Shown here: piece after piece, positions 1 through 64,000 of the stretch | Position numbering within the stretch: position 1 is the stretch's first letter | Layout of the letters: every line of letters begins with the position of its first letter | Source of the DNA: Candidatus Beckwithbacteria bacterium GW2011_GWC1_49_16 | Lineage (GTDB): Bacteria; Patescibacteriota; Microgenomatia; UBA1400; CG1-02-47-37 | Reading direction: 5' to 3' | DNA length: 64,000 nucleotides | Assembly (NCBI GenBank): GCA_001029675.1 | Contig: CP011210.1 | Coordinates: 128,193-192,192 of the forward strand | Made by a program: the position numbers and the translations under genes | The notes under the pieces: generated by a model | Told to the model about the DNA's origin: nothing | Seen by the model: the letters and a program-made list of their open reading frames with translations, nothing else | Databases searched by the model: none

Positions 1-1
1 C

Positions 2-949
2 CAGCGGGACACCAAGATTGCCTCCCGGAGATTGCCGGATTTGTCGGTGAGTTTGGGACCTTATAACCTAACCAAGCCGATTATCGCCTCGCCGATGGAC
101 ACGATTACCGGAGAAAAAATGGTCAGGCTGATGCATGAGATGGGAGCGATTGCCGTTTTGCCGCGGGGGGATTTAACCAGAAACGGTAAGCTGTGCCGCA
201 AGTTTACCCGGGCAAAAATCCGCTGTATTTACGCCATTGGTTTGAAAAACGCCCTGGAAGAGGCCAAGGCTTACAAAAAGTGGGGGGCCAAGGTGATTTT
301 GATCGACGTGGCCCACGGCGGCATGAGCCAAGTAGTCAAGGCGGCCAAAGAGATTGGCGAAAGACTGAAGCTGACGGTGATGGCGGGCAACATCGCCTCG
401 TTTTCCCAGGCCCAGGAATATAAAAAGGCGGGCCTAAAAATTGCCCGGGTGGGAGTGGGTTGCGGCGGTTTGTGTATTACCCGGTTGGTGGCCGGAGCGG
501 GAGTGCCGCAGCTGTCGGCGATTTTTGATACTAGTGCAAGCGGGTTGCAGATTGTCGCCGATGGGGGCATCAGGCGGCCGGCAGATTTTGCCAAAGCCAT
601 TGCTGCCGGGGCGGATTTGGTAATGATCGGTTCGATGTTGGCCGGAACGGATGAGACACCGGGCAAGGTGATCGGCGGCAGGAAAGAGGTCCGCGGCCAG
701 GCGTCGGAGGCCTATATGAAAGATAACGACGTCGAGCTGGGTGAGTTTCGGGCGGCCGAGGGCATCAGTACCATGGTCAAGGTCAAAGGCTCGGCCCGTC
801 ACGTGATCAATGATTTGGCGGCGGGACTAAGAAGCGCCATGAGCTACACCGGAGCTAAAACAATCCGCGAGTTTCAGCAAAAAGCCGAGTTTGTGCTGGT
901 GACCAAGTCGGCCCAAATCGAAAACCAGCCGCATATTTTAAGCCTCTAA
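2..949 (+). CDS. IMP dehydrogenase/GMP reductase family protein (GuaC-like), 5' partial at window edge
   Basis: The frame is open from nt 2. The protein aligns to GuaC from about residue 45 (PIIASPMDT, IDVAHG, GVGCGGLCITR with the catalytic Cys, IVADGGIR, GADLVMIGSMLAG). There are no CBS domains. Confidence 0.7.
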   Translation, partial: QRDTKIASRRLPDLSVSLGPYNLTKPIIASPMDTITGEKMVRLMHEMGAIAVLPRGDLTRNGKLCRKFTRAKIRCIYAIGLKNALEEAKAYKKWGAKVILIDVAHGGMSQVVKAAKEIGERLKLTVMAGNIASFSQAQEYKKAGLKIARVGVGCGGLCITRLVAGAGVPQLSAIFDTSASGLQIVADGGIRRPADFAKAIAAGADLVMIGSMLAGTDETPGKVIGGRKEVRGQASEAYMKDNDVELGEFRAAEGISTMVKVKGSARHVINDLAAGLRSAMSYTGAKTIREFQQKAEFVLVTKSAQIENQPHILSL

Positions 950-973
950 GAAGCAGCTGCTAGCTCCTAGGTT

Positions 974-1501
974 CTAAGGGTTAGGTAGATTATTACTAGT
1001 TTCAGAATAGAAGGATAGATTTCTAGCAATGGTGGCTCTTGTTTCTCTGCGTACTTCCGCGTTTGTTAAAGGACGCCCCATGGATTCAGCCATTTCTTTT
1101 CGCATTGTAAAACTATAATCCATGGCGTTTTTGTTTAGCGGAATATCGAGTCTCATGATTTTGTCTAATAAAGGTTCTTTGTCCGTTTCTTGAACATTTG
1201 GGAGCAGTAAACAAATTTTAAAGCTAATTTTACCGTGCATACTATTAACGGGAATGGTTTCTAGCGATGAATCAGGCACGATTGTCTTTACGGTCTCTAT
1301 AAATCTAGAAAAATTTCCTTCTTCAACCAATGCCCAATAAATTTCTGTTTGAAAGTTGTAATCTCTAAGGACATTTTTGGCTTCGTTAAATAATTTTAGT
1401 TCCTTTTCTGCTTTGGGTGGGTAGTGAAATTTAATTTCTAATACCTTTCCCATGCTGTTGGTGTCGCCACGAATTAGAGTTAACAAGGCGTGATTGTTCA
1501 T
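974..1501 (-). CDS. hypothetical protein in an AT-rich island
   Basis: A 175-aa ORF fills the interval. GC is clearly lower than in the neighbouring genes. No motif was recognised. Confidence 0.45.
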   Translation of the reverse strand: MNNHALLTLIRGDTNSMGKVLEIKFHYPPKAEKELKLFNEAKNVLRDYNFQTEIYWALVEEGNFSRFIETVKTIVPDSSLETIPVNSMHGKISFKICLLLPNVQETDKEPLLDKIMRLDIPLNKNAMDYSFTMRKEMAESMGRPLTNAEVRRETRATIARNLSFYSETSNNLPNP

Positions 1502-1561
1502 GTTGGGCGATTATACAGTAAACAGAGTTAAACCACTATAGGTTAGACTGTGAGCTGAGGG

Positions 1562-1828
1562 TTATTTGAATTTTTGTTCCAGGCGGGAGAGTTGGAGGGT
1601 AACCAGAACGGCCAGGGCGGTGACTAAAACTGCGTAGATGATAAGAGAAATTAAGCCCGAGCCTTGGCCGATTAAAGGTTTGATGTAGGTGTCGACGGTT
1701 TCTTTGATGACATTGTTCCAGGCAAGCGCGGCGACTAAACCAAAGCCGGAAGTGGCCAGCGCCGTCATTTGCTTGATGACGCTTTTGGGCAGGTCTTTGG
1801 TGGATTGGGGGGGGTTGATTTTGGTCAT
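1562..1828 (-). CDS. small membrane protein
   Basis: An 88-aa ORF with two hydrophobic helices (GFGLVAALAW, LISLIIYAVLVTALAVLV). Confidence 0.5.
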   Translation of the reverse strand: MTKINPPQSTKDLPKSVIKQMTALATSGFGLVAALAWNNVIKETVDTYIKPLIGQGSGLISLIIYAVLVTALAVLVTLQLSRLEQKFK

Positions 1829-1836
1829 ACATAATT

Positions 1837-2580
1837 TTAGCCGGTTTGGGGTTTGACTTCCAGGAAGGGTTTTTGTGCTTCAGGAATGAGGTCGGGGTTA
1901 ACCGGAAAGTGGATGGTGGCGTAGGGGGGGCGGGGGATTTGGTTGCGGTTAAGGTTTGGAGCCAGCCGGCCTTTGATGGCCAGGCTTTCTCGGCCCTGAC
2001 CGCCGTCGTCGCAGCCGTAGCCGTGGATCCAGATAGACGGATGAAAGGAAAACATGGCCCGGCCGTGGGCAAGACCGGGAAGGTTGATCTTGCCGCCCGG
2101 GGTTTTTGAGGCCAGGGCGTAGACGTAAAACTTGGGGTAGGGCAGTTTAGTCTTTCGGGAGCGGTTTAAAGCGTCAAACTGGTTTTTGATGGTGCTGATG
2201 GCGCAGTTTAAGGTGTTTTGAGTGTCGACTACGGCCTCGGTGAAAACAACGGGCAGGACCCGGCCGGACTTTTTGATGATGAAATCCAGGTGGGGAGGGT
2301 AGAGGCAGGCAGGTTTACTCCGGCGGCGGTTTTGTTCGTCGTAGTAGCTGATGCGCATCGGGTTGACCCGGACCGGGCCGGCCAGGGCTAAAATGGCCCC
2401 TAGCTGGTTGCCGCCTTTGGCGATGGGAACGACGGAAACGCGGTTGTCGGGAAAGAGGTGCTTGAATTCGGCGGTTAAAGAGGCCAGAGCCTGGAGGCAA
2501 AGGCTGGAGGGGATCAAAGTAATGGCGGTGTCAAAAGAAGTGGCGGCAGCAATGGGGTTTTTGAGTTGGGCCATCGGCAT
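1837..2580 (-). CDS. phosphoribosyltransferase-like protein (HPRT-like fold, degenerate PRPP motif)
   Basis: VVPIAKGGNQLG, ISYYDE and VLPVVFTEAVVDTQNTL resemble the HPRT motifs VLKGG, SSY and VLIVEDIIDTGLTL. The acidic PRPP-binding residues are substituted. A C-terminal extension is present. Confidence 0.4.
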   Translation of the reverse strand: MPMAQLKNPIAAATSFDTAITLIPSSLCLQALASLTAEFKHLFPDNRVSVVPIAKGGNQLGAILALAGPVRVNPMRISYYDEQNRRRSKPACLYPPHLDFIIKKSGRVLPVVFTEAVVDTQNTLNCAISTIKNQFDALNRSRKTKLPYPKFYVYALASKTPGGKINLPGLAHGRAMFSFHPSIWIHGYGCDDGGQGRESLAIKGRLAPNLNRNQIPRPPYATIHFPVNPDLIPEAQKPFLEVKPQTG

Positions 2581-2649
2581 TATTGTAGCATTAAAACTGA
2601 CGCTTGTTTTTTACCGCAAAAGGTGCGAGAATTAGTGCGGAAAATCAAC

Positions 2650-3723
2650 ATGTATCAGCCAAAATTTACCATTAGCAACGAAATTTTAAAATATATCGGG
2701 GAGATTGGCGGAGCCAAAGAGGTAATTGATTATGCAGTGATGGTGCCGGCGTGGGAGGCGAAATTTAAAGAGGAGGCGATGGTGCGGACGGTCCATTTTG
2801 GCACCAAGATTGAAGGGAACGAACTGAATTTTTCTCAAACAGAGAGGGTAATGAAAGGTGAAGAGGTCATCGCCCGGGAAAGAGACATTCAGGAAGTTTT
2901 AAACTATAGAAACGTGATGGAATATATCGACCGATTGGGGGAGAGGTTCGGCGAGAAGGGGCCGGGCGGGTCAGCAGCCAGCTATTCCGAAGGCTGGCTC
3001 CAAAAAATCCACCAGTTGACCACCGAGAAGATTTTAGAGAAAGGTAGAGCCGGGGAGTATCGAACCAGTCGGGTGGTGGTAAAAAACAGCGCCACGGGCG
3101 AGGTGAGTTTCCGGCCGCCTTTGCCGGTGGAAGTCGAGGTGCAACTAGCCGAATTTTTTGAGTGGCTCAACAGCGACGAGGGGAAAAAGCTTCATCCGGT
3201 TTTGCGAGCCGGGATAACCCATTATGAGCTGGTGCGGATTCATCCCTTTGTGGACGGCAATGGCCGGGTGGCCAGAGCTTTTGCTCTTTTAGTTTTGTTT
3301 CGCGAAGGCTATGATGTGAAGCGGTTTTTCTCGATCGAGGAGTATTTTGACAAGAATGCCCCAGCGTATTACCAGGCGCTTCAGGCGGTGTCGCAGGCTC
3401 GCGGGGACTTGACCTTCTGGCTGGAGTTTTTTACCAAAGCTTTGGCGATTGAACTAACTAAAATTAAAGACAGGGTCAGGAGCTTGTCGATTGACTTTAA
3501 GTGGCGGGACAGGTTGGGCCGGCAGATTGCGCTTTCGGCGCGGCAGATTAAACTGATGGAAATGTTGACCGACAAAGACAAGCTTTTTATGAGGGAAGCC
3601 AGAGAGAAGTTTGCCGACGTGTCTGATGATACTATTTTGCGGGACATTAAAGATTTGATGGACAAGGGGATTTTGAAGAAGAAAGGCAGCACCAAGGCAG
3701 CGTATTACATGATGCGAAATTAA
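2650..3723 (+). CDS. Fic family protein with a C-terminal winged-HTH domain
   Basis: Fic motif HPFVDGNGRVARAF. The C-terminal helix-turn-helix region reads ILRDIKDLMDKGILKKKGSTKAAYY. The start was trimmed to Met29 (MYQPKF) to avoid overlap with the upstream gene on the opposite strand. Confidence 0.8.
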   Translation: MYQPKFTISNEILKYIGEIGGAKEVIDYAVMVPAWEAKFKEEAMVRTVHFGTKIEGNELNFSQTERVMKGEEVIARERDIQEVLNYRNVMEYIDRLGERFGEKGPGGSAASYSEGWLQKIHQLTTEKILEKGRAGEYRTSRVVVKNSATGEVSFRPPLPVEVEVQLAEFFEWLNSDEGKKLHPVLRAGITHYELVRIHPFVDGNGRVARAFALLVLFREGYDVKRFFSIEEYFDKNAPAYYQALQAVSQARGDLTFWLEFFTKALAIELTKIKDRVRSLSIDFKWRDRLGRQIALSARQIKLMEMLTDKDKLFMREAREKFADVSDDTILRDIKDLMDKGILKKKGSTKAAYYMMRN

Positions 3724-3726
3724 TTT

Positions 3727-5523
3727 ATGAAGTTCAAGCGCTTTGCCGAGTATTTAGAGAGAATTGAGCAAACGCCGTCGCGGCTTAAAATGACTTCAGT
3801 TTTGGCCGAGCTTTTTGGAGAGGCGACGGCTGACGAGATCGACCAAATGGTTTATTTGGCTTTGGGGAGATTACGGCCTAAGTACGAGAGTGTTGAGTTT
3901 AACCTGGCAGAAAAAATGATGTTTAGAGTGATGGCCGAGGCGTACCAGGTTGAGCCGGCAAAAGTAAAGCAAGCGTTCAAAAAGACTGGTGATTTAGGCG
4001 GGGCGGTGGAGGAGTTGCCCCACTTCGCCAAAGCTTCGAGGGGTACAGCTAAAGATTTATCGGTGGCAGAGGTGTACCAGCGGCTGATGGATGTAGCGGC
4101 GGACGAGGGGGTGGGTAGCCAGGAAAGAAAAGTTAACCATATGGCTAATTTGATCCGCGACCTTGACAGCCTGTCGGCAAAGTATGTGTTGCGGATTCCG
4201 GTAAAAAAGTTGAGGTTGGGGTTTTCGGACATGACGGTTTTGGATGGATTATCCTGGATGGAGGCAGGCGACAAGAGTTTGCGGCCTCAACTGGAGCGGG
4301 CTTTTAACGTGTCGGCCGATATCGGCGGCATTGCGGAGAGGTTTAAAAAAGGCGGTCTGGCCGGGGTGGCGGGGGTCAAGGTAAAGGTGGCGGTGCCGAT
4401 CAGAACGGCGCAGGCGGAAAGGCTGCCGAATGAGAAAGCGGTGGTGGAGAAACTCAAAGTGTTTGCGGTGGAGGGCAAATACGACGGTTTGAGGGTGCAA
4501 ATCCATGTCGATAAATCTCCAGACTCAAAGCGCAAGATTCAAAGTGATTTGTTCGGTGAGTCAAAAAAATTTGTGGAGATATTTTCTCGCAATCTGGACA
4601 ACATGACGCATATGTTCCCCGACATCGTGGCGGCGGCCGACAAACTAAAAGTTAAAACGGCGATTTTGGACGGGGAAGCGGTTGCGTTTGAGCCTAAAAC
4701 CGGCAAGTCTTTACCTTTTCAGGAAACGGTGACCAGAAAAAGAAAACACGGAGTCAAAAATAAGGCAAAAGAGATGCCGCTAAAGGTGATTATCTATGAT
4801 TTACTATATCTTAACGGTACAACATTGATCGAGAAACCGTTTAAGGAGAGAAGAAAGCAGCTGGAAAAAGTCTTGGGTAGGAATGGAAAAACCGACGGAC
4901 TGGAGCTGGCAGAGCAAGAAATTGTCAGCGAGCCGGAGAGGTTAAACCAGCTTTTAAAAAAATACCTTAAGGAAGGGTTAGAGGGAGTGATGTGTAAGAA
5001 GTTAACCACGGCTTATCAGGCCGGAGCCAGAAATTTTAACTGGGTGAAGCTGAAAAAAACTTCCCAAAAGGAATTGGCCGACACCATCGATTGCGTGGTG
5101 ATGGGCTATTATGCCGGCCGGGGCAAGAGGAGCGGGTTTGGTATCGGGGCGTTTTTGGTCGGTGTTACCCACAAATCCGAAGCACGAAGTACGAAATCCG
5201 AAATCGGGGTTGGGTCGGTGGCCAAAATTGGTACAGGCTTGACCGACGAGCAGTGGCGGGAGATCCGCCGGCGGGCGGACAAATTGAAAGTTAAGGCTAA
5301 ACCGGAGGAGTATGTGGTGGACAAGAATTTGGCGCCCGACGTTTGGGTGAGGCCAGAGATGGTGGTAGAGATTTTGGCGGATGAAATAACTCGCAGCCCG
5401 ATTCACGCTTTTGGCTTGGCTTTGCGTTTCCCGCGGCTTATTAGTTTTCGTGACGACAAGGATGTTGGCCAGGCGACGACAAAGCGCGAGCTTGAGCGGC
5501 TGTTTAAGCTGCAGCGGGGTTAG
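3727..5523 (+). CDS. lig: ATP-dependent DNA ligase (archaeal/eukaryotic type)
   Basis: Adenylation motif EGKYDGLRVQIH (KxDG). Length is 598 aa. The C-terminal OB-domain region reads VVEILADEITRSP. Confidence 0.9.
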   Translation: MKFKRFAEYLERIEQTPSRLKMTSVLAELFGEATADEIDQMVYLALGRLRPKYESVEFNLAEKMMFRVMAEAYQVEPAKVKQAFKKTGDLGGAVEELPHFAKASRGTAKDLSVAEVYQRLMDVAADEGVGSQERKVNHMANLIRDLDSLSAKYVLRIPVKKLRLGFSDMTVLDGLSWMEAGDKSLRPQLERAFNVSADIGGIAERFKKGGLAGVAGVKVKVAVPIRTAQAERLPNEKAVVEKLKVFAVEGKYDGLRVQIHVDKSPDSKRKIQSDLFGESKKFVEIFSRNLDNMTHMFPDIVAAADKLKVKTAILDGEAVAFEPKTGKSLPFQETVTRKRKHGVKNKAKEMPLKVIIYDLLYLNGTTLIEKPFKERRKQLEKVLGRNGKTDGLELAEQEIVSEPERLNQLLKKYLKEGLEGVMCKKLTTAYQAGARNFNWVKLKKTSQKELADTIDCVVMGYYAGRGKRSGFGIGAFLVGVTHKSEARSTKSEIGVGSVAKIGTGLTDEQWREIRRRADKLKVKAKPEEYVVDKNLAPDVWVRPEMVVEILADEITRSPIHAFGLALRFPRLISFRDDKDVGQATTKRELERLFKLQRG

Positions 5524-5557
5524 GGTTTTTTCTTAAAAAGTAGGGTAAAATATATCT

Positions 5558-5791
5558 ATGGTTTCAGCTTTACCCAAATTTCTCCATAAATATTTTTGGG
5601 GCGATCGGTTAAGCGAGCTTAATTTGAAAGATCACCGGCGCTACATTATCCAGACAATTTTGGAAAAAGGTGATCGCCGGGCGGCCTCGTGGCTAATAAA
5701 AAAAGTTGGCAAAAAAACCCTGAAAAACAACTTGCCGGTTTTGTCTTTAAGCCCTAAAGCCTTTAATTTCTGGCGGCTGTACTTGTCATGA
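5558..5791 (+). CDS. small protein, possible partner (antitoxin-like) of the downstream nucleotidyltransferase
   Basis: A 77-aa ORF overlaps the downstream gene by 4 nt (ATGA), consistent with translational coupling. No motif was recognised. Confidence 0.35.
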   Translation: MVSALPKFLHKYFWGDRLSELNLKDHRRYIIQTILEKGDRRAASWLIKKVGKKTLKNNLPVLSLSPKAFNFWRLYLS

Positions 5792-6423
5792 GCCAGAAAT
5801 TCTTCATTGATTCCCTGCCGCCTTTTACAGTTAAACTTTTAGCCTTGTTTCAGAAAGATAAATCGTCTTTTTTACCAGATTTTTATCTAACCGGAGGGAC
5901 GGCGCTTTCGTTACTTTTAGGTCACCGGGAGTCGGAAGATTTAGACTGGTTTAGCCCTAAAAATTTTGACCCGGTCAAACTTCAGTCGCAACTTTTAAAG
6001 CTCGGCAACTTATCCCGGGTGGAGTTGGAAGAAAATACTCTAAACGCTTATTTAAATGAAGTCAAAGTTCAATTTTTGGGTTATCCGTATCCCTTGTTGG
6101 GATCGCTAGCGACTTGGGGGAATATTAAAATCAGCTCTTTGCTGGACATCGCCTGTACTAAGGTGTTAACGATCGGAGTGAGGGGGAGTAAGAAAGACTT
6201 TGTTGACCTGTATTTTTTGTTAAAACAATTTTCTTTGGAAGAGTTATTTACTGCTTTAGCCAAAAAATACCGCCGGGTCGATTACAACCAGCCGCATATT
6301 TTGAAGGCTTTAGTGTATTTTGTTAATGCCGACAGTCAACCAATGCCCCGGATGCATCAACAAATCGATTGGGCAAAAATCAAGAAAGAAATAATTGGAA
6401 AAGTGAAAGCGATAAAACTTTAA
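5788..6423 (+). CDS. AbiEii/DUF1814-like nucleotidyltransferase (type IV toxin-like)
   Basis: YLTGGTALSLLLGHRESEDLDWF matches the Gly-rich GGTAL NTP-binding loop plus the acidic DxD motif typical of AbiEii-family nucleotidyltransferases. Confidence 0.55.
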   Translation: MSQKFFIDSLPPFTVKLLALFQKDKSSFLPDFYLTGGTALSLLLGHRESEDLDWFSPKNFDPVKLQSQLLKLGNLSRVELEENTLNAYLNEVKVQFLGYPYPLLGSLATWGNIKISSLLDIACTKVLTIGVRGSKKDFVDLYFLLKQFSLEELFTALAKKYRRVDYNQPHILKALVYFVNADSQPMPRMHQQIDWAKIKKEIIGKVKAIKL

Positions 6424-6480
6424 ACAGGCGCGAGCTTGAGGGATTATTTAAGCTGCAGCGGGGAAGTTGATTGAAATTAG

Positions 6481-7080
6481 TTACTGTCGTTCAATGCTGG
6501 ATGTTGTGTGGCCATCGAGACGATCAATATATTTTCCTGGATCACTTTTCTCCATATAGTTTAACCCCCGGATAAGGGAACCTTCAATTTTTGGTTCTAG
6601 ATAGCGATGCCTTCTTATAAGCTGGGCTATTTGCATGGGGTTAAATTCTCCAGTCACATATAGTCCTGTAATAAGAAAGTTTATAGCTGTGGCGTTATCC
6701 ATATTCTCGAGCGGTTCAGCCTTTATAAGCTCAGGACAGAAGACTCGGAGGTTATTTTTAATTCCTAAATGATTTAATGTTTCTAAAACTAAAGCTTTTG
6801 GATCTTGAGCCCATTCTGATTTAGTGAAAAACGCAACCCCGTCGATATCTGAATGTGGAGTAGCTACTCCTAAGGCAAATGACCCTACGACAACAATGGA
6901 AAGTTTATGTTCTCCCAAGGCCTGTTGAAGAGATTGAGTTATGTTACTAAGCCGCGCCTCGCTTTGTTGGCTGATTGAGGCATAGCTAGGGTAAGATTTA
7001 AGTTGGGAAAGGATAGTGGCGCGTTGCTGTTCAAAGCTGGCGCGCCATAATCTTATACCTCGTGGTGAAAACATACTCAT
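6481..7080 (-). CDS. nucleotidyltransferase domain protein (pol-beta-like minimal NTase with a helical C-terminal domain)
   Basis: GSFALGVATPHSDIDGVAFF is a GS...DxD pol-beta NTase motif. The start was trimmed to MSMFSPRG at 7080 to remove the overlap with the cofE-like gene. Confidence 0.6.
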   Translation of the reverse strand: MSMFSPRGIRLWRASFEQQRATILSQLKSYPSYASISQQSEARLSNITQSLQQALGEHKLSIVVVGSFALGVATPHSDIDGVAFFTKSEWAQDPKALVLETLNHLGIKNNLRVFCPELIKAEPLENMDNATAINFLITGLYVTGEFNPMQIAQLIRRHRYLEPKIEGSLIRGLNYMEKSDPGKYIDRLDGHTTSSIERQ

Positions 7081-7150
7081 TGTGAGAATTAAATTAAAAC
7101 AACGGCGAGAATTATACCACATTATTATAGGTTTGTTTACTTGTATAGGA

Positions 7151-7888
7151 CTAGGGTGAGGAATTAAGGGTTTTTTTGAAGACTTTAAGAAGCGGAGCGT
7201 AGAGGTCGGATTTGCCTTGGGGAATTTTGAGTTCAGAGAGGGTGGATTTGCTGGTGAAACGGATTTTGTCAAGGCCGCGGACAATCAAAAGTGGGGTTTG
7301 TTCGTTACCTTCGCCCATGATGACACCGCCGAAAGCGGCCAGGGCGTCGACGAGATTTGAGTTGGCCTCGACGATTTTGCGGCCGAAGATGTCCGGCTGG
7401 CCGACATAGGAATAGTTAGGATGAAAACCCCAGAAGCCGACGGAGATGCCCATATGGCCCCAGCGAAGCGGCAAACAAAAAGAGTCGGTGACGACGACGC
7501 CGAGGTTTTTTAAACGATACTTATTTCTAAGATGGGTCCAGATTTTTTTGGCAAACAGGTGGGGTTTTTGGGGTAATAAGATGTAGTGGTTTTTACCATT
7601 GGACCGGTCGACGCCGGCGTAAGGGGTTAAAGTTAAGTCCTTGACGGCCAGGCCGTGGGGGGTTTGGGGCAGCCAGCCGTCGGCCTCTTTTTTGATGAGG
7701 CGGATTTTATCTTTAAGAGTCATGTCGGGGGTGATTTTGACGCAGCGACCCTGATGGATGGAGACGAGCTTGGAGGTAATCAAAACCAAGTCTTTTTCTT
7801 TTAAGGCGGGGAGAGACTGGTCAAGGAGGCCAAAGAGATCGTCTTTTGGCGGCAGGAATTTTCTGGTTTTGACCGGAATAAAGTCCAT
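7151..7888 (-). CDS. CofE-like (F420-0:gamma-glutamyl ligase family) protein
   Basis: Block-wise similarity to CofE: ITSKLVSIHQGRCVKI, AGVDRSNG, LGVVVTDSFCLPLRWGHMGISVGFWG, VIMGEGNEQTPLLIVRGLD. Confidence 0.75.
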   Translation of the reverse strand: MDFIPVKTRKFLPPKDDLFGLLDQSLPALKEKDLVLITSKLVSIHQGRCVKITPDMTLKDKIRLIKKEADGWLPQTPHGLAVKDLTLTPYAGVDRSNGKNHYILLPQKPHLFAKKIWTHLRNKYRLKNLGVVVTDSFCLPLRWGHMGISVGFWGFHPNYSYVGQPDIFGRKIVEANSNLVDALAAFGGVIMGEGNEQTPLLIVRGLDKIRFTSKSTLSELKIPQGKSDLYAPLLKVFKKTLNSSP

Positions 7889-7905
7889 GAGTTAGGATAT
7901 TATAA

Positions 7906-10452
7906 ATGATAGACGTGGGTTTGAGTCAAAAAGAAGCAGAAAAAAGGTTAAGCCAGTTTGGCTGGAACGAGATTGCCAGGAAAAAAAGAGTCAGCGATCT
8001 GCAGTTGTTGTTAGCTCAAGTTAAATCGCCCCTGATTTATGTGTTGTTGGCGGCGATGGGCATTACCGGGGTGGTTTTACATGATGTGGAAGACACCATC
8101 GTCATTGGCCTGGCAGTGGTGTTTAACACTTTTTTGGGCTTTATCCAGGAAAGAAAAGCCAATCGGTCGCTGGAGGCTTTGGCGGCGGTGTTGACCCTTC
8201 ACGCCAAAGTGAAGAGAGACGGTAAGTGGGTGGAAATTGAAGCCAGAAAAGTAGTGCCGGGAGACGTGTTGCGGCTGGAGTTGGGTTCCAGAGTGGCGGC
8301 AGACGGAGAGGTGACGACGGCGGACTCGTTGTCGATTAATGAGGCGGTGCTGACGGGTGAGTCGGCGGCGGTGACAAAAAACAAAAAAGACAAGGCGTTC
8401 ATGGGCACGACGGTGGCCGGAGGCATCGGCGAGATGGTGGTGACCAAGACGGGGGAGAAAACCGAGTTTGGCAAAATCGCCGAGAGCCTGCAAGAAACCA
8501 AAAGCGAAGCGACTCCGCTGCAGGCCCAAATCAACCGCTTCGCTAAAACCATGGCGGTGGCGGTGTTTATCGTTTCTTTAATGGTACTGGCGGTGGGACT
8601 TTTTGTCGGAGACAGTTTCAGAGAGATTTTTCCGACAGCGGTGGCTTTGGCGGTGGCGGCTATTCCCGAAGGCTTGGCGGTATCGCTGACGGTGATTTTG
8701 GCCATAGGCATGCAGCGGATTTTAAAGAAAAAAGCTTTGGTGCGGAAACTGGTGGCGGCAGAAACTCTGGGCGGGGTGACGGTAGTTTGCGCCGACAAAA
8801 CCGGCACTCTGACCGAAGGCAAAATGCGGGTGGTTGATGTTTTGGAGAGTATTAGTCCGGACAAGAAAAGGCGGGAGATGAAGCGGGCGATGATGCTGAA
8901 AGCGGTGGTTTTGTGCAATGACATGCGGGACCCTTTGGAAGTAGCCATGATGGATTGGGCCCTTAAACAGCAATCTCACCTCCGAGGTGAAAATACCCAC
9001 GCCTCGGAGGTGTCTGGGTTTTTAGAGAAACAGTATCCGCGGCTGGACGAGATACCGTTTGACCCGAAACACCGTTATATTGCCACCTTACATAAAGTGA
9101 TCACTCCCGGAGTGTCTAGAGTAAAACACTCCGGGAGTGGAGAAACTCAAAGGTTGTTGCTGGTCGGTGGGGCGCCGGAAGAGGTCTTGGCGCGATGCGA
9201 CACCACCGAAGCCAGAAGAAAAGAGTGGCTGGAGAAAATCAACCGCGAAGGCAGACAGGGCCACCGCTTGGTAGGTTTTGCTTACCGGGAAGTAGGGGCG
9301 GATAAAAAAAACTTGGCCGATAAAGACATTAAGCAGCTGATGTGGTTGGGCAGTTTGGTGTTTGAAGATCCGATAAGAAAAGGAGTAAAGGAGTCGTTAA
9401 AAGAAGTAGCCGCGGCCGGAATTAAGGTTAAGGTAGTCACCGGCGATTACGCGCCGACGGCCGAAGCGGTGATGAAGGCTTTGGGGCTAATCGGAAGTAA
9501 AGAAGAGGGGGTAGTCATGGAAGGGAGCGAGTTAAAAAAACTGACGGATGAGGCGCTGAAGAAAAGGCTGTCGCAGGTGAAGTTGTTTGCCAGGACCACA
9601 CCGGATCAGAAGTTGAAAATCGTGGAGGTGTTACAGGGGATGGGCGAGGTGGTGGCGATGACCGGCGATGGGGTCAACGACGCGCCGGCTTTGAAAAAAG
9701 CCGATATCGGCATAGTGGTGGAGACGGCCTCGGATGTGTCCAAAGAAACGGCTGATATGGTGTTGCTCGACAGCAACTTTAAAACCATTTTGGCGGCGAT
9801 TGAGGGCGGACGGATGATTAAAGACAACTTGCGTAAAGTGATTTTGTATTTACTCGCCGATAGTTTTGGGGAGATTGTTTTGGTGGTGATGAGCCTAGTT
9901 GCTGGCATGCCTTTGCCGATAACGGCGGCGATGATTTTGTGGGTTAACTTGGTGTCGGACGGGTTTCCGGATTTGGCCTTAACAGTGGATCCGGCCGAGA
10001 AAGGTTTGTTAAAAAGGCAGCCGGAAAGCCGGCAGAGGCATTTAATTGACGCCGAGATGGCCTTGCTGATTGTTTTGATCTCGTTGGCTTCGGCGCTGAC
10101 GGCCTTTGGGGCATTTTGGTATTACTGGCATAATCCGGCTTATGGTTTGGAGCACGCCAGAACGGTGGCTTTTAACCTTTTGGGGCTAAACTCATTGTTT
10201 TACGTCTGGTCGGCCAGAAGCCTAAAGCAGCCGGTGTGGAAAGAAAGTTTATTTGAAAACCCATGGCTGGTGGTGGCGGTGCTTTTGGGGCTGGGGCTGC
10301 AGATGGTCGGAGTTTATTCCCGGGTAGGGCAAAGGTTGTTGGAGACGGTGGCGCTTGACGCTTCCGAGTGGTTGGTGGTGGTTGCCGGGAGTCTGCTGAT
10401 GATGGTAATAGTAGAAGGAGTTAAGTTCGCCTTTAACAGGCGAGAGAGGTAG
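7906..10452 (+). CDS. P-type cation-transporting ATPase (Ca2+/P2-type)
   Basis: Phosphorylation motif CADKTGTLT and hinge motif TGDGVNDAPALKKADIGI. There are 8-10 TM segments. It carries two in-frame palindromic insertions (see findings). Confidence 0.9.
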   Translation: MIDVGLSQKEAEKRLSQFGWNEIARKKRVSDLQLLLAQVKSPLIYVLLAAMGITGVVLHDVEDTIVIGLAVVFNTFLGFIQERKANRSLEALAAVLTLHAKVKRDGKWVEIEARKVVPGDVLRLELGSRVAADGEVTTADSLSINEAVLTGESAAVTKNKKDKAFMGTTVAGGIGEMVVTKTGEKTEFGKIAESLQETKSEATPLQAQINRFAKTMAVAVFIVSLMVLAVGLFVGDSFREIFPTAVALAVAAIPEGLAVSLTVILAIGMQRILKKKALVRKLVAAETLGGVTVVCADKTGTLTEGKMRVVDVLESISPDKKRREMKRAMMLKAVVLCNDMRDPLEVAMMDWALKQQSHLRGENTHASEVSGFLEKQYPRLDEIPFDPKHRYIATLHKVITPGVSRVKHSGSGETQRLLLVGGAPEEVLARCDTTEARRKEWLEKINREGRQGHRLVGFAYREVGADKKNLADKDIKQLMWLGSLVFEDPIRKGVKESLKEVAAAGIKVKVVTGDYAPTAEAVMKALGLIGSKEEGVVMEGSELKKLTDEALKKRLSQVKLFARTTPDQKLKIVEVLQGMGEVVAMTGDGVNDAPALKKADIGIVVETASDVSKETADMVLLDSNFKTILAAIEGGRMIKDNLRKVILYLLADSFGEIVLVVMSLVAGMPLPITAAMILWVNLVSDGFPDLALTVDPAEKGLLKRQPESRQRHLIDAEMALLIVLISLASALTAFGAFWYYWHNPAYGLEHARTVAFNLLGLNSLFYVWSARSLKQPVWKESLFENPWLVVAVLLGLGLQMVGVYSRVGQRLLETVALDASEWLVVVAGSLLMMVIVEGVKFAFNRRER
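8977..9012. repeat. palindromic element, variant B (CACCTCCGAGGTG / CCTCGGAGGTG) inside the P-type ATPase CDS
   Basis: Inverted 13-nt arms are separated by a 10-nt A-rich spacer. The element is translated in frame as HLRGENTHASEV. Confidence 0.7.
9102..9139. repeat. palindromic element, variant A (CACTCCCGGAGTG / CACTCCGGGAGTG) inside the P-type ATPase CDS
   Basis: Perfect reverse-complementary 13-nt arms with a 12-nt spacer. Translated in frame as TPGVSRVKHSGS. Confidence 0.75.
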
Positions 10453-10456
10453 TTTT

Positions 10457-11425
10457 ATGATTTGGCTGCAATTGTTGCTACTGACTGGTTTTTCTTTTTT
10501 ACTCATTAAAGCGACGGACATTGTCAGCGAAAGTTTGCAGCAGCTATCCAGACTGACCCGGATAGGCAAGTTTGCCATGACGTCGTTTTTGTTAACGTTG
10601 GCCACTTCGGCCCCCGAACTGGTAGTGGGCGTGGCGGCGGCCCTGGAAGGAACGCCGAACCTGGCTTTGGGGACGGTGGTGGGCAGCAACATTGCCAACG
10701 TTTCCCTGGTGATCGGCCTGGCGGCGGTAATCGGCGGCAGTTTTTCGGTGGTGGGGGAGTTTTTGAAAGTGGACATTTTTTCGGTTTTTCTGGCAGGAGT
10801 AATGCCTTTGATGTTGCTTTTGGACGGCAGGCTTTCAAGGGTGGACGGGTTGATTTTACTGCTGGTTTACGGCGCTTATAACTTTGGCTTGTTGAATAAA
10901 TATAATACCAGCCCTCCGACCAGGGGGGGGCGGCTTTTAAGCCGGATGTTTAACGGCAACAATCGCGGTAAAATGAGCCGTTGGCTGGCTTGGTTGTTTT
11001 TGGGCGGCGCCATGCTGGTGTTTGCCGCCGACATGATCGTAAATGTGGGCGCGGAATTGGCGACGGGGCTGGGGGTGCCGGTGTTTTTGATCGGTCTTTT
11101 TTTCGTGGCCATTGGTACCAGTTTACCGGAGTTGGCCTTTCAAAGCCGGGCGGTGAGAAAGGGCCAGGTGGCCATGGCCTTGGGAAATTTAATGGGCAGC
11201 GTGGTGGCTAACTCCACCTTGATTTTAGGGATAGTCAGTTTGATCAGGCCGGTGGTGCTGTACAAGGGTCTTAATGCCTATTTGCTGGCGGCGGCGGCCT
11301 TCGGGGTGATTTTTATGCTTTTCTGGTATTTGGTGAAGACCAAGAAAAAACTCGAGCGCTGGGAAGGAGCGGTACTTTTATTGGCTTACGCAGTCTTTAT
11401 GTGGTTGGAGTGGCTGGGGAAGTAA
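10457..11425 (+). CDS. Na+/Ca2+ exchanger (CaCA family, YrbG-like)
   Basis: Two alpha-repeat signatures, ATSAPELVVG and GTSLPELAFQ, in a 322-aa polytopic membrane protein. Confidence 0.85.
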   Translation: MIWLQLLLLTGFSFLLIKATDIVSESLQQLSRLTRIGKFAMTSFLLTLATSAPELVVGVAAALEGTPNLALGTVVGSNIANVSLVIGLAAVIGGSFSVVGEFLKVDIFSVFLAGVMPLMLLLDGRLSRVDGLILLLVYGAYNFGLLNKYNTSPPTRGGRLLSRMFNGNNRGKMSRWLAWLFLGGAMLVFAADMIVNVGAELATGLGVPVFLIGLFFVAIGTSLPELAFQSRAVRKGQVAMALGNLMGSVVANSTLILGIVSLIRPVVLYKGLNAYLLAAAAFGVIFMLFWYLVKTKKKLERWEGAVLLLAYAVFMWLEWLGK

Positions 11426-11445
11426 TGGTGTTACAATAGGTTTGA

Positions 11446-12795
11446 ATGAACATAATTGCCGACTTACAACTGCACAGTAAATACTCGCGGGCGGTAAGCA
11501 AAGACATGGTGATCCCGATTTTGAGCCAGTGGGGTGAGAAAAAGGGGATAGATTTACTGGCCACGGGCGACTGGACGCACCCTTTGTGGCTTAAGGAACT
11601 TGAGGCAAATTTGGAGGAGGCGGGAGAGGGAATTTACAAACTCAAAGGCAGCGAGAAAAAAACCCGGTTTTTGCTGTCCGGGGAAATATCTTCGATCTAC
11701 ACCCAGGGTGGGCAGGGGCGGAGGGTGCACACTTTGTTTTTTGCCCCGTCTTTGGCTGTTGTGGCCAAGATTAACCAGGAGTTGACTAAAAGGGGAGCTA
11801 ATTTGATGAGTGACGGGCGACCGATCGTGGGGCTTTCTTGCCAAGATCTTTGCGAAGTGGTTTGGGGAGTGGACGAGCGGGTGTTGGTGATACCGGCTCA
11901 CGCGTTCACCCCGTGGTTTGCCCTGTATGGCTCAAAGTCCGGTTTTGATTCGATTGATGAATGTTTTGGGGAATATGCCGATAAAATCTATGCTATCGAG
12001 ACAGGACTTAGTTCGGATCCGGCGATGAACTGGCAGATTGCGGATTTGGATCGGCGGGCGATTGTCAGTTTTTCTGACGCTCACAGCCCGAGGAAGCTGG
12101 GGCGCGAAGCGACGGTGTTTGAGTTTGAGGGTAAGGAAAGTGAAGACTACGGCTTCGACGATGTAGCTTGGGCGATTAAGGAGAGGTATTTAGGAGAAAA
12201 TTCAGGCAGGATGAAGATTTTGTACACCATCGAATTTCACCCGGAAGAAGGTAAATACCATTACACCGGTCATAGAAAGTGTAACGTGGTCCAGTCGCCC
12301 CAGGAAACGAGGGAAAAAGGGACGACTTGCCACGTTTGCGGCCGGTCGTTGACGGTCGGGGTGATGCATCGAGTGGAGGAGTTGGCTAAAGATAGGCCAG
12401 AGATTGAGCCGAAAAAGAAAGAAGGCAAGACCGGAGTGGTGGGTTACTGGCATCCTGAAGACGAAACCCGGCCGCCTTACGTGATGCTGGTGCCTTTGCA
12501 CGAAATTTTGGCCGAAGCCTTGGGAGTGGGAGAGTCGAGTCAGAAGGTTGGGGGAGTTTATGAGCTGTTGGTGGGTAAATTCGGCGGCGAGTTTGAGGTG
12601 CTACTTAAAGCCGAAACCAGCCAGATTGGTAAAGTGGCCGGTTCACGGGTGGCCGAGGCAGTAGACAGGGTGAGGCGGGGGGAGATAGAAGTCAAGCCTG
12701 GCTATGACGGGGTGTTTGGGGAGGTGTCGATCTGGGCCTCCGACGCATTAGCTTCTGAGGTTAAACCCGCAGAGCAGCCGGATTTGTTTTCTTGA
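11446..12795 (+). CDS. endoQ: endonuclease Q (PHP-domain, zinc-finger deaminated-base endonuclease)
   Basis: Close block similarity to Pyrococcus EndoQ: DLQLHSKYSRAVSKDM, TGDWTHPLWLKEL, RRVHTLFFAP, IPAHAFTPWFALY, SFSDAHSPRKLGREATVFEF, zinc finger CHVCGRS, RPPYVMLVPLHEILA. Confidence 0.8.
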   Translation: MNIIADLQLHSKYSRAVSKDMVIPILSQWGEKKGIDLLATGDWTHPLWLKELEANLEEAGEGIYKLKGSEKKTRFLLSGEISSIYTQGGQGRRVHTLFFAPSLAVVAKINQELTKRGANLMSDGRPIVGLSCQDLCEVVWGVDERVLVIPAHAFTPWFALYGSKSGFDSIDECFGEYADKIYAIETGLSSDPAMNWQIADLDRRAIVSFSDAHSPRKLGREATVFEFEGKESEDYGFDDVAWAIKERYLGENSGRMKILYTIEFHPEEGKYHYTGHRKCNVVQSPQETREKGTTCHVCGRSLTVGVMHRVEELAKDRPEIEPKKKEGKTGVVGYWHPEDETRPPYVMLVPLHEILAEALGVGESSQKVGGVYELLVGKFGGEFEVLLKAETSQIGKVAGSRVAEAVDRVRRGEIEVKPGYDGVFGEVSIWASDALASEVKPAEQPDLFS

Positions 12796-12852
12796 CAGAC
12801 GGGGCATAATAAGGGATATTGGTGGTAGTTATTAAATTTTGCGGGGGTAAAC

Positions 12853-13188
12853 ATGGCAAACAAAAAAATGACAGTTGCCTTTGGTCTTGAGGAAAATGTA
12901 GCTTGTGCTTTGGCCTATGTGGGCGGCTGGCTGTCGGGCTTAATATTTTTGCTGGTAGAAAAAGACAACGGCACGGTGCGCTTTCATGCCATGCAGAGCA
13001 TTTTGGCTTTTGGTGGTTTGATGGTACTGATGTTTGTGCCGATTGTCGGCTGGGTGTTGAGCCCGTTTTTGTGGATTATTAGCTTTGTGGTCTGGCTTTA
13101 TAGCGTCTACAAAGCCTACCAGGGTGAGAAGTTTAAGTTACCGATTGTGGGCAAAATTGCCCAGCAGCAGTTGAAGAAGATTAAATAA
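12853..13188 (+). CDS. DUF4870-family small membrane protein
   Basis: CALAYVGGWLSGLIFLLVEKDNGTVRFHAMQSIL resembles the DUF4870 consensus. Confidence 0.6.
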   Translation: MANKKMTVAFGLEENVACALAYVGGWLSGLIFLLVEKDNGTVRFHAMQSILAFGGLMVLMFVPIVGWVLSPFLWIISFVVWLYSVYKAYQGEKFKLPIVGKIAQQQLKKIK

Positions 13189-13376
13189 TGTTTATGATTG
13201 ACGGCAGTAATTAGTCTTTGATCGTTCTGGCTCGACAGCGGGCACTGCGACGTGCCACGTCAAGATCTTGCGCGCGACGTTGCCCGCCTGTCTACGCAGA
13301 GCCGTCAAGGTCGAGGTCCGACCTTATTGAAAAATTACGGTTTACTGTTTACAGATTACTGATTACTATTAAGTTG

Positions 13377-13916
13377 ATGATATTTCAAGATCGAGAGGAA
13401 GCGGGTAAAAAGTTGGCCGATAAGGTAAAAGGATTTGTTTCCGGGAGCGCCCGCCTGCCGGCGAGGCAGGGTCTGGTGTTGGGGATTCCGCGAGGCGGAG
13501 TGGTGACGGCCAAAGTGGTGGCGGAGAAGTTGGGGTGGCCTTTGGATGTTTTGCGAGCCAAAAAAATCGGGGCGCCGGGCAATCCGGAACTAGCCATCGG
13601 GGCCAAGGTGCGGTCGCCATACCCTAAGCTTTCAGGAGTTAAACAAGTGGTTTTAGTCGACGACGGAGTGGCAACAGGGCATACGGTTGAGGCGGGAGTC
13701 AAGTGGCTTAAAGCCAACGGGGTTGAGAAGGTAATCGTGGCCGTGCCGGTGGCGGCTAAAGACTCGGCTAAAAAACTTAAAAAATTGGCCCCGCATGCGC
13801 GGGGTAAACCTGAGTGGGTTTGTTTGCTAGAGCCGGAAAACTTTTACGCCGTAGGGCAGTTTTACCGCCATTTTCCCCAGGTGACGGATGAAGAGGTGAG
13901 AGAGATTTTGGTATAA
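13377..13916 (+). CDS. phosphoribosyltransferase
   Basis: PRPP-binding motif VVLVDDGVATGHT and the LVLGIPRGG loop. The start was trimmed to MIFQDREEAG. The upstream 160 nt is better read as a structured leader than as coding. Confidence 0.7.
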   Translation: MIFQDREEAGKKLADKVKGFVSGSARLPARQGLVLGIPRGGVVTAKVVAEKLGWPLDVLRAKKIGAPGNPELAIGAKVRSPYPKLSGVKQVVLVDDGVATGHTVEAGVKWLKANGVEKVIVAVPVAAKDSAKKLKKLAPHARGKPEWVCLLEPENFYAVGQFYRHFPQVTDEEVREILV

Positions 13917-13937
13917 TAAGCGGCCTGCTCGGAATTT

Positions 13938-14357
13938 ATGTCTATTGAGCAGCAGAGAGCCAGCGAAATTAGCGTTTGGAGAGCCAGAGTGGAGCAGCTG
14001 CAAAGAAGAAGAGACCGATTTGTGGCCGCGAGCATTCCTGGTTGGGTATCAATGGCAGTGGTGCTGCCAAAACTCCTTCAAGAGGCATTTGATTCAAGTG
14101 AGCCGATTGAGTTTGGATTAAAAATTGCCGGCCCTTTATCAATTTTAGCTGGATGGGGGCTGTTTGAGGCGGCAGAGTATACAGAGCTTGCCCGACTGAA
14201 AGTTATAGACAATCTTCATAGGGCTGGAGAAGATGTAGCAGAAATGTTGATAGCTGGAAAATTTCCCTGGGTGAGGCATTTTGCTGATAGCGAGCCGACG
14301 TATATAAAAATACCCAGGTTGTTACGGGAGAGACGAGAGCGAGGTAGGGGGATGTAG
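13938..14357 (+). CDS. hypothetical protein
   Basis: A 139-aa ORF with no recognised motif. Confidence 0.45.
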   Translation: MSIEQQRASEISVWRARVEQLQRRRDRFVAASIPGWVSMAVVLPKLLQEAFDSSEPIEFGLKIAGPLSILAGWGLFEAAEYTELARLKVIDNLHRAGEDVAEMLIAGKFPWVRHFADSEPTYIKIPRLLRERRERGRGM

Positions 14358-14379
14358 GGATATTTGCTAGAATGGGGGT

Positions 14380-14856
14380 ATGAAACTCGTAGTCGGGCTA
14401 GGGAATCCGGGAGAAAAGTATCAAAATACAAGGCATAACGTGGGGTTTTTGGTGGTGGATAGATTGCGCGAGCGTTTGGACGAGGGGAAAGATCGGGTGT
14501 TGTTTTTGAAGCCAGATAAATTTATGAACCAGTCGGGGGCGGTGGTAAAGGCTTTTTTAAAAAAGCATCCGAAGGTAAAGCCGGAGGAGATGTATGTGGC
14601 TCACGACGATTTGGACATAAAACTGGGAGAATATAAGATTTCTTTTGGCAAAGGACCCAGAGATCACAACGGCCTAAAGTCGATTTATGAGCAGTTGGGG
14701 ACCAAAGAGTTCTGGCACGTGAGGGTGGGGATTGACGGCCCGCGGGGTGAGGTTAAAAGTGGCGAGGAGTATGTTTTATCCAGTTTTCGGCCGGAGGAAA
14801 AGTCAATAGTTAATTCAATAGTTAATTCGGTAGTTAAGGCGATAGTTAAATTATGA
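14380..14856 (+). CDS. pth: peptidyl-tRNA hydrolase
   Basis: MKLVVGLGNPGEKYQNTRHNVGF is the canonical Pth N-terminus. Confidence 0.9.
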   Translation: MKLVVGLGNPGEKYQNTRHNVGFLVVDRLRERLDEGKDRVLFLKPDKFMNQSGAVVKAFLKKHPKVKPEEMYVAHDDLDIKLGEYKISFGKGPRDHNGLKSIYEQLGTKEFWHVRVGIDGPRGEVKSGEEYVLSSFRPEEKSIVNSIVNSVVKAIVKL

Positions 14857-15155
14857 GTAAAACTGACAAAAAATCTCCCACTTCGCTGGGGGATTTACTC
14901 TCCGGCTATGATTGGGATAAGAAGAAATACATCAGCCGGGAGTGGCAGGATTATGCTTACCGGCTGGCGGTGGCTTTGGACGATTTGAAAAACAAATCAC
15001 TTTACATGAAATTAGCCAAAGAAACACCCCGGGCCTGGCTGGAAGAAGCCAAAAACTTTGTCAAAGACGCTTACGAAGTCAAGAGCAAAGCGAGGCTGTT
15101 TATGTGGAAATTAAAAGAGATTAGAAAAGAGAAGAAGAATGAAAAGAAAAAGTAG
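14853..15155 (+). CDS. hypothetical protein with a Lys-rich C-terminus
   Basis: A 100-aa ORF, 4-nt overlap-coupled to pth. Confidence 0.45.
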   Translation: MSKTDKKSPTSLGDLLSGYDWDKKKYISREWQDYAYRLAVALDDLKNKSLYMKLAKETPRAWLEEAKNFVKDAYEVKSKARLFMWKLKEIRKEKKNEKKK

Positions 15156-15170
15156 TTTTTTTGGCCAAAT

Positions 15171-15443
15171 ATGAAGCAGCGGGTACATCTTTATATTTCG
15201 GGTATAGTCCAGGGAGTAGGGTTTAGGTATTTTTTGAAGCAGACGGCCGACGCTTTGGGTATTTTTGGTTGGGCAAAAAATTTGGCCGGCGGCAGGGTAG
15301 AGGTAGTGTTTGAAGGGGAGAAAGGGGCGGTAAAACAAGCGGTCAACGAAGCTTGGCAGGGACCGCCGGCGGGTAAGGTGAGAGAGGTTGAAGTGGTTGG
15401 TGAGGCTTGGCAGGGGGAGAAGGAGTTTGCTATAGTGAGGTAA
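15171..15443 (+). CDS. acyP: acylphosphatase
   Basis: VQGVGFRYF and GWAKNLAGGRVEVVFEG signatures. Confidence 0.85.
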   Translation: MKQRVHLYISGIVQGVGFRYFLKQTADALGIFGWAKNLAGGRVEVVFEGEKGAVKQAVNEAWQGPPAGKVREVEVVGEAWQGEKEFAIVR

Positions 15444-15449
15444 GCCGAC

Positions 15450-16013
15450 ATGACTCGTAGAAAGACAAGCTTGTTTATTCTCGCAGGATATTTACTGGGA
15501 GTGGCGGTGACGGGGATAATTAGGGGAAAGATAGTTTTGCTGGCCGACTGGTTAGACGTGACGGGACTGTTTGTCGGCGGGGTTTTGGGTTGGCTGTTGG
15601 TGAACTTGGACCGGTTGGTTTATGTTTATTTTTCCCACGCAGGCACCCAAATGGCCCAGTACGCCAGATACCAGTTTGACCAGAAAAAATGGCGGGAGGG
15701 GTGGCGGATTTTGGAAATGAGGCAGGACGAGATGGAAGAGCTGACTTTCAGAAGCGCGCTGTTTCAGGCGGCGTGGGTGGTTTTGGCCTTGTTTGCTTTG
15801 ACCTCGACGGCGTCACTTTTTGGTAAAAGTTTAGTGATGGGGGTGGGCTTGAAGATTTTGGTAGACGAGTGGCGGGATTACCTTTATGCTCGAGGGACAC
15901 TCAAGCGCTGGCTGTTTTGGCAGGTGAAACGGGAGATAACCGATACAGAGGTGAAGGTTTATCTTTACGTGATGACGGCGGCGTTTTTGCTATTAACCCT
16001 GTTACTGCTATAA
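15450..16013 (+). CDS. hypothetical membrane protein
   Basis: A 187-aa ORF with about four hydrophobic segments. Confidence 0.5.
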   Translation: MTRRKTSLFILAGYLLGVAVTGIIRGKIVLLADWLDVTGLFVGGVLGWLLVNLDRLVYVYFSHAGTQMAQYARYQFDQKKWREGWRILEMRQDEMEELTFRSALFQAAWVVLALFALTSTASLFGKSLVMGVGLKILVDEWRDYLYARGTLKRWLFWQVKREITDTEVKVYLYVMTAAFLLLTLLLL

Positions 16014-16020
16014 TAGGGGC

Positions 16021-16740
16021 TTGAGAATGATAGTCAAAAAGCCGAATACGTTTGTTTTGGATCTGGGCGGGTCGGTGTTTGCCCCTAACAGCAGAGCCAA
16101 GGGGATTGATATTGCCTATCTCAAGCAATTTGAGAAGTTTATCAGAAAGCAAGTCGCCTTAAAGAGGCGATTTTTTATTGTCACCGGCGGCGGCTATGTG
16201 GCCCGCGAGTACCGCGATGCGGCGGCGGCGGCGGTGGGGGGAAAGATTGCCGACGAGGACTTGGACTGGCTGGGAGTACACGCCACCAGGTTAAACGCCC
16301 ATTTGTTTCGGACGATTTTCCGTGACATTGCTTATCCGTGGATTTTAAAGCATTATGATTTGGTCGATAAGAAAGTGACCACGCCGGTGGTGGTCTGTGG
16401 CGGCTGGAAGCCGGGCTGGTCCACCGATTACTGTAGCGTCCTGGTGGCGGCGGATTACCATATCGACACGGTGATCAGCTTGACCAATGTTGACTATGCT
16501 TATGACAAAGACCCGAATAAGTATAAAGGGGCTAAGCCGATCAAAACCATGGGCTGGGACGAGATGATTAAACTGGTGGGTAAAAAGTGGCGGCCGGGAA
16601 TGAACACGCCCTTTGATCCGGTGGCTTCCCGCGAGGCCAAGAAGTTCGGTTTGAAAGTGGTGATTGCCAACGGCAGGAAGTTTGCCAATTTGGAACGGAT
16701 TTTAGACGGAAAAACTTTTACCGGCACGGTGATTGAGTAG
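16021..16740 (+). CDS. pyrH: UMP kinase, archaeal-type (amino-acid-kinase family)
   Basis: LDLGGSVF, IVTGGGYVAREY, VVVCGGWKPGWSTDY...TNVDYAY..DP and GTVIE match the archaeal uridylate kinase blocks. Confidence 0.7.
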   Translation: MRMIVKKPNTFVLDLGGSVFAPNSRAKGIDIAYLKQFEKFIRKQVALKRRFFIVTGGGYVAREYRDAAAAAVGGKIADEDLDWLGVHATRLNAHLFRTIFRDIAYPWILKHYDLVDKKVTTPVVVCGGWKPGWSTDYCSVLVAADYHIDTVISLTNVDYAYDKDPNKYKGAKPIKTMGWDEMIKLVGKKWRPGMNTPFDPVASREAKKFGLKVVIANGRKFANLERILDGKTFTGTVIE

Positions 16741-16743
16741 CAG

Positions 16744-17421
16744 ATGATGACGCTGGGGCAACCAGAGGGTGAAATAGCGGTGACCGGGCCGGTGAAGGAC
16801 TATTTGGATTTAAGTTTTAAGCGGCGGTTGGTATTAGACGGCCAGGAGGAGCAAGTCTTAGATTTTTTTCTCGGCCAGCCGCCAAACACAATTTTTCAGA
16901 TACACCAGGTGCGGCAAGGCGCTTTTGAGGGGGGAGTGAAATACTCTGAAACTGTAATAAAAAGTTATCTTAGGAGTTTAAACGATGGCTTGGTCTCGTT
17001 GAATGGGGTTGAGTTAAGGATCGGCATAGTCCCAAATTATGGCAGATCAGGAAGGCAGGGATATGTTTTAATGACCCCGGGATTGGATGGTTATCAGCGC
17101 GTAGTTAAAGCTACCGCTGGCGAGAGAAAGGTAGATTTGTTGAGTTCCGAAGTTTGTCTTAGTAGAGTCAAGACTTTGACAAGAGTCTTAAAAGAAATAA
17201 AAAAAATGGAGCTAGTGACAGGGCTTTGGTCGGGCGAAAAGTTGTCTAGAGCCGAAGAATTGAGAGCTAATCTAATAGCAGAGCTTAGAGAGCAGATCGA
17301 GGCTTATCACGGAGGAAGCTTTAATGAATTTAGGGGTTGGGCTTTACGGGGAGTTGAAGATGCGGGCAAAGAGGAGAAGGCGTTTGAGGGGATGAGAGAG
17401 GTTTCAGGGAGTAAGGCTTGA
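16744..17421 (+). CDS. hypothetical protein
   Basis: A 225-aa ORF with no recognised motif. Confidence 0.45.
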   Translation: MMTLGQPEGEIAVTGPVKDYLDLSFKRRLVLDGQEEQVLDFFLGQPPNTIFQIHQVRQGAFEGGVKYSETVIKSYLRSLNDGLVSLNGVELRIGIVPNYGRSGRQGYVLMTPGLDGYQRVVKATAGERKVDLLSSEVCLSRVKTLTRVLKEIKKMELVTGLWSGEKLSRAEELRANLIAELREQIEAYHGGSFNEFRGWALRGVEDAGKEEKAFEGMREVSGSKA

Positions 17422-17457
17422 CAGAATTGGTAAAGGTAGTATACTAGGGGGGAGTAT
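17418..17457 (+). promoter_or_regulatory. sigma70-like promoter (TTGACA-N16-TATACT) overlapped by a TACT-A-GGGGGG-AGTA operator of RcnR/CsoR type
   Basis: -35 at 17418-17423 and -10 at 17440-17445. The pseudo-palindrome ATACT-AGGGGGG-AGTAT at 17441-17457 sits 12 nt upstream of the repressor gene start. Confidence 0.5.
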
Positions 17458-17468
17458 AACATTATCAA

Positions 17469-17723
17469 ATGAAACAACTTCAAGGTAAACAGGATAAAGT
17501 TGAACAATCCCTGGCGCGGATTGAGGGGCAGGTGCGGGGCATCAGCAAGATGTACGGCGAGGGTAAGCCCTGTTTGGACGTGGTGCAGCAGGTGGCCGCT
17601 GCCCGGGAAGCTTTGGGGAGAATCGGCAGGGAGCTTCTTAAAGATGAAGCCACTCTGTGTATGACTAGCGAGAAAGAGAAACAAAAGTTTGACAAAATTT
17701 TAAAGCAGTTATTTAAAAGCTAG
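17469..17723 (+). CDS. CsoR/RcnR-family (DUF156) transcriptional repressor, two-Cys CstR-like
   Basis: The helical 84-aa protein contains ARIEGQVRGI. Cys35 and Cys64 occupy the X and Z sensor positions. There is no His at the Y position. Confidence 0.75.
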   Translation: MKQLQGKQDKVEQSLARIEGQVRGISKMYGEGKPCLDVVQQVAAAREALGRIGRELLKDEATLCMTSEKEKQKFDKILKQLFKS

Positions 17724-17732
17724 GAGTTATAT

Positions 17733-18059
17733 ATGCCAGCAGGGCATTTTACCGATCAAGACTTTGAGGACAAAGTCTTAAAGCAAAAAGGAGTGTTTTT
17801 CGTCGACTTTTACGCCGACTGGTGCGGGCCGTGTAAAATCTCCGGCCCGATCATCGACAAGCTGGCTGATGAGTACCAAGGCAAGCTGACTTTCGGCAAG
17901 GTCAATGTCGATGAGAACCAGGCCACCAGCCAAAAGTACGGGGTGATGAGCATCCCGACGGTGGTGGTTTTAAAAGACGGCCAAGAAGTCGATAGGATGA
18001 TCGGCTTTGCCGGCGAGGAAGGCTATGTCAAGATGATTAAGAAGGCGCTGGGGGAATGA
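17733..18059 (+). CDS. trxA: thioredoxin
   Basis: WCGPCK active site. Length is 108 aa. Confidence 0.9.
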   Translation: MPAGHFTDQDFEDKVLKQKGVFFVDFYADWCGPCKISGPIIDKLADEYQGKLTFGKVNVDENQATSQKYGVMSIPTVVVLKDGQEVDRMIGFAGEEGYVKMIKKALGE

Positions 18060-19027
18060 ACGAAGTGCGTAAAGTGATCATCATCGGGTCGGGGCCGGCG
18101 GGGTATGCCGCGGCGCTTTACAACGCCAGGGCAGCCCTGGTACCGTTGGTTTTGGCCGGGGGAAAATGGGGCGGGCAGTTGATGCTGACGACTAAGGTGG
18201 AAAACTGGCCGGGGAGTAACGAGGGTATCATGGGGCCGGATTTGATGGAAAAGATGCGCCAACAGGCTAAAAAGTTTGGCGCCGAGATCGTGGACAAGAA
18301 TGTGACGGCGGTGGATTTTTCGAAAAGGCCGTTTGAGATTCACCTCGGAGGAGTTCCGCCGGCCGGCGGACCACCGTCCGAGGTGTATTTGGCCGAGGCG
18401 GTGATCGTGGCTACCGGGGCAGAGGCCAAGATGCTTGAAGTTGGCGAGGAGAAGTTTTTGGGCCGGGGAGTGTCGACCTGCGCCGTCTGCGACGCGCCGT
18501 TTTACAAGGACAAAATCACTTTCGTGGTGGGCGGGGGCGACGCGGCCATGGAAGAGGCTCTGGCCTTGGTCAAGCACGCCAGGGAGGTGATTATAGTTCA
18601 CAGAAGAGACCAGTTTCGGGCTTCGCAAATCATGCAAGATCGGGTGTTAAAAGACCACGCAGACAAGATTAAAGTCATCTGGGACAGCCAGGTTGCCGGA
18701 GTGGCGGGGGAAGAGAATTTAACCAAGATTGTGGTGGAGAATGTTAAAACTCAAGCCAAACAAGAGTTAGCGGTTGACGGTTTGTTTATAGCCATTGGCC
18801 ATAAACCTAATACCCAAATTTTCAAAGGCCAGCTGGAACTTGATAAAAAGGGGTATTTGGTAACCCGTTGGGGTGATTTAGGAAACTTTCCCACCCAAAC
18901 CAGCGTCACAGGCGTTTTTGGCGCGGGGGACGTGGTGGATTTTAGGTATCGCCAGGCAGTGACCGCGGCCGGTTTTGGAGTCATGGCCGCTCTGGACGCG
19001 GAGCGCTGGCTGGAACAGCAAGGATGA
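18056..19027 (+). CDS. trxB: thioredoxin reductase
   Basis: FAD motif IIIGSGPAGYAAA, redox CAVCDA, NADPH motif GGGDAAMEEA. Confidence 0.9.
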   Translation: MNEVRKVIIIGSGPAGYAAALYNARAALVPLVLAGGKWGGQLMLTTKVENWPGSNEGIMGPDLMEKMRQQAKKFGAEIVDKNVTAVDFSKRPFEIHLGGVPPAGGPPSEVYLAEAVIVATGAEAKMLEVGEEKFLGRGVSTCAVCDAPFYKDKITFVVGGGDAAMEEALALVKHAREVIIVHRRDQFRASQIMQDRVLKDHADKIKVIWDSQVAGVAGEENLTKIVVENVKTQAKQELAVDGLFIAIGHKPNTQIFKGQLELDKKGYLVTRWGDLGNFPTQTSVTGVFGAGDVVDFRYRQAVTAAGFGVMAALDAERWLEQQG

Positions 19028-19467
19028 TAGAGGTACTTAGAAGATTTCTAGGGCCAGCCCAGATTTTAGAGAAGGAAGATGTAGTGGTTGGGTCTGATTT
19101 CGATTTAGAAACAATAGGCGGAGAAAAGAGAAATTTATGGGTAGGGGAGAAGTTAGAGTTGGTGGCGGGAAATTTTAAGGGGGAGGGGGCGGTTTTGGAA
19201 ATTAAGGGTCCGCGAGAGGCATGGTTGTCCTTACACCACATTGATGGCGGTTTAAACTTTGTGTGTCACTTTTGGACCAATGGTGGATTAACAGCGGGAA
19301 AAGGTGAACACCCTTATCCTGGGACGAACCGATTTAACTGGCAGATAGGGAAGGGCAAGAATTTTGTCACCCTTGATGTGGATACGGGTTGTTTAATCGC
19401 CTTTGATTTAGGAACGATGAGGCAGGTAAGATTAAGATTGAAGGAAAGCCAAAAAACTGACGGTTGA
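19024..19467 (+). CDS. hypothetical protein
   Basis: A 147-aa ORF coupled to trxB by a 4-nt overlap. Confidence 0.45.
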   Translation: MIEVLRRFLGPAQILEKEDVVVGSDFDLETIGGEKRNLWVGEKLELVAGNFKGEGAVLEIKGPREAWLSLHHIDGGLNFVCHFWTNGGLTAGKGEHPYPGTNRFNWQIGKGKNFVTLDVDTGCLIAFDLGTMRQVRLRLKESQKTDG

Positions 19468-19492
19468 CAAAAAAAATTATCTTTGTTGTAAT
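19464..19492 (+). promoter_or_regulatory. putative promoter TTGACA-N17-TGTAAT upstream of the dsbA-like gene
   Basis: Hexamers are at 19464-19469 and 19487-19492. The start codon is at 19500. Confidence 0.35.
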
Positions 19493-19499
19493 TTAGTTC

Positions 19500-20258
19500 A
19501 TGGCCGAAGCTAAAAAAGAAACCAAAAAGGGCAAAAGCTTACTCCAACCGATTTTGATTGGTTTGTTAGTGATTGCCGCTTTTGCCATCGGCAGCATGTG
19601 GACGGAACTTAAAATGCTCAAAGGCGGGACGGGATTGGTGGGGACGACTCAGCAGGCAGGCCAGGGGGCGGCCGGTAGTGAAGCGGCGCCGGAAGAAATT
19701 ACCGAGTTGACCGATGAGCAGTGGCAGGAAGTTTTGGCCAAGCCGGCAGCGGTTAAAGGAGACGAAGGGGCAGAAGTAATCATGGTGGAGTTTACCGATT
19801 ATCAGTGCCCGTTTTGTAAGCGCCATTTTGACCAAACCGCAGCCCAAATCGATCAGGAATACACTGCTACGGGTAAAGTGCGTTACGTGATTCGGGATTT
19901 GCCTTTGTCTTTCCACCAAAATGCCCACGCGGCGGCCGAGGCGGCCCGGTGTGCCGGCGACCAGGAAGCCTATTTTGAATACCACGATAAGCTGTTTGAG
20001 ACCCAGACCGCTTGGGCGGAACTGGCTGACCCGAATGAGACTTTTAGCGGTTATGCCGGTGAACTGGGGCTTAATAGGTCAACTTTCTCCAGTTGTCTGA
20101 CCGACGGCAAGTATAAGGCCCAAGTGGATGAGGATTTGGGGCTAGCCCAAAAAGTGGGCGCCAATGGCACGCCGACTTTCTTCATCAACGGCAAGGCATT
20201 GGTCGGGGCCCAACCCTTTGCGGCCTTTAAGGCCATGCTCGACGCGGAACTTAATTAG
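19500..20258 (+). CDS. DsbA-family thiol:disulfide oxidoreductase with an N-terminal TM anchor
   Basis: CPFC active site in a thioredoxin-fold domain. The N-terminal hydrophobic helix is LLQPILIGLLVIAAFAIGSMW. Confidence 0.8.
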   Translation: MAEAKKETKKGKSLLQPILIGLLVIAAFAIGSMWTELKMLKGGTGLVGTTQQAGQGAAGSEAAPEEITELTDEQWQEVLAKPAAVKGDEGAEVIMVEFTDYQCPFCKRHFDQTAAQIDQEYTATGKVRYVIRDLPLSFHQNAHAAAEAARCAGDQEAYFEYHDKLFETQTAWAELADPNETFSGYAGELGLNRSTFSSCLTDGKYKAQVDEDLGLAQKVGANGTPTFFINGKALVGAQPFAAFKAMLDAELN

Positions 20259-20301
20259 GCGCCGGGCATCAGCTTCTAGCTTCTAGAATTACCCTATAGA
20301 G

Positions 20302-20670
20302 TTGAAAATTCTGATTATTTATGATATTGGTGTCAGTATTATGGAAGGAGAGAGGAAATTTGACAGAGGTGGAGTCGGAGAAGAGTTTACGGTTAAAGCC
20401 GGAACCCCTCTTGAAGCTCTTATGAGTTTAAGGGCGTCGGTGATAATGTCAGAAAGGATGCCGACCATGATACAGAGAGGAGAAGCCAGGCGAAAGTCTT
20501 TTTTAGACGCGGTGCGATTTTTAAGAAGAACACCCGATGTAGACAAAAGAAAATCTTTATTAGAGGGTCTTAGGTCGACCGAGCCTGGGGTAGCCCAAAA
20601 AGTAGAGCGGACTTTGAACTTAACCAAGGCAATTGTGGTGATGATGCAGACGGCTAAAAGCCAGGGTTGA
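20302..20670 (+). CDS. hypothetical protein
   Basis: A 122-aa ORF. The start is uncertain. Confidence 0.3.
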   Translation: MKILIIYDIGVSIMEGERKFDRGGVGEEFTVKAGTPLEALMSLRASVIMSERMPTMIQRGEARRKSFLDAVRFLRRTPDVDKRKSLLEGLRSTEPGVAQKVERTLNLTKAIVVMMQTAKSQG

Positions 20671-21596
20671 AAACGGTAGGGTTTGGTATAATTGGCGCTA
20701 TGAAGAAATTGGCACTTGGGTGTTTGAGTTTCATTATGTTTTTGTCTCTGGCGGTTGTAGTTCCCGCCTACGTCCAAGGCTTCGGCGAGGCAAAGGAAGC
20801 CACCGAGGCGGCGTCGACGGTGGCGACCGAGTCGGCCACCAAGCAAATCGAAGCGGCGGTTAAGGAGGACATTACCGAGAGAACCTCGCCGGCCAAAGGC
20901 AGACTAGAGCGGTATTTAGCCGAGAAGGAGTTGGGAGAGCTTTCTTACAGGAACTTTTTACAGCACGCCATTAGAAGAGCGGTAGCCCAGGGAGTCTCGG
21001 CCAACACCATCGTTTTGGTGCTACTTTTTCCGTTGGTGGCAGGGTTGATTGCCGCTGGCCGCCATCTTTTGGGACTAACCGGATTTGGCATTTTTGTGCC
21101 GGCGATGCTGGCGGTGGCATTCCTTGCTACCGGGATCAAGGTGGGCATGGTTTTGTTTGTAGTGATTTGGCTTTTGGCGACTGCCTCCAGGGGGTTGACG
21201 GGCAGGTTAAAGCTGCAGTATCTACCGCGAATGGCGCTGTTGATGTGGTTTGTGTCGGTGGGGGTGTTGGCGGTGATGCTCGCGGCAGTCAACATCAACT
21301 TTGGGGAACTCTCGGCCGTGTCGATTTTTCCGATCTTGATTTTGATGTTACTAGCCGAAAACTTTATCGAAGTCCAGGCGGGCAAAAGCGGCCGGGAGGC
21401 TTTTCTGGTGACTTTGCAGACTATCATTATGGCGGTAGCGGCGGCTTTGGTGCTGCGGCTTGATCTGGTGCAGCGCCTGGTGCTTTTAAACCCGGAAATT
21501 TTTCTGCTCGCGGTGGCAATATTTGACGTTTACGTGGGCCGCTACGTGGGCTTGAGGGCTTTGGAGTGGGTGAAGTTTAAAAAACTACTTAGATAA
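20667..21596 (+). CDS. polytopic membrane protein, 7TM_transglut-like
   Basis: Signal/TM N-terminus followed by 6-7 TM helices. It is positioned immediately upstream of an ATPgrasp_ST-type ligase, as in known amidoligase operons. Confidence 0.45.
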   Translation: MKTVGFGIIGAMKKLALGCLSFIMFLSLAVVVPAYVQGFGEAKEATEAASTVATESATKQIEAAVKEDITERTSPAKGRLERYLAEKELGELSYRNFLQHAIRRAVAQGVSANTIVLVLLFPLVAGLIAAGRHLLGLTGFGIFVPAMLAVAFLATGIKVGMVLFVVIWLLATASRGLTGRLKLQYLPRMALLMWFVSVGVLAVMLAAVNINFGELSAVSIFPILILMLLAENFIEVQAGKSGREAFLVTLQTIIMAVAAALVLRLDLVQRLVLLNPEIFLLAVAIFDVYVGRYVGLRALEWVKFKKLLR

Positions 21597-21610
21597 GTGG
21601 TTGGGGGATT

Positions 21611-22939
21611 ATGAGGCGCAGCGACATTTTGGGCATGAACGCCAGAAACCACTTGTATCAGTCGCGCTACAACAAGCCCAAGGGTAAAAAGATTGCCGGC
21701 TCGAAGTTACTGACTAAGTCGACTTTGAGAAAAGCGAGGCTGGCCGTGCCTAAACTTTACCGGGTGTTTAAAAGAGAAGAGGCGGTGGAAAAGTATGATT
21801 TTATGAAGCTGCCGGAGAGTTTTGTGGTCAAGCCCAGCCAGGGTTTGGGCGGAGAAGGGATTTTGGTAATTGAGCGAGGAGGGGAATATGCCGGCGAGTG
21901 GGTGACGGTGGACAAACAGTTGGTGGCAGCCAACGATTTAAGGCTTCACATCAAGGATATCTTGGCGGGCAAGTACTCGATGCATGATTTGCCGGACACG
22001 GCCTTTGTGGAGGAGAGGGTGAGGGTGCACCCGAGATTTAGCCCAATTTCCTTTCAGGGGACGCCGGATATAGGGGTGTTGGTGTTTAACCGGGTGCCGG
22101 TGATGGCCTTTTTGCGGTTGGCGACCAGAGAATCTCACGGCAAAGCCAACATGTTTCAGGGGGCGGTGGCCTGCGGCATTGACATGGCCACCGGAGTGAC
22201 CACCGACGCGGTCAGACACACCAGCCAGATTACTTTTTTCCCGGGAACCAGAAGGAAGCTTAGAGGCATTAGGGTTCCCCGGTGGGATAAAGTTTTGAGG
22301 CTGGCGGTGGAGGCGGCCGAGGCGGTGGGGTTGGGGTTTTGCCGGGTGGACGTGGCGCTTCAGCCGAAGTTAACCCGTGAGGGGAAACTGAAAAGCAAGC
22401 CGATGGTGCTGGAGGTCAATTCCCAACCGGGCTTGAAAATTCAGCTGGCCAATGCGGCGGGGTTAAGGCGGAGACTGACGCGGGTTGAGGGGCTTAAGGT
22501 GAAGACGGTGAGGCAAGGTTTGGAGATCGGCAAGCAATTGTTCGCCGCTCGGGACGAAGCCGAGTCGATTCAGGGCGGGGTGGTGCACGTGGGGGTGTTT
22601 GAGAACCTGGAAGTGGAGGATTTTTTGGGAGAAAAACACCAAGTGGCGGCCAAGATTGACACCGGCGCCTTTAGGACCTCGATCGACGAGGCTTTGGCCA
22701 AAAGGCTGGGGTTGACAGACCCGGAAAACGTGCTGTGGAACGTGGGTTATAGAAGCGCCTTGGGCAGGGAAGAGCGGAAAGTGGTGGGGCTGACTTTTTG
22801 GCTTCGCGATAAAAAGATCAAGACCAGCGCTTCGGTGGCAGACAGGTCTAAACTCAAACGGCCGATGATTGTCGGCAGGAGGGATTTATTGGGATTTTCT
22901 TTGCGGGTGAGAGAGAAGGAAGCCGAGCAGGAGGCTTAA
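21611..22939 (+). CDS. alpha-L-glutamate-ligase-related ATP-grasp (ATPgrasp_ST) fused to a retropepsin-like Zn_protease (DUF785) domain
   Basis: N-terminus ILGMNARNHLY...KLLTK. ATP-grasp core FVVKPSQGLGGEGI. C-terminal AKIDTGAFRTS is the retropepsin-like DTGA signature. Confidence 0.65.
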   Translation: MRRSDILGMNARNHLYQSRYNKPKGKKIAGSKLLTKSTLRKARLAVPKLYRVFKREEAVEKYDFMKLPESFVVKPSQGLGGEGILVIERGGEYAGEWVTVDKQLVAANDLRLHIKDILAGKYSMHDLPDTAFVEERVRVHPRFSPISFQGTPDIGVLVFNRVPVMAFLRLATRESHGKANMFQGAVACGIDMATGVTTDAVRHTSQITFFPGTRRKLRGIRVPRWDKVLRLAVEAAEAVGLGFCRVDVALQPKLTREGKLKSKPMVLEVNSQPGLKIQLANAAGLRRRLTRVEGLKVKTVRQGLEIGKQLFAARDEAESIQGGVVHVGVFENLEVEDFLGEKHQVAAKIDTGAFRTSIDEALAKRLGLTDPENVLWNVGYRSALGREERKVVGLTFWLRDKKIKTSASVADRSKLKRPMIVGRRDLLGFSLRVREKEAEQEA

Positions 22940-22946
22940 TAAATCA

Positions 22947-24491
22947 ATGTTGTTTGTTGATAGCGATTGGCAGAAAAGCAAAGAGGCGGTACGGCAGGCG
23001 CTTGGTCGGGTTGATAAAAATTTGGTCGGCATCGGGGTGACGGCGTTTAACCGGATCAGCCCCGCCTTGGTATCGGATAAGTTTCAGTTGGTGTGCCACC
23101 GGGCCGGTTCGGATTTGCCATATTTGAGAAAAATTGCCAAAGTGACGGCTATCTCCGAGAGTTGGCCGGAAACGGCGGGGATGACGAGGTACAACAGTTT
23201 GGCGATTTTACAACACCCGGGAGTGGAGCAGTATTTGACCAGTCTAGGTAAGGTTGGGGTGTTTGTTTACAAAACCAGCGAGCGGGTGGACAGGCTGTGT
23301 GACGAGCGGGGTTATCAGTTGATTGCCAACCGGCACGAGATCAGAGATAAGTTTGAGAACAAGAAGGATTTTCGGGTGATCGGTAAAAAAATTGGCCTGA
23401 AGATGATCGGGGGCGAGACGATAAAGATTGATGACTTAAGCGACGAGAAATATGGAGAGTTAGTTGGTAAGATGGGGGATAAACTTGTTCTGCAGCTGAC
23501 CGAGTTGTCCCGCGGCGGCGGGTCGGGAACTTTTTTTATTAACAACAAGGGTGATCTTGAAAAATTCAGAGAAGTGGTGGCGGAAAAAGGGGAGAATCGG
23601 GAAGAAGAGGAGAAGCTGACGTTTGTCAATGTGACCCAGTTTGTCGAGGGAATTGCCGGCAGCATTACCGGCTGTGTCACAAGAGAAGGGGTGCTGACCG
23701 GGGTAGTTCAGACCCAGGTGGTGGACGTGCCCGAGCTGGTGCGACGCGACACCGGCCGCAGTGGAGTGTTTCGGGGGCACGACTGGAGTGTATTTCACTA
23801 TTCGGACAAGGTTCAAAGACAGGCCGAGAAGATGGCCGAGGCTTTGGGCGGCTTTATGGCGAAAGAGGGCTATAAGGGGATTTTTGGCATTGATTTGATC
23901 ATCGACCGGGAGCGGGACGAGGTGTACCCGGTGGAGTGCAACCCCCGCTACACCGGGGCGTTTCCGGTTTACAGCCTGCTTCAGGCGCAAGCGAACGAAG
24001 TGCCGCTGGACGTGTTTCAGCTGTTGGAGTTTTTGGGGGTTGACTACGCTTATGATTTTGAGGCGGTCAATCAAAGCTGGAAAACGCCAAAGTTTGGAGC
24101 CCACCTGGTGCTTCACAACCGCGACCACGAGAACTGGGTGAGGGCGGGCGGGGAGCTGGCGGCAGGGGTGTATCGGTTTAAGGTTGAGGCAGACGACAAG
24201 GTGGAGCTGACATTTTTAAGGGAAGGCTTTCAGCCGGAGGATTTGCGGGGAGAGGACGAGTTGGTGTTGACCGACGGGGTGCCTTACAAGGGGGATTTGA
24301 TTAAACCGCATTTACGCTGCGGCAAGTTGATTTTTGCCGGCAAGGTTTTAAACAAGATTCATGACCAGTTGACGGCGGAAGCCAGCGCTGTGGTCAAAGA
24401 AGTTTACCGCCGGTTTGACTTTCAGGTGGTGGACGTGCCCGAGGACGACTGGCGCTGGGAGAGAAGAATGGCTAGTGAAGCAAACGCTTGA
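22947..24491 (+). CDS. ATP-grasp domain protein (second ligase of the cluster)
   Basis: The C-terminal half contains IFGIDLIIDRERDEVYPVECNPRYTG, the ATP-grasp E/N catalytic region. The N-terminal region is unassigned. Confidence 0.5.
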   Translation: MLFVDSDWQKSKEAVRQALGRVDKNLVGIGVTAFNRISPALVSDKFQLVCHRAGSDLPYLRKIAKVTAISESWPETAGMTRYNSLAILQHPGVEQYLTSLGKVGVFVYKTSERVDRLCDERGYQLIANRHEIRDKFENKKDFRVIGKKIGLKMIGGETIKIDDLSDEKYGELVGKMGDKLVLQLTELSRGGGSGTFFINNKGDLEKFREVVAEKGENREEEEKLTFVNVTQFVEGIAGSITGCVTREGVLTGVVQTQVVDVPELVRRDTGRSGVFRGHDWSVFHYSDKVQRQAEKMAEALGGFMAKEGYKGIFGIDLIIDRERDEVYPVECNPRYTGAFPVYSLLQAQANEVPLDVFQLLEFLGVDYAYDFEAVNQSWKTPKFGAHLVLHNRDHENWVRAGGELAAGVYRFKVEADDKVELTFLREGFQPEDLRGEDELVLTDGVPYKGDLIKPHLRCGKLIFAGKVLNKIHDQLTAEASAVVKEVYRRFDFQVVDVPEDDWRWERRMASEANA

Positions 24492-24543
24492 CAGCTTAAG
24501 GTTATAGGTTATAATACGGGCAAATTTTAAAAAAGGACAGAAA

Positions 24544-25383
24544 ATGGTCATCGGCGAAAGACTGGCAGCAAGAGGAGACCAAGCACGACTGGGCACATCT
24601 CATTTAGTGGAAATGGCTACGGGGACCTTAACTTTGGAAAATAACCAGGCGATTGTGGAGCTAATCGAGAGGCAAAATCAGGTAAAGGCCGACCTACGTT
24701 ATCGAAAATTTGAATATATTTACGACTGGGTTCAGAAGGCGAGGGATATTAGGGATTGCGATTTTCATACGGATGAAATTTTCTTGATTTATTTAGAAGG
24801 AAAAGGTTATCAAAAAGGAATTGCTGAAACTGGACTGTTAGTTGAAGGGGTTAACGAGACAGTAATGTATATGGTTGATAGAGAACGAAGAGGTTTAATC
24901 GTAGAAGAGGTGGGATTTTATAGAGAACTTATTGGGAAGGGGGTCACTTTTAGGCTGCCTATATCCCCACAGGGCAAGATTTTTTTTGGAAGAGACAAGA
25001 TTATGGTAAGGTTGGAGGAGAAAAAGCCAGAACCAGAATTTCCTAAGCATGTTAAATCTTACTTTGGTTCTTTAGAGGATGAGAATATTAGTGGTTGGAT
25101 GGGGATGATCAATGTGGTCGATGTTGACCTGATAGAAAAAATGGGAAAATGGCAAGATGGGTTTGATTCTGTAACTTCAGACTTGAAAAGTGGTGGGGAA
25201 GTAAAAAAGAAGCAATACAGAAGACTTGATAAACAAATGAGGTGGATGGAAAAAAGGCTAGCAACCTACGGTAATCAACCACATGATGGATTTGTTGACG
25301 AAGCCGTGGATTTAGTAAGGACGCTGAGAAAATTTGAGCTTACCAAGGAAGTGTTGCAGGCTGATTTTAGGAGTAGTGACTAA
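24544..25383 (+). CDS. hypothetical protein in an AT-rich island
   Basis: A 279-aa ORF with GC below the local average. No motif was recognised. Confidence 0.45.
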   Translation: MVIGERLAARGDQARLGTSHLVEMATGTLTLENNQAIVELIERQNQVKADLRYRKFEYIYDWVQKARDIRDCDFHTDEIFLIYLEGKGYQKGIAETGLLVEGVNETVMYMVDRERRGLIVEEVGFYRELIGKGVTFRLPISPQGKIFFGRDKIMVRLEEKKPEPEFPKHVKSYFGSLEDENISGWMGMINVVDVDLIEKMGKWQDGFDSVTSDLKSGGEVKKKQYRRLDKQMRWMEKRLATYGNQPHDGFVDEAVDLVRTLRKFELTKEVLQADFRSSD

Positions 25384-25480
25384 AGTTGAAAAATTGAGGT
25401 TTTTCACTAGGCTGAATATACAGCTAAGCTGATAAGGGCAAAAAGAGAATTTAATGTTTACCTAATGAGGTGTAATGATA

Positions 25481-25885
25481 TTATTTCGAATCTTTAATCT
25501 TTGGAAAAGCCATAGAAGCTAGAATTGCACTAATGGTTCCGACTGCAACGTCTCCTAAAAATTCTGGATTTGGTTTTGATAAGTTTTCAACTAAGACATT
25601 AATTAAAGTTACAGAAACAACAGTTAAGGCGTTCCGCTGCGAGTTGGTAAGCCTAAACATTTCTGTTGACTCTATAGGAGTTGATATAATTTCTAGAGAG
25701 GTTATTAAGAATCTGTTTAGATGAAAGAGTGCTTGAGATGCGTTAAAGTTGCCAATGTGATTTTCTAAAAATGTTCCTTGACCAAGAATGTATGGATCAA
25801 TTCTTTTAGCAAAATTCATGGCTACGCCAGCAGTTATACCAATGAAGCCAACTGTTTTTGTTAGAGATCTTTCTGTTTGCGGCAT
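25481..25885 (-). CDS. hypothetical protein, AT-rich
   Basis: A 134-aa ORF. Weak. Confidence 0.35.
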   Translation of the reverse strand: MPQTERSLTKTVGFIGITAGVAMNFAKRIDPYILGQGTFLENHIGNFNASQALFHLNRFLITSLEIISTPIESTEMFRLTNSQRNALTVVSVTLINVLVENLSKPNPEFLGDVAVGTISAILASMAFPKIKDSK

Positions 25886-25926
25886 AATTTGGCTATGCTA
25901 TCATAGTTATAGGATATTGGAAGCTT

Positions 25927-27120
25927 TTGATAGAATACGGTATGAGGAGGGGTAAGATAAAAGTTGCCGTGGGGATTTCTGGTGGGGTCGATTCAGCGCT
26001 GGCGGCGGCGCTTTTGAAAGAGAAAGGGTTTGACGTCACCGGAGTGTTTATGGAGTGCTGGAACGAGCCGGGGTGTAGGACCGACGAGGACAGAAAAGAC
26101 GCGCTTAAAGTGGCCTTGAAGCTAAAAATCCCTTTTAAGGTTTTGGACTTTAAAAAGGAATATAAAAGAAAAGTGGTGGATTGGTTTTTTGGGCAGTACC
26201 AAAAGGGCAGAACGCCTAATCCTGATATAGTTTGTAATAGAGAGATAAAGTTTGGTAGGTTTTTATCGTGGGCAGAAAAGCACGGTTTTGATTATATAGC
26301 TACCGGACATTATGCCAGAATATCGCAAACCGCCCACATGCCTTTCCAGAAAACCACAGGTTCGCTGGCCAGCGCCAGCGACCTCTTGCGTACTCGCCCG
26401 GCTGAGTCGCCTAAGGCGACACCAGCTCAGCCAGGCTCCGTAAGCTTTTCTGTAAAGGACGCGGGCGATTTACGTTTACTTCAGGGTGTAGATAAGCAAA
26501 AGGATCAGACGTATTTTTTGGCGCTGTTGACGCAGAAGCAGTTAGGAAAGGCGATGTTTCCGGTAGGCCACATGTTAAAAAGCCAAGTGAGGCGGGAGGC
26601 GAAAAAGCGGGGCTTGGCCGTTTGGGATAAAAAGGACTCGACCGGGATTTGTTTTATCGGCCACGATTACCGCTTTGACGAGTTTTTGAAAAGAAGGATT
26701 GCCGAGCATCCCGGCGAGGTGGTGGATACTAGCGGTAAAGTAGTCGGCAAGCACCGCGGGGTGGAGTTTTACACCATCGGCCAACGGCACGGGTTTGAGG
26801 TTAAGCTCGCCTCGACCCAAAGACCCAAACTTTATGTGGTTGCCAAAGAAGCAAAGACAAATCGGTTGGTGGTGGGAAGCAAGAAAGACCTTAAAAGAGG
26901 CGAATTTAAAGTTGAGGGGTGGAGCTTAATCGGGGGACCCCGCATCACATTGGGTGCGGGGTTGCGAGTACGCATCAGACACCAGGGGGAGCTTACGGGG
27001 TGTAGGGTTTTGGGAAAAACAGTTAAGCTTAAGAAGTTAGTGGAGGGTGTAGCGTCGGGGCAGGTGGCGGTAATTTACAGGGGGGAGGAGTGTTTGGGCG
27101 GGGGAGTGATTGAGGATTGA
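25927..27120 (+). CDS. mnmA: tRNA 2-thiouridine synthase MnmA
   Basis: PP-loop VGISGGVDSA, plus GHYAR, KDQTYFL and CFIGHDYRF. There is an insertion of about 40 aa between GHYAR and LLQGVD. Confidence 0.9.
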   Translation: MIEYGMRRGKIKVAVGISGGVDSALAAALLKEKGFDVTGVFMECWNEPGCRTDEDRKDALKVALKLKIPFKVLDFKKEYKRKVVDWFFGQYQKGRTPNPDIVCNREIKFGRFLSWAEKHGFDYIATGHYARISQTAHMPFQKTTGSLASASDLLRTRPAESPKATPAQPGSVSFSVKDAGDLRLLQGVDKQKDQTYFLALLTQKQLGKAMFPVGHMLKSQVRREAKKRGLAVWDKKDSTGICFIGHDYRFDEFLKRRIAEHPGEVVDTSGKVVGKHRGVEFYTIGQRHGFEVKLASTQRPKLYVVAKEAKTNRLVVGSKKDLKRGEFKVEGWSLIGGPRITLGAGLRVRIRHQGELTGCRVLGKTVKLKKLVEGVASGQVAVIYRGEECLGGGVIED

Positions 27121-27192
27121 CCGGTTGAAAGGGAGTGATATATAATATGGTCATCATGACATAAGAAAGGCAACCAGTTTGTGGGGCTTTGA

Positions 27193-27218
27193 TCCCGACT
27201 CTGGTCGGGACTTTTTTT
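27193..27218 (+). terminator. rho-independent terminator downstream of mnmA
   Basis: Hairpin TCCCGAC-TCTG-GTCGGGA followed by CTTTTTTT. Confidence 0.5.
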
Positions 27219-27256
27219 GTCCGCGTAAAGCTTACGCCACGCGGCAAGCGCAGAAC

Positions 27257-27329
27257 GGTTACGAGGTAAGCTTTTAAAAAGAAGGTTTACCCCGTGATCG
27301 CGAAGCGATTTTACGGGGCTCTTTGAAAA
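27257..27329 (+). promoter_or_regulatory. rRNA leader with a boxB-like hairpin and boxA (GCTCTTTGAAAA); copy 1, upstream of 16S
   Basis: The hairpin CCCCGTGATCGCGAAGCGATTTTACGGGG (27290-27318) is followed by GCTCTTTGAAAA, matching the E. coli boxA consensus GCTCTTTAACAA. An 85-nt block is repeated upstream of 23S. Confidence 0.55.
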
Positions 27330-27373
27330 GTAAAGATCACTTTGTCAATTCAATTAGTGGTAGAACGTTAATT

Positions 27374-28844
<1,471 letters not shown>

Positions 28845-28979
28845 CTAAGGAGAAATTTTTGCCTCTGAGGAGATCACCTCGTAAAAAACGAGACCCGTTC
28901 TGCCACTTGTTGAGTTGACAAATTTACCCCACGTCGCTAAAAGCTATGTGGGGTTTTTTGTGTTAAAATAACTTCTCGA

Positions 28980-29053
28980 GGGCGCTTAGCTCAGTTGGTT
29001 AGAGCGCAGTCCTGATAAGACTGAGGTCCATGGTTCGAGTCCATGAGCGCCCA
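28980..29053 (+). tRNA. tRNA-Ile (anticodon GAT)
   Basis: Cloverleaf with acceptor GGGCGCT/AGCGCCC, anticodon loop CCTGATAAG, T-arm GGTTCGAGTCC. Confidence 0.9.
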
Positions 29054-29091
29054 CAATTTATTTATTCCGTTTGTTAAGATAAAATGTTGCT

Positions 29092-29970
29092 ATGGGTTCT
29101 CAACCTGGTTTACACGAGGTTCCGGCAAGCGAAGAGCTTTCTAAATATGAGAAAAGTGATGTTGTTGCCAAGGTAATTGACTGTATTGATCGTAAACTGG
29201 ATGAGGGACAGACTTCCACTATTTTGCTAACTGGCGGTCCGGGAGTGGGTAAATCAACGGCTTCTTATGAAGTGCTTGATTACTTAAAACTAGAAAGAGG
29301 CTTAGAGTCAGTGTGGATACAAGCTCCCGACATCGGCAGTGAAAAGACAAGAGATAGAATAATCCATATGGGCAACGACAAAGTCTTATTTATAGATTCA
29401 GTTGATAATTTATTTCCTTCTTCTAAAGACCCCGATGAGGTGGCTGAAACAGTGAAGCTATTAAAAGATTTAGCCCAAAAAGGAGAGGGTCCAATAGTTA
29501 TAGCTAACATCCATGATCCCTATTTAGTTAAAAGAGAGATTAAAACAACCCATCTTCCTTTAAGAGACCAAATACTAGGTGATACAGGCTTGTTTTCTGA
29601 TACAAAACAACATTTTGTCGTTGAAGATCGGTTTGTTAATGAAAAAGCCATGAGCGTGGCGGTAAAAAGACTGATAGGTCAGGCTGATATTCACGCGAGT
29701 TGGGCTACCTTTATTCAGCTTGAACTTGAAAAACACGAAGTTAATAAACATAGCGAAACAACCTTTGCATTGTCTTTACTAAAGAAAGATTCTATGCCAG
29801 GGAGTTTGAAGAAATCTTATGTTTTAGGCAGTGAAGATGAGGTCAGGACTTGGTTTAACGATGCTATTGAAGATGCTAGAAAGGTGGGAGAAGAATTTTA
29901 TCGGGCTTATTATGAGCCAGACAGCGAAAGTGAGGCTTTCAAGGGACTAGTGCGATTTGATGTAAGCTAG
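29092..29970 (+). CDS. P-loop NTPase (AAA-like) encoded inside the 16S-23S spacer
   Basis: Walker A LLTGGPGVGKST and Walker B KVLFIDSVD. The gene is AT-rich. It is flanked by a duplicated tRNA-Ile 3' end. Confidence 0.55.
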   Translation: MGSQPGLHEVPASEELSKYEKSDVVAKVIDCIDRKLDEGQTSTILLTGGPGVGKSTASYEVLDYLKLERGLESVWIQAPDIGSEKTRDRIIHMGNDKVLFIDSVDNLFPSSKDPDEVAETVKLLKDLAQKGEGPIVIANIHDPYLVKREIKTTHLPLRDQILGDTGLFSDTKQHFVVEDRFVNEKAMSVAVKRLIGQADIHASWATFIQLELEKHEVNKHSETTFALSLLKKDSMPGSLKKSYVLGSEDEVRTWFNDAIEDARKVGEEFYRAYYEPDSESEAFKGLVRFDVS

Positions 29971-29973
29971 GAT

Positions 29974-29998
29974 CTGGTTCGAGTCCATGAGCGCCCAC
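29974..29998 (+). repeat. direct repeat: second copy of the tRNA-Ile 3' end (TGGTTCGAGTCCATGAGCGCCCAC)
   Basis: 24-nt identity with 29030-29054, immediately after the stop codon of the inserted ORF. Confidence 0.85.
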
Positions 29999-30212
29999 TT
30001 TTAAGTTATTTAAGCTTGACGCGTCTTAATAGTAGTGTTATCATACATTTTGCCAAATTTTTAGGGAGAAAAAACTCTTAAATGCAAACTTTAAACCAAG
30101 GAAAATTAAACCAATGGGGTATTTTGCCGTGTTGATTTAACAGGTTTAAAAGTGAGCGTTTAGGTTAATCTCCCTCAAGGGAGATTTTTTTCGGCAAGGA
30201 TCAAGGTTGGCT

Positions 30213-30285
30213 GGGCCCATGGCGCAGTTGGTAGCGCGTCTCGTTTGCAACGAGAAGGTCGTCGGTTCGACCCCGACTGGGTCCA
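30213..30285 (+). tRNA. tRNA-Ala (anticodon TGC)
   Basis: Acceptor stem with the G3:U70 Ala identity pair, anticodon loop TTTGCAA, T-arm GGTTCGACCCC. Confidence 0.9.
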
Positions 30286-30342
30286 CCGCGTAAAGTCCCG
30301 CTAAGCTGGACCACGCGGCAAGCACGCGTAAAGCAGGCAAGC

Positions 30343-30416
30343 GGTTACGAGGTAAGCTTTTAAAAAAGAAGGTTTACCCCGTGATCGCGAAGCGATTTTA
30401 CGGGGCTCTTTGACAA
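30343..30416 (+). promoter_or_regulatory. rRNA leader copy 2 (boxB-like hairpin plus boxA GCTCTTTGACAA) upstream of 23S
   Basis: Near-identical to 27257-27329. The hairpin is 30377-30405 and boxA is 30405-30416. It is followed by a TTGACA-N18-TTTATA promoter-like sequence. Confidence 0.55.
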
Positions 30417-30929
30417 GTGAAGAGAATACCGATCTTTATAGCCAAATATTTTGGTCTATTTGAATTAAAGCAGTCGGTGGATGCCTTGGATGTATTAGCC
30501 GAAGAAGGACGTGCCAGGCCACGATAGGCGTCGGGGAGCTGCCAAGAAGCTGTGATCCGGCGGTGTCCGAATGGGAAAACCTCCTCATTAGTAATAGTGG
30601 GGGCCCCGACAGCGCAAGCTTGTCGGGGGGGGAACCCGGGGAACTGAAATATCTAAGTACCCGGAGGAAAAGAAATTAAATAAGATGCCGTCAGTAGCGA
30701 CGAGCGAAAGCGGTCTAGTCCAAACTCCGACATTACGTCGGAGGGTTGTAGGGCTCCAATATGGGACTACGAGAGATAGTCGAACAACTCGGAATAGTTG
30801 GCCAAAGAAAGTGAAAGCCTTGTAGATGAAATTTTGAGTAGCTCTAGGAGATTCCTGAGTACCACGAGAGACGGCAAACTCTTGTGGGAAGCCGGGGCGA
30901 CCACGCTCCAAGACTAAATACTAATACAT

Positions 30930-30970
<41 letters not shown>

Positions 30971-32456
30971 GGGTCGATGACCCAGTGAAATAGTACCTGA
31001 AACCGATTGCTAACAAACAGTGGGAGGGCCGACGTAAGTCGAGCCTGACCGCGTGCCTATTGAAGAATGAGCCGGCGAGTCTTTGCTGGTGGCAAGGTTA
31101 AGTCGCTTGAAGCGACGGAGCCATAGTGAAAGCGAGCCTGAATAGGGCGATTAGTTGCCAGCAGAGGACCCGAAGCCGAGCGATCTATTCATGAGCAGGG
31201 TGAACCTCGAGTGATATCGGGGGGAAGCCCGAACCTGTGTATGTTGCAAAATGCTAGGATGACTTGTGAATAGAGGTAATATGCCAAACGAGCTCGGAGA
31301 TAGCTGGTTCTCCCCGAAATATATTTAGGTATAGCCTTTCCTTATTTAGGCGCAGGGGTAAAGCACTGGATGGGCATTAGGGACTTGTCTCTGATGCTCA
31401 ACCAAACTCTGAATACTGCGTTGATAACGGAAGGAGTCAGTTGCTGGGGGCTAAGCTCCAGCCGCAAAAGGGAAACAACCCAGATCTCCAGCTAAGGTCT
31501 CTAAATCACTTGCTTAGTTTGTAAGGAGGTCGTAGTCCTTAGACAGCCAGGAAGTCGGCTTAGAAGCAGCCATCTTTGAAAGAAAGCGTAACAGCTCACT
31601 GGTTGACGGAAGACGGCGCCGAAAATTTATCGAGGATAAAGCAGTGTACCGAAGCTGAGACCCCGACAGCGCAAGCTTGTCGGGGGGTAGGGGAGCGTTC
31701 TAAGGGCAGTGAAGGGCCGATGTAAATCGCGCCTGGAGCGCTTAGAAGTGAGAATGCCGGCATGAGTAGCGGAACTCCGGTGAGAATCCGGAGGGTCGAA
31801 AGTCCGAGGTTTCCTACGCAACGTTCGTCGGCGTAGGGTTAGTCGGGCCTAAGGCAAGCCCCGTGTAGTGCGGGGGTAGTCGATGGACAACAGGTTAATA
31901 TTCCTGTACCGGTGACCAATCGTTATTCCCGACGCAAGTCGGGATAAACAGCTGGGGTGGGACGGAATTTGAGAAGTCGAGCGTCTTATTGATTTGACGT
32001 CTAAAAGGCGAGTCAGTCCCGATGTGAAAATCAGTCGGGACGACGGCGAGTCTTGATGGAGAGTTCTCCTTTGGGAGAGCAATTCGACCGGCTTAAGTTT
32101 CCGAGAAAAGCATCGCAGCGAGAAGGGTCACCGCCCGTACCGCAAACCGACACAGGTGGACAAGTCGAGTAGACTAAGATCAGCGGAAGAACGGTGGTTA
32201 AGGAACTCGGCAAATTAGCTGGGAGTAATTTTGAGAGATTCCCTGTCCGACGTTACGTCGGACCGCAGCGAAAGAGTGCCAAGCGACTGTTTAACAAAAA
32301 CACAGGTCTATGCAAAGGCGCAAGCCTAGGTATATGGGCTGAAACCTGCCCAATGCCGGAAGGTTAATTGAGAGGGTGACGTCCGACTTCGGTCGTGACC
32401 GAGCCTTCGATCGAAGCCCCGGTGAATGGCGGCTTTAACTATAAGAGTCCAAAGGT

Positions 32457-33119
32457 AGAATCGCTGCCTTTGTAAAATTTTGCTATATGCTGGAAACTCC
32501 GAGAATCTTGAACTACTGCCTGTTTATGTGTAATACTACACATAATGGGAAGTAAAAAAGTTACAAGTGCGGACAATCAGCAGGAAAGGCTAAAAACGAT
32601 TGGTTGGATAGTTGGTTTCACAGATGGTGATGGTTGTTTTTGTATTTCGATAAACAAAAACCACAGATTAAAACTTGGTTGGCAAGTGGTTCCTGAGTTT
32701 GTAATAACTCAAGGAGAGAAAAGCCTAGAGAGCTTAAAACTTGTTAAAAAGTTTTTTAAATGTGGAAGAATCTTTATTAATCGAAGACATGACAACCATA
32801 AGGAAGACCTTCATAGATATTGCGTGAGAAGTATAGCTGACTTAGAAGAAAAGATAATTCCTTTCTTTGAGAAAAATCAGTTAAAAACCTACAAAAGAAA
32901 ATCATTTGAGACTTGGAGTAAAGCAGTGAAGTTGATGATAAACAAAAGACTTCATTTAAGTATGAAAGGGATTAGAAAGTTAGCAGAAATGTCAGCGGAG
33001 ATAAACCAACAGAAACGACCAAAGTTTTTAGAATCCTCAGAGACTATACGCAGAAGTCCCGCTAAGCGGGATAAGATATAGTCCGATCTCATAAGCGATT
33101 ATGAGTTAACATTATTAAG
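32457..33119 (+). mobile_element. group I intron in 23S rRNA (helix 69/71 region, E. coli ~1931 site)
   Basis: Exon 1 ends ...AGTCCAAAGGT and exon 2 resumes AGCGAAGTACCTTGTCGGGTAAGTTCCGAC. The insert ends in G. It contains a LAGLIDADG ORF. Confidence 0.65.
32545..33081 (+). CDS. LAGLIDADG homing endonuclease, intron-encoded
   Basis: LAGLIDADG motif GFTDGDGCF. 178 aa, AT-rich, located inside the 23S intron. Confidence 0.85.
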   Translation: MGSKKVTSADNQQERLKTIGWIVGFTDGDGCFCISINKNHRLKLGWQVVPEFVITQGEKSLESLKLVKKFFKCGRIFINRRHDNHKEDLHRYCVRSIADLEEKIIPFFEKNQLKTYKRKSFETWSKAVKLMINKRLHLSMKGIRKLAEMSAEINQQKRPKFLESSETIRRSPAKRDKI

Positions 33120-33236
33120 AGCGAAGTACCTTGTCGGGTAAGTTCCGACGCGCACGAAAGGTGTAACGACTTGGCAACTGTCTTGACCACTGATCCGGTG
33201 AAATTGAAATGGCTGTGAAGATGCGGCCTATTGACT

Positions 33237-33267
<31 letters not shown>

Positions 33268-33908
33268 ATAACTTGACATTGGTTTATTTAAGTTGATCGT
33301 CTAGGATAGGCGGGACCCCGACTTTATGTCGGGGGCCAGTGTAATACCGCTCGTTAACTTGAGTAAATCTAACTTATGATCTCTGGAAACGGGATTAGGG
33401 ACAGTGTCTGGGAGGTAGTTTCGCTGGGGAGGTGGTTTGCTAAAAAGTACCGCAAACGCGCAAAGGTACCCTTAGCGCGGATAGAAATCGCGCTGAAAGT
33501 GTAAAGGCAAAAGGGTGCTTGACTGTGACACTTACAAGTGAAGCAGGAGCGAAAGCTGGCCTTAGTGATCCTCGAATCCGTTGTGGAACGGATCGGGCTT
33601 ATCGGATAAAAGCTACCCCGGGGATAACAGAGTAGTCGCACCCAAGCGTCCACAGCGACGGTGCGGTTCGCTACCTCGATGTCGGCTCAGGGTATCCTGG
33701 GGGTGTAGAAGCTCCCAAGGGTTGGTCTGTTCGCCCATTAAAACCCTACGTGAGCTGGGTTCAGAACGTCGCAAGACAGTTCGGTCTCTATCCGCAGTCA
33801 ACGTTGGATTCTTGAGGGAAGCTGACCTCAGTACGAGAGGACCAGGTTGGGCCAGTCCCTAGTGTGCCGGTTGTCGCATCAGCGGCACTGCCGGGTAGCT
33901 ACACTGGT

Positions 33909-33946
<38 letters not shown>

Positions 33947-34109
33947 TCCCAAGATGAGGAATCCCATTAAGATCCCTGGGAGACTACCAGGTGATAGGCA
34001 GCCGGTGTAAGTGCCGTAAGGCATTTAGCCTAGCTGTACTAATCGATCGATCGAAAATAGACCAATTTATTTTGGCTATAAAGAACGAGTATTCTCTTTA
34101 AAATAACTT

Positions 34110-34263
34110 TCCCGGTCTTTAGAGCGTTGTCGAACCACCTCTTTTACCGGTTTTACCGAGTATCCTCGGCAGAGCCGGGACCATCCCGAACAGAGTCGTG
34201 AAAGGCAGCAGCGGGGACGATAGGTCCGACGCAAGTCGGACTGAAAATACCTCAAGGCCGGGA
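34110..34263 (+). rRNA. rrf: 5S ribosomal RNA (boundaries approximate)
   Basis: Loop-C-like CCATCCCGAACAGAGTCGTGAAAGGCAGCAGCGGGGACGATAG matches the 5S consensus CCGAACTCAGAAGTGAAACGCCGTAGCGCCGATGGTAG. The terminal stem TCCCGGTCTT/AAGGCCGGGA is followed by a T-run. Confidence 0.45.
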
Positions 34264-34276
34264 TTTTTTGTGGGTC

Positions 34277-34735
34277 TTACTCCCAGGGATAAACGATCCA
34301 GACGTCGTTGTCGATTTGGCGGGCAAAAATGTCTGGTTTGACGCGCGAGCGGGGTTTGTAGTGGAGAGCTGCGGTGGTGATCATTTGGGGCTGATGGGTT
34401 TTGACCAGGGTGAGGGCTTTTTTTAAGGTTTGGCCGGAGTCGGCCACGTCGTCTAAGATCAGCACCTTTTTATTCTCGATGGGGTAGATGTTTAAGGGGG
34501 AGACGATTTTAACTTTTTTGCTTTGGTAGCCGGGCTGGCCTTCGATGGCAATTTCTTCAAGCTGCAGAGTGACGATGTGGGGACGACTCAAATATTTGTT
34601 GGCGATGATGGTAGCAGGGGGCAGGCCGCCTTTGGTGATGGCGACGATAACGTCGACGGAGTGGGGGATTTTTTGGGCCAGCGCCTTACAGTCGGCCTCG
34701 ATGTCCTGCCAGGAGAGAGTAAGTTTTTGAGCCAT
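34277..34735 (-). CDS. gpt: xanthine-guanine phosphoribosyltransferase (Gpt-like)
   Basis: Matches E. coli Gpt blocks: AITKGGLPPATIIANKY, VLILDDVADSGQT, C-terminus DVWIVYPWE against WIEQPWD. Confidence 0.8.
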   Translation of the reverse strand: MAQKLTLSWQDIEADCKALAQKIPHSVDVIVAITKGGLPPATIIANKYLSRPHIVTLQLEEIAIEGQPGYQSKKVKIVSPLNIYPIENKKVLILDDVADSGQTLKKALTLVKTHQPQMITTAALHYKPRSRVKPDIFARQIDNDVWIVYPWE

Positions 34736-34797
34736 AGACTATTGTAGCAAATTGAGGTAAAATCAAAAAACTTTAATGAAAGGAGACTTATGAAGTC

Positions 34798-35943
34798 ATG
34801 GCAAAAAAGACGATCAAGGCGGTAAAAAAGTCTGGGAAAGAGCCCCAGACGATGGACGAGTTATTGAAGGCAACGGGATATAAGCTCAAAGGTTTGAAAA
34901 AAGGCCAGCTGGTAGAGGGAGTGGTAACTGACGTGACCCGCGGGGCAATCCTGATTGACATTGGCGCCAAAACCGAAGGGGTAGTGGTGGACAAGGAGCT
35001 GGAGGTAGCCAGGGAGTTGATGGAGCATTTGAGCGTGGGCGATACGGTTCAGGCTTATGTGGGTTCGCCGGAAAATGAGCGGGGGCAGATTTTACTTTCT
35101 TTAAGACAAGCGGTGATGGACAAGCGCTGGGAGTTGTTTGAAAGGCTACTTAAGACCGGCGAGGCGGTGGCTGTCCGGGGCCTGGAAGTGAACAAGGGAG
35201 GGATTATTGTCCGAAGCCGCGGGGTACGAGGGTTTGTGCCATCAAGTCAGTTTGGCAGGAAGTATTTGGGCAAACTTGATGAATTGAAAAACGAGAAGTT
35301 TGAGGTCAAGGTGATCGAGGTCGATCGGGAGAAGAACCGGCTGATTTTTTCGGAGAAGGCGGTTTCTGAACAGGAGGCTTTGGCCAAGCAAAACGAAGCC
35401 TTAAAGCTGGTTAGTCCAGGTGACGAGCTGTCCGGAGTAGTGTCGGGAATCATGCCTTTTGGTGTGTTTGTCAGGGCCAACGTGCCCCTAAAGAAAAAAG
35501 CCAAGACGAAGCAGGCGGATAAGGAGTTGTTTTTAGAAGGTTTGGTGCACATATCGGAGATTTCCTGGGAAAAGGTGGAGAATCCGGGCAATTACTTTAA
35601 GACGGGAGACAAGATTAAAGTTAAAGTAATTGGGGTGGATGAGAAAAGCGCCAGGCTTAATTTGTCGGTGAAACAGCTGATGGCTGATCCGTGGGAGAAG
35701 ATTGCCAAAGACTACCCCGAAGGCAGCAAGGTAAAAGGCGAGATTACCCGAATGGCTTCCTTTGGAGCCTTTGTCAGCTTGGCGGCCGGGGTTGACGGCT
35801 TGATCCACATCTCAAAGATTCCGGCAGACAGCCAGTTTAAAGTGGGCCAGAAAATTGAGTGCTTTGTGGAACAGGTGGATATGTCTCACAGGCGAATGAG
35901 TTTGAGCTTGGCTCTAATCAAAAAGCCGGTAGGCTATAAATAA
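34798..35943 (+). CDS. rpsA: 30S ribosomal protein S1 (four S1 domains)
   Basis: Repeated S1 OB-fold units (GQLVEGVVTDV..GAILIDIG, GEAVAVRGLEVNKGGIIV, GDELSGVVSGIMPFGVFV, GSKVKGEITRMASFGAFV). Confidence 0.8.
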   Translation: MAKKTIKAVKKSGKEPQTMDELLKATGYKLKGLKKGQLVEGVVTDVTRGAILIDIGAKTEGVVVDKELEVARELMEHLSVGDTVQAYVGSPENERGQILLSLRQAVMDKRWELFERLLKTGEAVAVRGLEVNKGGIIVRSRGVRGFVPSSQFGRKYLGKLDELKNEKFEVKVIEVDREKNRLIFSEKAVSEQEALAKQNEALKLVSPGDELSGVVSGIMPFGVFVRANVPLKKKAKTKQADKELFLEGLVHISEISWEKVENPGNYFKTGDKIKVKVIGVDEKSARLNLSVKQLMADPWEKIAKDYPEGSKVKGEITRMASFGAFVSLAAGVDGLIHISKIPADSQFKVGQKIECFVEQVDMSHRRMSLSLALIKKPVGYK

Positions 35944-35960
35944 TATATAAAGGAGGCAAT

Positions 35961-36113
35961 ATGGCAAAGAAAAAAATGATCATTTACGACGACACCATTT
36001 TGGTCGACTTTAAACTGGTGTTTGACGCCATTAGGGAAGAAAAAGGCGACTGGCAGAAGGTAGAAAAAGAACTCCAGGAGCTTCTAGAGTCGGTCAGCGG
36101 CGAGAGGGAGTAG
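35961..36113 (+). CDS. small protein (50 aa)
   Basis: A strong SD (AAAGGAGG) lies 7 nt upstream of the ATG. It is not in the ORF track because it is under 60 aa. Confidence 0.35.
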   Translation: MAKKKMIIYDDTILVDFKLVFDAIREEKGDWQKVEKELQELLESVSGERE

Positions 36114-36122
36114 TAGGCTCAG

Positions 36123-37910
36123 ATGTCAAAAAGCCTCAAAAAAAAGAAGATGGTTGAAGCTCGGCGCCCAGTAGAAAATCTTGAAGTTCAAGCCCCACAT
36201 TTAGCCAGACAACTTAAGGAGTTCATGGGGAAACTCTCTGAACGGTGGTTAGATCGGATTGAAAATCGAGAAAGGGTAGGACGGGGCATTGATTGGGTGC
36301 AATCATTTATCGCGTGGAAAGCCTTAAGCAGGTTACAGAGAGCCGAAGAGGCCCAGGACCCTAGAGTAGATGAGGCGCGAGAATTGGCCAGAGAAATGCA
36401 TGGAAAATCTAACCATCATTTTTTTGTTACTTGTATTGATGGTCGGAATTTGCCGGCGATAATGTTTTCCTTTGTGCCTAAGCTGGGAGGGGCGATGAGA
36501 ACACAGGCGGGAGAATTGTTTAGCTTCGGCGAAGAACTTGACCCTAAAACTGTGGCAGTAAACAAGGATTCGTTTGAAGCGCAGGCTATCAAAAAATTGG
36601 TGGCTGATCCGGAAAGAAAAGGAAACACAATCTACTACTCACTTGATAGTCATCTTGGCTGCGCGGCTAAAGATGGGATGCATTTGTCTGAAGGGGCAGA
36701 AGAGAGTGATGGTGGTCTTTTGGATGATGTGGGGCGGAAAATGAAAATTTCCCATGGAATACAAGAGTTTTATAGGGAGTTGAGGGGCCAGAAGATACCA
36801 GTAGCCGATATTGTACCGCAAAACTTTTCTTATAATCCCCATGATGGCACCATATATCTTGGCCTCGAGATGCATATTGATAATGCCCCAAGAGAAGGCT
36901 TCACGCAAAGGGTGTTAAGTGAGTATAGAAAAAATGGAGATGTGGTGAATACCTGGGATTTTTTAGAAGATGCAGAAGTAATCAAAGCCCTTGAAGCTCA
37001 AAACATTCCCCAAGCAGATTTTAGAGGGAATTTTGCCGAGAGTATGCTTGGTAACTGGCAAGCAATTTATGCTCTTTGGAATAAAGGTGAGGGCGAGGTT
37101 TATCGAAAGATTTATCAGCGCATCAAACAAGCATATATCAAGAACGGCTTTTCAATTAGTGATGAAGTTGGTTCAGATTCCCATTTAATTTACGACGGAG
37201 AAAAAGTAGTCATCAGAGGAGCGATAGAAAACAAAGCCAAGGTAATGTTAAAAAACTTGGTAACCAGATGGTCAATTGCGCAAGCCAATCAGGGTGAAGG
37301 CGCTTGGCCTTTTGCCGAACACCAGGAACAGGGAGTAGTGATTACAGAGGGTGGTTATGCGCCTTTTCCAAATCCTGGTAATAAGCCGTTTCCTCCAGAT
37401 ATGTTTGCGGTTTTTGCCTACGATGATCCTCATAACTTAGTTGATCACACGCTTTTGAGTGCTAATTTAGTAAGAGATTTTAGGAGAACTGGCAAGATAA
37501 AGGACCCACTCGGTAAGTTAGAGGGGGCCGAGTTTGTTGGGGTGCCAGTGTTAGTTTTGAATCATCAAATTTTAAGAAACTTGGGTGAAGAATCTTGGGG
37601 CATTTTGGAAAGAACTAACTTTACCGATCTGTTTTCTTCTTTAGACTGGAATTTTGGTTCAGAAATTTATAGGTGGGGAAAGCCAGATATAAAAGATCTT
37701 TTGATGAAGGCTGTTGGAAAAGAGACATTTACTGAGGCAAATGACGTGTCTGAATTGATAGACGCTACGTGGGAACTTTTCTCTCGTACCAAAGCGATGT
37801 TGCTACACAGAGATATTAGAAGATTGATTATTAAAGGGAGGCTTTTAATCGTCAATAAGCTGATCGACGGCTACCGCAAACCAAGAGTATTTATGCCGAT
37901 GGTATTTTAA
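36123..37910 (+). CDS. large hypothetical protein (595 aa)
   Basis: A long ORF with lower GC than the flanking genes. It has a weak beta-carbonic-anhydrase-like motif pair: CIDGR at residue 104 and HLGC at residue 177. Confidence 0.55.
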   Translation: MSKSLKKKKMVEARRPVENLEVQAPHLARQLKEFMGKLSERWLDRIENRERVGRGIDWVQSFIAWKALSRLQRAEEAQDPRVDEARELAREMHGKSNHHFFVTCIDGRNLPAIMFSFVPKLGGAMRTQAGELFSFGEELDPKTVAVNKDSFEAQAIKKLVADPERKGNTIYYSLDSHLGCAAKDGMHLSEGAEESDGGLLDDVGRKMKISHGIQEFYRELRGQKIPVADIVPQNFSYNPHDGTIYLGLEMHIDNAPREGFTQRVLSEYRKNGDVVNTWDFLEDAEVIKALEAQNIPQADFRGNFAESMLGNWQAIYALWNKGEGEVYRKIYQRIKQAYIKNGFSISDEVGSDSHLIYDGEKVVIRGAIENKAKVMLKNLVTRWSIAQANQGEGAWPFAEHQEQGVVITEGGYAPFPNPGNKPFPPDMFAVFAYDDPHNLVDHTLLSANLVRDFRRTGKIKDPLGKLEGAEFVGVPVLVLNHQILRNLGEESWGILERTNFTDLFSSLDWNFGSEIYRWGKPDIKDLLMKAVGKETFTEANDVSELIDATWELFSRTKAMLLHRDIRRLIIKGRLLIVNKLIDGYRKPRVFMPMVF

Positions 37911-37942
37911 GAAGTGAGTTTTGGGCGTGATATACTAGCTTC

Positions 37943-39307
37943 ATGGCGAGGCAAGTGAGCCGGTTTGTGTGTCAAAACTGCGGGGGGGAGTTTCCCAAGT
38001 GGAGCGGTCAGTGCGCTAGTTGCGGCCAGTGGAACAGTTTAGTAGAAACCCTGGTTGTCCCCAAGAAAAAGACAGGTTTTGGCGGGAGGCGAGCCTTCGG
38101 GAGAGAGCCGGTAAGGTTGAGTCAGATAAAGGGTAAAGGGGTGATGAGATTGGGAAGCGGCATTGGTGAACTTGACCGGGTTTTGGGCGGAGGTATTGTG
38201 CCCGGAAGCGTGGTTTTACTAGCCGGCGAGCCGGGAATAGGCAAATCTACTTTATTAACTCAACTTGCTTTAAGAATCACCTCCGAGGTGAAAAAATCCT
38301 CCACCTCGGAGGTGTTGTATGTCTGCGGGGAAGAAAGTCCGGAGCAGATAAAGCTTAGAATTGATCGGTTAAATACCACACCGGGACAGTCTAAAGCCAG
38401 TCCCGGTGTGACGCAACTTTCATTTTTGCCGGAAACCGACGTTGATGAAGTGATCGTCACCATCGAAGGGCAAAAACCGGCGCCTGGGCTGGTTATTGTG
38501 GATTCGGTTCAAAGTCTGTCTACCACCGACTTGACCGGTATGGCCGGCAGCGTGGGGCAAGTGAGAGAATGTTCATATAGATTACTCAATATGGCTAAAA
38601 AGACTAATATACCTGTATTTCTGGTAGGGCATGTTACCAAGGAAGGGGCCATTGCCGGGCCCAAAGTTTTGGAACATTTGGTGGATTCGGTGTTGTATTT
38701 AGAGGGGGATAAAAAACACGTCTTTCGCATTTTGCGGGCCCAAAAGAATCGTTTTGGGTCGGTCGATGAAGTCGGGGTGTTTTTGATGGAAGAGGCGGGC
38801 TTAAAAGAGGTGGAAAACCCGTCTGACGTGTTTTTGGAAGAGCGCCAGGCAGGGGTGCCGGGGAGCTGTTTGGTGGCTACCATGGAAGGTACCAGGCCGG
38901 TTTTGGTCGAGGTTCAGGGCTTGGTCAACCCGACGCAACTGGCGGTGCCAAGACGCGTGGCAACAGGGGTGGATCAGAGGAGGTTGACGCTTCTGACGGC
39001 GGTGTTGTCCAAGCGCTGTGGTTTGCCTTTAGGCAACATGGACGTTTATGTCAATGTGGCCGGGGGGCTTAATTTACGCGAGCCGGCGGTTGATTTGGGC
39101 GTCTGTTTGGCAATAGCCTCGTCGTTCAAAAACAAGGTTCTACCCAAGAAAGCGGCCGTTTTTGGAGAGGTGGGGCTTTTGGGGGAGATAAGACAGGTAA
39201 GTTTTGCGGCCAAACGCGCCCATGAGGCCAAGAAACTAGGTTACAGTTTGATTATTGAACCGGGTAAGGTGAAAACTATCAGGGATGCTTTAAAGATTTT
39301 AGGTTAA
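37943..39307 (+). CDS. radA: DNA repair protein RadA (Sms)
   Basis: Zn finger CQNCGGEFPKWSGQCASCGQWNS, Walker A GEPGIGKSTLL, KNRFG motif, Lon-protease-like C-terminus. It contains an in-frame palindromic insertion. Confidence 0.9.
   Translation: MARQVSRFVCQNCGGEFPKWSGQCASCGQWNSLVETLVVPKKKTGFGGRRAFGREPVRLSQIKGKGVMRLGSGIGELDRVLGGGIVPGSVVLLAGEPGIGKSTLLTQLALRITSEVKKSSTSEVLYVCGEESPEQIKLRIDRLNTTPGQSKASPGVTQLSFLPETDVDEVIVTIEGQKPAPGLVIVDSVQSLSTTDLTGMAGSVGQVRECSYRLLNMAKKTNIPVFLVGHVTKEGAIAGPKVLEHLVDSVLYLEGDKKHVFRILRAQKNRFGSVDEVGVFLMEEAGLKEVENPSDVFLEERQAGVPGSCLVATMEGTRPVLVEVQGLVNPTQLAVPRRVATGVDQRRLTLLTAVLSKRCGLPLGNMDVYVNVAGGLNLREPAVDLGVCLAIASSFKNKVLPKKAAVFGEVGLLGEIRQVSFAAKRAHEAKKLGYSLIIEPGKVKTIRDALKILG
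38278..38314. repeat. palindromic element, variant B, inside the radA CDS
   Basis: CACCTCCGAGGTG-aaaaaatcctc-CACCTCGGAGGTG, translated as TSEVKKSSTSEV. Confidence 0.75.
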
Positions 39308-39651
39308 TTTTCCCAGTTATCCACAGGAGTTTTTGTTTAGGGGATTACGTGGTTTTTCCTTGAGGTAATGGATAAGAGTAGAATAATATAGGTTATAGAA
39401 GTTTTGGTGTTATTTTTTCTATAGGATTGACAAGAGGGAGGTTTTTTGGTAAAAGAAAAAGAGCATCACTATCGCAGTGGGGTACTCGAGTAGTAATGCC
39501 CTTTTTAGGTAGGTAAGACCTGGACAGAGAGGTCAAACCCACACTAAGAAATAACACTAAAATTGGTGTTTTGTCAACTATAAATTCAAGTAGTTGACGG
39601 TCTAGGCGGGGGTGATAAGTTGGGCAGGCCTATCACCCCCACTTAAGCTTT

Positions 39652-40710
39652 ATGCTGAAAAAACTTTTTAACAGTCCGTTAGTAGTGCTTTTAAGCCTGT
39701 TTTTGGTAATGGTGGCAGTGGCCTCGGCGCAGTATGTCAGGGTGAAAAGAGAGGTTGGGGTTGGGGCGGTTAATAATTGTTCTGCGATCACCGACAGAGA
39801 TACTTGTAATCAAACCTGCTCTGGAGATCAGTTCTATGGTTGTAAGTGGATACAGGGTGAGTGTAAGAAGAACTATCGGCGTGAATGTGGTGCTGATGGA
39901 GAGCCAGAGCCAGGTGTGGTAGACGATGTTTATATTTGTGGTAGTCTGTCTAACGATACTCAGTGTCCTGTAGGTGAACCGGCAGGTGGTGCTTGCGGGA
40001 ATGACGGTGAGGGAACTTGTATTGCTTTGGTGAACCAGTGTGATAAGTGGGATGGAGGGGATTGTGGGCAAGGTAGGCCTAAATGTTCTTGTGTGGTAAG
40101 AGAAGAACGGCCTTCGCCGGGTCCGTCTCATTCTCCCAGTCCCAGTCCGTCTGCGTCGCCGAGTCCACACCCTTCGCCATCGCCTTCGGCGAGTCCTTCG
40201 CCTTCACCGAGTCCGAGCCCCAGCCCCAGCGCCAGTCCGAGCCCTAGCCCGTCACCTTCACCCTCACCGACCCCGCCTCCGGCAGACCACGCCCAGTTTG
40301 TAGTCAGAAAGTTTGCCGATACCGATAAAGACGGAGTTTGGGATAATGATGAGGGCGCGACCGGCCGGCAGTGGAGTTTTGAGTACCGGCTCGACGACGG
40401 CGACTGGAAGGAGTATAAAACCAACGCCTCAACTGGTTGGGGTGGAACGATTCAAGTAGACGTTGATACTAAGGTTGAGGCTCGCGAGATCGAGGTCGAC
40501 GGCTGGGTCAATACTACCGGCTTGACAGCGGTGAGGATTTTGGACGAAGAAAAAACCTATTACTTTGATTTTGGCAACTTTGAGTCGCCGACGGTGGTCA
40601 CGGCTTCTCCGCCTGCTGTAGCCCCGGAAACAGGCATAGGTTTGCCCTGGACGGCGATTATTGTCGGCGGCTTGGGATTACTGTTACAGCTGGTTATTCT
40701 TTGGCTATAA
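39652..40710 (+). CDS. secreted Cys-rich surface protein with a Ser-Pro repeat linker and a C-terminal PETG sorting signal
   Basis: Signal peptide MLKKLFNSPLVVLLSLFLVMVAVASA. About 14 Cys residues in the N-terminal domain. A (SPSP)n tract. The C-terminus APETG is followed by a hydrophobic helix. A sortase gene is adjacent. Confidence 0.6.
   Translation: MLKKLFNSPLVVLLSLFLVMVAVASAQYVRVKREVGVGAVNNCSAITDRDTCNQTCSGDQFYGCKWIQGECKKNYRRECGADGEPEPGVVDDVYICGSLSNDTQCPVGEPAGGACGNDGEGTCIALVNQCDKWDGGDCGQGRPKCSCVVREERPSPGPSHSPSPSPSASPSPHPSPSPSASPSPSPSPSPSPSASPSPSPSPSPSPTPPPADHAQFVVRKFADTDKDGVWDNDEGATGRQWSFEYRLDDGDWKEYKTNASTGWGGTIQVDVDTKVEAREIEVDGWVNTTGLTAVRILDEEKTYYFDFGNFESPTVVTASPPAVAPETGIGLPWTAIIVGGLGLLLQLVILWL
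40125..40275 (+). repeat. tandem Ser-Pro codon repeat (AGTCCGAGCCCCAGCCCC...) within the CDS
   Basis: Low-complexity tract encoding SPSPSPSASPSPSPSP. Confidence 0.8.
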
Positions 40711-40719
40711 AATAAAGCC

Positions 40720-41463
40720 ATGGAAACCCACGGCATAATTTTTCAGCGGTCGAAATCGACTCAAGATTTAAATCCTTTGGCCTGGGCAGTGATAAGTGAG
40801 GTAGTGTCTTTATGGCAGGATTTAGTTAGGCCGGTTAAAAAAAGCTTAAAGCTTTGGGCCAGGGGGTTGACGTTGGGGGCGTTGTTAGTAGTTTTGACTA
40901 CGGCGATTTTACCAATTTGGCTTAACCGCGAGGAAGCAGCCAAAAGGTTAGCCGAGCTCAAAAAAAGCCAGATTACTTTTGCCGACCTTTTAAGAGTCGA
41001 GGCTAACAAGCCGGTAGCGATCACTGACTCGACATACTTTACCGTCGAGATTCCAAAAGTAGGGGCTTATTCCAAGGTAATCGCCAACGTCAATCCGGCT
41101 GACAGCCAGATTTACACCGAGGCTTTAAAGGAGGGGATTGCCCACGCGGCCGGAACCTATTTGCCCGGCATGGGCGGAACGGTGACGCTTTTCTCTCACT
41201 CGACCGATTTGGCCGCCAATGTGGCCTACTACAACGCCGTCTTTTACCGTCTGGACGAATTGGTCCCGGGAGACGAAGTAACGGTGTGGTTTTTGGGAGA
41301 AAGGCGGGTTTATCGGGTGGAAGAGGTGAAGGTGACGCCGCCCAGTGATGTGTCGATTTTTGAGAGGCAAAACGACGGCGAGAAGCTGATTCTGATGACC
41401 TGTACGCCTCGGGGCACGACCAAGAATCGCCTGGTAGTCACGGCTAAACCCTTGACAGGTTGA
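40720..41463 (+). CDS. sortase family transpeptidase
   Basis: N-terminal TM anchor. Catalytic Cys in KLILMTCTP, with the downstream Arg (PRGTTKNRLVV) and an upstream His (TLFSHS). Confidence 0.65.
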   Translation: METHGIIFQRSKSTQDLNPLAWAVISEVVSLWQDLVRPVKKSLKLWARGLTLGALLVVLTTAILPIWLNREEAAKRLAELKKSQITFADLLRVEANKPVAITDSTYFTVEIPKVGAYSKVIANVNPADSQIYTEALKEGIAHAAGTYLPGMGGTVTLFSHSTDLAANVAYYNAVFYRLDELVPGDEVTVWFLGERRVYRVEEVKVTPPSDVSIFERQNDGEKLILMTCTPRGTTKNRLVVTAKPLTG

Positions 41464-41525
41464 GCTTTGCCTGGTAGATTAGACACGTATTTCGTTCTCC
41501 CGTGGTTTTGTTTCCGAGAAGATGA

Positions 41526-42908
41526 GTGCGTTTTATGGTAAATAATAATTCCCCAAAAGGAAGCGACAACTTGGTTGATGATTTGGTTGGAGGGCAGCAG
41601 CCCCAGCCGGCGCCCCAGCAGCCGCCACAGCAAACCTTTCAGAGGTCGCGACCGATTATGACTAACCGCCCGGCATTTAGGAAACCGATGAGGCGCGGTC
41701 CGGTAGGCAGAATGAGGCCGGCCCAGGGCGTGGTGGCCAGACCCTTGGTAGTTGACAACCGGATGATTCCGGATGCCCAGCTTCCCACAGAGAGTGTTAG
41801 CGGGGTGTTGGAGATAACCAGCGAAGGTCACGGATTATTGCGGCCGAATTTTTCGCCCAGCGACAGAGACGTTTATATTTCTTCGTCGCAAATCAGGCGT
41901 TTTCGCTTGCGGCCGGGAGACGTGGTTGAGGGTCCGGCCAGAAAACCCAAGGAAAACGAGCGCTACTGGGGTTTACTTAAAGTAGAAAAGGTTAATGGTA
42001 AGGATTTTGACGAGGGGTTAAGAAGGCCTGATTTTGACCGGCTGACGCCGATTTTCCCTAAAGAGAAGTTGGTGCTGGAGACGGATAAAGGTTCGGTGGC
42101 GGCCAGAGTCATCGACTTGGTGGCGCCGATCGGTAAAGGCCAGCGCGGCCTGATCGTCTCGCCGCCCAAAGCGGGCAAAACGACGATTTTAAAGGATATT
42201 GCCCATGGGATTGCCGAAAACAGCCCCAAGGTGCACCTGATGGCGGTGTTGGTAGGCGAGCGGCCGGAAGAAGTGACCGATATTAGAAAGTCGGTTAAGG
42301 GTGAAGTGGCGGCGTCTAACTTTGATGAGGCGGCAGAAAGGCAAACCAAAGTAGCCGAGATTGCCTTGGATCGAGCTAAACGTTTAGTAGAGTTGGGCAA
42401 CGACGTGGTGATACTTCTTGATTCGATTACCAGGTTAGCCCGGGCTTACAACTTGGCCATTCCCACGTCGGGCAGGACTTTGTCCGGCGGGTTTGACCCG
42501 GCGGCTTTATATCCCCCGAAGCGCTTTTTTGGGGCGGCACGAAACTTTGAGCCGTTTAAAGTCGAGGGTAAGGAAGTTGGTGGCAGTTTAACTATTATCG
42601 GCACGGCTTTGGTGGACACGGGTTCGCGGATGGACGAGCTCATCTACGAAGAGTTTAAGGGTACGGGCAATATGGAACTTCATCTGTCGCGTAAGCTTCA
42701 GGAGCGGCGGATGTTCCCGGCGATCAACCTCCAGCGCTCCGGCACCAGGCAAGAGCAACTGCTGTTTAACGAGAAAGACTATGAAAAGATAAGAACCATG
42801 CGGCGGATGATTGACGTTTTGGACGACAACGAGCAGACGGAAGTGATGCTGGAACGCTTGCGAAAAACCAAATCGAACAAGGAGTTCTTGAGTAGTCTGG
42901 GGAAGTAG
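41526..42908 (+). CDS. rho: transcription termination factor Rho (with a Q/P-rich N-terminal extension)
   Basis: Walker A GKGQRGLIVSPPKAGKTTIL, RNA-binding OB region, R-loop/Q-loop regions, C-terminal LQRSGTRQE. Confidence 0.9.
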   Translation: MRFMVNNNSPKGSDNLVDDLVGGQQPQPAPQQPPQQTFQRSRPIMTNRPAFRKPMRRGPVGRMRPAQGVVARPLVVDNRMIPDAQLPTESVSGVLEITSEGHGLLRPNFSPSDRDVYISSSQIRRFRLRPGDVVEGPARKPKENERYWGLLKVEKVNGKDFDEGLRRPDFDRLTPIFPKEKLVLETDKGSVAARVIDLVAPIGKGQRGLIVSPPKAGKTTILKDIAHGIAENSPKVHLMAVLVGERPEEVTDIRKSVKGEVAASNFDEAAERQTKVAEIALDRAKRLVELGNDVVILLDSITRLARAYNLAIPTSGRTLSGGFDPAALYPPKRFFGAARNFEPFKVEGKEVGGSLTIIGTALVDTGSRMDELIYEEFKGTGNMELHLSRKLQERRMFPAINLQRSGTRQEQLLFNEKDYEKIRTMRRMIDVLDDNEQTEVMLERLRKTKSNKEFLSSLGK

Positions 42909-42925
42909 GCTAGAATAGTTAGCCT

Positions 42926-45042
<2,117 letters not shown>

Positions 45043-45066
45043 GGTTGGTCCTACGCAGCCTTACGC

Positions 45067-45139
45067 GGGCCGTTAGCTCAGTTGGTAGAGCGCTACATTC
45101 GCATTGTAGAGGTCGGGAGTTCGACTCTCCTACGGTCCA
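45067..45139 (+). tRNA. tRNA-Ala (anticodon CGC)
   Basis: Acceptor GGGCCGT/ACGGTCC with G3:U70. Anticodon loop TTCGCAT. T-arm GGGAGTTCGACTCTCC. Confidence 0.8.
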
Positions 45140-45143
45140 CAGC

Positions 45144-45329
45144 ATGAGGAAAGATAAAATTCTAGTCTGCCAGAATTGTTTACAGGAGTTTGTCTGGACT
45201 TTAGGCGAGCAGGAGTTTTTTGAAAAAAAGGGTTTGAGTCAGCCCAAATTGTGCCCGGTGTGCCGAGGGATAGAGAAGGCGGCCAGGGAGGATAAGTTTA
45301 GGGGGCGGGAATCGGCTCAAAGCCGCTAG
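45144..45329 (+). CDS. small zinc-ribbon protein (CxxC...CxxC)
   Basis: A 61-aa ORF starting after the tRNA (MRKDKILVCQNC...CPVC). The tracked 94-aa ORF was trimmed because it overlapped the tRNA. Confidence 0.4.
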   Translation: MRKDKILVCQNCLQEFVWTLGEQEFFEKKGLSQPKLCPVCRGIEKAAREDKFRGRESAQSR

Positions 45330-47289
45330 GCGGCGAAGGCAAAGGTGAGGGTTGGGAGAGTTGATCGGGTTGGGGTGAGGCTTGAGGTTGGGTGGCAGTT
45401 GCTGGCAGTTGGGATTTAAGTTGATTGAGTTCATCCTGGGCCTTGACTGCGTCGTCGGAGTCGGCCGGGACCAAAGCGACCACTTGCTGCATCGCTTGGT
45501 AGGCTTCCAGAGTTTTGCCAGAGTCGCGGTAGGCGTAAGACAAGTTGTAGTAGCCGTTGGCGTAATCCGGTTTTAGCTCGATGGCTTCCCTAAAACGGTC
45601 GATGGCTTGGTCGTATTGCTTAAGCGAGTAATAAAGGCCGCCGAGTTGGACCCGCAAAACCGGGTTAGCCGGATCAAGCTGAATCGCTCTGATATAGGCG
45701 GCAACGGCAAACTGGTCGGCGCCGTCGGCAAAATTGACCAGTTGGCGATAAACATTGCCAAGATTAGTCCAGTTTAGGGCCTTTTGAGGGTTTAGTTGGG
45801 TGGCGGTCCTGGCCTCGCGGATGGCTTGTTGGATTAGCTGGGTTACTTGCTCGCGGTCTTGGTCGGTGAGTTCGCTTTGGGCGGCAATCGAGTTTGCCAG
45901 GGCCAGGTTAGTGTTGGCGTAGGCGACGCGGTAGCGGTCGACCTTGGGGTTTTTGGCGATAGCGGCAATCTGTAGGTCATAGGTGGCTTTGCCTTGGTTT
46001 TGGGCCAGGGTGTCGAGGCTTTGTTTGAAGGCAACTTCGGCGGCGTAAGCACGTGTTAGGTTAATGCCGGCAATAACTAATCCGAGCCCGATGGGGGCAG
46101 CTAAAATGTAAGGGAGAACGTTAGTTTGGTCTTTGGAGATGGCAGTGGGTTGGTCGGGGTCGACGATCTCCAGGGTGTTGATGGTGACCAAAACGTCTTT
46201 GACTTTTTTTAAATTCTTGGTTTTATTGAGGGCCACCGAGAAGCTAAAAAGGCCGATTAGAGTGGTTAAGGTAACCACAGTGAAGGGGATAAACAAAGCC
46301 AAGATGAGAGCGGTGGCAGTGGCCAAGTTGACGGCAGCTTGGGTGGCGGTAATCCGGGTGCCGGGCTGGCGTTTTACCAGTTTGCCCCAACCTAAAATGG
46401 TTAAAAGAAAGGCAGCGATGCCGGCAAGGCCCAAGGTGGTCATCAGGTGGAGGTATTCGTTTGCCGAGACGGTAAAGCCGACTTGCCAGAAAGGAGTAAA
46501 GTTGAGGCTAACTGGTTTGAACTGGGAGAATTGTTGTAAAAATGAACCAGGGCCGGAACCCAAAAGCGCGTTTGATTTAAAAGTATCGGTGGCGATCGAC
46601 CAACCGGCCAACTTAGGTAGAAGCGTAGGCGTAAAAGTTTGGCCGGGGAGAAACTGGTAGCCGATCAAAATGGTGGCGGCCAGAATGATGCCGGAGAAAA
46701 GAAAATAGTAGAGTTTTTCCGGGCCGCTTCTGATTTTAAAAGCCAGAGTCAGGCTTAAGGGAAGAGTAATGATTAGGTAGCTGACTAAAACTAACAGAGA
46801 GCCGGCAGGGCTAAAAGACCTACTGGTAAAGTAGCTAGATCCTTCCAGCAGGCCGGTGGTGGAAGCAAGGCCTAAAATGGCCAAGATTGCGGCGACGATA
46901 ATTTGGCCGGTGATAATGTTTCTTACCTGGCGAGGGGTTTGGATTAAGGTGCTAGCCATGATAAAAAAGACGGTCAGGGTCAAATACAAAGAGGTGCGAC
47001 CCAGCCAGGCACCGGCGGTGTCGGCGGCGGCCAAGTAAGTCGAAGCAACGGCGGTAGCGGCGAGTAAAATGAGGGGTAAAAGTAAAGGTGACAGGGTGAG
47101 GCGGACGGATTTTTGCAAGATAGAGTGGATCAGCCAAAAGACTAAGGAGACAGATGTTAAAAGGATAAAAAGAACTTGTTTGTTGAAGCCAAAAAAGTCG
47201 GTAGTTAAGGGCAGAAAGAAAATCGGCACTAAAATTAGGATGGCAGCAAGAAAGAAAGTAGCGATTGACTTAGGCTTATCCATCAACAC
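45298..47289 (-). CDS. O-antigen ligase-like polytopic membrane protein with C-terminal TPR repeats
   Basis: About 12 TM helices in the N-terminal 430 aa. The C-terminal region has TPR units (AIQLDPANPVLRVQLGGLYYSLKQYDQAIDRFREAIELKPDYANGYYNLSYAY). Confidence 0.55.
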   Translation of the reverse strand: MLMDKPKSIATFFLAAILILVPIFFLPLTTDFFGFNKQVLFILLTSVSLVFWLIHSILQKSVRLTLSPLLLPLILLAATAVASTYLAAADTAGAWLGRTSLYLTLTVFFIMASTLIQTPRQVRNIITGQIIVAAILAILGLASTTGLLEGSSYFTSRSFSPAGSLLVLVSYLIITLPLSLTLAFKIRSGPEKLYYFLFSGIILAATILIGYQFLPGQTFTPTLLPKLAGWSIATDTFKSNALLGSGPGSFLQQFSQFKPVSLNFTPFWQVGFTVSANEYLHLMTTLGLAGIAAFLLTILGWGKLVKRQPGTRITATQAAVNLATATALILALFIPFTVVTLTTLIGLFSFSVALNKTKNLKKVKDVLVTINTLEIVDPDQPTAISKDQTNVLPYILAAPIGLGLVIAGINLTRAYAAEVAFKQSLDTLAQNQGKATYDLQIAAIAKNPKVDRYRVAYANTNLALANSIAAQSELTDQDREQVTQLIQQAIREARTATQLNPQKALNWTNLGNVYRQLVNFADGADQFAVAAYIRAIQLDPANPVLRVQLGGLYYSLKQYDQAIDRFREAIELKPDYANGYYNLSYAYRDSGKTLEAYQAMQQVVALVPADSDDAVKAQDELNQLKSQLPATATQPQASPQPDQLSQPSPLPSPPSGFEPIPAP

Positions 47290-47336
47290 CAGTAAAGCTT
47301 AAAAAATTAACTTTGTCAAGCAAAAAAGTTAAAAAA

Positions 47337-47798
47337 TTAATCGGCGCAGACGTAGTAGGTTAGGCTAGCCGGCGAGGCGACACCGCAGGCGGCGGCGCTG
47401 GTGGTAAGGTCTGGGTCGGAGGCGTTTTCTAAAACTACCGAAAGCAGGAAGCCCTGGCCGGAGTCTTGTTGGGTGTAAGCATACTCGTCTGGCAGTTGTT
47501 TCATGTAGACGGTGTCGTCGGGGCTGATGCCTAAGGAAAATTCTCCTTCAGCAGGGCAAGCCTCGTTGCCGGCTGCGCCGCAGGCGACAATCTCGTTTGA
47601 AGCATTGTTAGTAGGATAGGTTTGGTTGTCGTTGTAATAAAGGCGCAAGGAAGTTTTTAGAGCGGTTAATTCTGATTTGCGTTTAGAATCGCGGGCCCGG
47701 GCCCGGGCGTCGGAAAGGTTAGCCAAAACTAAGGTGGCTAGCACCCCGATGATGGCCATGGCCACTAAGAGTTCTATAAGAGTGAAGCCCTTTTTCAT
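47337..47798 (-). CDS. type IV pilin/pseudopilin
   Basis: Prepilin leader plus N-methylation motif MKKGFTLIELLVAMAIIGVLA. Confidence 0.8.
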   Translation of the reverse strand: MKKGFTLIELLVAMAIIGVLATLVLANLSDARARARDSKRKSELTALKTSLRLYYNDNQTYPTNNASNEIVACGAAGNEACPAEGEFSLGISPDDTVYMKQLPDEYAYTQQDSGQGFLLSVVLENASDPDLTTSAAACGVASPASLTYYVCAD

Positions 47799-48334
47799 TC
47801 TGTAACCAAGGTTCGGCTGGCACCGGCCGTGGTGTTGCTACTTGATGTACCGTAATTACATTGTATGCTGGCGGCGGAGTCGCAGTAAAGGCCTTGGTAG
47901 GATTGCGGATTACCGTCGGCGTCTTTGGGCACATCCCGGTCGTTTTCGTTTTCCAGGCGGGCGTAGATTTGGTATGAAGTGCCGGTGTCGTCGGCATCAT
48001 AATCATAGGTATAGCCTAAGGTGGGGTCGGCCGGAATCTCGACCATATAGACGGTGCCGTACTGGTCGGTGAACTCATCCCCCCAGTCGCAGAGCGACTC
48101 GTCATCCGCGCCGCAGCCGTAGATTTGACCGGAGTCAGAGTTGTCTCCCGGGTACTGACCCTTGTCGTTTAAGTAGGCCTCTAAGGCAAGCGAGACTTGT
48201 TTCAAGTCATTTTTTCTTCTGGTGTCGCGAGACTTTTTTTGTGAGTTTTGAAAGGTACCCAGGCCAATTGAGGCCAAAATACCAATGATGGTAATGGAGA
48301 CCAGAAGTTCGATCAGCGTAAACCCTTTTTTCAT
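47795..48334 (-). CDS. type IV pilin/pseudopilin (second)
   Basis: MKKGFTLIELLVSITIIGILA at the internal Met. The tracked ORF was trimmed from 329 to 179 aa. Confidence 0.7.
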   Translation of the reverse strand: MKKGFTLIELLVSITIIGILASIGLGTFQNSQKKSRDTRRKNDLKQVSLALEAYLNDKGQYPGDNSDSGQIYGCGADDESLCDWGDEFTDQYGTVYMVEIPADPTLGYTYDYDADDTGTSYQIYARLENENDRDVPKDADGNPQSYQGLYCDSAASIQCNYGTSSSNTTAGASRTLVTE

Positions 48335-48335
48335 T

Positions 48336-49022
48336 TTAGCTTTCGCACCAATAAGCGGGTGAGGCGTCGCAGTATTGTTGGCAGAGATCGGAGTCGGAGA
48401 AAGTGATCGGACAGCCGGAGCCTTCGGGGTCAGAGTAGGAGTTACAAACACCGGTGGGGTCGCAGGCAAAGTTGCCGTTAGGTCCGGGCGGAGGTAAGCT
48501 GGCCGGTGGTTCAGAGGGGCCGGCCGACGGCGAGGGCGAGGGGGAGGGCAGAGCCGGGTTGAGAACGGCCACGTTAGTCGAGGCGACGCCGTAGTTATAC
48601 CCCAGGCTGCCGCAAGCATCATCCCAGCCGCAGTTTTGGTCCCCGTCGCAGCCGAGCTTGGCAATGTCCGGGTCAGAATCGTTGTCAAGTGGCACCAAAA
48701 TCCTGAAGTTGTTAGAGCAAGCCGTGCCGTCGGGAACATAGCAGTAGGCTTGCCCGGTAGTCGGGTCGCAGGGAATGGAATCAAGATAGGGGTCGAGTTC
48801 GCCGCCGCCGCAGTTGTCTAAAATCGTTTCGTCAGGGTAACAGTCAAAGTCCGAATAGTAGTCTTCAAAAGCCACGGCCAGTTTTGACAGCTGGTCTTTT
48901 CTTTTGGCGTCGTTGGCTTTGTCGATTTGTCTTCTAAAGCTGAACCAGCCGAGCAAAATGAGGATGGCCAGAATGGCGATGACGATTAAAAGTTCGATTA
49001 GGGTCAGGCCCGCCCGCTTCAT
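48336..49022 (-). CDS. type IV pilin-like protein, Cys-rich with a Ser-Pro tract (third)
   Basis: MKRAGLTLIELLIVIAILAIL is a prepilin-like N-terminus. About 16 Cys residues in the C-terminal domain. Trimmed to Met11. Confidence 0.65.
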   Translation of the reverse strand: MKRAGLTLIELLIVIAILAILILLGWFSFRRQIDKANDAKRKDQLSKLAVAFEDYYSDFDCYPDETILDNCGGGELDPYLDSIPCDPTTGQAYCYVPDGTACSNNFRILVPLDNDSDPDIAKLGCDGDQNCGWDDACGSLGYNYGVASTNVAVLNPALPSPSPSPSAGPSEPPASLPPPGPNGNFACDPTGVCNSYSDPEGSGCPITFSDSDLCQQYCDASPAYWCES

Positions 49023-49045
49023 ACTATTTAGTATATAGTAAATTA

Positions 49046-49945
49046 GTGTCAATGTGGCAAGATTGGCCGATCAGAACTATTAGGGTAGAAAACAAGGGTT
49101 TTCCTGAAAGGTTGGGGTTGGTGACGCCAGAGGTAAAAAAGCTTTATTACCGAGGCAATTGGCATAAGAGAGATTTTAAGCACGCTTTGGCGGTGGTGGG
49201 TTCAAGAAGAATGACCAGCTACGGCAAGGGGGTGGTAGAGAAATTAATTCCGCCGCTTGCCCGGGCAGGAGTGACCATAGTTTCCGGGATGATGTACGGC
49301 GTCGACGCCTGCGCCCACCTAGCCTGCCTTGCCGCTGGCGGCAAGACGGTGGCGGTTTTGGGCAGCGGCCTTGACGTCACCGATTCAGAAGAAAGCGGTC
49401 GGCTTTATAGCCAAATTCTTCAATCGGGCGGCTTGGTGTTAAGCGAGTATGAACGCGACAGCCAACCGGCGTTGTGGACCTACCCGCAAAGAAACCGGAT
49501 CGTGGCCGGTTTGAGTGGGGCGGTATTGGTGATCGAGGGCGGGGAGAAGTCGGGGACGCTGATTACCGCCAAACTTGGTTTTAAGCAAAAAAAACCGGTG
49601 ATGGCTGTGCCCGGGCCGATTACCTCGAGCAATTCTTTAGGGGTTAACTGGTTGATCAAAAACGGCGCCGTGGCGGTGACCAGCGCAGAGGAGGTGTTGG
49701 CGGAGTTAGGGATCAAATCACACTCCCGGAGTGAGAAAGAACTCACCTCCAAGGTGGCTTTAGACTCCTTAGAGGTGGAGGGGTTAGGAAAGCGAATTCT
49801 TGCCGAGCTTAACCGTGAGCCTTTAGAAGTTGACGAGTTGGCTAGAAAACTGGGCATGGACGTTGTCAGTTTGGGTCAGAAATTATCGCTGATGGAAATT
49901 GCCGGTTTGGTCAAAGAACAAGATGGTAAGTATACTAGTAAGTGA
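49046..49945 (+). CDS. dprA: DNA processing protein DprA (Smf)
   Basis: Rossmann-like DprA core VTIVSGMMYGVDACAH...VAVLGSGLDV...YPQRNRIVAGLSGAVLVIEG. Confidence 0.85.
   Translation: MSMWQDWPIRTIRVENKGFPERLGLVTPEVKKLYYRGNWHKRDFKHALAVVGSRRMTSYGKGVVEKLIPPLARAGVTIVSGMMYGVDACAHLACLAAGGKTVAVLGSGLDVTDSEESGRLYSQILQSGGLVLSEYERDSQPALWTYPQRNRIVAGLSGAVLVIEGGEKSGTLITAKLGFKQKKPVMAVPGPITSSNSLGVNWLIKNGAVAVTSAEEVLAELGIKSHSRSEKELTSKVALDSLEVEGLGKRILAELNREPLEVDELARKLGMDVVSLGQKLSLMEIAGLVKEQDGKYTSK
49721..49756. repeat. palindromic element hybrid (variant A arm plus CACCTCCAAGGTG) inside the dprA CDS
   Basis: CACTCCCGGAGTG-agaaagaact-CACCTCCAAGGTG, translated as HSRSEKELTSKV. Confidence 0.6.
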
Positions 49946-51519
49946 TGTTGACTAAGGTACATTCTTTGGCTAGCCGGGGTTTGGAAGCGATCGAAGTCGA
50001 GGTCGAAGTCAATGTCGCCGGCCGGGGTTTTCCCGGTTTTAACATCGTCGGCCTGCCCAACAAGGCCATTGAAGAAGCCAAAGAGCGGGTGAGGACCGCC
50101 CTGGTCAATTCCGGCGTCGAGTTTCCTCAAAAAAAGATTACCGTTAACATGGCTCCGGCAGACATTCCTAAAGAAGGTTCGGGTTACGACTTGCCGATAG
50201 CGGTGGGGATTTTGGCGGCTACGGGGGATATACCTTCCTTCGCCGAGGCTCCGGAGGGTAAGCCTTCGGCTTATTTTTACGGCGAGCTGGGCTTGGACGG
50301 CAAACTGCGGCATACCCGGGGCGTGTTTTTGCTAGGGATGCTAGCCAAAGACAAAGGCGTCAACCAAGTTTTTGTCCCCAAACTGTCAGCCAACGAGGCG
50401 GCAGTAGTGTCGGGGATAAAAGTTTATCCGGTGGGGGATTTATTGAAACTGGTAAGGCACTTAAGACAAGAAAAAGTCATCCGGCCGCTCAAAACCATGC
50501 CGACGAAAGAGGTGATCAGCGAGGCGGAAGTGGAGTTTGATTTTGCCGAAGTGGCCGGCCAGGAGCAGGCCAAACGGGCCTTGGAGATTGCCGCGGCCGG
50601 GGGCCACAACGTGTTTATGGCCGGGCCGCCGGGAGCGGGTAAGACCATGTTGGCCCGGGCTTTGCCGGGGATTTTGCCGGAGCTGACCGAGGCTGAAGCT
50701 TTGGAAGTAACCAAGATTTACTCGGTGACCGGCAACATCGAGCCCGGCGGCGGTTTGATAAGAAGGCGGCCGTTTCGGACGCCGCACCATACTACATCAA
50801 GAGCCGGCCTGGTCGGCGGCGGCTCCAAGCCGATGCCAGGAGAAATTAGTTTAGCTCATCGCGGGGTTTTATTTTTGGACGAGTTTGCCGAGTACACCCG
50901 CTCAACCTTGGAAGCCTTGCGTCAGCCGATGGAAGATGGGGTGGTGTCGGTGGTTCGGGCCGCCGGCACGGTCAAATTTCCGGCCAAGTTCATGCTGGTG
51001 GCGGCTGCCAACCCTTGCCCCTGCGGCTTTTTGACTCACCCGAAAAAAGAATGTAAGTGTTCTTTGGGGCAGATCAAGCGTTACCAAAAGAGGCTTTCGG
51101 GGCCGATTCTGGACCGGATCGACCTTCACGTCAACGTGCCCTTTGTGGAGATCGAAAAACTAAGGCAGCGTCACACTCCCGGAGTGAAAGATGTTCACAC
51201 TCCGGGAGTGGAATCTTCGGAGGTGATCAGGGAACGGATAAAACTAGCCAGAAAGGCACAGGTGGTAAGATTCAGCGACGAACCCGGGCTATTTGCCAAC
51301 GCCGAGATGAGAAATAAACAGGTGAAAAAATATTGCCGGTTAAATAGCGAGGTAGAAAATTTGCTGCAGCAGGCGGCGGTGAGCTTTAACTTGTCGGCGC
51401 GAAGCTATTTTCGTTTGATCAAAGTGGCCCGAACCATTGCCGATCTTGCCGGAGAGAAAGAGATTGCCACCTCCCACATGGCCGAAGCGCTGCAGTACCG
51501 GATCAGGGAAGATAGTTGA
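49942..51519 (+). CDS. comM: Mg-chelatase-like AAA+ ATPase YifB/ComM
   Basis: N-terminal Lon-like domain, then Walker A GPPGAGKTMLA, Walker B VLFLDEF, sensor motifs. It contains an in-frame palindromic insertion. Confidence 0.85.
   Translation: MMLTKVHSLASRGLEAIEVEVEVNVAGRGFPGFNIVGLPNKAIEEAKERVRTALVNSGVEFPQKKITVNMAPADIPKEGSGYDLPIAVGILAATGDIPSFAEAPEGKPSAYFYGELGLDGKLRHTRGVFLLGMLAKDKGVNQVFVPKLSANEAAVVSGIKVYPVGDLLKLVRHLRQEKVIRPLKTMPTKEVISEAEVEFDFAEVAGQEQAKRALEIAAAGGHNVFMAGPPGAGKTMLARALPGILPELTEAEALEVTKIYSVTGNIEPGGGLIRRRPFRTPHHTTSRAGLVGGGSKPMPGEISLAHRGVLFLDEFAEYTRSTLEALRQPMEDGVVSVVRAAGTVKFPAKFMLVAAANPCPCGFLTHPKKECKCSLGQIKRYQKRLSGPILDRIDLHVNVPFVEIEKLRQRHTPGVKDVHTPGVESSEVIRERIKLARKAQVVRFSDEPGLFANAEMRNKQVKKYCRLNSEVENLLQQAAVSFNLSARSYFRLIKVARTIADLAGEKEIATSHMAEALQYRIREDS
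51174..51210. repeat. palindromic element, variant A, inside the comM CDS
   Basis: CACTCCCGGAGTG-aaagatgttca-CACTCCGGGAGTG, translated as HTPGVKDVHTPGV. Confidence 0.75.
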
Positions 51520-51554
51520 TTGTCGATCGTAGATAGTAGATAGTAGATTAAGAG

Positions 51555-51914
51555 ATGATAAATAACTTTGATAAACTAGATGCTTGGAAGAAAGCTCACG
51601 GTTTGGCATTGAAGATTTACAAATTAGCAGAAAATTTTCCACGAACAGAGAGGTTTGGTTTGGTAAGCCAGATTTGTCGGGCTGCAAGTTCGGTTCCGGC
51701 AAATATAGTCGAGGGTAACAGCAGACAAAGCAAGAAAGAATATGCTCAGTTTTTGTTTCAAGCCAAGGGTTCTTTGAGTGAAGTTCAGTATTTTTTAATT
51801 TTAGCTAGAGATTTAAAGTTTATTAGCGACCAGCAAGCTAAAGAATTGATGAATGACTGTGATGATGTGTCGAGGTTAATAGCCGGACTAATTAAATATT
51901 TACGGAAGGGCTAA
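51555..51914 (+). CDS. four-helix-bundle protein (23S rRNA intervening-sequence protein family)
   Basis: FDKLDAWKKAHGLALKIYKLAENFPRTERFGLVSQICRAASSVPANIVEG matches the family consensus. The gene is AT-rich. Confidence 0.75.
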   Translation: MINNFDKLDAWKKAHGLALKIYKLAENFPRTERFGLVSQICRAASSVPANIVEGNSRQSKKEYAQFLFQAKGSLSEVQYFLILARDLKFISDQQAKELMNDCDDVSRLIAGLIKYLRKG

Positions 51915-51956
51915 TAAATAGTCAACGATCGATGATCAACAACCTATAATCTAATT

Positions 51957-52313
51957 ATGCGTCAGCATAATGTCGCCCGCGGTAAACAAGGTGAAAATTT
52001 GGCGGTGAAGTTTTTACAAGAGAAGGGCTATCGGATTTTGGAAAGAAACTTTCGGACCCGGTTTGGCGAGGTCGATATTGTGGCTAAAGATGGTCAGGCG
52101 TTGGTGTTTGTGGAGGTTAAGACTAAAAGCAGCGATAGTTTTGGTGAGCCCTGGGAGATGGTGGATGAGCGCAAGCTGGAGCAGGTCAAGAAGATGGCCC
52201 AAGTTTATCTACAATCTAAAAACTACAATCAACAATCTATGCGCTTGCGCATCGACGTAGTCGGGGTGTGGCTTGATTCGGGTAAACTTAAGCACTGGCA
52301 GGCGGTTTATTGA
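51957..52313 (+). CDS. yraN: YraN-family (UPF0102) endonuclease
   Basis: GENLAVKFLQEKGYRILERNFRTRFGEVDIVAKDGQALVFVEVKTK. Confidence 0.8.
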   Translation: MRQHNVARGKQGENLAVKFLQEKGYRILERNFRTRFGEVDIVAKDGQALVFVEVKTKSSDSFGEPWEMVDERKLEQVKKMAQVYLQSKNYNQQSMRLRIDVVGVWLDSGKLKHWQAVY

Positions 52314-55300
52314 GGTTCCAGGCGAATAATCCACCAGTTAAACTCCAAATCATAAGGCAAAGATTTATTGATGGCGACTTTAAACCATTCTTTCTCTTTT
52401 TTGGCTAGAACATAAAGGACTTGGTTTTGGGGGTCGCCTATGGGGGTGACGTAAGTTAAGGTGTCGGCGGAGACATGAGGCGTAAAGACGGTGAATTCGG
52501 TTAGACCTGCGGGCAGAGTAGCCTTGCCGGCAGTGGCGTTGGTGGCAATCGAAGACGAAGCGGTTGCCTCCTCGGAGGTGGCTGTAGCAATCACCAAGCC
52601 TTCGGTGGTAACTTCTTTGAAACTAGCCGAGCCGGTGCTGACCAAATTTTGGGTGAGTAATTCCTCAAAGTGACCTTGGTTGGCGGTAACTTTTTCGGCG
52701 ATAAGGTTGCCGGTTACAGTCAGATTGCCGTTTATTACCACGTTGCCGGAGGCGTCCAGGGTCATCAGGCCGGCGAGTAAGTTGATGGCACCCACACCTG
52801 AAGGTTGAAGATAAAGGGTATTATCAAGGGAGGAAATGGAGTTTGAAGTTAAAAGTAGGTTGTCGTTTAGGTTTAAGCTATTGGTAACTTTAAGATCGGT
52901 GATGGTGGCTTGGCCGAGGACTGCCAGGTAGTCGGAGAAGAAACCAAAGCTAGCTTCGACCGAATCCAAGCGCAGGTTAGCCGAAGCCGAGGCTTCGATA
53001 GTTTGTAGATTGTAGATCGTAGTTTGTAAGTTTGGATCTTTGTCGGAGGTGTCTAGGTTTTCTGCAGATAAGGTTTGGTCGCGGTATTTTTGGGCTAGAT
53101 CGGCTATTTTTTCTCTCAAGCCTTCGATTTGGCCGGCTTTGATCTTGCCAGCAATAAGCTCGTCGGTAACCACTCTGTCGGCTACCAGCGTGCCTTGAAC
53201 ATCTAATGCTAATTGACTCCCCGGGGTGGCGCTTGACGACTCCCTGGGGTGGCTTGGCGCGATTACCACCGGGCCTTCAATAGTAATCGCGCCGTTGTCT
53301 GCCAGGGGGGAGATAAAGTCGGTGACCAGTTTGTCGGTTTCGACGGTAGGAGAGATGATTTTATTGGCAAACAGGTTACCTGCCACGTTGGCGGCGCCGT
53401 CGACGGCCAATTCTTTGGCCTCGATAAGGCCCGCTTTTACGTGGGCGATGGTGGCGGAAGCGTAAGCAGTTGCCCGAGTAATTAAATTACCCAGAGTGTC
53501 GGTTAACCGGTAAGAAGTCAGAGTGGCCGAGTCGGTGGCCGGGTCGGCGGCAGTGATGTCTAGCTCACCGGCATCAGTTAAGCGGATGCCCGGGTCGTAC
53601 CAACCGAGGTTAACAAAGACCATGATCCGGTCGCCGCCGTTTAACGGGTCCCAGGGCTCGAGCGCCTTGCCGATGATTTGGCCCGGCTCGGTCGCTTTCA
53701 TGGCTTTGCCGGGTTCGGAAGAGCTAGTTAAAGCGTCGCCGATCATGATAGGGGCAGAGGCGCGGGAGATTTTCACCGGCACCCGGCCGGCCAACGCCAC
53801 AGCCCGCTTGGCCGAGTCAGAGGCGGTGTCGCTAGCGCCCAGAACGAAACCAGGCTCGGTTGAGACGACGCCAAGTAACTGGAGATCATAAGGCTTGTCT
53901 GCTTTATGTAAAACGGCCTCAGTGACAACTTTTTGAGTGCCGTCGGGTTCGGTGATGTCGGTGGTGCCGACTTCGCCGATGACCACCACGTCGGCCGCGC
54001 CGATTGACGGGTCGCCGGAAACATAGTACTCGGCTACGTCAGCGGCCGTGGTATTAACCTTACCTGCAAACAGCGTGCCGTAGCCGTTGTATTCAGAAAG
54101 TAAGGTTCTGCCGGCAGAGGCGGCCCCGCCGTTGCCCGTGTCGGCACCGCCACTTGCTCCTGCTCCGAGGTTGCAGGCTCCAGAACCTCCCCCGGTACCG
54201 TTTTTACCTCCACCCCCGCCCCCACCAGCATCCAAAGCTCCGACGTCCGCACAACTGCCGCCGTTTCCACCTGTGGCGCCTGTAGCTCCACTTCCTGCAG
54301 TAGCTTGGTAAGTGCCCTCGGTGAGATTGCTACTAATAAGCCAAACTGTCCCTCCGGCACCACCACCACCACCTCCTCCTCCTCCTCCACCGCCACCTCC
54401 ACCAGAAGCACGATCACCGGACGCGCCGACTGACCCGTCAGTTCCAGCAGTGGCAGTTGAGGGATTTGAAGGAGTTTCTCCATTAGCTCTAATTGTGCTG
54501 CTGTTAGTGAGAGTGTTTGCAGAAATAACTACAATGCCGCCGCCAATACCGCCGTTTCCTCCATTAGATCCGGCACCGCCAGCGGCGGTGTTAGCGCTAG
54601 CGCTGATTGTGGCACAGGCACTTTCACCACCACCACCACCACCTCCACCACCACCACCTCCTCCACCCATGAAGAGAGTCGAAAGAGTGCTGTTGCCTCT
54701 GGCAGAGTCGGCTGATCCGGCCGTACCCTCAGCCGTCCCACCAGCTCCGTCGGGCCCGGCTCCACTACCACCATCAGCACCAGTGGTTCCGGCAGTTGAG
54801 GCCGCGCCATAAGCTCCGCCTCCGCCGCCTCCGCCCGCTTCTGCACCGCCTCCGCCACCTGCATCACCACTTAGGTATGAGCCATGCTGACCAAGATCAC
54901 CTCCTGCGCCTAATCCTCCACTACTTGAAGGGCCACCTCCAGTTGTACCGTCGCTGCCGTCTGTACCGTCATTACCATTGATCGAGCCGGTGCCGGAGCA
55001 GTTTGCTGCTCCAGTACCTCCGCTGCCACCGCTACCGCCTGTTCCTCCGGCATACCCCAGTTCGTTGCCCTCGACGGTGCCGCTATTTATGAATGTGCCG
55101 TTGGCTTTGATATAGAGGACTCCTCCTACGCCGGTTCCACTGTCCCAGGCGGAAGCAGTAAAAGTGGTCGAGGAGTTGATAGTAACATCGTTGTATTGGG
55201 GAATTCTAACTACTTGGGCTCCTGTTGATTGATAGTCGTTTTGAAGATTGGCAGTAAAGGTGATGATCCCGTTAGTTGAGTCGATGGCGTCTATCTCCAT

Positions 55301-58300
55301 AATGTCGTAGTTACCGGCACCGGTGCCGGTCATTTGGATAACGATTACATGATCGCCCACCGTATAGTTAGGCGATGAATCGCTTACCGTGACTCTGTTG
55401 GTGTAGGATGCGGCAGCAGTGATGTCTATAGCTTCGCAGTCAAAATTTGAGTCACTGTCTGGCCCGTCCGTTGTAGAGCAGTTGAATGGTGTGTTGACTT
55501 GATTGCCGGTGGCGCCGCTGGTGACCACTTCAATGTCGCCGTCACCCCCGTCGCCATAGCGGTCGTTCGTTAGGTCGTTAGTGTCAAACCTTCCCTTAAC
55601 CGTGCCGGAGGAGTTGAGGAAAAAGATCGAGGAGTTGCCGGCAACGCCGGTCGTGGTACCGCCGGCTTGGAGACGGAGAGAATCGGTGGAGTCGCCGATG
55701 ATGTTACCCGTTAAGGTAATATCACCTGAAACATCTAGTTCTTGACCTGGAGTGTTCGTGCCGATACCGACAGAGTTTACGTTATCATCGACATAAAGGG
55801 TGTTACCGTCAAAGGAGATATCGCCGTTGTTGGTGGTGCCGGTGACAATATACATATGCGTTTCGGTGTTGTCTTCGTTGGTAAAGCGGATTTGAGAGCT
55901 AGCCGAGTCGTCGTCGCCGGTAATGACTAAATTATTGGTGATGTTGTTAATGAATGAGTCGGTGCCGTCGTGATAGAAAGCCAGATCTTCTCCCACACCG
56001 ATGGTCAGGCCAGCGGTTGACCCGTCGGTGACAAGTTCTAGTTGGCCGGCATTAGTTAGGGTCATGCGGGTTGTTGCCGAAGCCGAGGCGGTAAAAATGG
56101 GACCAGAGCCTAATTGGTCTACTTGTAAAGTAGCCGCCCCGCCGGAATTGTTTTGAACCATGGTGATGCCGTTTGAAGCAGGGGCGATGGTTAAGTTAGC
56201 AGCATCAGTGGTGCCTAAGGTTAGATCGGTGCCGTCAGAGGAAAAGGTAAAGTAATCACCGGTGTCGTTATCTGGTTGGAGGAAAATGTCCGAGGCAGAG
56301 ATGAAAGTCAGGTTGCCGGTGTTATTGTCGATAAACGAGTCGGTGCCGTCGTGATAAAGGTCCAAGTCGTTGCCGGTGCCCAGATAAAGGTGTTTGCTGT
56401 CTAAAATGTTGATGTTGCCGGCCACAATCAAAGAGGTGCCGGTGGCGGCCGGGTCAAGGTAGTAAGTGTCGTCGGCCAGGTCAGTATAGCGCTGGTAGTA
56501 GGCGTAGCCGTTGGTGTCGAGACGAAACTTGGTCACTCCCGAAGCCGAGGCGGTCAGTAAGTCGCCTGTGCCTAACTGGTCGATGACCACCAAGGCGTCG
56601 CCGCCGGCATTTGATTGGACCAAAAAGTGTTCGTTAGACTCCAAAGCCAGTTTTAATGAGCCGGCGTTTTGCGTCCAGGTGGCAAAGGTGGTGGCAGCGT
56701 CTTTGAAAAAGATGTCGGCGCCGTCGGCGTCAAGGATAATATCGCCGGAACTGTCCAAAGTCATGTCGCCGGTCGAGTTTAAAGTCAGGGTGCCGGTGGG
56801 GGTAATATCCAGGTTGCCGTCAGAGGTAATGCTGTCGCCGTTGACGGCCAAGGTGCCGGCCAGAGTGATGGAGTCGTCAAGATTAATGGTAACGGTGTCG
56901 GTGGCCGAGTCAACCGTGGTGATATTGGTGCCGCCGGCAATGGTTAAAGTGTTTCCCTGGGTGATGGCTTGGCCGCCTCCCGAGTCACCGGCGGCGGTAA
57001 AGAGCGTTCCGGAAACTTGGGCAACGGGAATTGTTCCTGTTGAACTAATCACTTCTGTGCCGTTGACCCTAAGAACCGAATCCCAACCAGATCCTACATT
57101 AATCGCGTATTCGGTAGCGCCTCCGGCCGAAGTCAAAGCGCCGATATTTAAGCCGTAAAGATTGCCTGCCGCCGGGCCGGAGGTGGTGGGGGCGACAATA
57201 TTAAGACCGCTCATGGTACCGCCGGTAACAATGGCGCCGGAAGCAGGCACCAGTACCCGGACGCCGTCGGCGTTGACCGTTCCCGTCGTCTGGGTGATAA
57301 CCGGCAGGGTAACATTTAGTCCCCGCCAATTAATCGTGCCGGCGGCTGTGTCCTGGGTTAAAGCGGCCGCGGCCGAGAGGTTGTAACCGGTGTAAGTAGT
57401 GGTGTTGGCGGCTGACTGGGTAAGAGCCGGGGTTTGGACGTTAGTGCCGGTAACATCCAAATCAGTCGCCCCGGTTAAGTTGCTGTTGAGGTTTAAGGAT
57501 AGACCGGTGATGTCGCCGCCTGATTGGGTGGTAGCGCCGGCAAAATCGGCGTTGATCAGGGTGCCGTTAGTCCATTCGGTTTCCAGAACATAATCGGTGA
57601 AAGTGCCGGTTGTTCCCGGAGTGAAGCTTAGTTGTCCAGAGGAATTTACCTGGAACAGATCGCCGTTGCCGACAGTGAAGAGGGATGCGGGGGTTGAATC
57701 ACCTACACCCACGTTGCCGTTTTCGTCGAGCGTCATTCTGATCCCAGAAGATCCAGCGTTCATGGTGGTGAAGTAGAGTTCTCCCGAGTTTTCACTAGTA
57801 CCTTCAACGAGGGTGTATATGGAAGCAATTGTGTTGTTTGCGCTACCCGCATGGAAACTGATCATGCCGATCCTTTTACCGTCAGCAATGTTGTTGCTAG
57901 TTTTAGAAAACTCAAGATATGAGCCGTTGAGGCTATCCGAGGTGTCCACTAGTGTTATCGCCGGTTCCGAACTTGAGTTGATTCCGGGAGTGGTGGTACG
58001 AAGTCCAAGCTGACCAGCGCCATCGAGGGTCATTTTAACGGCCCCTGCGTCGCCGCTGGCGTTGTCGGTGAAAAAGTCCATTCTGGAGGAAGGTCTGGTA
58101 TTACCGAAATTTCCTTCTGCTAAAACTCTAATGTAGCCTGCTGTATTTGAAGTTAAAGTAGAGTCGTTGGAATAGAAACTTAGCGTTCCGATTACTTCCC
58201 CTGATAAGACTGTTATGTCGTTGCGGCTAAGCGTGAGTGTGGGTCCTCCGGTACTTTCTATCTCCAGGTTGCTTATAGGGTCGGCTGTACCTATGCCAAC

Positions 58301-59950
58301 TCGATCGGTGCTGGCGTCAATAGAAAGAGTATTGGAATCAAAATTCAAGGCATCGGCGGCGGCGTTTAAGGTGACGTCGACGGTTTGGTTAGAGAGGTCA
58401 ATTACGCCCGTGTTAATAGCCAAGTTGCCGGTGGTAGAGCCACCTAGCGTTAAGGTTTGGGCATTGGTGGTGCCCAGGTTGCCCAAGCCGGTCAGAAAAG
58501 CAGCGTTGTTGCCGGAACTGGCGGAGATAGTGGCGGTGGGGGTGCCGGAGTTGACGTTGATGAAGCCGAATTTGGCAGAGGCGGTGGCGGTGTTGCCGAT
58601 CAAAACATCCAGAGTGTCATTTATGGGGGATAAAGCGCCCTCGCTGAGGCGCCAGTAGACAGTGCCGCCGCCGGTATCATCGCTGCCGCAGGTTAAAATG
58701 CCGGAACCATCGGTTTCGAGTGCTGTGCAGGTAATAAAATCGGTTAGGATAATGTCGTCAACGGCGTTTAAGGTAATATCAGAGCCAGCGCCGGTGGTTT
58801 GCAGGGTGAGAGAAGAACCGTCGATGGTGATGGCGTCGCCGCCATCACCTAAAGTGACCGCGCCATCAGCGTCTAAAGCCCCGGCAATATAGGTGGCTCC
58901 GGTCCGGCCAACCGTAAACACCTCTGTTTCTGAGGCGCCGGAGGAGAGGTTTAACAGGTCTCCGGTGGCGGTGTCGTTGCCGACGTAGCCGGAAATTAAG
59001 TGGCCGGAGGTGAGAGAAGCGTTGGTAGCGCGGATAAAGTTAGTCGAGGTGGTAGAGCCGGTGAGCAGCAGTTGGCCGGTGCCGTCAGGGGCGATGGTGA
59101 TGGCGCCGTTGGTGCCGGTGTCGGTGACGATCGATAAGGCTTGGCCTTTGATGGCAAAGGTGCCCGAGGTGGAGTAGACCTGGGGGTTGGCGGCGGCAAT
59201 GACCAGGTCGCCCTCTTGGGTTAAGACCGGGATTTGGTCGGCCGAGGCCGAGGCCGAAGGAGGGAAGCCCCGCAAAGTCTCGGCGTTTAAGGCATAGGCG
59301 ACGGTGGCGATTTGCTGGCGCGGGGTGGCCTCAGGGTCGGTCTCGACGGTGACTCCCAGCCAGAGGTCGGCGTTTTCGGTAAAGACACTGGAGGCGATAG
59401 AGGTTTCAGTGCCCAAAAGGACCGAGAAGATGCCGTCTTGGTCGGGGTCGAGGTAGCGCTGCTCCTCCCAAAGTTTAGCCGAGCCGGAGGCGGTTTCGTC
59501 GTCGTAAATGATAAACCTAAAGTCGGTGGGCACGGTGATGGGGTTGTCGGAAGTGTCGGTCAGCCGGGCCTGAAATGACAGGTAGCGGTTGGGAGTAGTG
59601 GGGCTGGGAGCTTGGGGGTAGGCTTGGCCGAGGAAGACCTCCTGGAAAATTTGTTTGTAGCCAAAGATGCCTAAAGCCACGGCAAACAGGACCAAAAGGG
59701 ATAGGTTGAGGTAGCTGGCGATGCTTAAAGAGTGGTATTTTTGGTAGAGTTTGCCAAAGCTGATACCTTTTGACCTAGTTTGTATGAGTTTTCTAGAGGG
59801 GGGGTGAGGGTAGTGGTGTTTGGCCCAGGCAGAAAAGCGGTTGAGTGAAGAAATTTTGCGTTTAATGGTGGCTGATGGAACCTTTTGGGCCGCCAAATGC
59901 TTTTTATAGCGGGAAATGAGCTTTTTACTGGTAAGAGTAGTCAGGTCCAT
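52307..59950 (-). CDS. giant membrane-anchored surface protein (2,547 aa)
   Basis: A single uninterrupted ORF. The N-terminal 50 aa forms a cytoplasmic SAM-like segment. One TM helix (LSIASYLNLSLLVLFAVALGIFGY). Then a Thr/Gly/Ser-rich repetitive beta-rich ectodomain with three poly-Gly tracts. Confidence 0.8.
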   Translation of the reverse strand: MDLTTLTSKKLISRYKKHLAAQKVPSATIKRKISSLNRFSAWAKHHYPHPPSRKLIQTRSKGISFGKLYQKYHSLSIASYLNLSLLVLFAVALGIFGYKQIFQEVFLGQAYPQAPSPTTPNRYLSFQARLTDTSDNPITVPTDFRFIIYDDETASGSAKLWEEQRYLDPDQDGIFSVLLGTETSIASSVFTENADLWLGVTVETDPEATPRQQIATVAYALNAETLRGFPPSASASADQIPVLTQEGDLVIAAANPQVYSTSGTFAIKGQALSIVTDTGTNGAITIAPDGTGQLLLTGSTTSTNFIRATNASLTSGHLISGYVGNDTATGDLLNLSSGASETEVFTVGRTGATYIAGALDADGAVTLGDGGDAITIDGSSLTLQTTGAGSDITLNAVDDIILTDFITCTALETDGSGILTCGSDDTGGGTVYWRLSEGALSPINDTLDVLIGNTATASAKFGFINVNSGTPTATISASSGNNAAFLTGLGNLGTTNAQTLTLGGSTTGNLAINTGVIDLSNQTVDVTLNAAADALNFDSNTLSIDASTDRVGIGTADPISNLEIESTGGPTLTLSRNDITVLSGEVIGTLSFYSNDSTLTSNTAGYIRVLAEGNFGNTRPSSRMDFFTDNASGDAGAVKMTLDGAGQLGLRTTTPGINSSSEPAITLVDTSDSLNGSYLEFSKTSNNIADGKRIGMISFHAGSANNTIASIYTLVEGTSENSGELYFTTMNAGSSGIRMTLDENGNVGVGDSTPASLFTVGNGDLFQVNSSGQLSFTPGTTGTFTDYVLETEWTNGTLINADFAGATTQSGGDITGLSLNLNSNLTGATDLDVTGTNVQTPALTQSAANTTTYTGYNLSAAAALTQDTAAGTINWRGLNVTLPVITQTTGTVNADGVRVLVPASGAIVTGGTMSGLNIVAPTTSGPAAGNLYGLNIGALTSAGGATEYAINVGSGWDSVLRVNGTEVISSTGTIPVAQVSGTLFTAAGDSGGGQAITQGNTLTIAGGTNITTVDSATDTVTINLDDSITLAGTLAVNGDSITSDGNLDITPTGTLTLNSTGDMTLDSSGDIILDADGADIFFKDAATTFATWTQNAGSLKLALESNEHFLVQSNAGGDALVVIDQLGTGDLLTASASGVTKFRLDTNGYAYYQRYTDLADDTYYLDPAATGTSLIVAGNINILDSKHLYLGTGNDLDLYHDGTDSFIDNNTGNLTFISASDIFLQPDNDTGDYFTFSSDGTDLTLGTTDAANLTIAPASNGITMVQNNSGGAATLQVDQLGSGPIFTASASATTRMTLTNAGQLELVTDGSTAGLTIGVGEDLAFYHDGTDSFINNITNNLVITGDDDSASSQIRFTNEDNTETHMYIVTGTTNNGDISFDGNTLYVDDNVNSVGIGTNTPGQELDVSGDITLTGNIIGDSTDSLRLQAGGTTTGVAGNSSIFFLNSSGTVKGRFDTNDLTNDRYGDGGDGDIEVVTSGATGNQVNTPFNCSTTDGPDSDSNFDCEAIDITAAASYTNRVTVSDSSPNYTVGDHVIVIQMTGTGAGNYDIMEIDAIDSTNGIITFTANLQNDYQSTGAQVVRIPQYNDVTINSSTTFTASAWDSGTGVGGVLYIKANGTFINSGTVEGNELGYAGGTGGSGGSGGTGAANCSGTGSINGNDGTDGSDGTTGGGPSSSGGLGAGGDLGQHGSYLSGDAGGGGGAEAGGGGGGGAYGAASTAGTTGADGGSGAGPDGAGGTAEGTAGSADSARGNSTLSTLFMGGGGGGGGGGGGGGESACATISASANTAAGGAGSNGGNGGIGGGIVVISANTLTNSSTIRANGETPSNPSTATAGTDGSVGASGDRASGGGGGGGGGGGGGGGAGGTVWLISSNLTEGTYQATAGSGATGATGGNGGSCADVGALDAGGGGGGGKNGTGGGSGACNLGAGASGGADTGNGGAASAGRTLLSEYNGYGTLFAGKVNTTAADVAEYYVSGDPSIGAADVVVIGEVGTTDITEPDGTQKVVTEAVLHKADKPYDLQLLGVVSTEPGFVLGASDTASDSAKRAVALAGRVPVKISRASAPIMIGDALTSSSEPGKAMKATEPGQIIGKALEPWDPLNGGDRIMVFVNLGWYDPGIRLTDAGELDITAADPATDSATLTSYRLTDTLGNLITRATAYASATIAHVKAGLIEAKELAVDGAANVAGNLFANKIISPTVETDKLVTDFISPLADNGAITIEGPVVIAPSHPRESSSATPGSQLALDVQGTLVADRVVTDELIAGKIKAGQIEGLREKIADLAQKYRDQTLSAENLDTSDKDPNLQTTIYNLQTIEASASANLRLDSVEASFGFFSDYLAVLGQATITDLKVTNSLNLNDNLLLTSNSISSLDNTLYLQPSGVGAINLLAGLMTLDASGNVVINGNLTVTGNLIAEKVTANQGHFEELLTQNLVSTGSASFKEVTTEGLVIATATSEEATASSSIATNATAGKATLPAGLTEFTVFTPHVSADTLTYVTPIGDPQNQVLYVLAKKEKEWFKVAINKSLPYDLEFNWWIIRLEPQ

Positions 59951-60332
59951 AGTCAGATTGTTTCTTGGGGTGGGTTAGCGGTCAGGACTAACAAGTGATA
60001 ATAAATAAAAATCGGCATTTTAGCTTGATTTACAGCTTTAATTAAAGAAATCAGCGGCTCAAAAAACCGGCCTAACAGGGGTGAAAACATAATCGGTGAA
60101 AAGGGGCTATAGGTTGGGTTTGATACAAAAAAGCGGGGTAGGGCAGGTAAAAGCAGTTTTAGCGCTATAATTGTGTTATAGGTTATGTTTTTTGTAGAAA
60201 GTTTACCAAGTTTATGCGGAGAATTGGACAGATAATTAGCGTCTTGGCTATAGAAAATTTTTAGTTTCATAAGTGTAAAAGTTAAGGTGGTTATTAAAAT
60301 CAACGAATGTGAAAGTTTATTGTTATCTGTTA

Positions 60333-60872
60333 TTATGCTTGTTTTTGAGCCCATAGTAGATATGATTTTATGTCTGAAAGATAGTTTTTTATAGTCGACG
60401 GCGACAAGCTTTGATTTTCTAAATAATTTTTATATAGACCCATAATATCTTTCACTTTTGTGGCGGGGACTGATGAAAGTTTGTCGGTGGGGTCGGCTTC
60501 GGCGCGGCCGGTGGCAGCTAAAAATTCACCAAAACGTTTTAGCGACGAAAGGTGGCGGTTGGCGGTGGCGGCGGGGTATGAGTTTTGTAAAAATTGTTGG
60601 TAAGCGAGGCAAACGGCGGCGGTGATGTGACCGGCATTGATTATCTTTTCCTGGAGAGACTGACTAAGCCAGGTTAAGAAGCGGTTGACGTCGGACAGAT
60701 AGTTGGCGATTGACGAGGCGGAGAGGTTTTTTTGGCCTTCAAGGAAGCTTTTAAAGGCTTCAGCCAGGGGTTGGAGAGAGCCAGAGAGAGTCAGGATAGA
60801 GGCCGGAAGCGGCTGGGACAGTGATTGGGGCAGGGTTTTGGGGGTATGGTTGAGGTTAGATAAGGCAGGCAT
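60333..60872 (-). CDS. protein with two tandem integrase-N-terminal SAM-like (core-binding) domains, no catalytic domain
   Basis: LSASSIANYLSDVNRFLTWL..ANRHLSSLKRFGEFL and LSPSTIKNYLSDIKSYLLWA resemble the tyrosine-recombinase N-terminal domain. Confidence 0.5.
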   Translation of the reverse strand: MPALSNLNHTPKTLPQSLSQPLPASILTLSGSLQPLAEAFKSFLEGQKNLSASSIANYLSDVNRFLTWLSQSLQEKIINAGHITAAVCLAYQQFLQNSYPAATANRHLSSLKRFGEFLAATGRAEADPTDKLSSVPATKVKDIMGLYKNYLENQSLSPSTIKNYLSDIKSYLLWAQKQA

Positions 60873-61250
60873 AGGTTTAGCCTGCGTAGGCAGCCGGACA
60901 GACGCTGCCTACGCAGGCAGTAATAAAAAAGCTAGTAAGGCAGGCTTAGGGCCCAGCTAAGGGTTGCTAGGGCGGTAAGTAAGCTAATTAGGGCGGTAAA
61001 CTCCACCACCAGTTGAGCTGCCCTGTTGCGGAAAATGGCTTTGAGGTTTAACTTAATCGCTCTGGGCGGAGTCAGGATGATCGGCAGGGTGGGGAAAGCG
61101 GTGACGGTGGACATAATTTGCCTTTCTTTTCTCTACCTCTGTAATTAGATTAAATTACAAGAGATTATTTGATAACTTCTTGTTCTATACTAAGAAGAAA
61201 AAGAGCCTGTAAACAACAGACCAAAAAAGCAACTTTTTTACAGGCTTAAA

Positions 61251-61278
61251 TTTCTAATTTCTAATTTCTAATTGCTAA
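61251..61278. repeat. tandem repeat (TTCTAAT)x3
   Basis: tttctaatttctaatttctaattgctaa, in an AT-rich intergenic region. Confidence 0.7.
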
Positions 61279-61364
61279 AAATTATTTCATGTGGTTTTCA
61301 TGGGCAGTTGTTTGACTACATCAAAATATATAATTGTAATATTAACAATGTCGGCATCTGGCTT

Positions 61365-61406
61365 GTTTACGGATTACGGTTTACGGATTACGGTTTACGG
61401 ATTAAA
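61365..61406. repeat. 3 x 14-nt tandem repeat GTTTACGGATTACG immediately upstream of a promoter-like TTGACA
   Basis: Three direct copies with an internal 7-nt TACGGAT/TACGGTT alternation, followed by TTGACA at 61409-61414. Confidence 0.8.
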
Positions 61407-61466
61407 GCTTGACAGCCAAGATAGCGCAGTGTTATGGTGTAGTTAACTACAATTAAACAATGCGCT

Positions 61467-62240
61467 ATGCGAGAATTGAAGCTCAAACTACTTTTTTCCC
61501 TTGCCAGCGAGCAGGATTTTTTCCGCCTTAGCGAAGGTTATGATTACCGGCCTTACCGGCATCTTTACAGGCTTTTGAGCGAGTTTAGAGCCGGTTCGGT
61601 CAGGGACGCGGCAGTCAGGCTGGTTAAGGCAGGAATGATGGATAAAATCGTCAGAAACAGGCAGCCTTTGTTTCGCTTGACCAGCCTGGGTAGAGACCAG
61701 TTGTTGAAGAGTTTACCAAGATTCAAGGGGCAAAGAAAAGTCTGGGATAGGATCTGGCGGATAGTCATTTTTAAAGGGGTGGGAAGAGACGCCAGGCTGG
61801 CAGCCAGAAGGCTTATTAGCTTGGGGTACAAAAGGGTGGCCTCGGGGGTGTATTTGACGCCGCTGTCGGTGTCAGAGGAGACCAAGGAGCTAATTTTAGC
61901 TAAAACTTGGACAAAAGAGGCGTTTGTGATCGCTTCCCGTCGGTTTATTATCGGGGACGACTTTGAACTGGCTAAAAATTTGTGGGACCTGGATAAGAAA
62001 GCTCAAGAATATGCTGATTTTGTCAGTAGGGCCGAAACTCTGCTAAAAAAATCCAGGCGTAGTTTGATAGCCCTACAGCAGTCCAAAGGCGGCTTTAAAG
62101 ATGTCTTTGATGACTATTTTAGGTTGAATTTGACCGACCCGGGTTTGCCCAAGAAACTGCTGCCGCCGGATTGGCAAGAAGAGAAGGCCAGAGAGGTGTT
62201 TTTGCGCTTAGTGGAGCTGGCTAAAACCGCAAAAATCTAG
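61467..62240 (+). CDS. putative PaaX-like transcriptional regulator
   Basis: The N-terminal wHTH-like region and overall length resemble the PaaX family. Low confidence. Confidence 0.35.
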   Translation: MRELKLKLLFSLASEQDFFRLSEGYDYRPYRHLYRLLSEFRAGSVRDAAVRLVKAGMMDKIVRNRQPLFRLTSLGRDQLLKSLPRFKGQRKVWDRIWRIVIFKGVGRDARLAARRLISLGYKRVASGVYLTPLSVSEETKELILAKTWTKEAFVIASRRFIIGDDFELAKNLWDLDKKAQEYADFVSRAETLLKKSRRSLIALQQSKGGFKDVFDDYFRLNLTDPGLPKKLLPPDWQEEKAREVFLRLVELAKTAKI

Positions 62241-62244
62241 GAAA

Positions 62245-63375
62245 TCAAGATTGATATCTTTTGATATCTTTTGAATAGGTTCTGATGAGCCAGGCAATAA
62301 GGAATGTAGCCAAGAAGGTGAGACCGATGGTTATGAAGTGCGGGCGGGTCAAAGCCAGGTACAAAAGAATCAAGTCGGCCAGCCATAAAGGAATGAGGCT
62401 GGGGTTGGGCTGGCGTTTTCTTAAAAGATAAATCTGCCACAGTAGTAGCAGGATAATGATCCAGGGAAGGTAGAAGATGAAAGCGGCTCTTGCCGGGGCT
62501 AAAGGAAAGGCCTGGAGGATTTCCGGAAGAGTTGGCAGGCTCGGCCGGGGCAAAAAGGGCAGGCCGGGGAGGGTGATTTGGGGTAGGGGTGAGGGTAAAG
62601 AGATGACGATTGGGGGATAGGCCTGGCTTATTTCTAGGGTAAAAGGGGGCAGGGTAGCGGTGTTTCCTGGCGTATCAGACGAGGAAACGGTGACGGTGTA
62701 GCTGCCTGGAGGCAGAGCGTAGGGTGGGGCGAGGTTGAAGGAGCCGTCGGCGGCAACTAAGGTAGAAAAATTGACGCTTTTTGGGCCGACTAAAGAAATG
62801 GTGAGGGTAGCGTTGGCTTCGGACTGCCCCGCAAAACCCGGCTGGCGCTGGCTGGTAGTGAAGGTTAGGCCGGAAGGAATGGTGGAGTGGTCGAGTGACG
62901 ACAGGTTGGTGTCGTGTTCGGCTACCTGGCTGACCAGGATCAAGGGAGCGGTGACATCGATGGTAAAAACCCAGGTGGCCGAGTCGCGGCTAAGGGTGTT
63001 ACTGCCTATGGCTTTAATCATCCAGGTGTGCTGGCCTTCGGTTAACGCCGAGAGGGCCTGGGCGGCGATGGTGGTGTACGATTGGGGGATGTGGTCGGTG
63101 TTTTTTTTGCCGTCGAGCCAGAGTTGGTAGTGGGTGACAGAGGTTTCCCCCAAGGAGGGGTCGAAAATGAAGTTGGGGGCGCGGGTAGAGATGGTGGAGC
63201 CGTTTTCAGGCGAGATTAAGACAGGAATATCAGGCGGGTTAGTTTGGGGAACGGTGGCGGTGACGCTGGCCGAGCCGGATTGGGGGTTTTCCACGGCGAG
63301 AGCCGGAGAGAAATAGACGATGGCCGCGGCAGCAGCCATGATTACCCCCGTGGTGGTTTTACTCGACCAACTCAT
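62245..63375 (-). CDS. secreted/anchored surface protein with Ig-like beta domains and C-terminal TM helices
   Basis: Signal peptide MSWSSKTTTGVIMAAAAAIVYFSPALA. Thr/Ser-rich beta segments. A Pro-rich linker (LPGLPFLPRPSLPTLPEIL) followed by two hydrophobic helices. Confidence 0.5.
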   Translation of the reverse strand: MSWSSKTTTGVIMAAAAAIVYFSPALAVENPQSGSASVTATVPQTNPPDIPVLISPENGSTISTRAPNFIFDPSLGETSVTHYQLWLDGKKNTDHIPQSYTTIAAQALSALTEGQHTWMIKAIGSNTLSRDSATWVFTIDVTAPLILVSQVAEHDTNLSSLDHSTIPSGLTFTTSQRQPGFAGQSEANATLTISLVGPKSVNFSTLVAADGSFNLAPPYALPPGSYTVTVSSSDTPGNTATLPPFTLEISQAYPPIVISLPSPLPQITLPGLPFLPRPSLPTLPEILQAFPLAPARAAFIFYLPWIIILLLLWQIYLLRKRQPNPSLIPLWLADLILLYLALTRPHFITIGLTFLATFLIAWLIRTYSKDIKRYQS

Positions 63376-64000
63376 AGTAGGTGTTTTTTCCTTTACCCTT
63401 TCGGATAATTAACTTTAACCTGATGAGTCGGTTAAAATCCAGCGCCCGGGTAGCTTTAGCTCGTTTTACCAGTCTGGCATAGTCTTTATCGGTAATAAAC
63501 AGGTGGTTAGTCAGGTAATCAAGAATTTTCTGATGATGCAGTTCTAACCTGCTGTCGGGCGTTAAGTTGATTTGGGGCAGCAGTTTTTGGACTCTCAAGA
63601 GTTCATCGATAATGCCGGCAGTAAAGTATTCCAGCCAGCCGGTAAAGTCGATTTTGTCTTTGAGATAGTAGAAATCGCCTTTTTCGCCAACAATGTCAAA
63701 ATATTCGCTGACGTTTTGGTTGTAGTAGTTTTCAAAGCTGAATAAGTGAAAGGTGTTTAAACCTAAACTTGCCAGTAAGGCTTTGGTGGTGATTCTGGCG
63801 GTTCGGCCGTTGCCGTCCATAAAAGGATGAATCAGGACAATTTGTTTGTGGAAAATACCGGCGATGATTAAAGGGTCGGCGGCTGCTTGGTTTTTATTGA
63901 CAAAGGCGATTAGGTTTTTAACCAACGGTTTGACGTCGTTGGCGTCCGGCGGCAGAAAGACTACCTGGCCGGTTTTAGGGTTGTTAACCGTTACCGGCAG
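63359..64000 (-). CDS. Fic family protein, N-terminus beyond the window end
   Basis: Fic motif HPFMDGNGRTARIT and C-terminal wHTH (KGKGKNTYYELVE). The frame stays open to the window edge. Confidence 0.75.
   Translation of the reverse strand: MPVTVNNPKTGQVVFLPPDANDVKPLVKNLIAFVNKNQAAADPLIIAGIFHKQIVLIHPFMDGNGRTARITTKALLASLGLNTFHLFSFENYYNQNVSEYFDIVGEKGDFYYLKDKIDFTGWLEYFTAGIIDELLRVQKLLPQINLTPDSRLELHHQKILDYLTNHLFITDKDYARLVKRAKATRALDFNRLIRLKLIIRKGKGKNTYYELVE

What the first reader, a model, noticed from the sequence alone, without database searches (positions are those of the whole stretch)
17418..19027. Two-cysteine CsoR/RcnR-family repressor with an RcnR-type operator (TACT-A-G6-AGTA) controlling the thioredoxin / thioredoxin reductase operon
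A near-consensus promoter (TTGACA-N16-TATACT) is overlapped by ATACT-AGGGGGG-AGTAT. This matches the type 1 CsoR/RcnR operator architecture: a single G tract flanked by an AT-rich inverted repeat (E. coli RcnR operator TACT-G6-N-AGTA). The operator sits 12 nt upstream of a DUF156 repressor whose sensor positions carry Cys35 and Cys64 with no His. That is the CstR-like pattern of persulfide/thiol sensing, rather than Cu or Ni sensing. The repressor is followed by trxA, trxB, a hypothetical gene, and a membrane-anchored DsbA. A thiol-based redox sensor driving the thioredoxin system would be a compact oxidative or sulfide stress circuit in a reduced genome.
Basis: partly seen in the sequence, partly recalled or inferred. 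Interest (0 to 1): 0.6.

Follow-up and report, generated by a model that had tools for sequence, protein, structure and literature searches.

The report
Thiol-sensing repressor guarding thioredoxin operon
A small CsoR/RcnR-family repressor with two cysteines and no histidine sits behind its own G-tract palindrome and ahead of the thioredoxin and thioredoxin reductase genes, and this trio is conserved across many ultra-small (CPR) bacteria, which makes it a likely but untested redox switch for their main thiol-repair system.

Summary
TTGACA (17418-23), a 16-nt spacer and TATACT (17440-45) overlap the palindrome TATACT-AGGGGGG-AGTATA (17440-58). This lies 11 nt before an 84-aa PF02583 protein with Cys35, Glu60, Cys64 and no His. 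trxA, trxB, a hypothetical gene and a membrane-anchored DsbA-like gene follow. The window is from Candidatus Beckwithbacteria GW2011_GWB1_47_15.

In 13 of 13 CPR lineages examined (34-76% identical regulators), the regulator is followed directly by trxA, and usually by trxB. Each locus has exactly one 17-bp ATAC(T/C)-N7-(A/G)GTAT site at the regulator's promoter. Eight sites carry a G6 tract. The site's register relative to the -35, the -10 and the ATG varies, so it is an independent element and not just a -10 plus ribosome-binding site.

The C-E-C fingerprint is near-invariant across 121 homologues. The protein fails the defining features tested for RcnR, FrmR, CsoR and InrS (RicR only on its NCBIfam score), and it lacks CstR's wedge Asn and sulfide-detoxification neighbours.

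Best reading: the reduced tetramer autorepresses the operon, Cys oxidation releases it, and thioredoxin probably resets it. The effector is inferred, not shown. I found no description of this in the literature. It is a new variant of a known kind.

The parts
17418..17423 (+). -35 box TTGACA. The stop codon TGA of the upstream ORF (16744-17421) lies inside it.
   Evidence: A TTGACA/TTGACT box is present upstream of the regulator in 12 of 13 lineages, and TTGTAA in the thirteenth.
17440..17445 (+). -10 box TATACT, which is the left arm of the operator plus the preceding T.
   Evidence: 16-nt spacer, 11 of 12 matches. The same geometry is seen in 8 lineages.
17440..17458 (.). Operator: palindrome TATACT-AGGGGGG-AGTATA. 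Core is ATACT-N7-AGTAT (17441-17457). It also reads as TAC-N9-GTA. This is the type 1 CsoR/RcnR architecture.
   Evidence: There is exactly one such site per locus in 13 CPR lineages, always at the regulator's promoter. Type 1 definition from PMC3902906. E. coli RcnR and FrmR sites were read for comparison.
17469..17723 (+). Regulator gene: 84-aa CsoR/RcnR-family (PF02583/DUF156) protein with fingerprint x-C35-E60-C64 and no His.
   Evidence: Pfam E=1.9e-20. PDB sequence hits to InrS, CsoR, CstR and FrmR. AF2 three-helix model with pLDDT 85.5. Foldseek top 19 hits are all from this family. Aligned with E. coli RcnR and FrmR.
17722..17726 (+). AGGAG ribosome-binding site of trxA. It overlaps the regulator's stop codon and lies 6 nt before the trxA ATG.
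   Evidence: Read directly. The 9-nt intergenic gap implies co-transcription.
17733..18059 (+). trxA, thioredoxin (WCGPC active site).
   Evidence: PF00085 E=7e-28. TIGR01068 scores 117.9 bits against a cut-off of 96.8.
18056..19027 (+). trxB, low-Mr NADPH thioredoxin reductase (CAVC, HRRDxxRA). Its start overlaps the trxA stop.
   Evidence: TIGR01292 scores 368.9 bits against a cut-off of 343.45. Pfam Pyr_redox_2.
19024..19467 (+). Hypothetical 147-aa gene. Its start overlaps the trxB stop. It is lineage-specific, so probably co-transcribed but not part of the conserved module.
   Evidence: No Pfam or NCBIfam hit. Its 90%-identity cluster has only 2 members. Other lineages have GDH or nothing at this position. 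It is unrelated to the insert in L108.
19500..20258 (+). DsbA-like thiol:disulfide oxidoreductase (CPFC) with an N-terminal hydrophobic stretch read as a membrane anchor; a frequent downstream companion of the module.
   Evidence: PF13462 E=2.5e-34 and PF01323. The anchor is read from the translation; no topology predictor was run. A DsbA-family gene follows trxB directly or within a few genes in L081-L090, L104 and L108.

Best explanation
This is an autoregulated redox circuit. The 84-aa protein is a CsoR/RcnR-family repressor, by homology a disc-shaped tetramer.

Proposed mechanism:
- In its thiol-reduced state the repressor binds the single type 1 operator ATACT-A-G6-AGTAT. The operator coincides with the -10 box and the expected transcription start of a near-consensus promoter.
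- Binding blocks RNA polymerase and represses the operon regulator-trxA-trxB, probably with the hypothetical gene and the DsbA-like gene as well.
- Oxidation of the sensor thiols bridges Cys35 (first residue of helix 2) to Cys64' (last residue of helix 2 of the partner subunit). The bridge would be a disulfide or a per/polysulfide link, as in CstR and T. thermophilus TTHA1953.
- This lowers DNA affinity and derepresses the operon.
- The induced thioredoxin and thioredoxin reductase then restore cellular thiols and probably re-reduce the repressor, which closes a negative feedback loop.

What is shown here: family membership and fold; the fingerprint; a conserved operator in the right place; and the conserved regulator-trxA(-trxB) linkage across CPR bacteria.

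What is inferred: DNA binding by this protein; repression; the chemical nature of the signal (disulfide or H2O2 stress versus reactive sulfur species); and the reset by thioredoxin.
For: 1. Family and fold. Pfam PF02583 E=1.9e-20. PDB sequence hits are only to CsoR/RcnR-family chains. The AF2 model has helices 2-30, 35-64 and 68-82, with the two Cys at the two ends of helix 2. The top 19 Foldseek hits are all family members.

2. Fingerprint. In the alignment with E. coli RcnR and FrmR, positions 35/60/64 read C/E/C, against C/H/H in RcnR and C/H/T in FrmR. There is no His3 or Pro2. Across 121 CPR homologues, C35 is present in 119, E60 in 119 and C64 in 114. All 7 that lack C64 have C62, and both that lack C35 have C62 and C64.

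3. Regulon. The regulator is followed directly by trxA in 13 of 13 lineages, and by trxB in 11. These include a regulator only 34% identical on a 229-kb Patescibacteria contig (L095).

4. Operator. There is exactly one ATAC(T/C)-N7-(A/G)GTAT site per locus, always at the regulator's promoter. Eleven sites are strict ATACT-N7-AGTAT and eight carry G6. The strict pattern occurs once in 588 kb of control loci.

5. The operator is an independent element. The gap from the -35 to the operator is 17-18 nt in 8 lineages, 3-7 nt in 4, and 29 nt in 1. The gap from the operator to the ATG ranges from -2 to +41. It always overlaps core promoter elements or the start region, which fits repression.

6. Pairing of protein and site. 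In 80 non-CPR CsoR-family loci, the same 5-7-5 architecture appears just upstream of the family gene, with ATACC...GGTAT arms. T/A arms occur only with Gln at residue 40, as in RcnR and FrmR. The one CPR lineage with Thr40 (L106) has ATACC...GGTAT arms.

7. Precedent. Two-Cys family members lose DNA binding on oxidation. TTHA1953 does so with H2O2 or Cu(II) (PMC10318464). CstR reacts with persulfides and H2O2 (PMC8643695 and PMC11672702).
Against: - No experiment supports binding, repression or the effector.
- A Cys-Glu-Cys site could in principle ligate a metal. Glu64 is a metal ligand candidate in Salmonella FrmR (abstracts of PMC5016687 and PMC4528141).
- Among the 150 best cluster representatives of a wider search, about 13 keep E60 and C64 but lack C35, some with no obvious second Cys. 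An intersubunit C35-C64' bridge therefore cannot be universal in the wider clade.
- In some lineages a 95-170-nt gap separates the regulator from trxA. In Dojkabacteria that gap holds a terminator-like hairpin. There, control of trxA by the upstream operator is less certain.
- Only 64 kb of the roughly 1.05-Mb genome could be scanned for further operators.
- The G tract lies 14 nt from the ATG, so a secondary role as a weak ribosome-binding site cannot be excluded.
Confidence: 0.7

Rival explanations
1. Persulfide-specific sensor, a true CstR analogue. The two Cys are bridged by di-, tri- or tetrasulfide links only in response to reactive sulfur species. The thioredoxin system would be induced as a protein depersulfidase in sulfidic groundwater.
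For: The x-C-x-C fingerprint is the one used to call CstR clusters (PMC8643695). Thioredoxin-like proteins reduce protein persulfides in S. aureus (abstract of PMC6196236).
Against: Position Y is Glu, not the wedge Asn of x-C-N-C CstRs. No rhodanese, persulfide dioxygenase, SQR or TauE-type genes appeared next to the regulator in any of the 13 lineages. The protein is no closer to CstR (E=2e-8) than to InrS (2e-11) or CsoR (2e-10). CstR itself also reacts with H2O2 in vitro, so specificity cannot be read from sequence.
Confidence: 0.2
2. Metal sensor. A Cys35-Glu60-Cys64' site binds a metal such as Cu(I), Zn, Fe, Co or Ni. Metal binding, not oxidation, releases the repressor. Thioredoxin would be induced to repair metal-catalysed thiol damage.
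For: Most characterised family members are metal sensors, and NCBI names close relatives 'metal-sensitive transcriptional regulator'. Carboxylate at a fingerprint position is compatible with metal binding in FrmR variants (abstracts).
Against: The protein has no His at all, and no N-terminal His3 or other W ligand. No copA, copZ, rcnA or other efflux gene appeared in any of the 13 neighbourhoods. The protein scores far below the RicR, RcnR and FrmR model cut-offs. When Cys positions are lost, another Cys replaces them, not His, Asp or Glu.
Confidence: 0.08
3. The palindrome is not an operator for this protein. It is only a conserved -10 box plus a G-rich ribosome-binding site, or the site of an unrelated factor. 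The regulator's target lies elsewhere.
For: TATACT is a good -10 box. GGGGGGAG and AGGAGGG (L086) resemble Shine-Dalgarno sequences. Several relatives have the ATG immediately after the site.
Against: The site keeps its 5-7-5 palindromic form while its register changes: the left arm is the -10 in 8 lineages, the site lies inside the spacer in 4, and it lies downstream of another -10 in 1. It lies up to 41 nt from the ATG. In L100 and L101 the arms are kept although the G tract is lost. If TATACT is the -10, transcription would start inside the G tract, leaving it too close to the 5' end to act as an RBS. The architecture is the family-specific one (TAC-N9-GTA), and it covaries with residue 40 of the adjacent protein.
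Confidence: 0.04
4. Electrophile or aldehyde sensor of the FrmR type. A covalent adduct on Cys35 from formaldehyde, quinones or methylglyoxal releases the repressor.
For: Cys35 is the reactive residue in FrmR. The protein shares the 'LQQIAA.R.A' helix-2 motif and T/A-armed G-tract sites with RcnR and FrmR.
Against: There is no Pro2. The N-terminus is MKQ here and MDK in relatives, so the Pro2-Cys35 methylene bridge cannot form. There is no frmA-like dehydrogenase neighbour. The FrmR model scores 21.9 bits against a cut-off of 133. The conserved second Cys argues for a dithiol mechanism.
Confidence: 0.05

Closest known systems
E. coli RcnR (Ni/Co sensor) and its type 1 operator TACT-G6-N-AGTA
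   Same: Same Pfam family and three-helix fold. Cys35 aligns, and residue numbering is identical at 35/60/64. The 'QQ' motif at 40-41 is shared. The operator has the same arms (TACT/AGTA), a G6 tract and a 7-bp spacing. Two relatives (L085, L107) have exactly TACT-G6-T-AGTA.
   Different: The fingerprint is x-C-E-C, not H-C-H-H, and there is no His anywhere. There is a single site rather than a tandem pair. In the window the odd base lies 5' of the G tract. The target is trxA-trxB rather than the rcnA efflux gene. The protein scores 37.7 bits against the RcnR model cut-off of 138.
CstR (persulfide sensor; S. aureus, E. faecalis, S. pneumoniae)
   Same: A two-Cys x-C-x-C fingerprint at the same X and Z positions, no metal-type His, and a repressor of a thiol/sulfur-stress operon. 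The expected mechanism is an intersubunit Cys-Cys' bridge.
   Different: Position Y is a near-invariant Glu instead of the wedge Asn. Neighbours are thioredoxin and thioredoxin reductase, not sulfurtransferase, persulfide dioxygenase or SQR. The operator is a single-G-tract type 1 site, whereas the CstR and CsoR sites described in the literature are type 2. Sequence similarity is no higher than to InrS or CsoR.
Thermus thermophilus TTHA1953 (two-Cys CsoR-family regulator of the sox operon)
   Same: It has two Cys (C39/C68) and binds DNA only when reduced. H2O2 or Cu(II) gives disulfide-linked dimers. Its operon begins with a thioredoxin-family gene, soxW (PMC10318464).
   Different: Its site is TACNNTACNNNNGTANNGTA without a G tract. 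Its regulon is sulfur oxidation, not the cytoplasmic TrxA/TrxB system. It comes from a different phylum and clade.
Functional analogues outside the family: Spx (Bacillus), RsrA-SigR (Streptomyces)
   Same: These are thiol-based sensors that induce trxA and trxB under disulfide stress (Spx: abstracts). Reset of RsrA by the thioredoxin system is from my own knowledge of that system.
   Different: The protein folds and mechanisms are unrelated (an RNAP-binding activator; an anti-sigma factor). Here a one-component repressor sits in the same operon as its targets.

Membership tests
CsoR/RcnR (PF02583, DUF156) superfamily | Significant match to the family profile above the curated cut-off | tested here: met
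   73.5 bits against a gathering score of 22.8, E=1.9e-20, covering residues 8-80.
CsoR/RcnR (PF02583, DUF156) superfamily | All-alpha three-helix protomer with the X residue at the N-terminus of helix 2 and Y/Z at its C-terminus | tested here: met
   AF2 helices 2-30, 35-64 and 68-82, pLDDT 85.5. The top 19 Foldseek PDB hits are InrS, CstR, CsoR and FrmR.
CsoR/RcnR (PF02583, DUF156) superfamily | Dimer-of-dimers tetramer that binds DNA in the uninduced state | not testable with these tools
   Only a monomer could be modelled. No binding assay was possible.
Type 1 CsoR/RcnR operator (Iwig and Chivers classification, as quoted in PMC3902906) | [quoted passage not shown] | tested here: met
   TATACT-AGGGGGG-AGTATA has a G6 tract, 6-bp perfect arms and a 7-bp spacing. 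It has the same form as the E. coli rcnR-rcnA sites read.
Type 1 CsoR/RcnR operator (Iwig and Chivers classification, as quoted in PMC3902906) | Located at the promoter of the regulated gene and conserved with the regulator | tested here: met
   It overlaps the -10 box and start region here. There is one site per locus in 13 of 13 CPR lineages.
RcnR (Ni/Co sensor) | H-C-H-H fingerprint (His3, Cys35, His60, His64) | tested here: not met
   The alignment with E. coli RcnR gives Q3/C35/E60/C64, and the protein has no His.
RcnR (Ni/Co sensor) | Score above the equivalog model cut-off, and an rcnA efflux neighbour | tested here: not met
   NF011613 scores 37.7 bits against 138. The neighbours are trxA and trxB.
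CstR (persulfide sensor) | Two conserved Cys at X and Z (x-C-x-C) | tested here: met
   C35 and C64 are present in 119 and 114 of 121 homologues.
CstR (persulfide sensor) | Wedge Asn at Y (x-C-N-C) in the structurally characterised cluster | tested here: not met
   Position Y is Glu in 119 of 121 homologues. The alignment to 7mq1 places E60 opposite Asn.
CstR (persulfide sensor) | Genomic neighbourhood of sulfide or sulfite detoxification genes | tested here: not met
   No such Pfam families were found near the regulator in the window or in 13 lineages.
CstR (persulfide sensor) | Persulfide-driven intersubunit polysulfide cross-link that releases DNA | not testable with these tools
   This needs biochemistry.
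CsoR (Cu(I) sensor) | x-C-H-C fingerprint and a copA/copZ neighbourhood | tested here: not met
   Position Y is Glu and there is no cop gene. The nearest non-CPR hits are C-H-C and form a separate group. RicR model: 49.7 bits against 175.
FrmR (formaldehyde sensor) | Pro2 plus Cys35 (P-C-H-x) and an frmA neighbour | tested here: not met
   The N-terminus is MKQ or MDK. NF008464 scores 21.9 bits against 133.
InrS (Ni sensor) | H-C-H-C fingerprint | tested here: not met
   InrS is the best PDB sequence hit (E=2.4e-11), but the aligned His residues are absent here.

The most novel reading that the evidence does not exclude
The CPR-wide C-E-C clade is the missing general thiol-oxidation (H2O2 or disulfide stress) sensor of the CsoR/RcnR superfamily, and is not specific to reactive sulfur species. 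On this reading it acts as the main redox-stress regulator of Patescibacteria. It would be the one-component functional counterpart of OxyR, Spx or RsrA, read out and reset directly by the thioredoxin system it controls. The conserved Glu60 would tune Cys reactivity.
Probability: 0.35. Interest if true: 0.72.

Novelty: new variant of a known kind. Interest (0 to 1): 0.6.

Why it matters
CPR (Patescibacteria) bacteria make up a large part of bacterial diversity, and to my knowledge few are cultured and none of their transcriptional circuits has been characterised experimentally (I did not check this here). This work gives a complete, testable circuit of sensor, operator and targets that is conserved across Beckwithbacteria, other Microgenomates, Dojkabacteria and other Patescibacteria. 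It controls what is probably their main thiol-reducing system.

For the CsoR/RcnR field, it adds a distinct clade (x-C-E-C) with a new regulon. A 2024 review states that the lack of a characterised H2O2-specific CsoR-family sensor limits understanding of oxidant specificity in this fold (PMC11672702). This clade is a candidate to fill that gap.

The operator survey also suggests a protein-DNA specificity rule: residue 40 tracks arm base 5. Mutagenesis could test it.

Tried and rejected
- Genome-collection scan. It used the full-length alignment. The 80 loci it did return were reused as a control set.
- Metagenome scan. Only 7 related loci came back, but L094 and L095 were informative.
- Supplementary tables of the CsoR-family SSN paper are not held. 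I could not find out which SSN cluster, if any, contains this clade.
- Five literature searches for a CsoR-family/thioredoxin link or a CPR redox regulator found nothing relevant. The C. acidurici paper was a false lead.
- I tested whether the 147-aa hypothetical gene matches the extra gene between trxA and trxB in L108. It does not. It has no Pfam or NCBIfam match.
- I looked for second operators in the regulator-trxA and trxA-trxB gaps of lineages with long gaps. There are none. Those gaps hold hairpins or terminator-like structures instead.
- I rejected the '-10 plus Shine-Dalgarno only' reading because the site's register varies.
- I rejected membership of RcnR, FrmR, CsoR and InrS on fingerprint, plus model score or neighbourhood where tested. 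I rejected RicR on its NCBIfam score alone.
Full report
**Observation**

- TTGACA lies at 17418-17423, then a 16-nt spacer, then TATACT at 17440-17445. This is the best sigma-70-like site in 15000-22000, matching 11 of 12 positions.
- The -10 box is the left arm of a perfect 6-bp inverted repeat, TATACT-AGGGGGG-AGTATA (17440-17458).
- TACT-N-G6-AGTA occurs once in the 64-kb window even with two mismatches allowed, against 0.28 expected from shuffles.
- The core ATACT-N7-AGTAT is unique in the window. It occurs once in 588 kb of unrelated control loci.
- The ATG of an 84-aa ORF follows 11 nt later, at 17469.
- The stop codon of the upstream ORF (16744-17421) lies inside the -35 box. The whole control region therefore fits in a 47-nt intergenic gap.

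**Genes**

- The 84-aa protein matches PF02583 (CsoR/RcnR, DUF156) at E=1.9e-20.
- trxA is at 17733-18059. It has a WCGPC active site and passes the TIGR01068 cut-off.
- trxB is at 18056-19027 and passes the TIGR01292 cut-off.
- A 147-aa gene with no family match is at 19024-19467.
- A DsbA-like protein is at 19500-20258. It has a CPFC motif and an N-terminal hydrophobic stretch that I read as a membrane anchor; no topology predictor was run.
- The gaps are 9 nt between the regulator and trxA, with an AGGAG box overlapping the regulator's stop codon, then 4-nt overlaps, then 32 nt. No convincing + strand terminator lies in between. Co-transcription is therefore likely.
- Exact protein matches identify the source as Candidatus Beckwithbacteria bacterium GW2011_GWB1_47_15. 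This is a CPR bacterium whose longest contig is 1.05 Mb. There the regulator is annotated only as a hypothetical protein.

**Fingerprint**

I read E. coli rcnR and frmR and their control regions from the K-12 genome as comparators.
- In the alignment, window residues 35/60/64 are C/E/C. RcnR has C/H/H and FrmR has C/H/T.
- The W ligands, His3 in RcnR and Pro2 in FrmR, are absent.
- The protein contains no histidine at all.
- PDB alignments place E60 opposite the Cu- or Ni-binding His of CsoR and InrS, and opposite the Asn of pneumococcal CstR.
- The AF2 model (pLDDT 85.5) has three helices. Cys35 is the first residue of helix 2 and Cys64 the last.
- The top 19 structural matches in the PDB are all family members.
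- By homology with solved tetramers, Cys35 and Cys64' of the partner subunit would face each other. This was not modelled here.
- The protein falls far below the NCBIfam cut-offs for RicR, RcnR and FrmR.

**A CPR-wide clade**

- Database searches returned about 120 close and intermediate homologues. All of those carrying a source organism name are from Patescibacteria: Beckwithbacteria, Microgenomates, Dojkabacteria and 'Patescibacteria group'; most carry no name.
- Over 121 sequences, C35 is present in 119, E60 in 119 and C64 in 114.
- The seven that lack C64 all have Cys62. The two that lack C35 have both Cys62 and Cys64. A dithiol is therefore always kept in this set.
- The next-best hits outside CPR are C-H-C (CsoR-type), C-Q-C or C-R-C.
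- An exhaustive profile search of 1.84 billion cluster representatives found 60 C-E-C proteins among the best 150, plus about 20 more with Glu at Y.
- About 13 of those keep C64 but lack C35. This is a caveat for a universal C35-C64' bridge.

**Conserved regulon**

- In every lineage whose context I could fetch, the regulator is followed directly by a thioredoxin gene. This is 13 independent lineages with 34-76% identity to the window protein.
- In 11 of the 13, a thioredoxin reductase follows.
- A DsbA-family gene often comes next.
- No metal efflux, copper chaperone, sulfurtransferase, persulfide dioxygenase or formaldehyde dehydrogenase gene appears next to the regulator in any of them.

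**Conserved operator**

Each of the 13 lineages has exactly one 17-bp site of the form ATAC(T/C)-N7-(A/G)GTAT, always at the regulator's promoter.

| Spacer or form | Loci |
|---|---|
| ATACT-AGGGGGG-AGTAT | window, L081, L095, L098, L103, L108 |
| ATACT-GGGGGGT-AGTAT (exact E. coli RcnR form) | L085, L107 |
| ATACT-AGGAGGG-AGTAT | L086 |
| ATACT-CATATGG-AGTAT | L100 |
| ATACT-CTAGTAC-AGTAT | L101 |
| ATACCCCCACTGAGTAT | L104 |
| ATACCCATGGGGGGTAT | L106 |

- L095 and L103 carry the identical 19-bp site TATACTAGGGGGGAGTATA, although their regulators share only 34-49% identity with the window protein.
- The site meets the published definition of a type 1 CsoR/RcnR site and the TAC-N9-GTA rule (PMC3902906).
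- It has the same arms and G6 tract as the tandem E. coli rcnR-rcnA sites, TACTGGGGGGTAGTA and TACTGGGGGGGAGTA, which I read directly.

**Not just a -10 box plus a ribosome-binding site**

The register of the site moves between lineages.
- The gap from the -35 to the site is 17-18 nt in eight lineages, where the left arm is the -10.
- The gap is 3-7 nt in four lineages, where the site lies inside the spacer and its right arm or flank supplies the -10.
- The gap is 29 nt in L095, where the site lies downstream of a separate TATATA.
- The distance to the start codon ranges from -2, where the ATG lies inside the right arm, to +41.
- In L100 and L101 the arms persist without a G tract.
- In every geometry the site overlaps core promoter elements or the start region. 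That is the position expected for a repressor.

**Protein-site pairing**

- The 80 non-CPR CsoR-family loci returned by the failed genome scan served as a control. They hold 62 sites with the same 5-7-5 architecture, but with ATACC...GGTAT arms and split C/G tracts. Most lie just upstream of the family gene.
- I cross-tabulated residue 40 (Cys35 + 5) against arm base 5.
- Non-Gln residues always go with C/G arms: 41 of the 41 such residue-arm pairings counted.
- T/A arms occur only with Gln40: in ten CPR lineages, and on one arm of each FrmR site. RcnR (also Gln40) has TACT/AGTA arms that the ATAC-anchored scan did not score; I read them.
- The single CPR lineage with Thr40 (L106) has ATACC...GGTAT arms.
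- Gln40 is permissive, since four proteobacterial QQ proteins have C/G arms. The pattern is therefore suggestive and not a strict code.

**Mechanism**

- The best-supported reading is an autoregulated thiol switch. The reduced tetramer occupies the operator and blocks the promoter. Oxidation of the Cys pair to an intersubunit disulfide or polysulfide releases it. The induced thioredoxin and thioredoxin reductase repair thiols and probably re-reduce the sensor.
- T. thermophilus TTHA1953 is one precedent. It is a two-Cys family member that binds DNA only when reduced, forms disulfide-linked dimers with H2O2 or Cu(II), and controls an operon headed by the thioredoxin SoxW (PMC10318464).
- CstR is another. 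It reacts with persulfides and, in vitro, rapidly with H2O2 (PMC8643695 and PMC11672702).
- Whether the natural signal is disulfide or peroxide stress or reactive sulfur species cannot be decided from sequence.
- Metal sensing is unlikely. There is no His, no W ligand and no efflux neighbour, and lost Cys are replaced by Cys. It is not excluded, because a Cys-Glu-Cys site could bind a metal.

**Comparison and novelty**

- The protein works like a CstR or TTHA1953-type dithiol repressor and uses an RcnR-type operator. It fails the defining features tested for RcnR, FrmR, CsoR and InrS. RicR was checked only against its NCBIfam model, which the protein fails. It also lacks CstR's wedge Asn and neighbourhood.
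- It is best described as a distinct x-C-E-C clade of the CsoR/RcnR superfamily, found in this survey only in CPR bacteria, with the thioredoxin system as its regulon.
- The superfamily SSN paper does not mention thioredoxin in its main text and leaves several clusters uncharacterised.
- Five full-text searches found no description of such a circuit.
- A 2024 review notes that no H2O2-specific CsoR-family sensor has been characterised.
- I rate it a new variant of a known kind, with interest 0.6. The in-silico case for sensor, operator and regulon is unusually complete. It gives a directly testable regulatory circuit for a poorly understood part of the bacterial tree. The chemistry of the signal is still unproven.

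**Limits**

The lineage sample of 13 therefore comes from exact-protein look-ups.
- Only 64 kb of this genome could be scanned for further operators.
- In lineages with long regulator-trxA gaps, such as the Dojkabacteria L101 with its terminator-like hairpin, trxA may have its own promoter.

Noticed in passing
window 30454-34064 (23S rRNA); ORF 32545-33081: The 23S rRNA gene spans 3611 nt against a 2925-nt model. The extra roughly 690 nt contains a 178-aa LAGLIDADG homing endonuclease ORF (PF00961, E=2.8e-23). This looks like an intron or insertion in the large-subunit rRNA gene, as has been described for CPR bacteria (from my own knowledge, not checked here).
   Followed up: partly
window 29092-29970, between tRNA-Ile (28980-29054) and tRNA-Ala (30213-30287): The 16S-23S spacer of the rRNA operon holds a 292-aa ORF with a P-loop (AAA / STAND-like NTPase Pfam hits; AAA E=4e-7, STAND families below their cut-offs). 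A protein gene between the two spacer tRNAs is unusual.
   Followed up: partly
L101 2732-2881 (Dojkabacteria locus, between the regulator and trx): A GC-rich hairpin followed by a T run (ATACTCCGGATCttgGATCCGGAGTATTTTATTTTTT) looks like an intrinsic terminator. It is itself flanked by the operator arm sequences ATACT and AGTAT. The regulator may be monocistronic there, or the hairpin may be a second binding site.
   Followed up: no
L001-L080 (non-CPR CsoR-family loci), about 20-150 nt upstream of each family gene: Sixty-two ATACC-N7-GGTAT sites lie mostly just upstream of CsoR-family genes across Proteobacteria, Actinobacteria and Firmicutes. Arm base 5 tracks residue 40 of the protein (non-Gln goes with C/G; T/A occurs only with Gln). 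This may be a DNA-specificity determinant for the whole superfamily.
   Followed up: partly
Alignment of 121 CPR homologues and 150 cluster representatives: A third Cys at position 62 (a C-x-C motif) is present in 40 of 121 homologues. It always accompanies loss of C35 or C64. A wider set includes proteins with E60 and C64 but no C35 (A/V/Y/G/S/E/P at X). These may sense through a different thiol chemistry.
   Followed up: partly
L095 2821-2847: A truncated extra site, ATACTGGGGTAT, abuts the full operator ATACTAGGGGGGAGTAT and shares two bases with it. This may be a degenerate tandem arrangement reminiscent of the E. coli rcnR-rcnA tandem sites.
   Followed up: no
L098 about 2455-2485: A G5...C5 inverted repeat brackets the -35 box (gtGGGGGcttgacaaaagcaCCCCCtt) in the lineage whose regulator has Arg instead of Cys35. 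Its significance is unknown.
   Followed up: no
window 15171-23000 and L081-L090, L098, L100, L107: There is extended synteny around the module in Microgenomates: acylphosphatase, LGT (absent from some of these loci), amino-acid kinase, regulator, trxA, trxB, glutamate dehydrogenase in most loci (absent in the window), DsbA, 7TM_transglut and an ATP-grasp gene. In the window the GDH position is taken by the 147-aa hypothetical gene.
   Followed up: partly
L081, L086, L098, L101 (ATG inside the right arm); L100, L107 (ATG abutting it); L085 (in-frame ATG one base after it): In most close relatives the start codon overlaps or abuts the operator (AGTATG or AGTATATG), and the left arm is the -10 box. 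The mRNA would then have a leader of only a few nucleotides and be effectively leaderless. The window's gene instead has a 7-codon N-terminal extension and a longer leader.
   Followed up: no

Follow-up and report, generated by a model that had tools for sequence, protein, structure and literature searches.

The 64,000-nucleotide stretch of DNA analyzed here (hereafter, the window) contains a three-gene operon of a Beckwithbacteria-like host from the candidate phyla radiation, which represents a previously undescribed architectural variant of the Rlo/Rim systems that build and trim acidic tails. The operon encodes an RloB-family seven-transmembrane (7TM) protein without a transglutaminase (TGase) domain (g1), an RloC-like ATP-grasp ligase flexibly linked to an RloA/RimB-like retropepsin (g2), and an accessory ATP-grasp enzyme (g3). 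We consider it fairly probable that these proteins constitute a membrane-docked 'write-and-trim' peptide-tail system, akin to the Rlo (RloABC) and Rim (RimK/RimB) systems of Pseudomonas.

Operon structure and the membrane component

Three co-directional ORFs were found on the plus strand at positions 20667–21596 (309 aa), 21611–22939 (442 aa) and 22947–24491 (514 aa), in agreement with the sequence-only reading, which had placed a three-gene cluster at 20667–24491. The genes are separated by 14 nt (g1–g2) and 7 nt (g2–g3), and a Shine-Dalgarno-like motif is located 5' of both g2 and g3. A perfect sigma-70 consensus promoter (TTGACA-16-TATAAT, 12/12 consensus match; 24488..24515, plus strand) overlaps the g3 stop codon, and such a promoter is present only after g3. 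The tight spacing, the Shine-Dalgarno motifs and the position of this promoter thus support the operon reading. The promoter likely indicates where the operon ends on its 3' side and where an unrelated orphan gene (24544–25383) begins; the 279-aa ORF of this gene has no Pfam match, and all 101 related loci lack a homologue of it. The candidate promoter of the operon itself is an extended -10-like element matching the consensus (TGgTATAAT; 20684..20692, plus strand), located 7 nt 5' of the probable g1 start codon, and a leaderless transcript could arise from it. Neither a RimK-type ligase, the usual fourth gene of the related loci, nor a MATCAP gene is present in the window.

The longest ORF of g1 opens with a TTG codon at 20667, which is disfavoured; the most likely start is the ATG at 20700 (20700..21596, plus strand), giving a protein of 298 aa that matches the gene call in the database. 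Its expected polytopic nature was confirmed by the PF14402 profile (E 2.8e-23, 83 bits vs the cut-off of 25) and by hydropathy, with one N-terminal signal/anchor helix and seven more hydrophobic segments. The NCBIfam RloB model matches g1 only over the C-terminal positions 311–506 of its 508, and no transglutaminase domain was detected in g1 by Pfam and NCBIfam profile searches. The signal/anchor helix is followed by a variable Ala/Thr/Glu-rich extracytoplasmic linker, a conserved DITERTSP..KG.LE.YL segment, the 7TM domain (PF14402; about 21006–21587, plus strand) and a basic cytoplasmic tail. In the family alignment, the conserved motifs KLQYLPR, ENFIEVQ.GKS and GKYVGLR.LE..KFKKLL belong to loops predicted to be cytoplasmic, whereas the extracytoplasmic part is variable or even missing (loci L020 and L021). 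The g1 protein could be a transporter or sensor and not a dock; no transporter-family signature was found in it by the Pfam and NCBIfam searches.

The ligase–retropepsin fusion protein

The profile searches proposed in the sequence-only reading (PF14397, PF05618 and PF14402) all gave scores above the Pfam gathering thresholds. The N-terminal domain of g2 (residues 1 to about 310; 21611..22540, plus strand) was assigned to the ATPgrasp_ST / alpha-L-glutamate-ligase-like ATP-grasp amide ligases by PF14397 (residues 12–293, E 8.8e-57, 193 bits vs the cut-off of 31.4) and by the RloC-like NCBIfam model TIGR02291 (E 4e-76, 256 bits, under the cut-off of 314); the RimK model TIGR00768 reaches 38 bits vs its cut-off of 143. 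The ligase relationship had previously been read from the N-terminal ILGMNARN (residues 6–13). Residues K74, R245, D247, E268 and N270 are invariant among 34 homologues, and the domain is strongly basic (56 K+R vs 29 D+E). An AF2 model of the fusion protein, likewise proposed at that stage, has a pLDDT of 84, with values below 50 in the disordered interdomain linker (residues 315–323; 22553..22579, plus strand). Foldseek matches of the ligase include cyanophycin synthetase, ArgX/LysX, Ddl, RimK (4iwx, 5zct, 7qys) and PsnB, the best being cyanophycin synthetase 7wae (E 5e-9); TM-scores to the nearest structures are moderate (about 0.5), and some of these enzymes act on widely differing substrates (CphA1, Ddl, LysX).

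The C-terminal domain (residues 325–435; 22583..22915, plus strand) is a predicted RloA/RimB-like retropepsin aspartic endopeptidase, as had been suspected from its AKIDTGA motif. Its marginal PF05618 score (29.4 bits vs the cut-off of 27) is reinforced by Asp_protease_2 and gag-asp matches (RloA3 is matched as well), by the family profile, for which the best structures are RloA (9G59, E 1.4e-5, and 9G58), followed by Ddi1 and ApRick, and by fold matches to a phage acid protease (E 6e-9, TM 0.74, rmsd 2.9 Å) and retroviral proteases. The catalytic AKIDTGA (residues 347–353; 22649–22669, plus strand) contains the invariant D350-T-G-A, and the downstream GRRD (22874–22885, plus strand) contains the invariant G-R-x-D; altogether, K348, D350, T351, G352, A353, R355, R389, K402, R412, R417, G422, R423 and D425 are invariant. 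In the RloA structure 9G59, aligned counterparts exist for the K-x-D-T-G-A, E-R and D-R-S positions, and R389 and R412 are likely equivalents of RloA R114 and R137, as judged from the HMM alignment to this orthologue structure (numbering offsets of about 20–22). The protease domain has neither a signal peptide nor a cysteine, suggesting that it is cytoplasmic. The predicted catalytic residues of both g2 domains are all conserved.

Conservation, known systems and proposed mechanism

Co-conservation of the genes in relatives, on which the sequence-only reading had staked its claim beforehand, was found in a set of 74 non-redundant related loci (58 informative upstream and 40 extending 2 kb or more downstream). 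In 57 of the 58 loci, the gene immediately 5' of the ligase–retropepsin gene encodes the 7TM protein; in the sole exception, the two are 477 nt apart. A g3 homologue occurs downstream in 30 of the 40 loci, being absent from about a quarter of cassettes; a RimK-type ligase occurs in 24, and 33 loci have one or both. When g3 homologues of only 33–41% identity were used as the starting point, the core pair was found to adjoin them in four loci with unrelated flanks, which are counted among the 30. Thus, g1 and g2 form an almost invariant core pair, while g3 is a frequent accessory.

All parts of the system are also linked by natural fusions, among them 7TM–ligase (P0475, P0491), TGase–7TM–ligase (P0484), retropepsin–7TM–ligase (P0504), ligase–retropepsin–MATCAP (P0367, P0384) and ligase–retropepsin–YdjC (P0374) proteins. 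A ligase–retropepsin–g3 fusion is represented by P0386 (32% identity to g3, E 5e-66), and another with a g3-family domain by P0387. Beyond this window, fusion of the protease to the ligase recurs in over 100 homologue clusters, and PF08014 MATCAP domains are fused to g2 relatives or adjoin them. Accessories in other lineages are a RimK-type ligase, GNAT, a MATCAP-type carboxypeptidase and YdjC; g3 is one among several interchangeable modules. Locus L018 has three adjoining glycosyltransferase genes, and a PBP is encoded nearby in L021.

The closest characterized system is RloABC of Pseudomonas aeruginosa (Lormand et al., mBio 2025, PMC12239564; structures 9G58 and 9G59), which likewise combines a PF14402 7TM protein, a PF14397/TIGR02291-like ATP-grasp and a PF05618 retropepsin in one operon. 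RloA is the best solved relative of the g2 protease, which keeps the K-x-D-T-G-A motif and channel-lining basic residues. However, RloA is secreted, whereas the g2 protease is fused to the ligase C-terminus and is predicted to be cytoplasmic; g1 lacks the inactive transglutaminase domain of RloB, g3 is an extra gene, and all three proteins score far under the NCBIfam Rlo cut-offs. The hosts differ as well, being Patescibacteria here, while 96% of RloB matches are in Proteobacteria (PMC12239564). In the RimK/RimB system (ribosomal protein S6 poly-alpha-L-glutamate ligase and cytosolic retropepsin), the ATP-grasp ligase and the retropepsin are likewise both cytoplasmic and physically joined, there through binding of RimB to RimK and in g2 through fusion. 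In contrast to Rim, the g2 ligase belongs to PF14397 and not to the RimK family proper (TIGR00768), there is an obligate 7TM partner, which Rim lacks, and the substrate need not be RpsF.

A gene-neighbourhood theme of RimK-like ATP-grasp, 7TM-transglutaminase and retropepsin proteins was reportedly described by Iyer, Abhiman, Burroughs and Aravind (Mol Biosyst, 2009). Its predicted logic is the same, namely that a peptide ligase, a membrane protein and a peptidase together make or alter peptides at the membrane. The architecture in Patescibacteria, with its ligase–retropepsin fusion, TGase-less 7TM protein and interchangeable g3, RimK-type, GNAT, MATCAP and YdjC accessories, was not found in the searchable literature. 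By analogy only, it resembles the enzymes of tubulin C-terminal tails, where ATP-grasp ligases (TTL/TTLL) extend an acidic tail and peptidases (the MATCAP carboxypeptidase) shorten it; with no MATCAP gene and no tubulin-like substrate in the cluster, this kinship is one of fold and logic, not of orthology.

In the proposed mechanism, the very basic g2 ligase would dock on g1 at the conserved loops and the tail that face the cytoplasm, which is supported by the relatives with both proteins in one polypeptide, by the location of the conserved g1 motifs and by the basic C-terminal tail. The ligase would consume ATP to extend a peptide or protein at its C-terminal carboxylate with amino acids, most probably alpha-linked glutamates, which would yield an acidic tail or polymer; the glutamate assignment is based on protease homology and distant RimK similarity. 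Oligomerization of the ligase may pair two retropepsin domains into an active dimer, whose basic channel, with the likely equivalents of RloA K46, R114 and R137, would cleave long acidic stretches, limiting tail length or making new primers, as RimB does for RimK. Trimming presumably takes place in the cytoplasm, since the protease, which lacks a signal peptide and cysteines, shares a polypeptide with an enzyme that needs ATP; disulfide cysteines are found in periplasmic but not cytosolic retropepsin orthologues (PMC12239564). Cytoplasmic trimming would suit a cell without a periplasm. At a guess, g3 may add a different residue as a primer or cap, and in other lineages it would be replaced or joined by the accessories listed above. 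The initial proposal that such clusters build and trim peptide tags agrees with experiments on Pseudomonas RloABC and RimK/RimB: stretches of at least 8 Glu are cut by RloA and RimB, and deletion of rloB or rloC suppresses the triple rloA mutant (PMC12239564).

A less probable, though still credible, interpretation is that g2, with g3 as primer maker, polymerizes amino acids into a free product, for instance poly-alpha-glutamate or a cyanophycin-like polymer, which g1 translocates to the cell surface as an envelope or osmoprotective polyanion; the retropepsin would then be a primer-generating or length-setting depolymerase and not an eraser of protein tails. The top structural match to cyanophycin synthetase points in this direction, as do the synthesis of free poly-Glu by RimK (PMC12239564) and the location of the retropepsin and ligase of P0504 on opposite sides of the 7TM domain. 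In Pseudomonas, the RloA protease sits outside the cytoplasm, implying that the RloBC product reaches the periplasm, and rlo phenotypes concern cell shape and sensitivity to hypo-osmotic conditions and beta-lactams; in Shewanella, vesicle production is affected by an RloB homologue. However, in this window and the homologue clusters the protease is fused to a cytoplasmic ligase, thus trimming would precede any export. The conserved surfaces of the 7TM protein, being cytoplasmic loops, also fit a dock better than an exporter with a function outside, and the lack of a transporter-family signature weighs against export.

It is unlikely that the 7TM-held 'sugar-transfer-associated' ATP-grasp attaches amino acids to carboxyls of lipid-linked cell-wall or glycan intermediates (amidation of envelope glycopolymers or peptidoglycan precursors), with g3 as a second ligase of the same pathway. 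Such a role is suggested by the Pfam name of the ligase family, Ddl and pseudomurein-type ligases among the weak matches, the morphology and beta-lactam phenotypes of the Pseudomonas mutants, YdjC (carbohydrate deacetylase-like) fused to or adjoining the ligase–retropepsin in P0374 and L094, and the neighbours of L018 and L021. Nevertheless, an invariant, intact endopeptidase with a basic RloA-like channel is ill-suited to single-residue glycan amidation, the glycosyltransferase neighbours vary between loci, and instead of glycan enzymes, the recurring accessories are further ligases and peptidases acting on peptides (RimK-type, MATCAP).

The accessory ATP-grasp enzyme

The third gene had been expected to encode another ATP-grasp enzyme, and its PF02655 match (E 1.5e-7) bears this out. 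The assignment was refined to a three-domain biotin-carboxylase fold by the AF2 model (pLDDT 93, pTM 0.92) and by Foldseek matches to biotin carboxylases (E about 1e-19). In common with biotin carboxylase, g3 has the three-domain ATP-grasp fold, a Gly-rich lid (GGGSG; 23514–23528, plus strand) and an E-x-N-x-R Mg/ATP motif (ECNPR; 23934–23948, plus strand). Residues K139, D316, E330, N332 and R334 are invariant, and g3 is predicted to be catalytically intact and not of the RimK type. In contrast to biotin carboxylase, g3 has VECNPRYTGAF opposite EMNTRIQVEH in the profile alignment, and hence lacks the general-base Glu; it also has no BCCP or carboxyltransferase partner, its genomic tie being to the peptide ligase–protease cassette.

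The reading of g3 as a conventional biotin carboxylase, serving as a subunit of acetyl-CoA or pyruvate carboxylase and adjoining a two-gene 7TM–ligase system by chance, is very improbable: such enzymes head its Foldseek and profile matches, its best NCBIfam match bears the name 'biotin carboxylase' (PRK06524, E 6e-45) and several close relatives have unrelated genes inserted between g2 and g3, but PRK06524 scores 153 bits vs the cut-off of 684, identity to biotin carboxylase structures is 14–16%, the general-base motif is replaced, no BCCP or carboxyltransferase gene adjoins g3, and in four unrelated contexts the g3 family still follows the core pair, while P0386 and P0387 carry it in one polypeptide with the ligase–retropepsin.

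Domain composition of the three cassette proteins

The cassette consists of three tightly spaced, co-directional plus-strand ORFs found by ORF scan, which lie exactly where the sequence-only reading had placed them: g1 (7TM membrane protein, 20667–21596), g2 (ATP-grasp ligase–retropepsin fusion, 21611–22939) and g3 (second ATP-grasp protein, 22947–24491). The profile searches proposed in that reading were positive for PF14402 on g1, PF14397 on g2 and, marginally, PF05618 on the g2 C-terminus. An extended -10 element directly precedes the g1 ATG, Shine-Dalgarno motifs precede g2 and g3, and a perfect sigma-70 promoter (TTGACA-16-TATAAT, from 24488 onward) overlaps the g3 stop codon; these elements suggest the boundaries of a predicted operon.

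Within the longest ORF, g1 probably starts at an internal ATG at 20700 (MKKLALG..., 298 aa), according to database gene calls and the N-termini of homologues. Residues 114–307 match positions 55–247 of the 248-position Pfam profile PF14402 (7TM_transglut) with 83.1 bits (gathering threshold 25, E 2.8e-23). From N- to C-terminus, the protein comprises a signal/anchor helix, a variable hydrophilic stretch rich in Ala, Thr and Glu, a short segment conserved in the family alignment (DITERTSP.KG.LE.YL), seven hydrophobic segments and a basic tail. The best conserved motifs are KLQYLPR, ENFIEVQ.GKS and GKYVGLR.LE..KFKKLL. By hydropathy and the positive-inside rule, all of them would lie in cytoplasmic loops or the C-terminal tail if the N-terminus is outside. 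The model for RloB, the 7TM protein of the Pseudomonas Rlo system, scores 77.7 bits on g1 against a cut-off of 900 and covers only its positions 311–506 of 508 (NF052267). Judged by its sequence, g1 does not belong to RloB, as it lacks the inactive periplasmic transglutaminase domain that precedes the 7TM region: only ~75 low-complexity residues separate the signal/anchor helix from TM1. A transglutaminase Pfam domain was found in none of the 120 clusters of close g1 homologues, and in two distant loci (L020 and L021) the 7TM domain alone makes up the whole protein.

The N-terminal part of g2 (residues 12–293) belongs to PF14397 (ATPgrasp_ST) with 192.9 bits against a gathering threshold of 31.4 (E 8.8e-57), and the motifs quoted from the sequence, ILGMNARN and AKIDTGA, are found at residues 6–13 and 347–353. 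A structure model of the fusion, which the earlier reading had called for, is confident (AF2 with a 34-sequence alignment, pLDDT 84, pTM 0.77); in it, a disordered linker (residues 315–323) joins the ATP-grasp domain (1 to ~310) to a beta-rich retropepsin domain (325–435). By Foldseek, the ligase domain resembles ATP-grasp enzymes that form amide bonds (cyanophycin synthetase, ArgX/LysX, Ddl, RimK, PsnB), and the model confirms the predicted ATP-grasp fold. The near full-length match to TIGR02291 (alpha-L-glutamate ligase-like, RloC-type; model positions 8–293 of 317, E 4e-76) scores 256 bits, below the cut-off of 314.2, and g2 is a relative rather than an equivalog. It also falls under the cut-offs of the RimK families (38.1 versus 143.4 bits for TIGR00768, 20.5 versus 21 bits for PF08443). 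The ligase domain is markedly basic, with 56 Lys and Arg against 29 Asp and Glu.

PF05618 matches the g2 C-terminus with 29.4 bits against a gathering score of 27, a marginal hit, and two other aspartic-protease families also match. Single-sequence PDB searches with g2, g3 or the isolated protease domain were uninformative, and family profiles were required. The best solved relatives of the protease domain by profile are structures of RloA, the Pseudomonas Rlo protease (9G59, E 1.4e-5, and 9G58), followed by the Ddi1 and ApRick retropepsins. A search of a viral structure library aligned the domain with a phage acid protease (E 6e-9, TM 0.74, rmsd 2.9 A) as well as with retroviral proteases. 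The g2 C-terminal domain is a retropepsin-like clan AA peptidase of the RloA/RimB type, RimB being the retropepsin partner of the RimK ligase, although its PF05618 score is marginal. Active retropepsins of this clan are homodimers, in which each half contributes one of the two catalytic Asp residues. The ATP-grasp residues K74, R245, D247, E268 and N270 do not vary among homologues of 58% identity or more, nor do the retropepsin residues K348, D350-T-G-A353, R355, R389, K402, R412, R417 and G422-R-x-D425; such invariance shows both g2 domains to be under selection as active enzymes. In the HMM alignment K348, R389 and R412 align with K24, R94 and R117 of 9G59. Under our inferred numbering map, they are likely equivalents of the channel-lining basic residues K46, R114 and R137 of RloA, which were experimentally shown to bind poly-glutamate (PMC12239564).

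RloA is a secreted protein with an N-terminal signal peptide, a periplasmic location and a conserved disulfide pair, none of which applies to the g2 protease. The latter follows a cytoplasmic ATP-grasp domain with no hydrophobic segment between them and contains neither a signal peptide nor a cysteine, so that it is like cytosolic RimB and unlike periplasmic RloA; the NCBIfam RloA3 model gives 29.7 bits on g2 against 210. The C-terminus of g2 was considered as a self-substrate, given its conserved tail ...EAxQEA (60 of 115 close homologues end in QEA), but was rejected, as distant ligase–retropepsins end in varied, often basic tails.

The third protein is an ATP-grasp enzyme, in agreement with the sequence-only reading (PF02655, ATP-grasp_3, 32.1 versus 23.2 bits). 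Its AF2 model (pLDDT 93, pTM 0.92) is a three-domain ATP-grasp, for which the nearest structures by Foldseek are biotin carboxylases (E ~1e-19, TM 0.55–0.63, 14–16% identity), also found by the g3 family profile (E 4e-8). K139, D316, E330, N332 and R334 are invariant, and the fold, the conserved Gly-rich lid GGGSG and the E-x-N Mg-binding motif place g3 in the ATP-grasp superfamily. A true biotin carboxylase was ruled out by score, by a replaced general-base motif and by the absence of adjoining partner genes. The nearest NCBIfam model, PRK06524, reaches 153 bits against a cut-off of 684. The general base of biotin carboxylase is E296 of the E. coli enzyme, in RIQVEH, where g3 has RYTGAF; since the carboxylase EMNTRIQVEH aligns to VECNPRYTGAF, this Glu is lost. 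No BCCP or carboxyltransferase gene adjoins the cassette among the neighbouring ORFs scanned. Long g3 forms of ~790 aa also occur (P0228, P0217 and ~15 others, e.g. L020:7001–9391); their additional ~300 C-terminal residues have no Pfam match.

Gene neighbourhood, natural fusions and accessory genes

In 11 species-representative genomes, and likewise in 10 loci retrieved by exact protein look-up, the fusion gene comes after the 7TM gene without exception. A metagenome scan with HMM annotation raised the number of non-redundant loci to 74. Among the 58 with at least 700 nt of upstream sequence, 57 have the 7TM gene immediately before the ligase–retropepsin gene and the other one has it 477 nt away, bearing out the co-conservation expected from the sequence. 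Downstream of this core pair, 40 loci with at least 2 kb of sequence possess a g3 homologue (30), a usually convergent gene for a RimK-type ATP-grasp protein (24), both (21) or neither (7). Genes for a ligase, a protease and a 7TM protein are conserved as neighbours, as in operons of the Rlo/Rim type.

Adjacency in close relatives proves little, because these genomes are syntenic across the whole region (TrxR, DsbA ... mnmA). Several close relatives carry inserts between g2 and g3, including a PIN toxin–antitoxin pair, GIY-YIG nucleases and an aldo-keto reductase. The decisive test for the cluster as a functional unit is provided by four remote homologues of g3 with 33–41% identity, which directly follow a 7TM and ligase–retropepsin pair, each in a context unrelated to the others: among glycosyltransferases, in the L10/L12 ribosomal operon (twice, with different surroundings) and in the dnaA/PBP region.

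Natural fusions provide independent evidence for one functional unit. They include 7TM–ligase (P0475, P0491 and others), transglutaminase–7TM–ligase (P0484), retropepsin–7TM–ligase (P0504) and ligase–retropepsin–g3 proteins (P0386, in which residues 463–898 are 32% identical to g3, E 5e-66), as well as ligase–retropepsin–YdjC (P0374) and ligase–retropepsin–MATCAP proteins (P0367, P0384; ~45 of 150 representatives by length class). In one locus, L094, MATCAP and YdjC are encoded by separate genes after the core pair. The emerging picture is that of an obligate core (7TM and ligase–retropepsin) with interchangeable accessories, namely amide ligases, an acetyltransferase and peptidases.

MATCAP is a member of the tubulin tyrosine carboxypeptidase family (PF08014), which in many CPR relatives is either fused to the ligase–retropepsin (P0367 and P0384, ~800 aa) or encoded by the next gene, as at L094:7310–8290. 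P0367 corresponds to GenBank EKD49309.1, mis-named 'ketopantoate hydroxymethyltransferase'. A DUF3541 gene (PF12060) follows the cassette in two divergent lineages (L012:10248–11108, L065:7287–8162) and is a candidate for another accessory.

In the window, g3 is the only accessory. A tblastn search of the 64-kb window with six RimK-type and two GNAT partners, then with three RimK-type proteins from the closest relatives, matched only the g2 ATP-grasp domain and identified no RimK-type or GNAT gene. The slot between g3 and mnmA, which holds RimK-type/GNAT genes in relatives, is occupied by two orphan ORFs: one of 279 aa (24544–25383) with its own perfect promoter, and a convergent one of 134 aa on the minus strand (25481–25885). 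The position of this pair in the slot of the convergent RimK-type gene suggests that it replaced that gene in this lineage. A further ORF of 122 aa with a TTG start (20302–20670) lies in an enlarged DsbA-to-g1 intergenic space. All three ORFs were rejected as parts of the system, having no Pfam, NCBIfam or PADLOC match and no homologue in 101 related loci; on the same grounds, the 122-aa ORF may not be a real gene. The 279-aa ORF is also unrelated to the additional C-terminal part of the long g3 forms.

Relation to the Rlo and Rim systems and possible function

Like Rlo, the cluster combines all three constituent Pfam families in a conserved neighbourhood. It differs in lacking a transglutaminase domain and a secreted protease, in possessing an additional ligase of the biotin carboxylase (BC) fold, and in falling under the NCBIfam cut-offs for RloA, RloB, RloC and RimK. 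By these sequence measures, it is not an orthologous member of Rlo/Rim and would be expected to work in a similar way. The general theme of ligases associated with 7TM proteins and peptidases was reportedly predicted in 2009 by Iyer, Abhiman, Burroughs and Aravind, and the cluster is a variation on this predicted and partly characterised theme. We found no description of the ligase–retropepsin and transglutaminase-less 7TM architecture in the searchable literature; public databases already list the proteins themselves, with generic names. At 90% identity, more than 120 clusters contain proteins at least 57% identical to g2; at the 50% level, E <= 1e-3 is attained by 1,412 representatives. For each of the three proteins, the nearest homologues with a named source belong to Candidatus Beckwithbacteria, Microgenomates or 'Patescibacteria group' MAGs, which, together with the extra sequence in the 23S rRNA gene downstream, places the organism among the Patescibacteria/CPR. 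RloB is 96% proteobacterial (PMC12239564). The 7TM family without the transglutaminase domain, with its fused ligase–protease partner, is widespread in Microgenomates, so that the system reaches beyond Proteobacteria into much of the Microgenomates/Beckwithbacteria radiation and the transglutaminase domain proves dispensable.

RimK makes polymers of alpha-L-glutamate, which are free or attached to ribosomal protein S6, and RimB and the secreted RloA proteases cut runs of at least 8 glutamates (PMC12239564). In low-salt medium, cells lacking all RloA proteases die unless RloB or RloC is also lost, which implies that RloB and RloC produce something for RloA to remove (PMC12239564). In Shewanella, an RloB homologue affects vesicle formation. 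From the domain identities, intact active sites, co-conservation and fusions we infer the following scheme, the best supported one for the cassette. The basic ligase domain of g2 would dock on the cytoplasmic face of g1 and, from there, lengthen the C-terminus of a peptide or protein by acidic residues, of which alpha-glutamate is the most probable. Long acidic stretches would be cut by the fused retropepsin, whose dimers would form through oligomerisation of the ligase, and g3 might add another kind of residue that serves as a primer or cap.

The main alternative, that a free polyanion is made and then exported through the 7TM protein, is possible but doubtful. It is favoured by the secretion of RloA in Proteobacteria and by the topology of the retropepsin–7TM–ligase fusion P0504, but the protease is here fused to the ligase in the cytoplasm and the external part of g1 is variable or absent.

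MATCAP and the multi-ligase accessories also suggest a more elaborate reading, which we regard as unlikely: the cassette may implement a 'C-terminal tail code' in prokaryotes, comparable to the glutamylation and tyrosination of tubulin and with several writers and erasers. A membrane-proximal protein would receive, on its acidic C-terminal tail, chemically distinct residues from the ATP-grasp ligases, the PF14397 domain elongating and g3 and the RimK-type ligase priming or capping. The fused retropepsin would erase as an endopeptidase, joined in sister lineages by a MATCAP-type carboxypeptidase, and the 7TM protein would link these steps to an osmotic signal or one from the envelope. On this reading, the enzyme logic of the tubulin code (TTL/TTLL and MATCAP) would be older than eukaryotes and at work in ultra-small CPR bacteria.

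A role in the amidation of the cell wall or a glycopolymer is less probable, since the conserved partners are peptidases and peptide ligases. An anti-phage defence system was rejected, as PADLOC models gave a single weak match to the cassette proteins (E 0.003, on g1).

The Rlo system was genetically defined only in 2025 (PMC12239564), and the present variant touches on the chemistry of the RloC product, the role of RloB and the in vivo target of RloA. It is in effect a natural experiment: protease and ligase share one chain, as do ligase and 7TM protein in relatives. This arrangement argues for a single product, on which all three activities work at the cytoplasmic face of the membrane. The interchangeable toolkit (BC-fold ligase, RimK-type ligase, GNAT, MATCAP and YdjC) further constrains hypotheses on this product towards a peptide tail that multiple ligases assemble and that endo- and carboxypeptidases take off again. 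With its 442 aa in a single chain, g2 offers a compact target for the biochemistry of this enzyme family.

Flanking genes and other features of the window

A set of redox genes lies directly upstream of the cassette (17469–20258) and encodes a CsoR-like metal-sensing repressor, a thioredoxin, a thioredoxin reductase, a 147-aa protein of unknown function and a membrane-anchored DsbA-like protein. In many Microgenomates (L003, L005–L009, L015–L017), this set keeps its place next to the cassette; it is missing in other contexts. Downstream, the tRNA 2-thiouridylase gene mnmA (25927–27120) is a recurrent neighbour even at 38–60% ligase identity (L002–L006, L010, L015, L018, L065, L094), which could reflect ancestral synteny or a functional link. 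DsbA/TrxR and mnmA were set aside as functional partners, being absent from other cassette contexts (L012–14, L018–L021), and their synteny is therefore treated as probable inherited gene order rather than as part of the system.

An rRNA operon is located just downstream of the cassette. At 28980–30287, its ~1.6-kb 16S–23S spacer contains, between tRNA-Ile(GAT) and tRNA-Ala(TGC), a 292-aa ORF (29092–29970) with matches to AAA and novel-STAND NTPases; a protein gene within an rRNA operon spacer is unusual. The 23S rRNA gene (30454–34064) is 3611 nt long compared with a 2925-position model, and its ~690 nt of inserted sequence include a LAGLIDADG homing-endonuclease ORF (32545–33081). Such ORFs are typical of CPR rRNA introns. 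A LAGLIDADG ORF is also found downstream of the cassette in another locus, L018.

Finally, a giant ORF of 2547 aa (52307–59950, minus strand) has no Pfam match at E <= 1e-3. It is one of the few minus-strand genes and lies in the only stretch of the window with negative GC skew. Of the 32 2-kb bins, 31 have a strongly positive skew (+0.1 to +0.36), and most long ORFs are on the plus strand, which is consistent with a single leading-strand replichore segment.

Follow-up and report, generated by a model that had tools for sequence, protein, structure and literature searches.

[quoted passage not shown] The window referred to below is the whole 64-kb stretch of DNA (64,000 nucleotides) that was analyzed; the source samples are from the Rifle aquifer. 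The features of the locus are as follows, with attL and attR denoting roles in the integration model presented later.

27229..27336, + strand: rrn leader element, a boxB-like hairpin plus boxA-like GCTCTTTGAAAAGT; direct repeat, duplicated upstream of the 23S rRNA gene
27374..28844, + strand: 16S rRNA gene (Rfam RF00177, 1398 bits)
28845..28979, + strand: ancestral spacer segment from 16S to tRNA-Ile, containing the motif GTTGACAAA and a hairpin with a T-run after it
28980..29053/29054, + strand: intact tRNA-Ile(GAT), attL in the integration model (ARAGORN; Rfam tRNA, 71.6 bits)
29031..29054, + strand: 24-nt direct repeat, copy 1 (from sequence)
29055..29091, + strand: AT-rich 37-nt leader of the inserted gene, GC 0.22 (from sequence and GC)
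29092..29970, + strand: cargo ORF, a divergent AAA+ ATPase of an orphan family, ATG start, 292 aa
29975..29998, + strand: 24-nt direct repeat, copy 2, attR in the integration model (from sequence)
29999..30212, + strand: resumed ancestral spacer (consensus scan; alignment with relative L007)
within 29999..30212, + strand: possible 17-codon ORF in a stretch of ~120 nt
30167-30186, + strand: terminator-like hairpin and T-run just before tRNA-Ala
30213..30287, + strand: tRNA-Ala(TGC) (ARAGORN, Rfam)
30310..30423, + strand: spacer copy of the leader hairpin and boxA-like element, upstream of the 23S rRNA gene
30454..34064, + strand: 23S rRNA gene, interrupted (Rfam RF02541)

The regions upstream of the 16S and of the 23S rRNA genes are near-identical over ~110 nt by alignment, and GCTCTTTGAAAAGT within them is presumably a boxA, by comparison with the E. 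coli consensus. In the spacer segment directly after the 16S rRNA gene, the 5' part up to GTTGACAAA aligns with the post-16S segment of L007; a hairpin followed by a T-run is present in both, as judged by eye, although MAFFT left it unaligned. The Rfam match of the 23S rRNA gene spans 3611 nt vs. the 2925 positions of the model, and the ~690-nt interruption carries a LAGLIDADG endonuclease ORF at 32545-33081 (Pfam LAGLIDADG_1, 2.8e-23).

Boundaries of the Insert

The 24-mer TGGTTCGAGTCCATGAGCGCCCAC has exactly two occurrences in the 64 kb, at 29031-29054 and 29975-29998, which are identical at 24 of 24 positions, confirming an earlier sequence-only reading that the tRNA 3' end is repeated right after the cargo gene. 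Allowing up to 3 mismatches revealed no third site in the 64 kb, and 100 shuffles contained none; two copies of this length are unexpected by chance. The repeat runs from the last 3 nt of the 5' T-stem strand through the T-loop, the 3' T-stem strand, the 3' acceptor strand, and the discriminator to one base beyond, so that identity begins at 29031, 3 nt ahead of the T-loop (29034-29040), and ends 1 nt past the discriminator. Copy 2 begins 4 nt past the TAG stop codon of the cargo, 944 nt downstream of copy 1 on the same + strand and in direct orientation, and is not called as a tRNA by ARAGORN or Rfam. In the terms used by Islander, an intact tRNA gene and its cognate fragment are present on one replicon, the 3' fragment is downstream in the same orientation, and the boundary falls at a canonical sub-site (T-stem/T-loop).

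From 29999 onward, the sequence aligns from its first bases with the L007 segment ahead of tRNA-Ala, including a TTGAC box and the terminal hairpin, and the host spacer therefore resumes exactly at the repeat. A possible extension of tRNA homology upstream of copy 2 into the anticodon arm was rejected, as the bases in question encode the C-terminal VRFDVS of the cargo protein, which aligns with the homologue ends VRHNV and VRHNVMS.

The exact cargo protein is indexed in 87 blocks (ENA, JGI, NCBI, Logan), on contigs reaching 1.05 Mb; the 1.05-Mb contig carries AKM78947.1 (locus tag UY43_C0001G0198). Five loci were fetched (L001-L004 and L031), and all are ~100% identical across the spacer; four of them (L001-L004), checked directly, have both repeat copies at the same spacing, and L031 is 100% identical over that interval. 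All sampled strain copies are clonal at ~100% identity, and an apparent 219-aa variant (P0126) is merely another start-codon call. Repeats near rRNA genes are often misassembled, and L002 does contain 46 differences clustered in a probably chimeric 16S stretch, but the structure recurs in 24 or more contigs produced by separate assemblies and assemblers, among them ones of 146 kb, 151 kb, and 1.05 Mb. Because the repeat pair recurs on independent contigs, we regard an assembly artefact, which the sequence-only reading had named as a possible refuter, or a chimera as practically excluded.

The Cargo Gene

The only long ORF in the interval is the AT-rich 879-nt cargo gene at 29092-29970, and its earlier description as a P-loop NTPase is borne out: it contains a Walker A motif (GGPGVGKST) and a Walker B-like motif (VLFIDSVD), and matches Pfam AAA at 30.9 bits vs. 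a cutoff of 21.2. GGPGVGKST is common to all four aligned sequences that cover the P-loop. The Walker B-like motif in the aligned family reads (L/V)LF(I/V)DS-x-(D/E), with an invariant Asp, Ser in place of the canonical Glu, and an acidic residue two positions after this Ser. Structure prediction gives an alpha/beta core with a helical lid; AlphaFold2 on the single sequence was useless (pLDDT 40), and a usable model was obtained only with the three full-length homologues. A fold search of BFVD returned generic AAA+ matches only, with TM of 0.3-0.5. The cargo has a GC of 0.40 and a GC3 of 0.32 vs. a mean GC3 of 0.56 in the 55 other ORFs of the window (z = -2.3), and thus looks foreign by composition.

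Three members of the ATPase family are full-length, and two are truncated remnants. DNA was fetched for three homologues, which are located between unrelated housekeeping genes, none of them near a tRNA or rRNA gene. No flanking repeats were found around the homologues in L028 and L025. The locus of the best homologue, P0002, was not recovered by a related-locus search of metagenome_contigs; the contig of P0002 (JGI 3300075153) carries an 80-aa GIY-YIG gene two genes away. As the family is tiny and scattered, its distribution has the pattern of an accessory or mobile gene, and we flag it as an orphan AAA+ ATPase family that behaves in this way.

Searches of defence-system, PHROG, and NCBIfam libraries gave P-loop-level matches only, and among the PADLOC defence models only mad8 was matched (E = 0.024, over 23 residues of the P-loop). 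No nuclease domain was found in the cargo ORF by domain search. As for a donor, ATPase relatives are absent from IMG/VR and plasmids, phage records gave only P-loop matches of 27% coverage, and the tRNA-Ile 3' end has no copy in viral contigs.

Transcription of the Cargo

A -10-like TAAAAT is present at 29080-29085, 6 nt before the cargo ATG, with no Shine-Dalgarno sequence, and the L028 homologue has TATAAT 6 nt ahead of its ATG; a consensus scan called no full promoter ahead of the cargo ATG. Just downstream of the insert is a promoter-like TTGACG-17-TATCAT (30016-30044), which is conserved in a relative. Because boxA-like antitermination elements flank the region, the cargo may still be co-transcribed with the rRNA. 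The sequence-only reading had placed the target inside an rRNA operon, where the insert would be co-transcribed at very high levels. That claim now appears weakened, because CPR rRNA loci are often split between tRNA-Ile and tRNA-Ala: among the loci fetched, many CPR genomes have 2-6 kb of ordinary genes between the two tRNAs, and Brewer et al. report that rRNA genes in Patescibacteria are typically unlinked (bioRxiv 10.1101/705046). The -10-like box of the cargo and the promoter-like element downstream of the insert weaken it as well. Expression of the cargo probably relies on a weak, possibly leaderless promoter of its own, on rRNA read-through, or on both. We infer this mode of expression, as we do the function of the cargo.

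Similar Arrangements in Other CPR Genomes

The nearest relatives are only ~60% identical in MnmA. A synteny walk from MnmA reached a comparable spacer only in L007 and L008: L005 and L006 have no rRNA downstream of MnmA, L009 and L010 stop within ~700 nt of it, and neither L029 nor L030 extends as far as an rRNA locus. L007 has different content at the site, namely another cargo in the same spacer, and just downstream of the tRNA the 3' end of tRNA-Ile occurs twice more as exact copies of 32 nt. It also has tandem 93-nt repeats that contain the tRNA-Ile 3' end, and an 85-aa GIY-YIG ORF that is flanked by a tRNA-like 5' fragment with a break at the T-stem and by the intact tRNA-Ile. The exact 34-nt junction expected of an empty site (tRNA 3' half plus right flank) gave 0 matches in metagenome_contigs.

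The same layout was found in an unrelated CPR genome (L018), where tRNA-Ile(GAT) is followed by a single gene encoding a 285-aa nucleotidyltransferase and then by an exact repeat of 43 nt of the tRNA, extending from the anticodon through the CCA. This fragment starts at the anticodon, the other canonical sub-site. The L018 gene has ~46 nt before it and ~13 nt after it, and the cargo gene described here has 37 and 4 nt, respectively. In L023 and L024, partial 5' pseudo-copies of tRNA-Ile occur directly upstream of the gene. Taken together, this suggests that in CPR bacteria landing and rearrangement recur at the site just 3' of the spacer tRNA-Ile. The literature searched gave nothing specific on protein genes next to tRNA-Ile in the CPR 16S-23S spacer.

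A Model of Integration and Decay

The order of tRNA, cargo, and displaced 3' fragment is the standard signature of integration into a tRNA gene by a tyrosine integrase. In our best reading, to which we give somewhat better than even chances, the insert derives from an integrative element that has decayed, losing its integrase while its att sites persisted, and resembles a CIME. A small circular DNA carrying an attachment site that mimics the tRNA-Ile from T-arm to 3' end would have entered the spacer tRNA-Ile gene by a crossover within or beside the T-loop, most likely catalysed by a tyrosine integrase. At attL, element sequence would have rebuilt the 3' part of the tRNA behind the host 5' part, so that the tRNA would stay functional, and at attR the original tRNA 3' end would have been displaced 944 bp downstream. 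The integrase and other element genes would later have been deleted in the streamlined genome, or may never have been carried in cis, and the remnant would consist of both att sites and one cargo gene, the orphan AAA+ ATPase. The model predicts an empty attB junction of ...GAGGTCCATGGTTCGAGTCCATGAGCGCCCAC|TTTTAAGTTATTTAAGC and a circular attP junction of ...GATGTAAGCTAGGATC|TGGTTCGAGTCCATGAGCGCCCAC|AATTTATTTATTCC.

The T-stem region is one attP sub-site class among 3,919 tabulated islands, of which 3,760 have 3' fragments (PMC4383910). The sequence-only reading had taken the locus as the attL/attR footprint of site-specific integration. Its arrangement, the sub-site at which the repeat starts, the foreign composition, and the resumption of host sequence all stand; its site-specificity, as opposed to a homologous crossover, and a recent or mobile state do not follow from them. 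The reading also had the insert without an integrase, and rightly so, since its only long ORF is the AAA+ ATPase. A phmmer/tblastn search of the whole 64-kb window with approximate XerD and resolvase queries found no integrase, and the only trace of one in the window is a stand-alone ORF with an integrase N-terminal SAM-like domain at 60333-60872. Both the integrase mechanism and the decay history are what we infer. Typical elements comprise a roughly 250-bp attP plus an integrase gene, and because the 944-bp unit is far below this size, the decay step is assumed rather than seen.

Alternative Explanations

Homologous recombination would produce an identical topology. In this alternative, circularised foreign DNA carrying the tRNA-Ile 3' part and the ATPase gene would have inserted by a single RecA-type (Campbell) crossover in at least 24 bp of identity, duplicating the homology without an integrase, and none was found. 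Uptake could have occurred, e.g., by natural transformation, and the window contains competence-type genes, a DprA-like ORF (49046-49945) and a ComM/Mg-chelatase-like ORF (49942-51519), both called from synteny with Pfam-annotated genes of L007. Across CPR lineages, moreover, the 3' half of tRNA-Ile is highly conserved. Nonetheless, we consider a Campbell insertion unlikely: 24 bp is at the lower limit for homologous recombination, ATPase homologues elsewhere are never seen beside a tRNA, and in both independent cases the repeat starts at a canonical sub-site (the T-stem here, the anticodon in L018) and stops at the 3' end of the tRNA, a constraint that would not apply to a random homologous fragment.

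In two CPR lineages, two single genes that are unrelated to each other are tightly packed between tRNA-Ile and a repeated 3' segment. They could also be active cassettes without an integrase, i.e., units of one ORF plus a tRNA 3' end moved in trans by a recombinase encoded elsewhere, with tRNA-Ile as a docking and expression platform. The tandem units of L007, each ending with the tRNA-Ile 3' end, would fit such cassettes, as would the perfect conservation of the repeat at attR, which has no tRNA function there. However, there are two cases only, no circular form, empty site, or second copy of either cassette was found, the ATPase homologues in other genomes lack a flanking repeat, and streamlined CPR genomes would be tightly packed in any case; we consider this explanation rather improbable.

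In a further alternative, slippage or unequal crossing-over in an unstable spacer would have duplicated the 3' end of tRNA-Ile, and the ATPase gene would have entered between the two copies through a separate illegitimate event. From the tandem 93-nt repeats of L007 and the tRNA-Ile pseudo-copies of L023 and L024, it follows that the tRNA-Ile locus is prone to local duplication. Yet two independent events would be needed with ends that match the repeat boundaries exactly, the host spacer resumes precisely after copy 2, and the same one-gene layout recurs in L018, all of which makes local rearrangement a doubtful account of the insert.

The GIY-YIG genes of L007, where the ORF lies between the broken tRNA-like fragment and tRNA-Ile, and of the P0002 contig, as well as the LAGLIDADG insertion in the 23S rRNA gene of the same window, raise the question of homing, in which a break in tRNA-Ile, e.g., by a GIY-YIG enzyme, would be repaired from a donor with an extra gene. 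We judge this very unlikely, as the cargo has no nuclease domain, no endonuclease gene is present in or beside the insert, and intron RNA was not detected (an Rfam search of 29055-29998 at E ≤5 returned noise only). A transposon or IS was dismissed, with neither terminal inverted repeats at the insert ends nor a transposase domain found, and with a duplication (24 nt here, 43 nt in L018) that coincides with tRNA landmarks.

Implications for Split rRNA Loci

The locus provides a clean, base-exact example of a protein gene entering an rRNA spacer, and the single 944-bp event lifts the 16S-23S distance from 665 to 1,609 nt, past the threshold for unlinked rRNA genes. Taken with L007 and L018, the locus points to the spacer tRNA-Ile as a place where foreign DNA has repeatedly entered the genomes of Patescibacteria. 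Such insertions are a plausible first step in separating 16S from 23S, and offer a testable route to split rRNA loci. Integrase-less mini-inserts bounded by tRNA fragments are discarded by design by island finders that require an integrase.

A more far-reaching idea, to which we assign a low probability, is a CPR-wide cassette system, in which single genes that use the tRNA-Ile 3' part as recombination site would be moved at the spacer tRNA-Ile by a recombinase encoded elsewhere. If true, the rRNA spacer would be an integron-like platform for the capture and expression of accessory genes, and its repeated use would split the operon, explaining the frequent unlinking of 16S and 23S in CPR bacteria.

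Comparison with Known Systems

Genomic islands and prophages integrated in tRNA genes were reportedly described by Reiter in 1989 and by Williams in 2002. In Islander, such islands are marked by an intact tRNA gene and a displaced 3' fragment (PMC4383910). The insert described here is similar in that both of its ends are marked, the repeat starts at a T-stem-region sub-site, the cargo is foreign in composition, and the tRNA appears regenerated. Unlike these multigene units with their own integrase, it has no integrase between its ends and consists of 0.94 kb with one gene, and the tRNA gene targeted is the spacer tRNA-Ile of a CPR rRNA locus.

CIMEs (cis-mobilizable elements) arise by decay from ICEs or IMEs: attL and attR are retained, and the integration and transfer genes are lost (PMC5704250). 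Similarly, both putative att sites are present here, recombination genes are absent, and only cargo is left. Different from CIMEs, no accretion partner or helper element is known, the single-gene size is extreme, and descent from an ICE or IME is putative.

Like integron cassettes and Xer-dependent dif modules, the insert consists of one ORF with little non-coding DNA between short site-like bounds, with no recombinase in cis, and, as for integron cassettes, its position is potentially highly expressed. Assignment to integron cassettes was nevertheless rejected: a search for inverted repeats at its ends found none, no attC-type imperfect palindrome or dif-like XerC/XerD site was seen, neither an IntI nor another recombinase was found, and its bounds are instead copies of a tRNA 3' end.

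With a 16S-23S distance of 1,609 nt, the locus also falls among unlinked rRNA operons, for which Brewer et al. set a threshold of 1,500 nt and list Patescibacteria among the clades concerned (bioRxiv 10.1101/705046). In contrast to these, its extra length comes from one recent-looking insertion with an integration scar, without which the genes would be linked at 665 nt.

Lastly, insertions in CPR rRNA genes are known to encode homing endonucleases (PMC11270868), and the same organism group and the same locus are involved here, with the 23S rRNA gene of the window itself carrying the ~690-nt LAGLIDADG insertion. The cargo insert differs from them in its spacer site, in an ORF that encodes an ATPase instead of a nuclease, and in being bounded by tRNA-end repeats instead of an intron or IVS structure.

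Anatomy of the insert in the rRNA spacer

The window comes from Candidatus Beckwithbacteria, a member of the Microgenomates group within the Candidate Phyla Radiation (CPR; Patescibacteria). Its 16S-23S spacer carries one long ORF, which is preceded by an intact tRNA-Ile gene and followed by a second copy of that gene's 3' end. The arrangement of tRNA-Ile, ORF and repeated 24-nt tRNA end described in the sequence-only reading was correct in all details.

Features of the rRNA locus (covariance and tRNA annotation of the window)
27374-28844, + strand: 16S rRNA
28980-29053/29054, + strand: tRNA-Ile(GAT)
29092-29970, + strand: ATPase ORF, 292 aa, the sole long ORF between tRNA-Ile and tRNA-Ala
30213-30287, + strand: tRNA-Ala(TGC)
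30454-34064, + strand: 23S rRNA

The repeated 24-mer (TGGTTCGAGTCCATGAGCGCCCAC) lies at 29031-29054 within tRNA-Ile and again at 29975-29998, the second copy beginning 4 nt past the TAG stop codon of the ORF; no further site was found in the window at up to 3 mismatches, nor any in 100 shuffles. The repeat takes in the tRNA from the third base of the 5' T-stem strand onwards: the T-loop (29034-29040), the 3' strands of the T-stem and the acceptor stem, the discriminator and one additional base. Directly 3' of the second copy, the sequence (TTTTAAGTTATTTAA-GCTTGAC...) can be aligned with the stretch leading up to tRNA-Ala in L007, a relative with a comparable spacer; a promoter-like TTGAC box and, at the end, a hairpin followed by a T-run are among the aligned features. 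Because the sequence after the second copy aligns with the L007 spacer, the insert measures 944 bp, made up of 29055-29974 and a single copy of the repeat.

Integration into tRNA genes has a published signature, in which an intact tRNA gene is followed by foreign DNA and then by a 3' fragment of the gene, displaced but of unchanged orientation; crossovers are located in the anticodon loop or at the T-loop/T-acceptor junction, and 3' fragments are present in 3,760 of 3,919 catalogued islands (PMC4383910). The fragment in the window falls in the T-region class of sub-sites (PMC4383910), and the layout fits this signature, in agreement with the earlier interpretation of it as an integration footprint.

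The repeat could in principle have been an assembly artefact, a case that the sequence-only reading had named as fatal to it. This explanation is practically negligible and can be ruled out, as both repeat copies are present with unchanged spacing in four near-identical copies of the locus checked directly (L001-L004), and a search of the assembly collection (ENA, JGI, NCBI, Logan) places the exact ATPase protein in 87 blocks, with contigs reaching 1.05 Mb. The spacer is ~100% identical to that of the window in all five fetched loci (L001-L004 and L031), and comparison of strain copies showed the sampled loci to be clonal. Separately, L002 differs from the window at 46 positions within 145 nt of the 16S rRNA (28059-28202) and is identical over the rest of the contig, probably reflecting a chimeric assembly with the 16S of another organism.

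Other features of the window were recorded alongside the insert. At 3,611 nt, the 23S rRNA is longer than its 2,925-position model. It contains an AT-rich insertion of ~690 nt (32450-33140), whose ORF (32545-33081, + strand) specifies a single-domain LAGLIDADG endonuclease of 178 aa (Pfam, 2.8e-23); insertions of this kind have been described in CPR rRNA genes (PMC11270868). Within the same 23S, 123 nt (33592-33714) are absent from the otherwise 100% identical L031 (GCA_001001885.1); either a polymorphic intervening sequence or a difference between assemblies could account for this. A gene of the "23S rRNA-intervening sequence protein" family (PF05635, 5.5e-39) stands on its own at 51555-51914 (+ strand), well away from the rRNA genes, with a ComM-like ORF on one side and a YraN-like ORF on the other. 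In the relatives compared (L007 and L030), MnmA is followed by DprA, ComM, YraN and lastly the rRNA locus, whereas in the window MnmA is succeeded immediately by the rRNA locus, and the DprA/ComM/YraN-like ORFs are 22 kb downstream (49046-52313; region compared, 27121-49045). This difference in gene order points to a putative rearrangement, one end of which would lie at the rRNA locus.

The ATPase gene and its family

Judging from its sequence, the ATPase ORF is a real gene. Its product, a divergent AAA+ ATPase, scores 30.9 bits against Pfam AAA (curated cutoff 21.2), with weak matches to the nSTAND3 and nSTAND5 families. A search of 5.8 billion clustered proteins and 1.84 billion representatives turned up only four other family members. 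Two of them (P0002 and P0125) are full-length, with 37-40% identity from the N-terminal YEKSDV to the C-terminal RAY(Y/F)EP...KGLVR motif. P0123 is truncated at its 3' end, being cut after approximately codon 105 by a convergent cysteinyl-tRNA synthetase (CysRS) gene, and P0124 is a 5'-truncated fragment, with the Walker A half missing and an in-frame fusion to a NUDIX fragment.

Decayed ATPase copies
L025, 538-969: CysRS-truncated copy
L027, 54-548: NUDIX-fused copy

P0125 is flanked by peptide deformylase and dCMP deaminase genes, and P0002 by unrelated genes, with a small GIY-YIG ORF two genes away. No tRNA or rRNA genes were found on the three contigs with fetched DNA (P0123, P0124 and P0125), nor flanking repeats in the two homologue loci checked (L025 and L028). 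The gene in the window has a GC of 0.40 and a GC3 of 0.32, versus a mean GC3 of 0.56 across 55 other ORFs of the window (z = -2.3). In their behaviour, the other family members resemble accessory or mobile genes.

Transcription of the spacer

The 16S-23S distance is 1,609 nt, or 665 nt once the insert is subtracted; a threshold of 1,500 nt has been used for unlinked rRNA genes, and Patescibacteria have been reported as a clade with unlinked rRNA (bioRxiv 10.1101/705046).

A ~110-nt hairpin and boxA-like element (GCTCTTTGAAAAGT / GCTCTTTGACAAGT) is duplicated, in the leader (27229-27336) and before the 23S (30310-30423). We take GCTCTTTGAAAAGT to be boxA-like; L007 has a boxA-like motif directly after tRNA-Ala. 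The pair recalls the antitermination elements that classical rrn operons have in leader and spacer, an analogy favouring possible read-through.

Just 3' of the insert is a promoter-like TTGACG-17-TATCAT (30016-30044) that is conserved in L007, followed by ~120 nt containing a possible 17-codon ORF behind GGGAG, and then by a terminator-like hairpin with a T-run (30167-30186) upstream of tRNA-Ala. This layout (30016-30186), for which Rfam gave no match, is conserved in the distant L007 (20320-20516), and could give rise to a small transcript or serve tRNA-Ala-23S as a second promoter/leader. The ATPase ORF has a -10-like TAAAAT 6 nt 5' of its ATG, matched by TATAAT at the same distance in the L028 homologue, and no Shine-Dalgarno sequence before the ATG. 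The promoter-like site, the terminator-like hairpin and the -10-like box lacking a Shine-Dalgarno sequence would argue against simple co-transcription with the rRNA.

The same site in other CPR genomes

L007, whose MnmA is 58% identical to that of the window and whose upstream genes are syntenic, has a 4.1-kb spacer (16500-20650) with a 131-aa ORF of unknown kind. An 85-aa GIY-YIG ORF interrupts a tRNA-like 5' fragment (17098-17160) at its T-stem, and the stop codon of this ORF overlaps the intact tRNA-Ile that comes next. Downstream are tandem 93-nt units in which the tRNA-Ile 3' end recurs twice more as an exact 32-nt match, together with an odd long anticodon-arm hairpin; beyond them is an 823-aa ORF with no family match.

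A degenerate scan of species-representative genomes for the tRNA-Ile 3' end yielded 14 loci, 13 of them in CPR. The unrelated CPR genome L018 (CAYZRJ010000046.1, 3409-4445, - strand) shares the architecture of the window: one 285-aa nucleotidyltransferase gene (NTP_transf_2/Adenyl_transf, Lnu/MntA-like) comes after tRNA-Ile(GAT) and before an exact 43-nt tRNA copy from anticodon to CCA. This fragment starts at the anticodon, the other canonical sub-site; the tRNA-Ile block is inverted as a whole relative to 16S and tRNA-Ala. L023 (1217-1290) and L024 (5041-5124, - strand) have a 5' pseudo-copy of tRNA-Ile, from acceptor to anticodon stem or loop with a ~40-46 nt D-loop insertion, 14-19 nt upstream of the intact tRNA-Ile, so that with L007 such 5' fragments occur in three lineages.

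tRNA-Ile and tRNA-Ala are 2-6 kb apart in 9 of the 12 loci holding both, including L012-L016, L019, L022 and L023 (records titled WWE3, CPR3 and "Saccharibacteria"), and in several of these tRNA-Ile is on the opposite strand. By eye, translations of the intervening ORFs resemble ordinary genes (RelA/SpoT-like, glycosyltransferases, PilT, RsmG, Pol I, Fpg, UGPase), with no integrase-like ORF among them. The site beside the spacer tRNA-Ile seems to be a hot spot in the CPR lineage.

Origin of the insert and comparison with known elements

Our preferred reading, held with a little more confidence than doubt, is that a small element would have integrated at the T-loop of the spacer tRNA-Ile through an integrase-type event, and would then have lost all its content except one cargo gene. 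No empty site, which the sequence-only reading had proposed to look for, was found by exact-match search, and no viral, phage or plasmid record carries the ATPase gene or the tRNA-Ile end. A homologous single crossover with a circular fragment bearing the 3' part of tRNA-Ile is an unlikely alternative.

ORF and domain searches found no recombinase in the insert, bearing out the earlier description of a single gene without integrase; the only long ORF is the AAA ATPase. When all ORFs and the six frames of the window were searched crudely with XerD and gamma-delta resolvase queries, only a SAM-like domain ORF was matched. This stand-alone 179-aa ORF (60333-60872, - strand) has integrase N-terminal SAM-like domains only (PF02899, 1e-17), without a catalytic domain, and sits upstream of a 2,547-aa repetitive giant protein (52307-59950, - strand) whose first ~50 residues resemble it by eye. 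An active cassette system mobilised in trans is less probable than the crossover, and local duplication with capture of an unrelated gene is more doubtful again. Repair driven by an endonuclease is very improbable.

As no recombinase was found in the insert or by the crude window search, the insert under the preferred integration reading lacks the integrase that defines a tRNA-gene island. It would correspond instead to the published definition of a CIME, in which att sites are kept and integration genes lost (PMC5704250). CPR rRNA insertions in the accessible literature are treated within rRNA genes rather than at a spacer site beside tRNA-Ile (PMC11270868). Within a known kind of scar, this insert is set apart by its unusually small size, its lack of an integrase and its position in an rRNA spacer.
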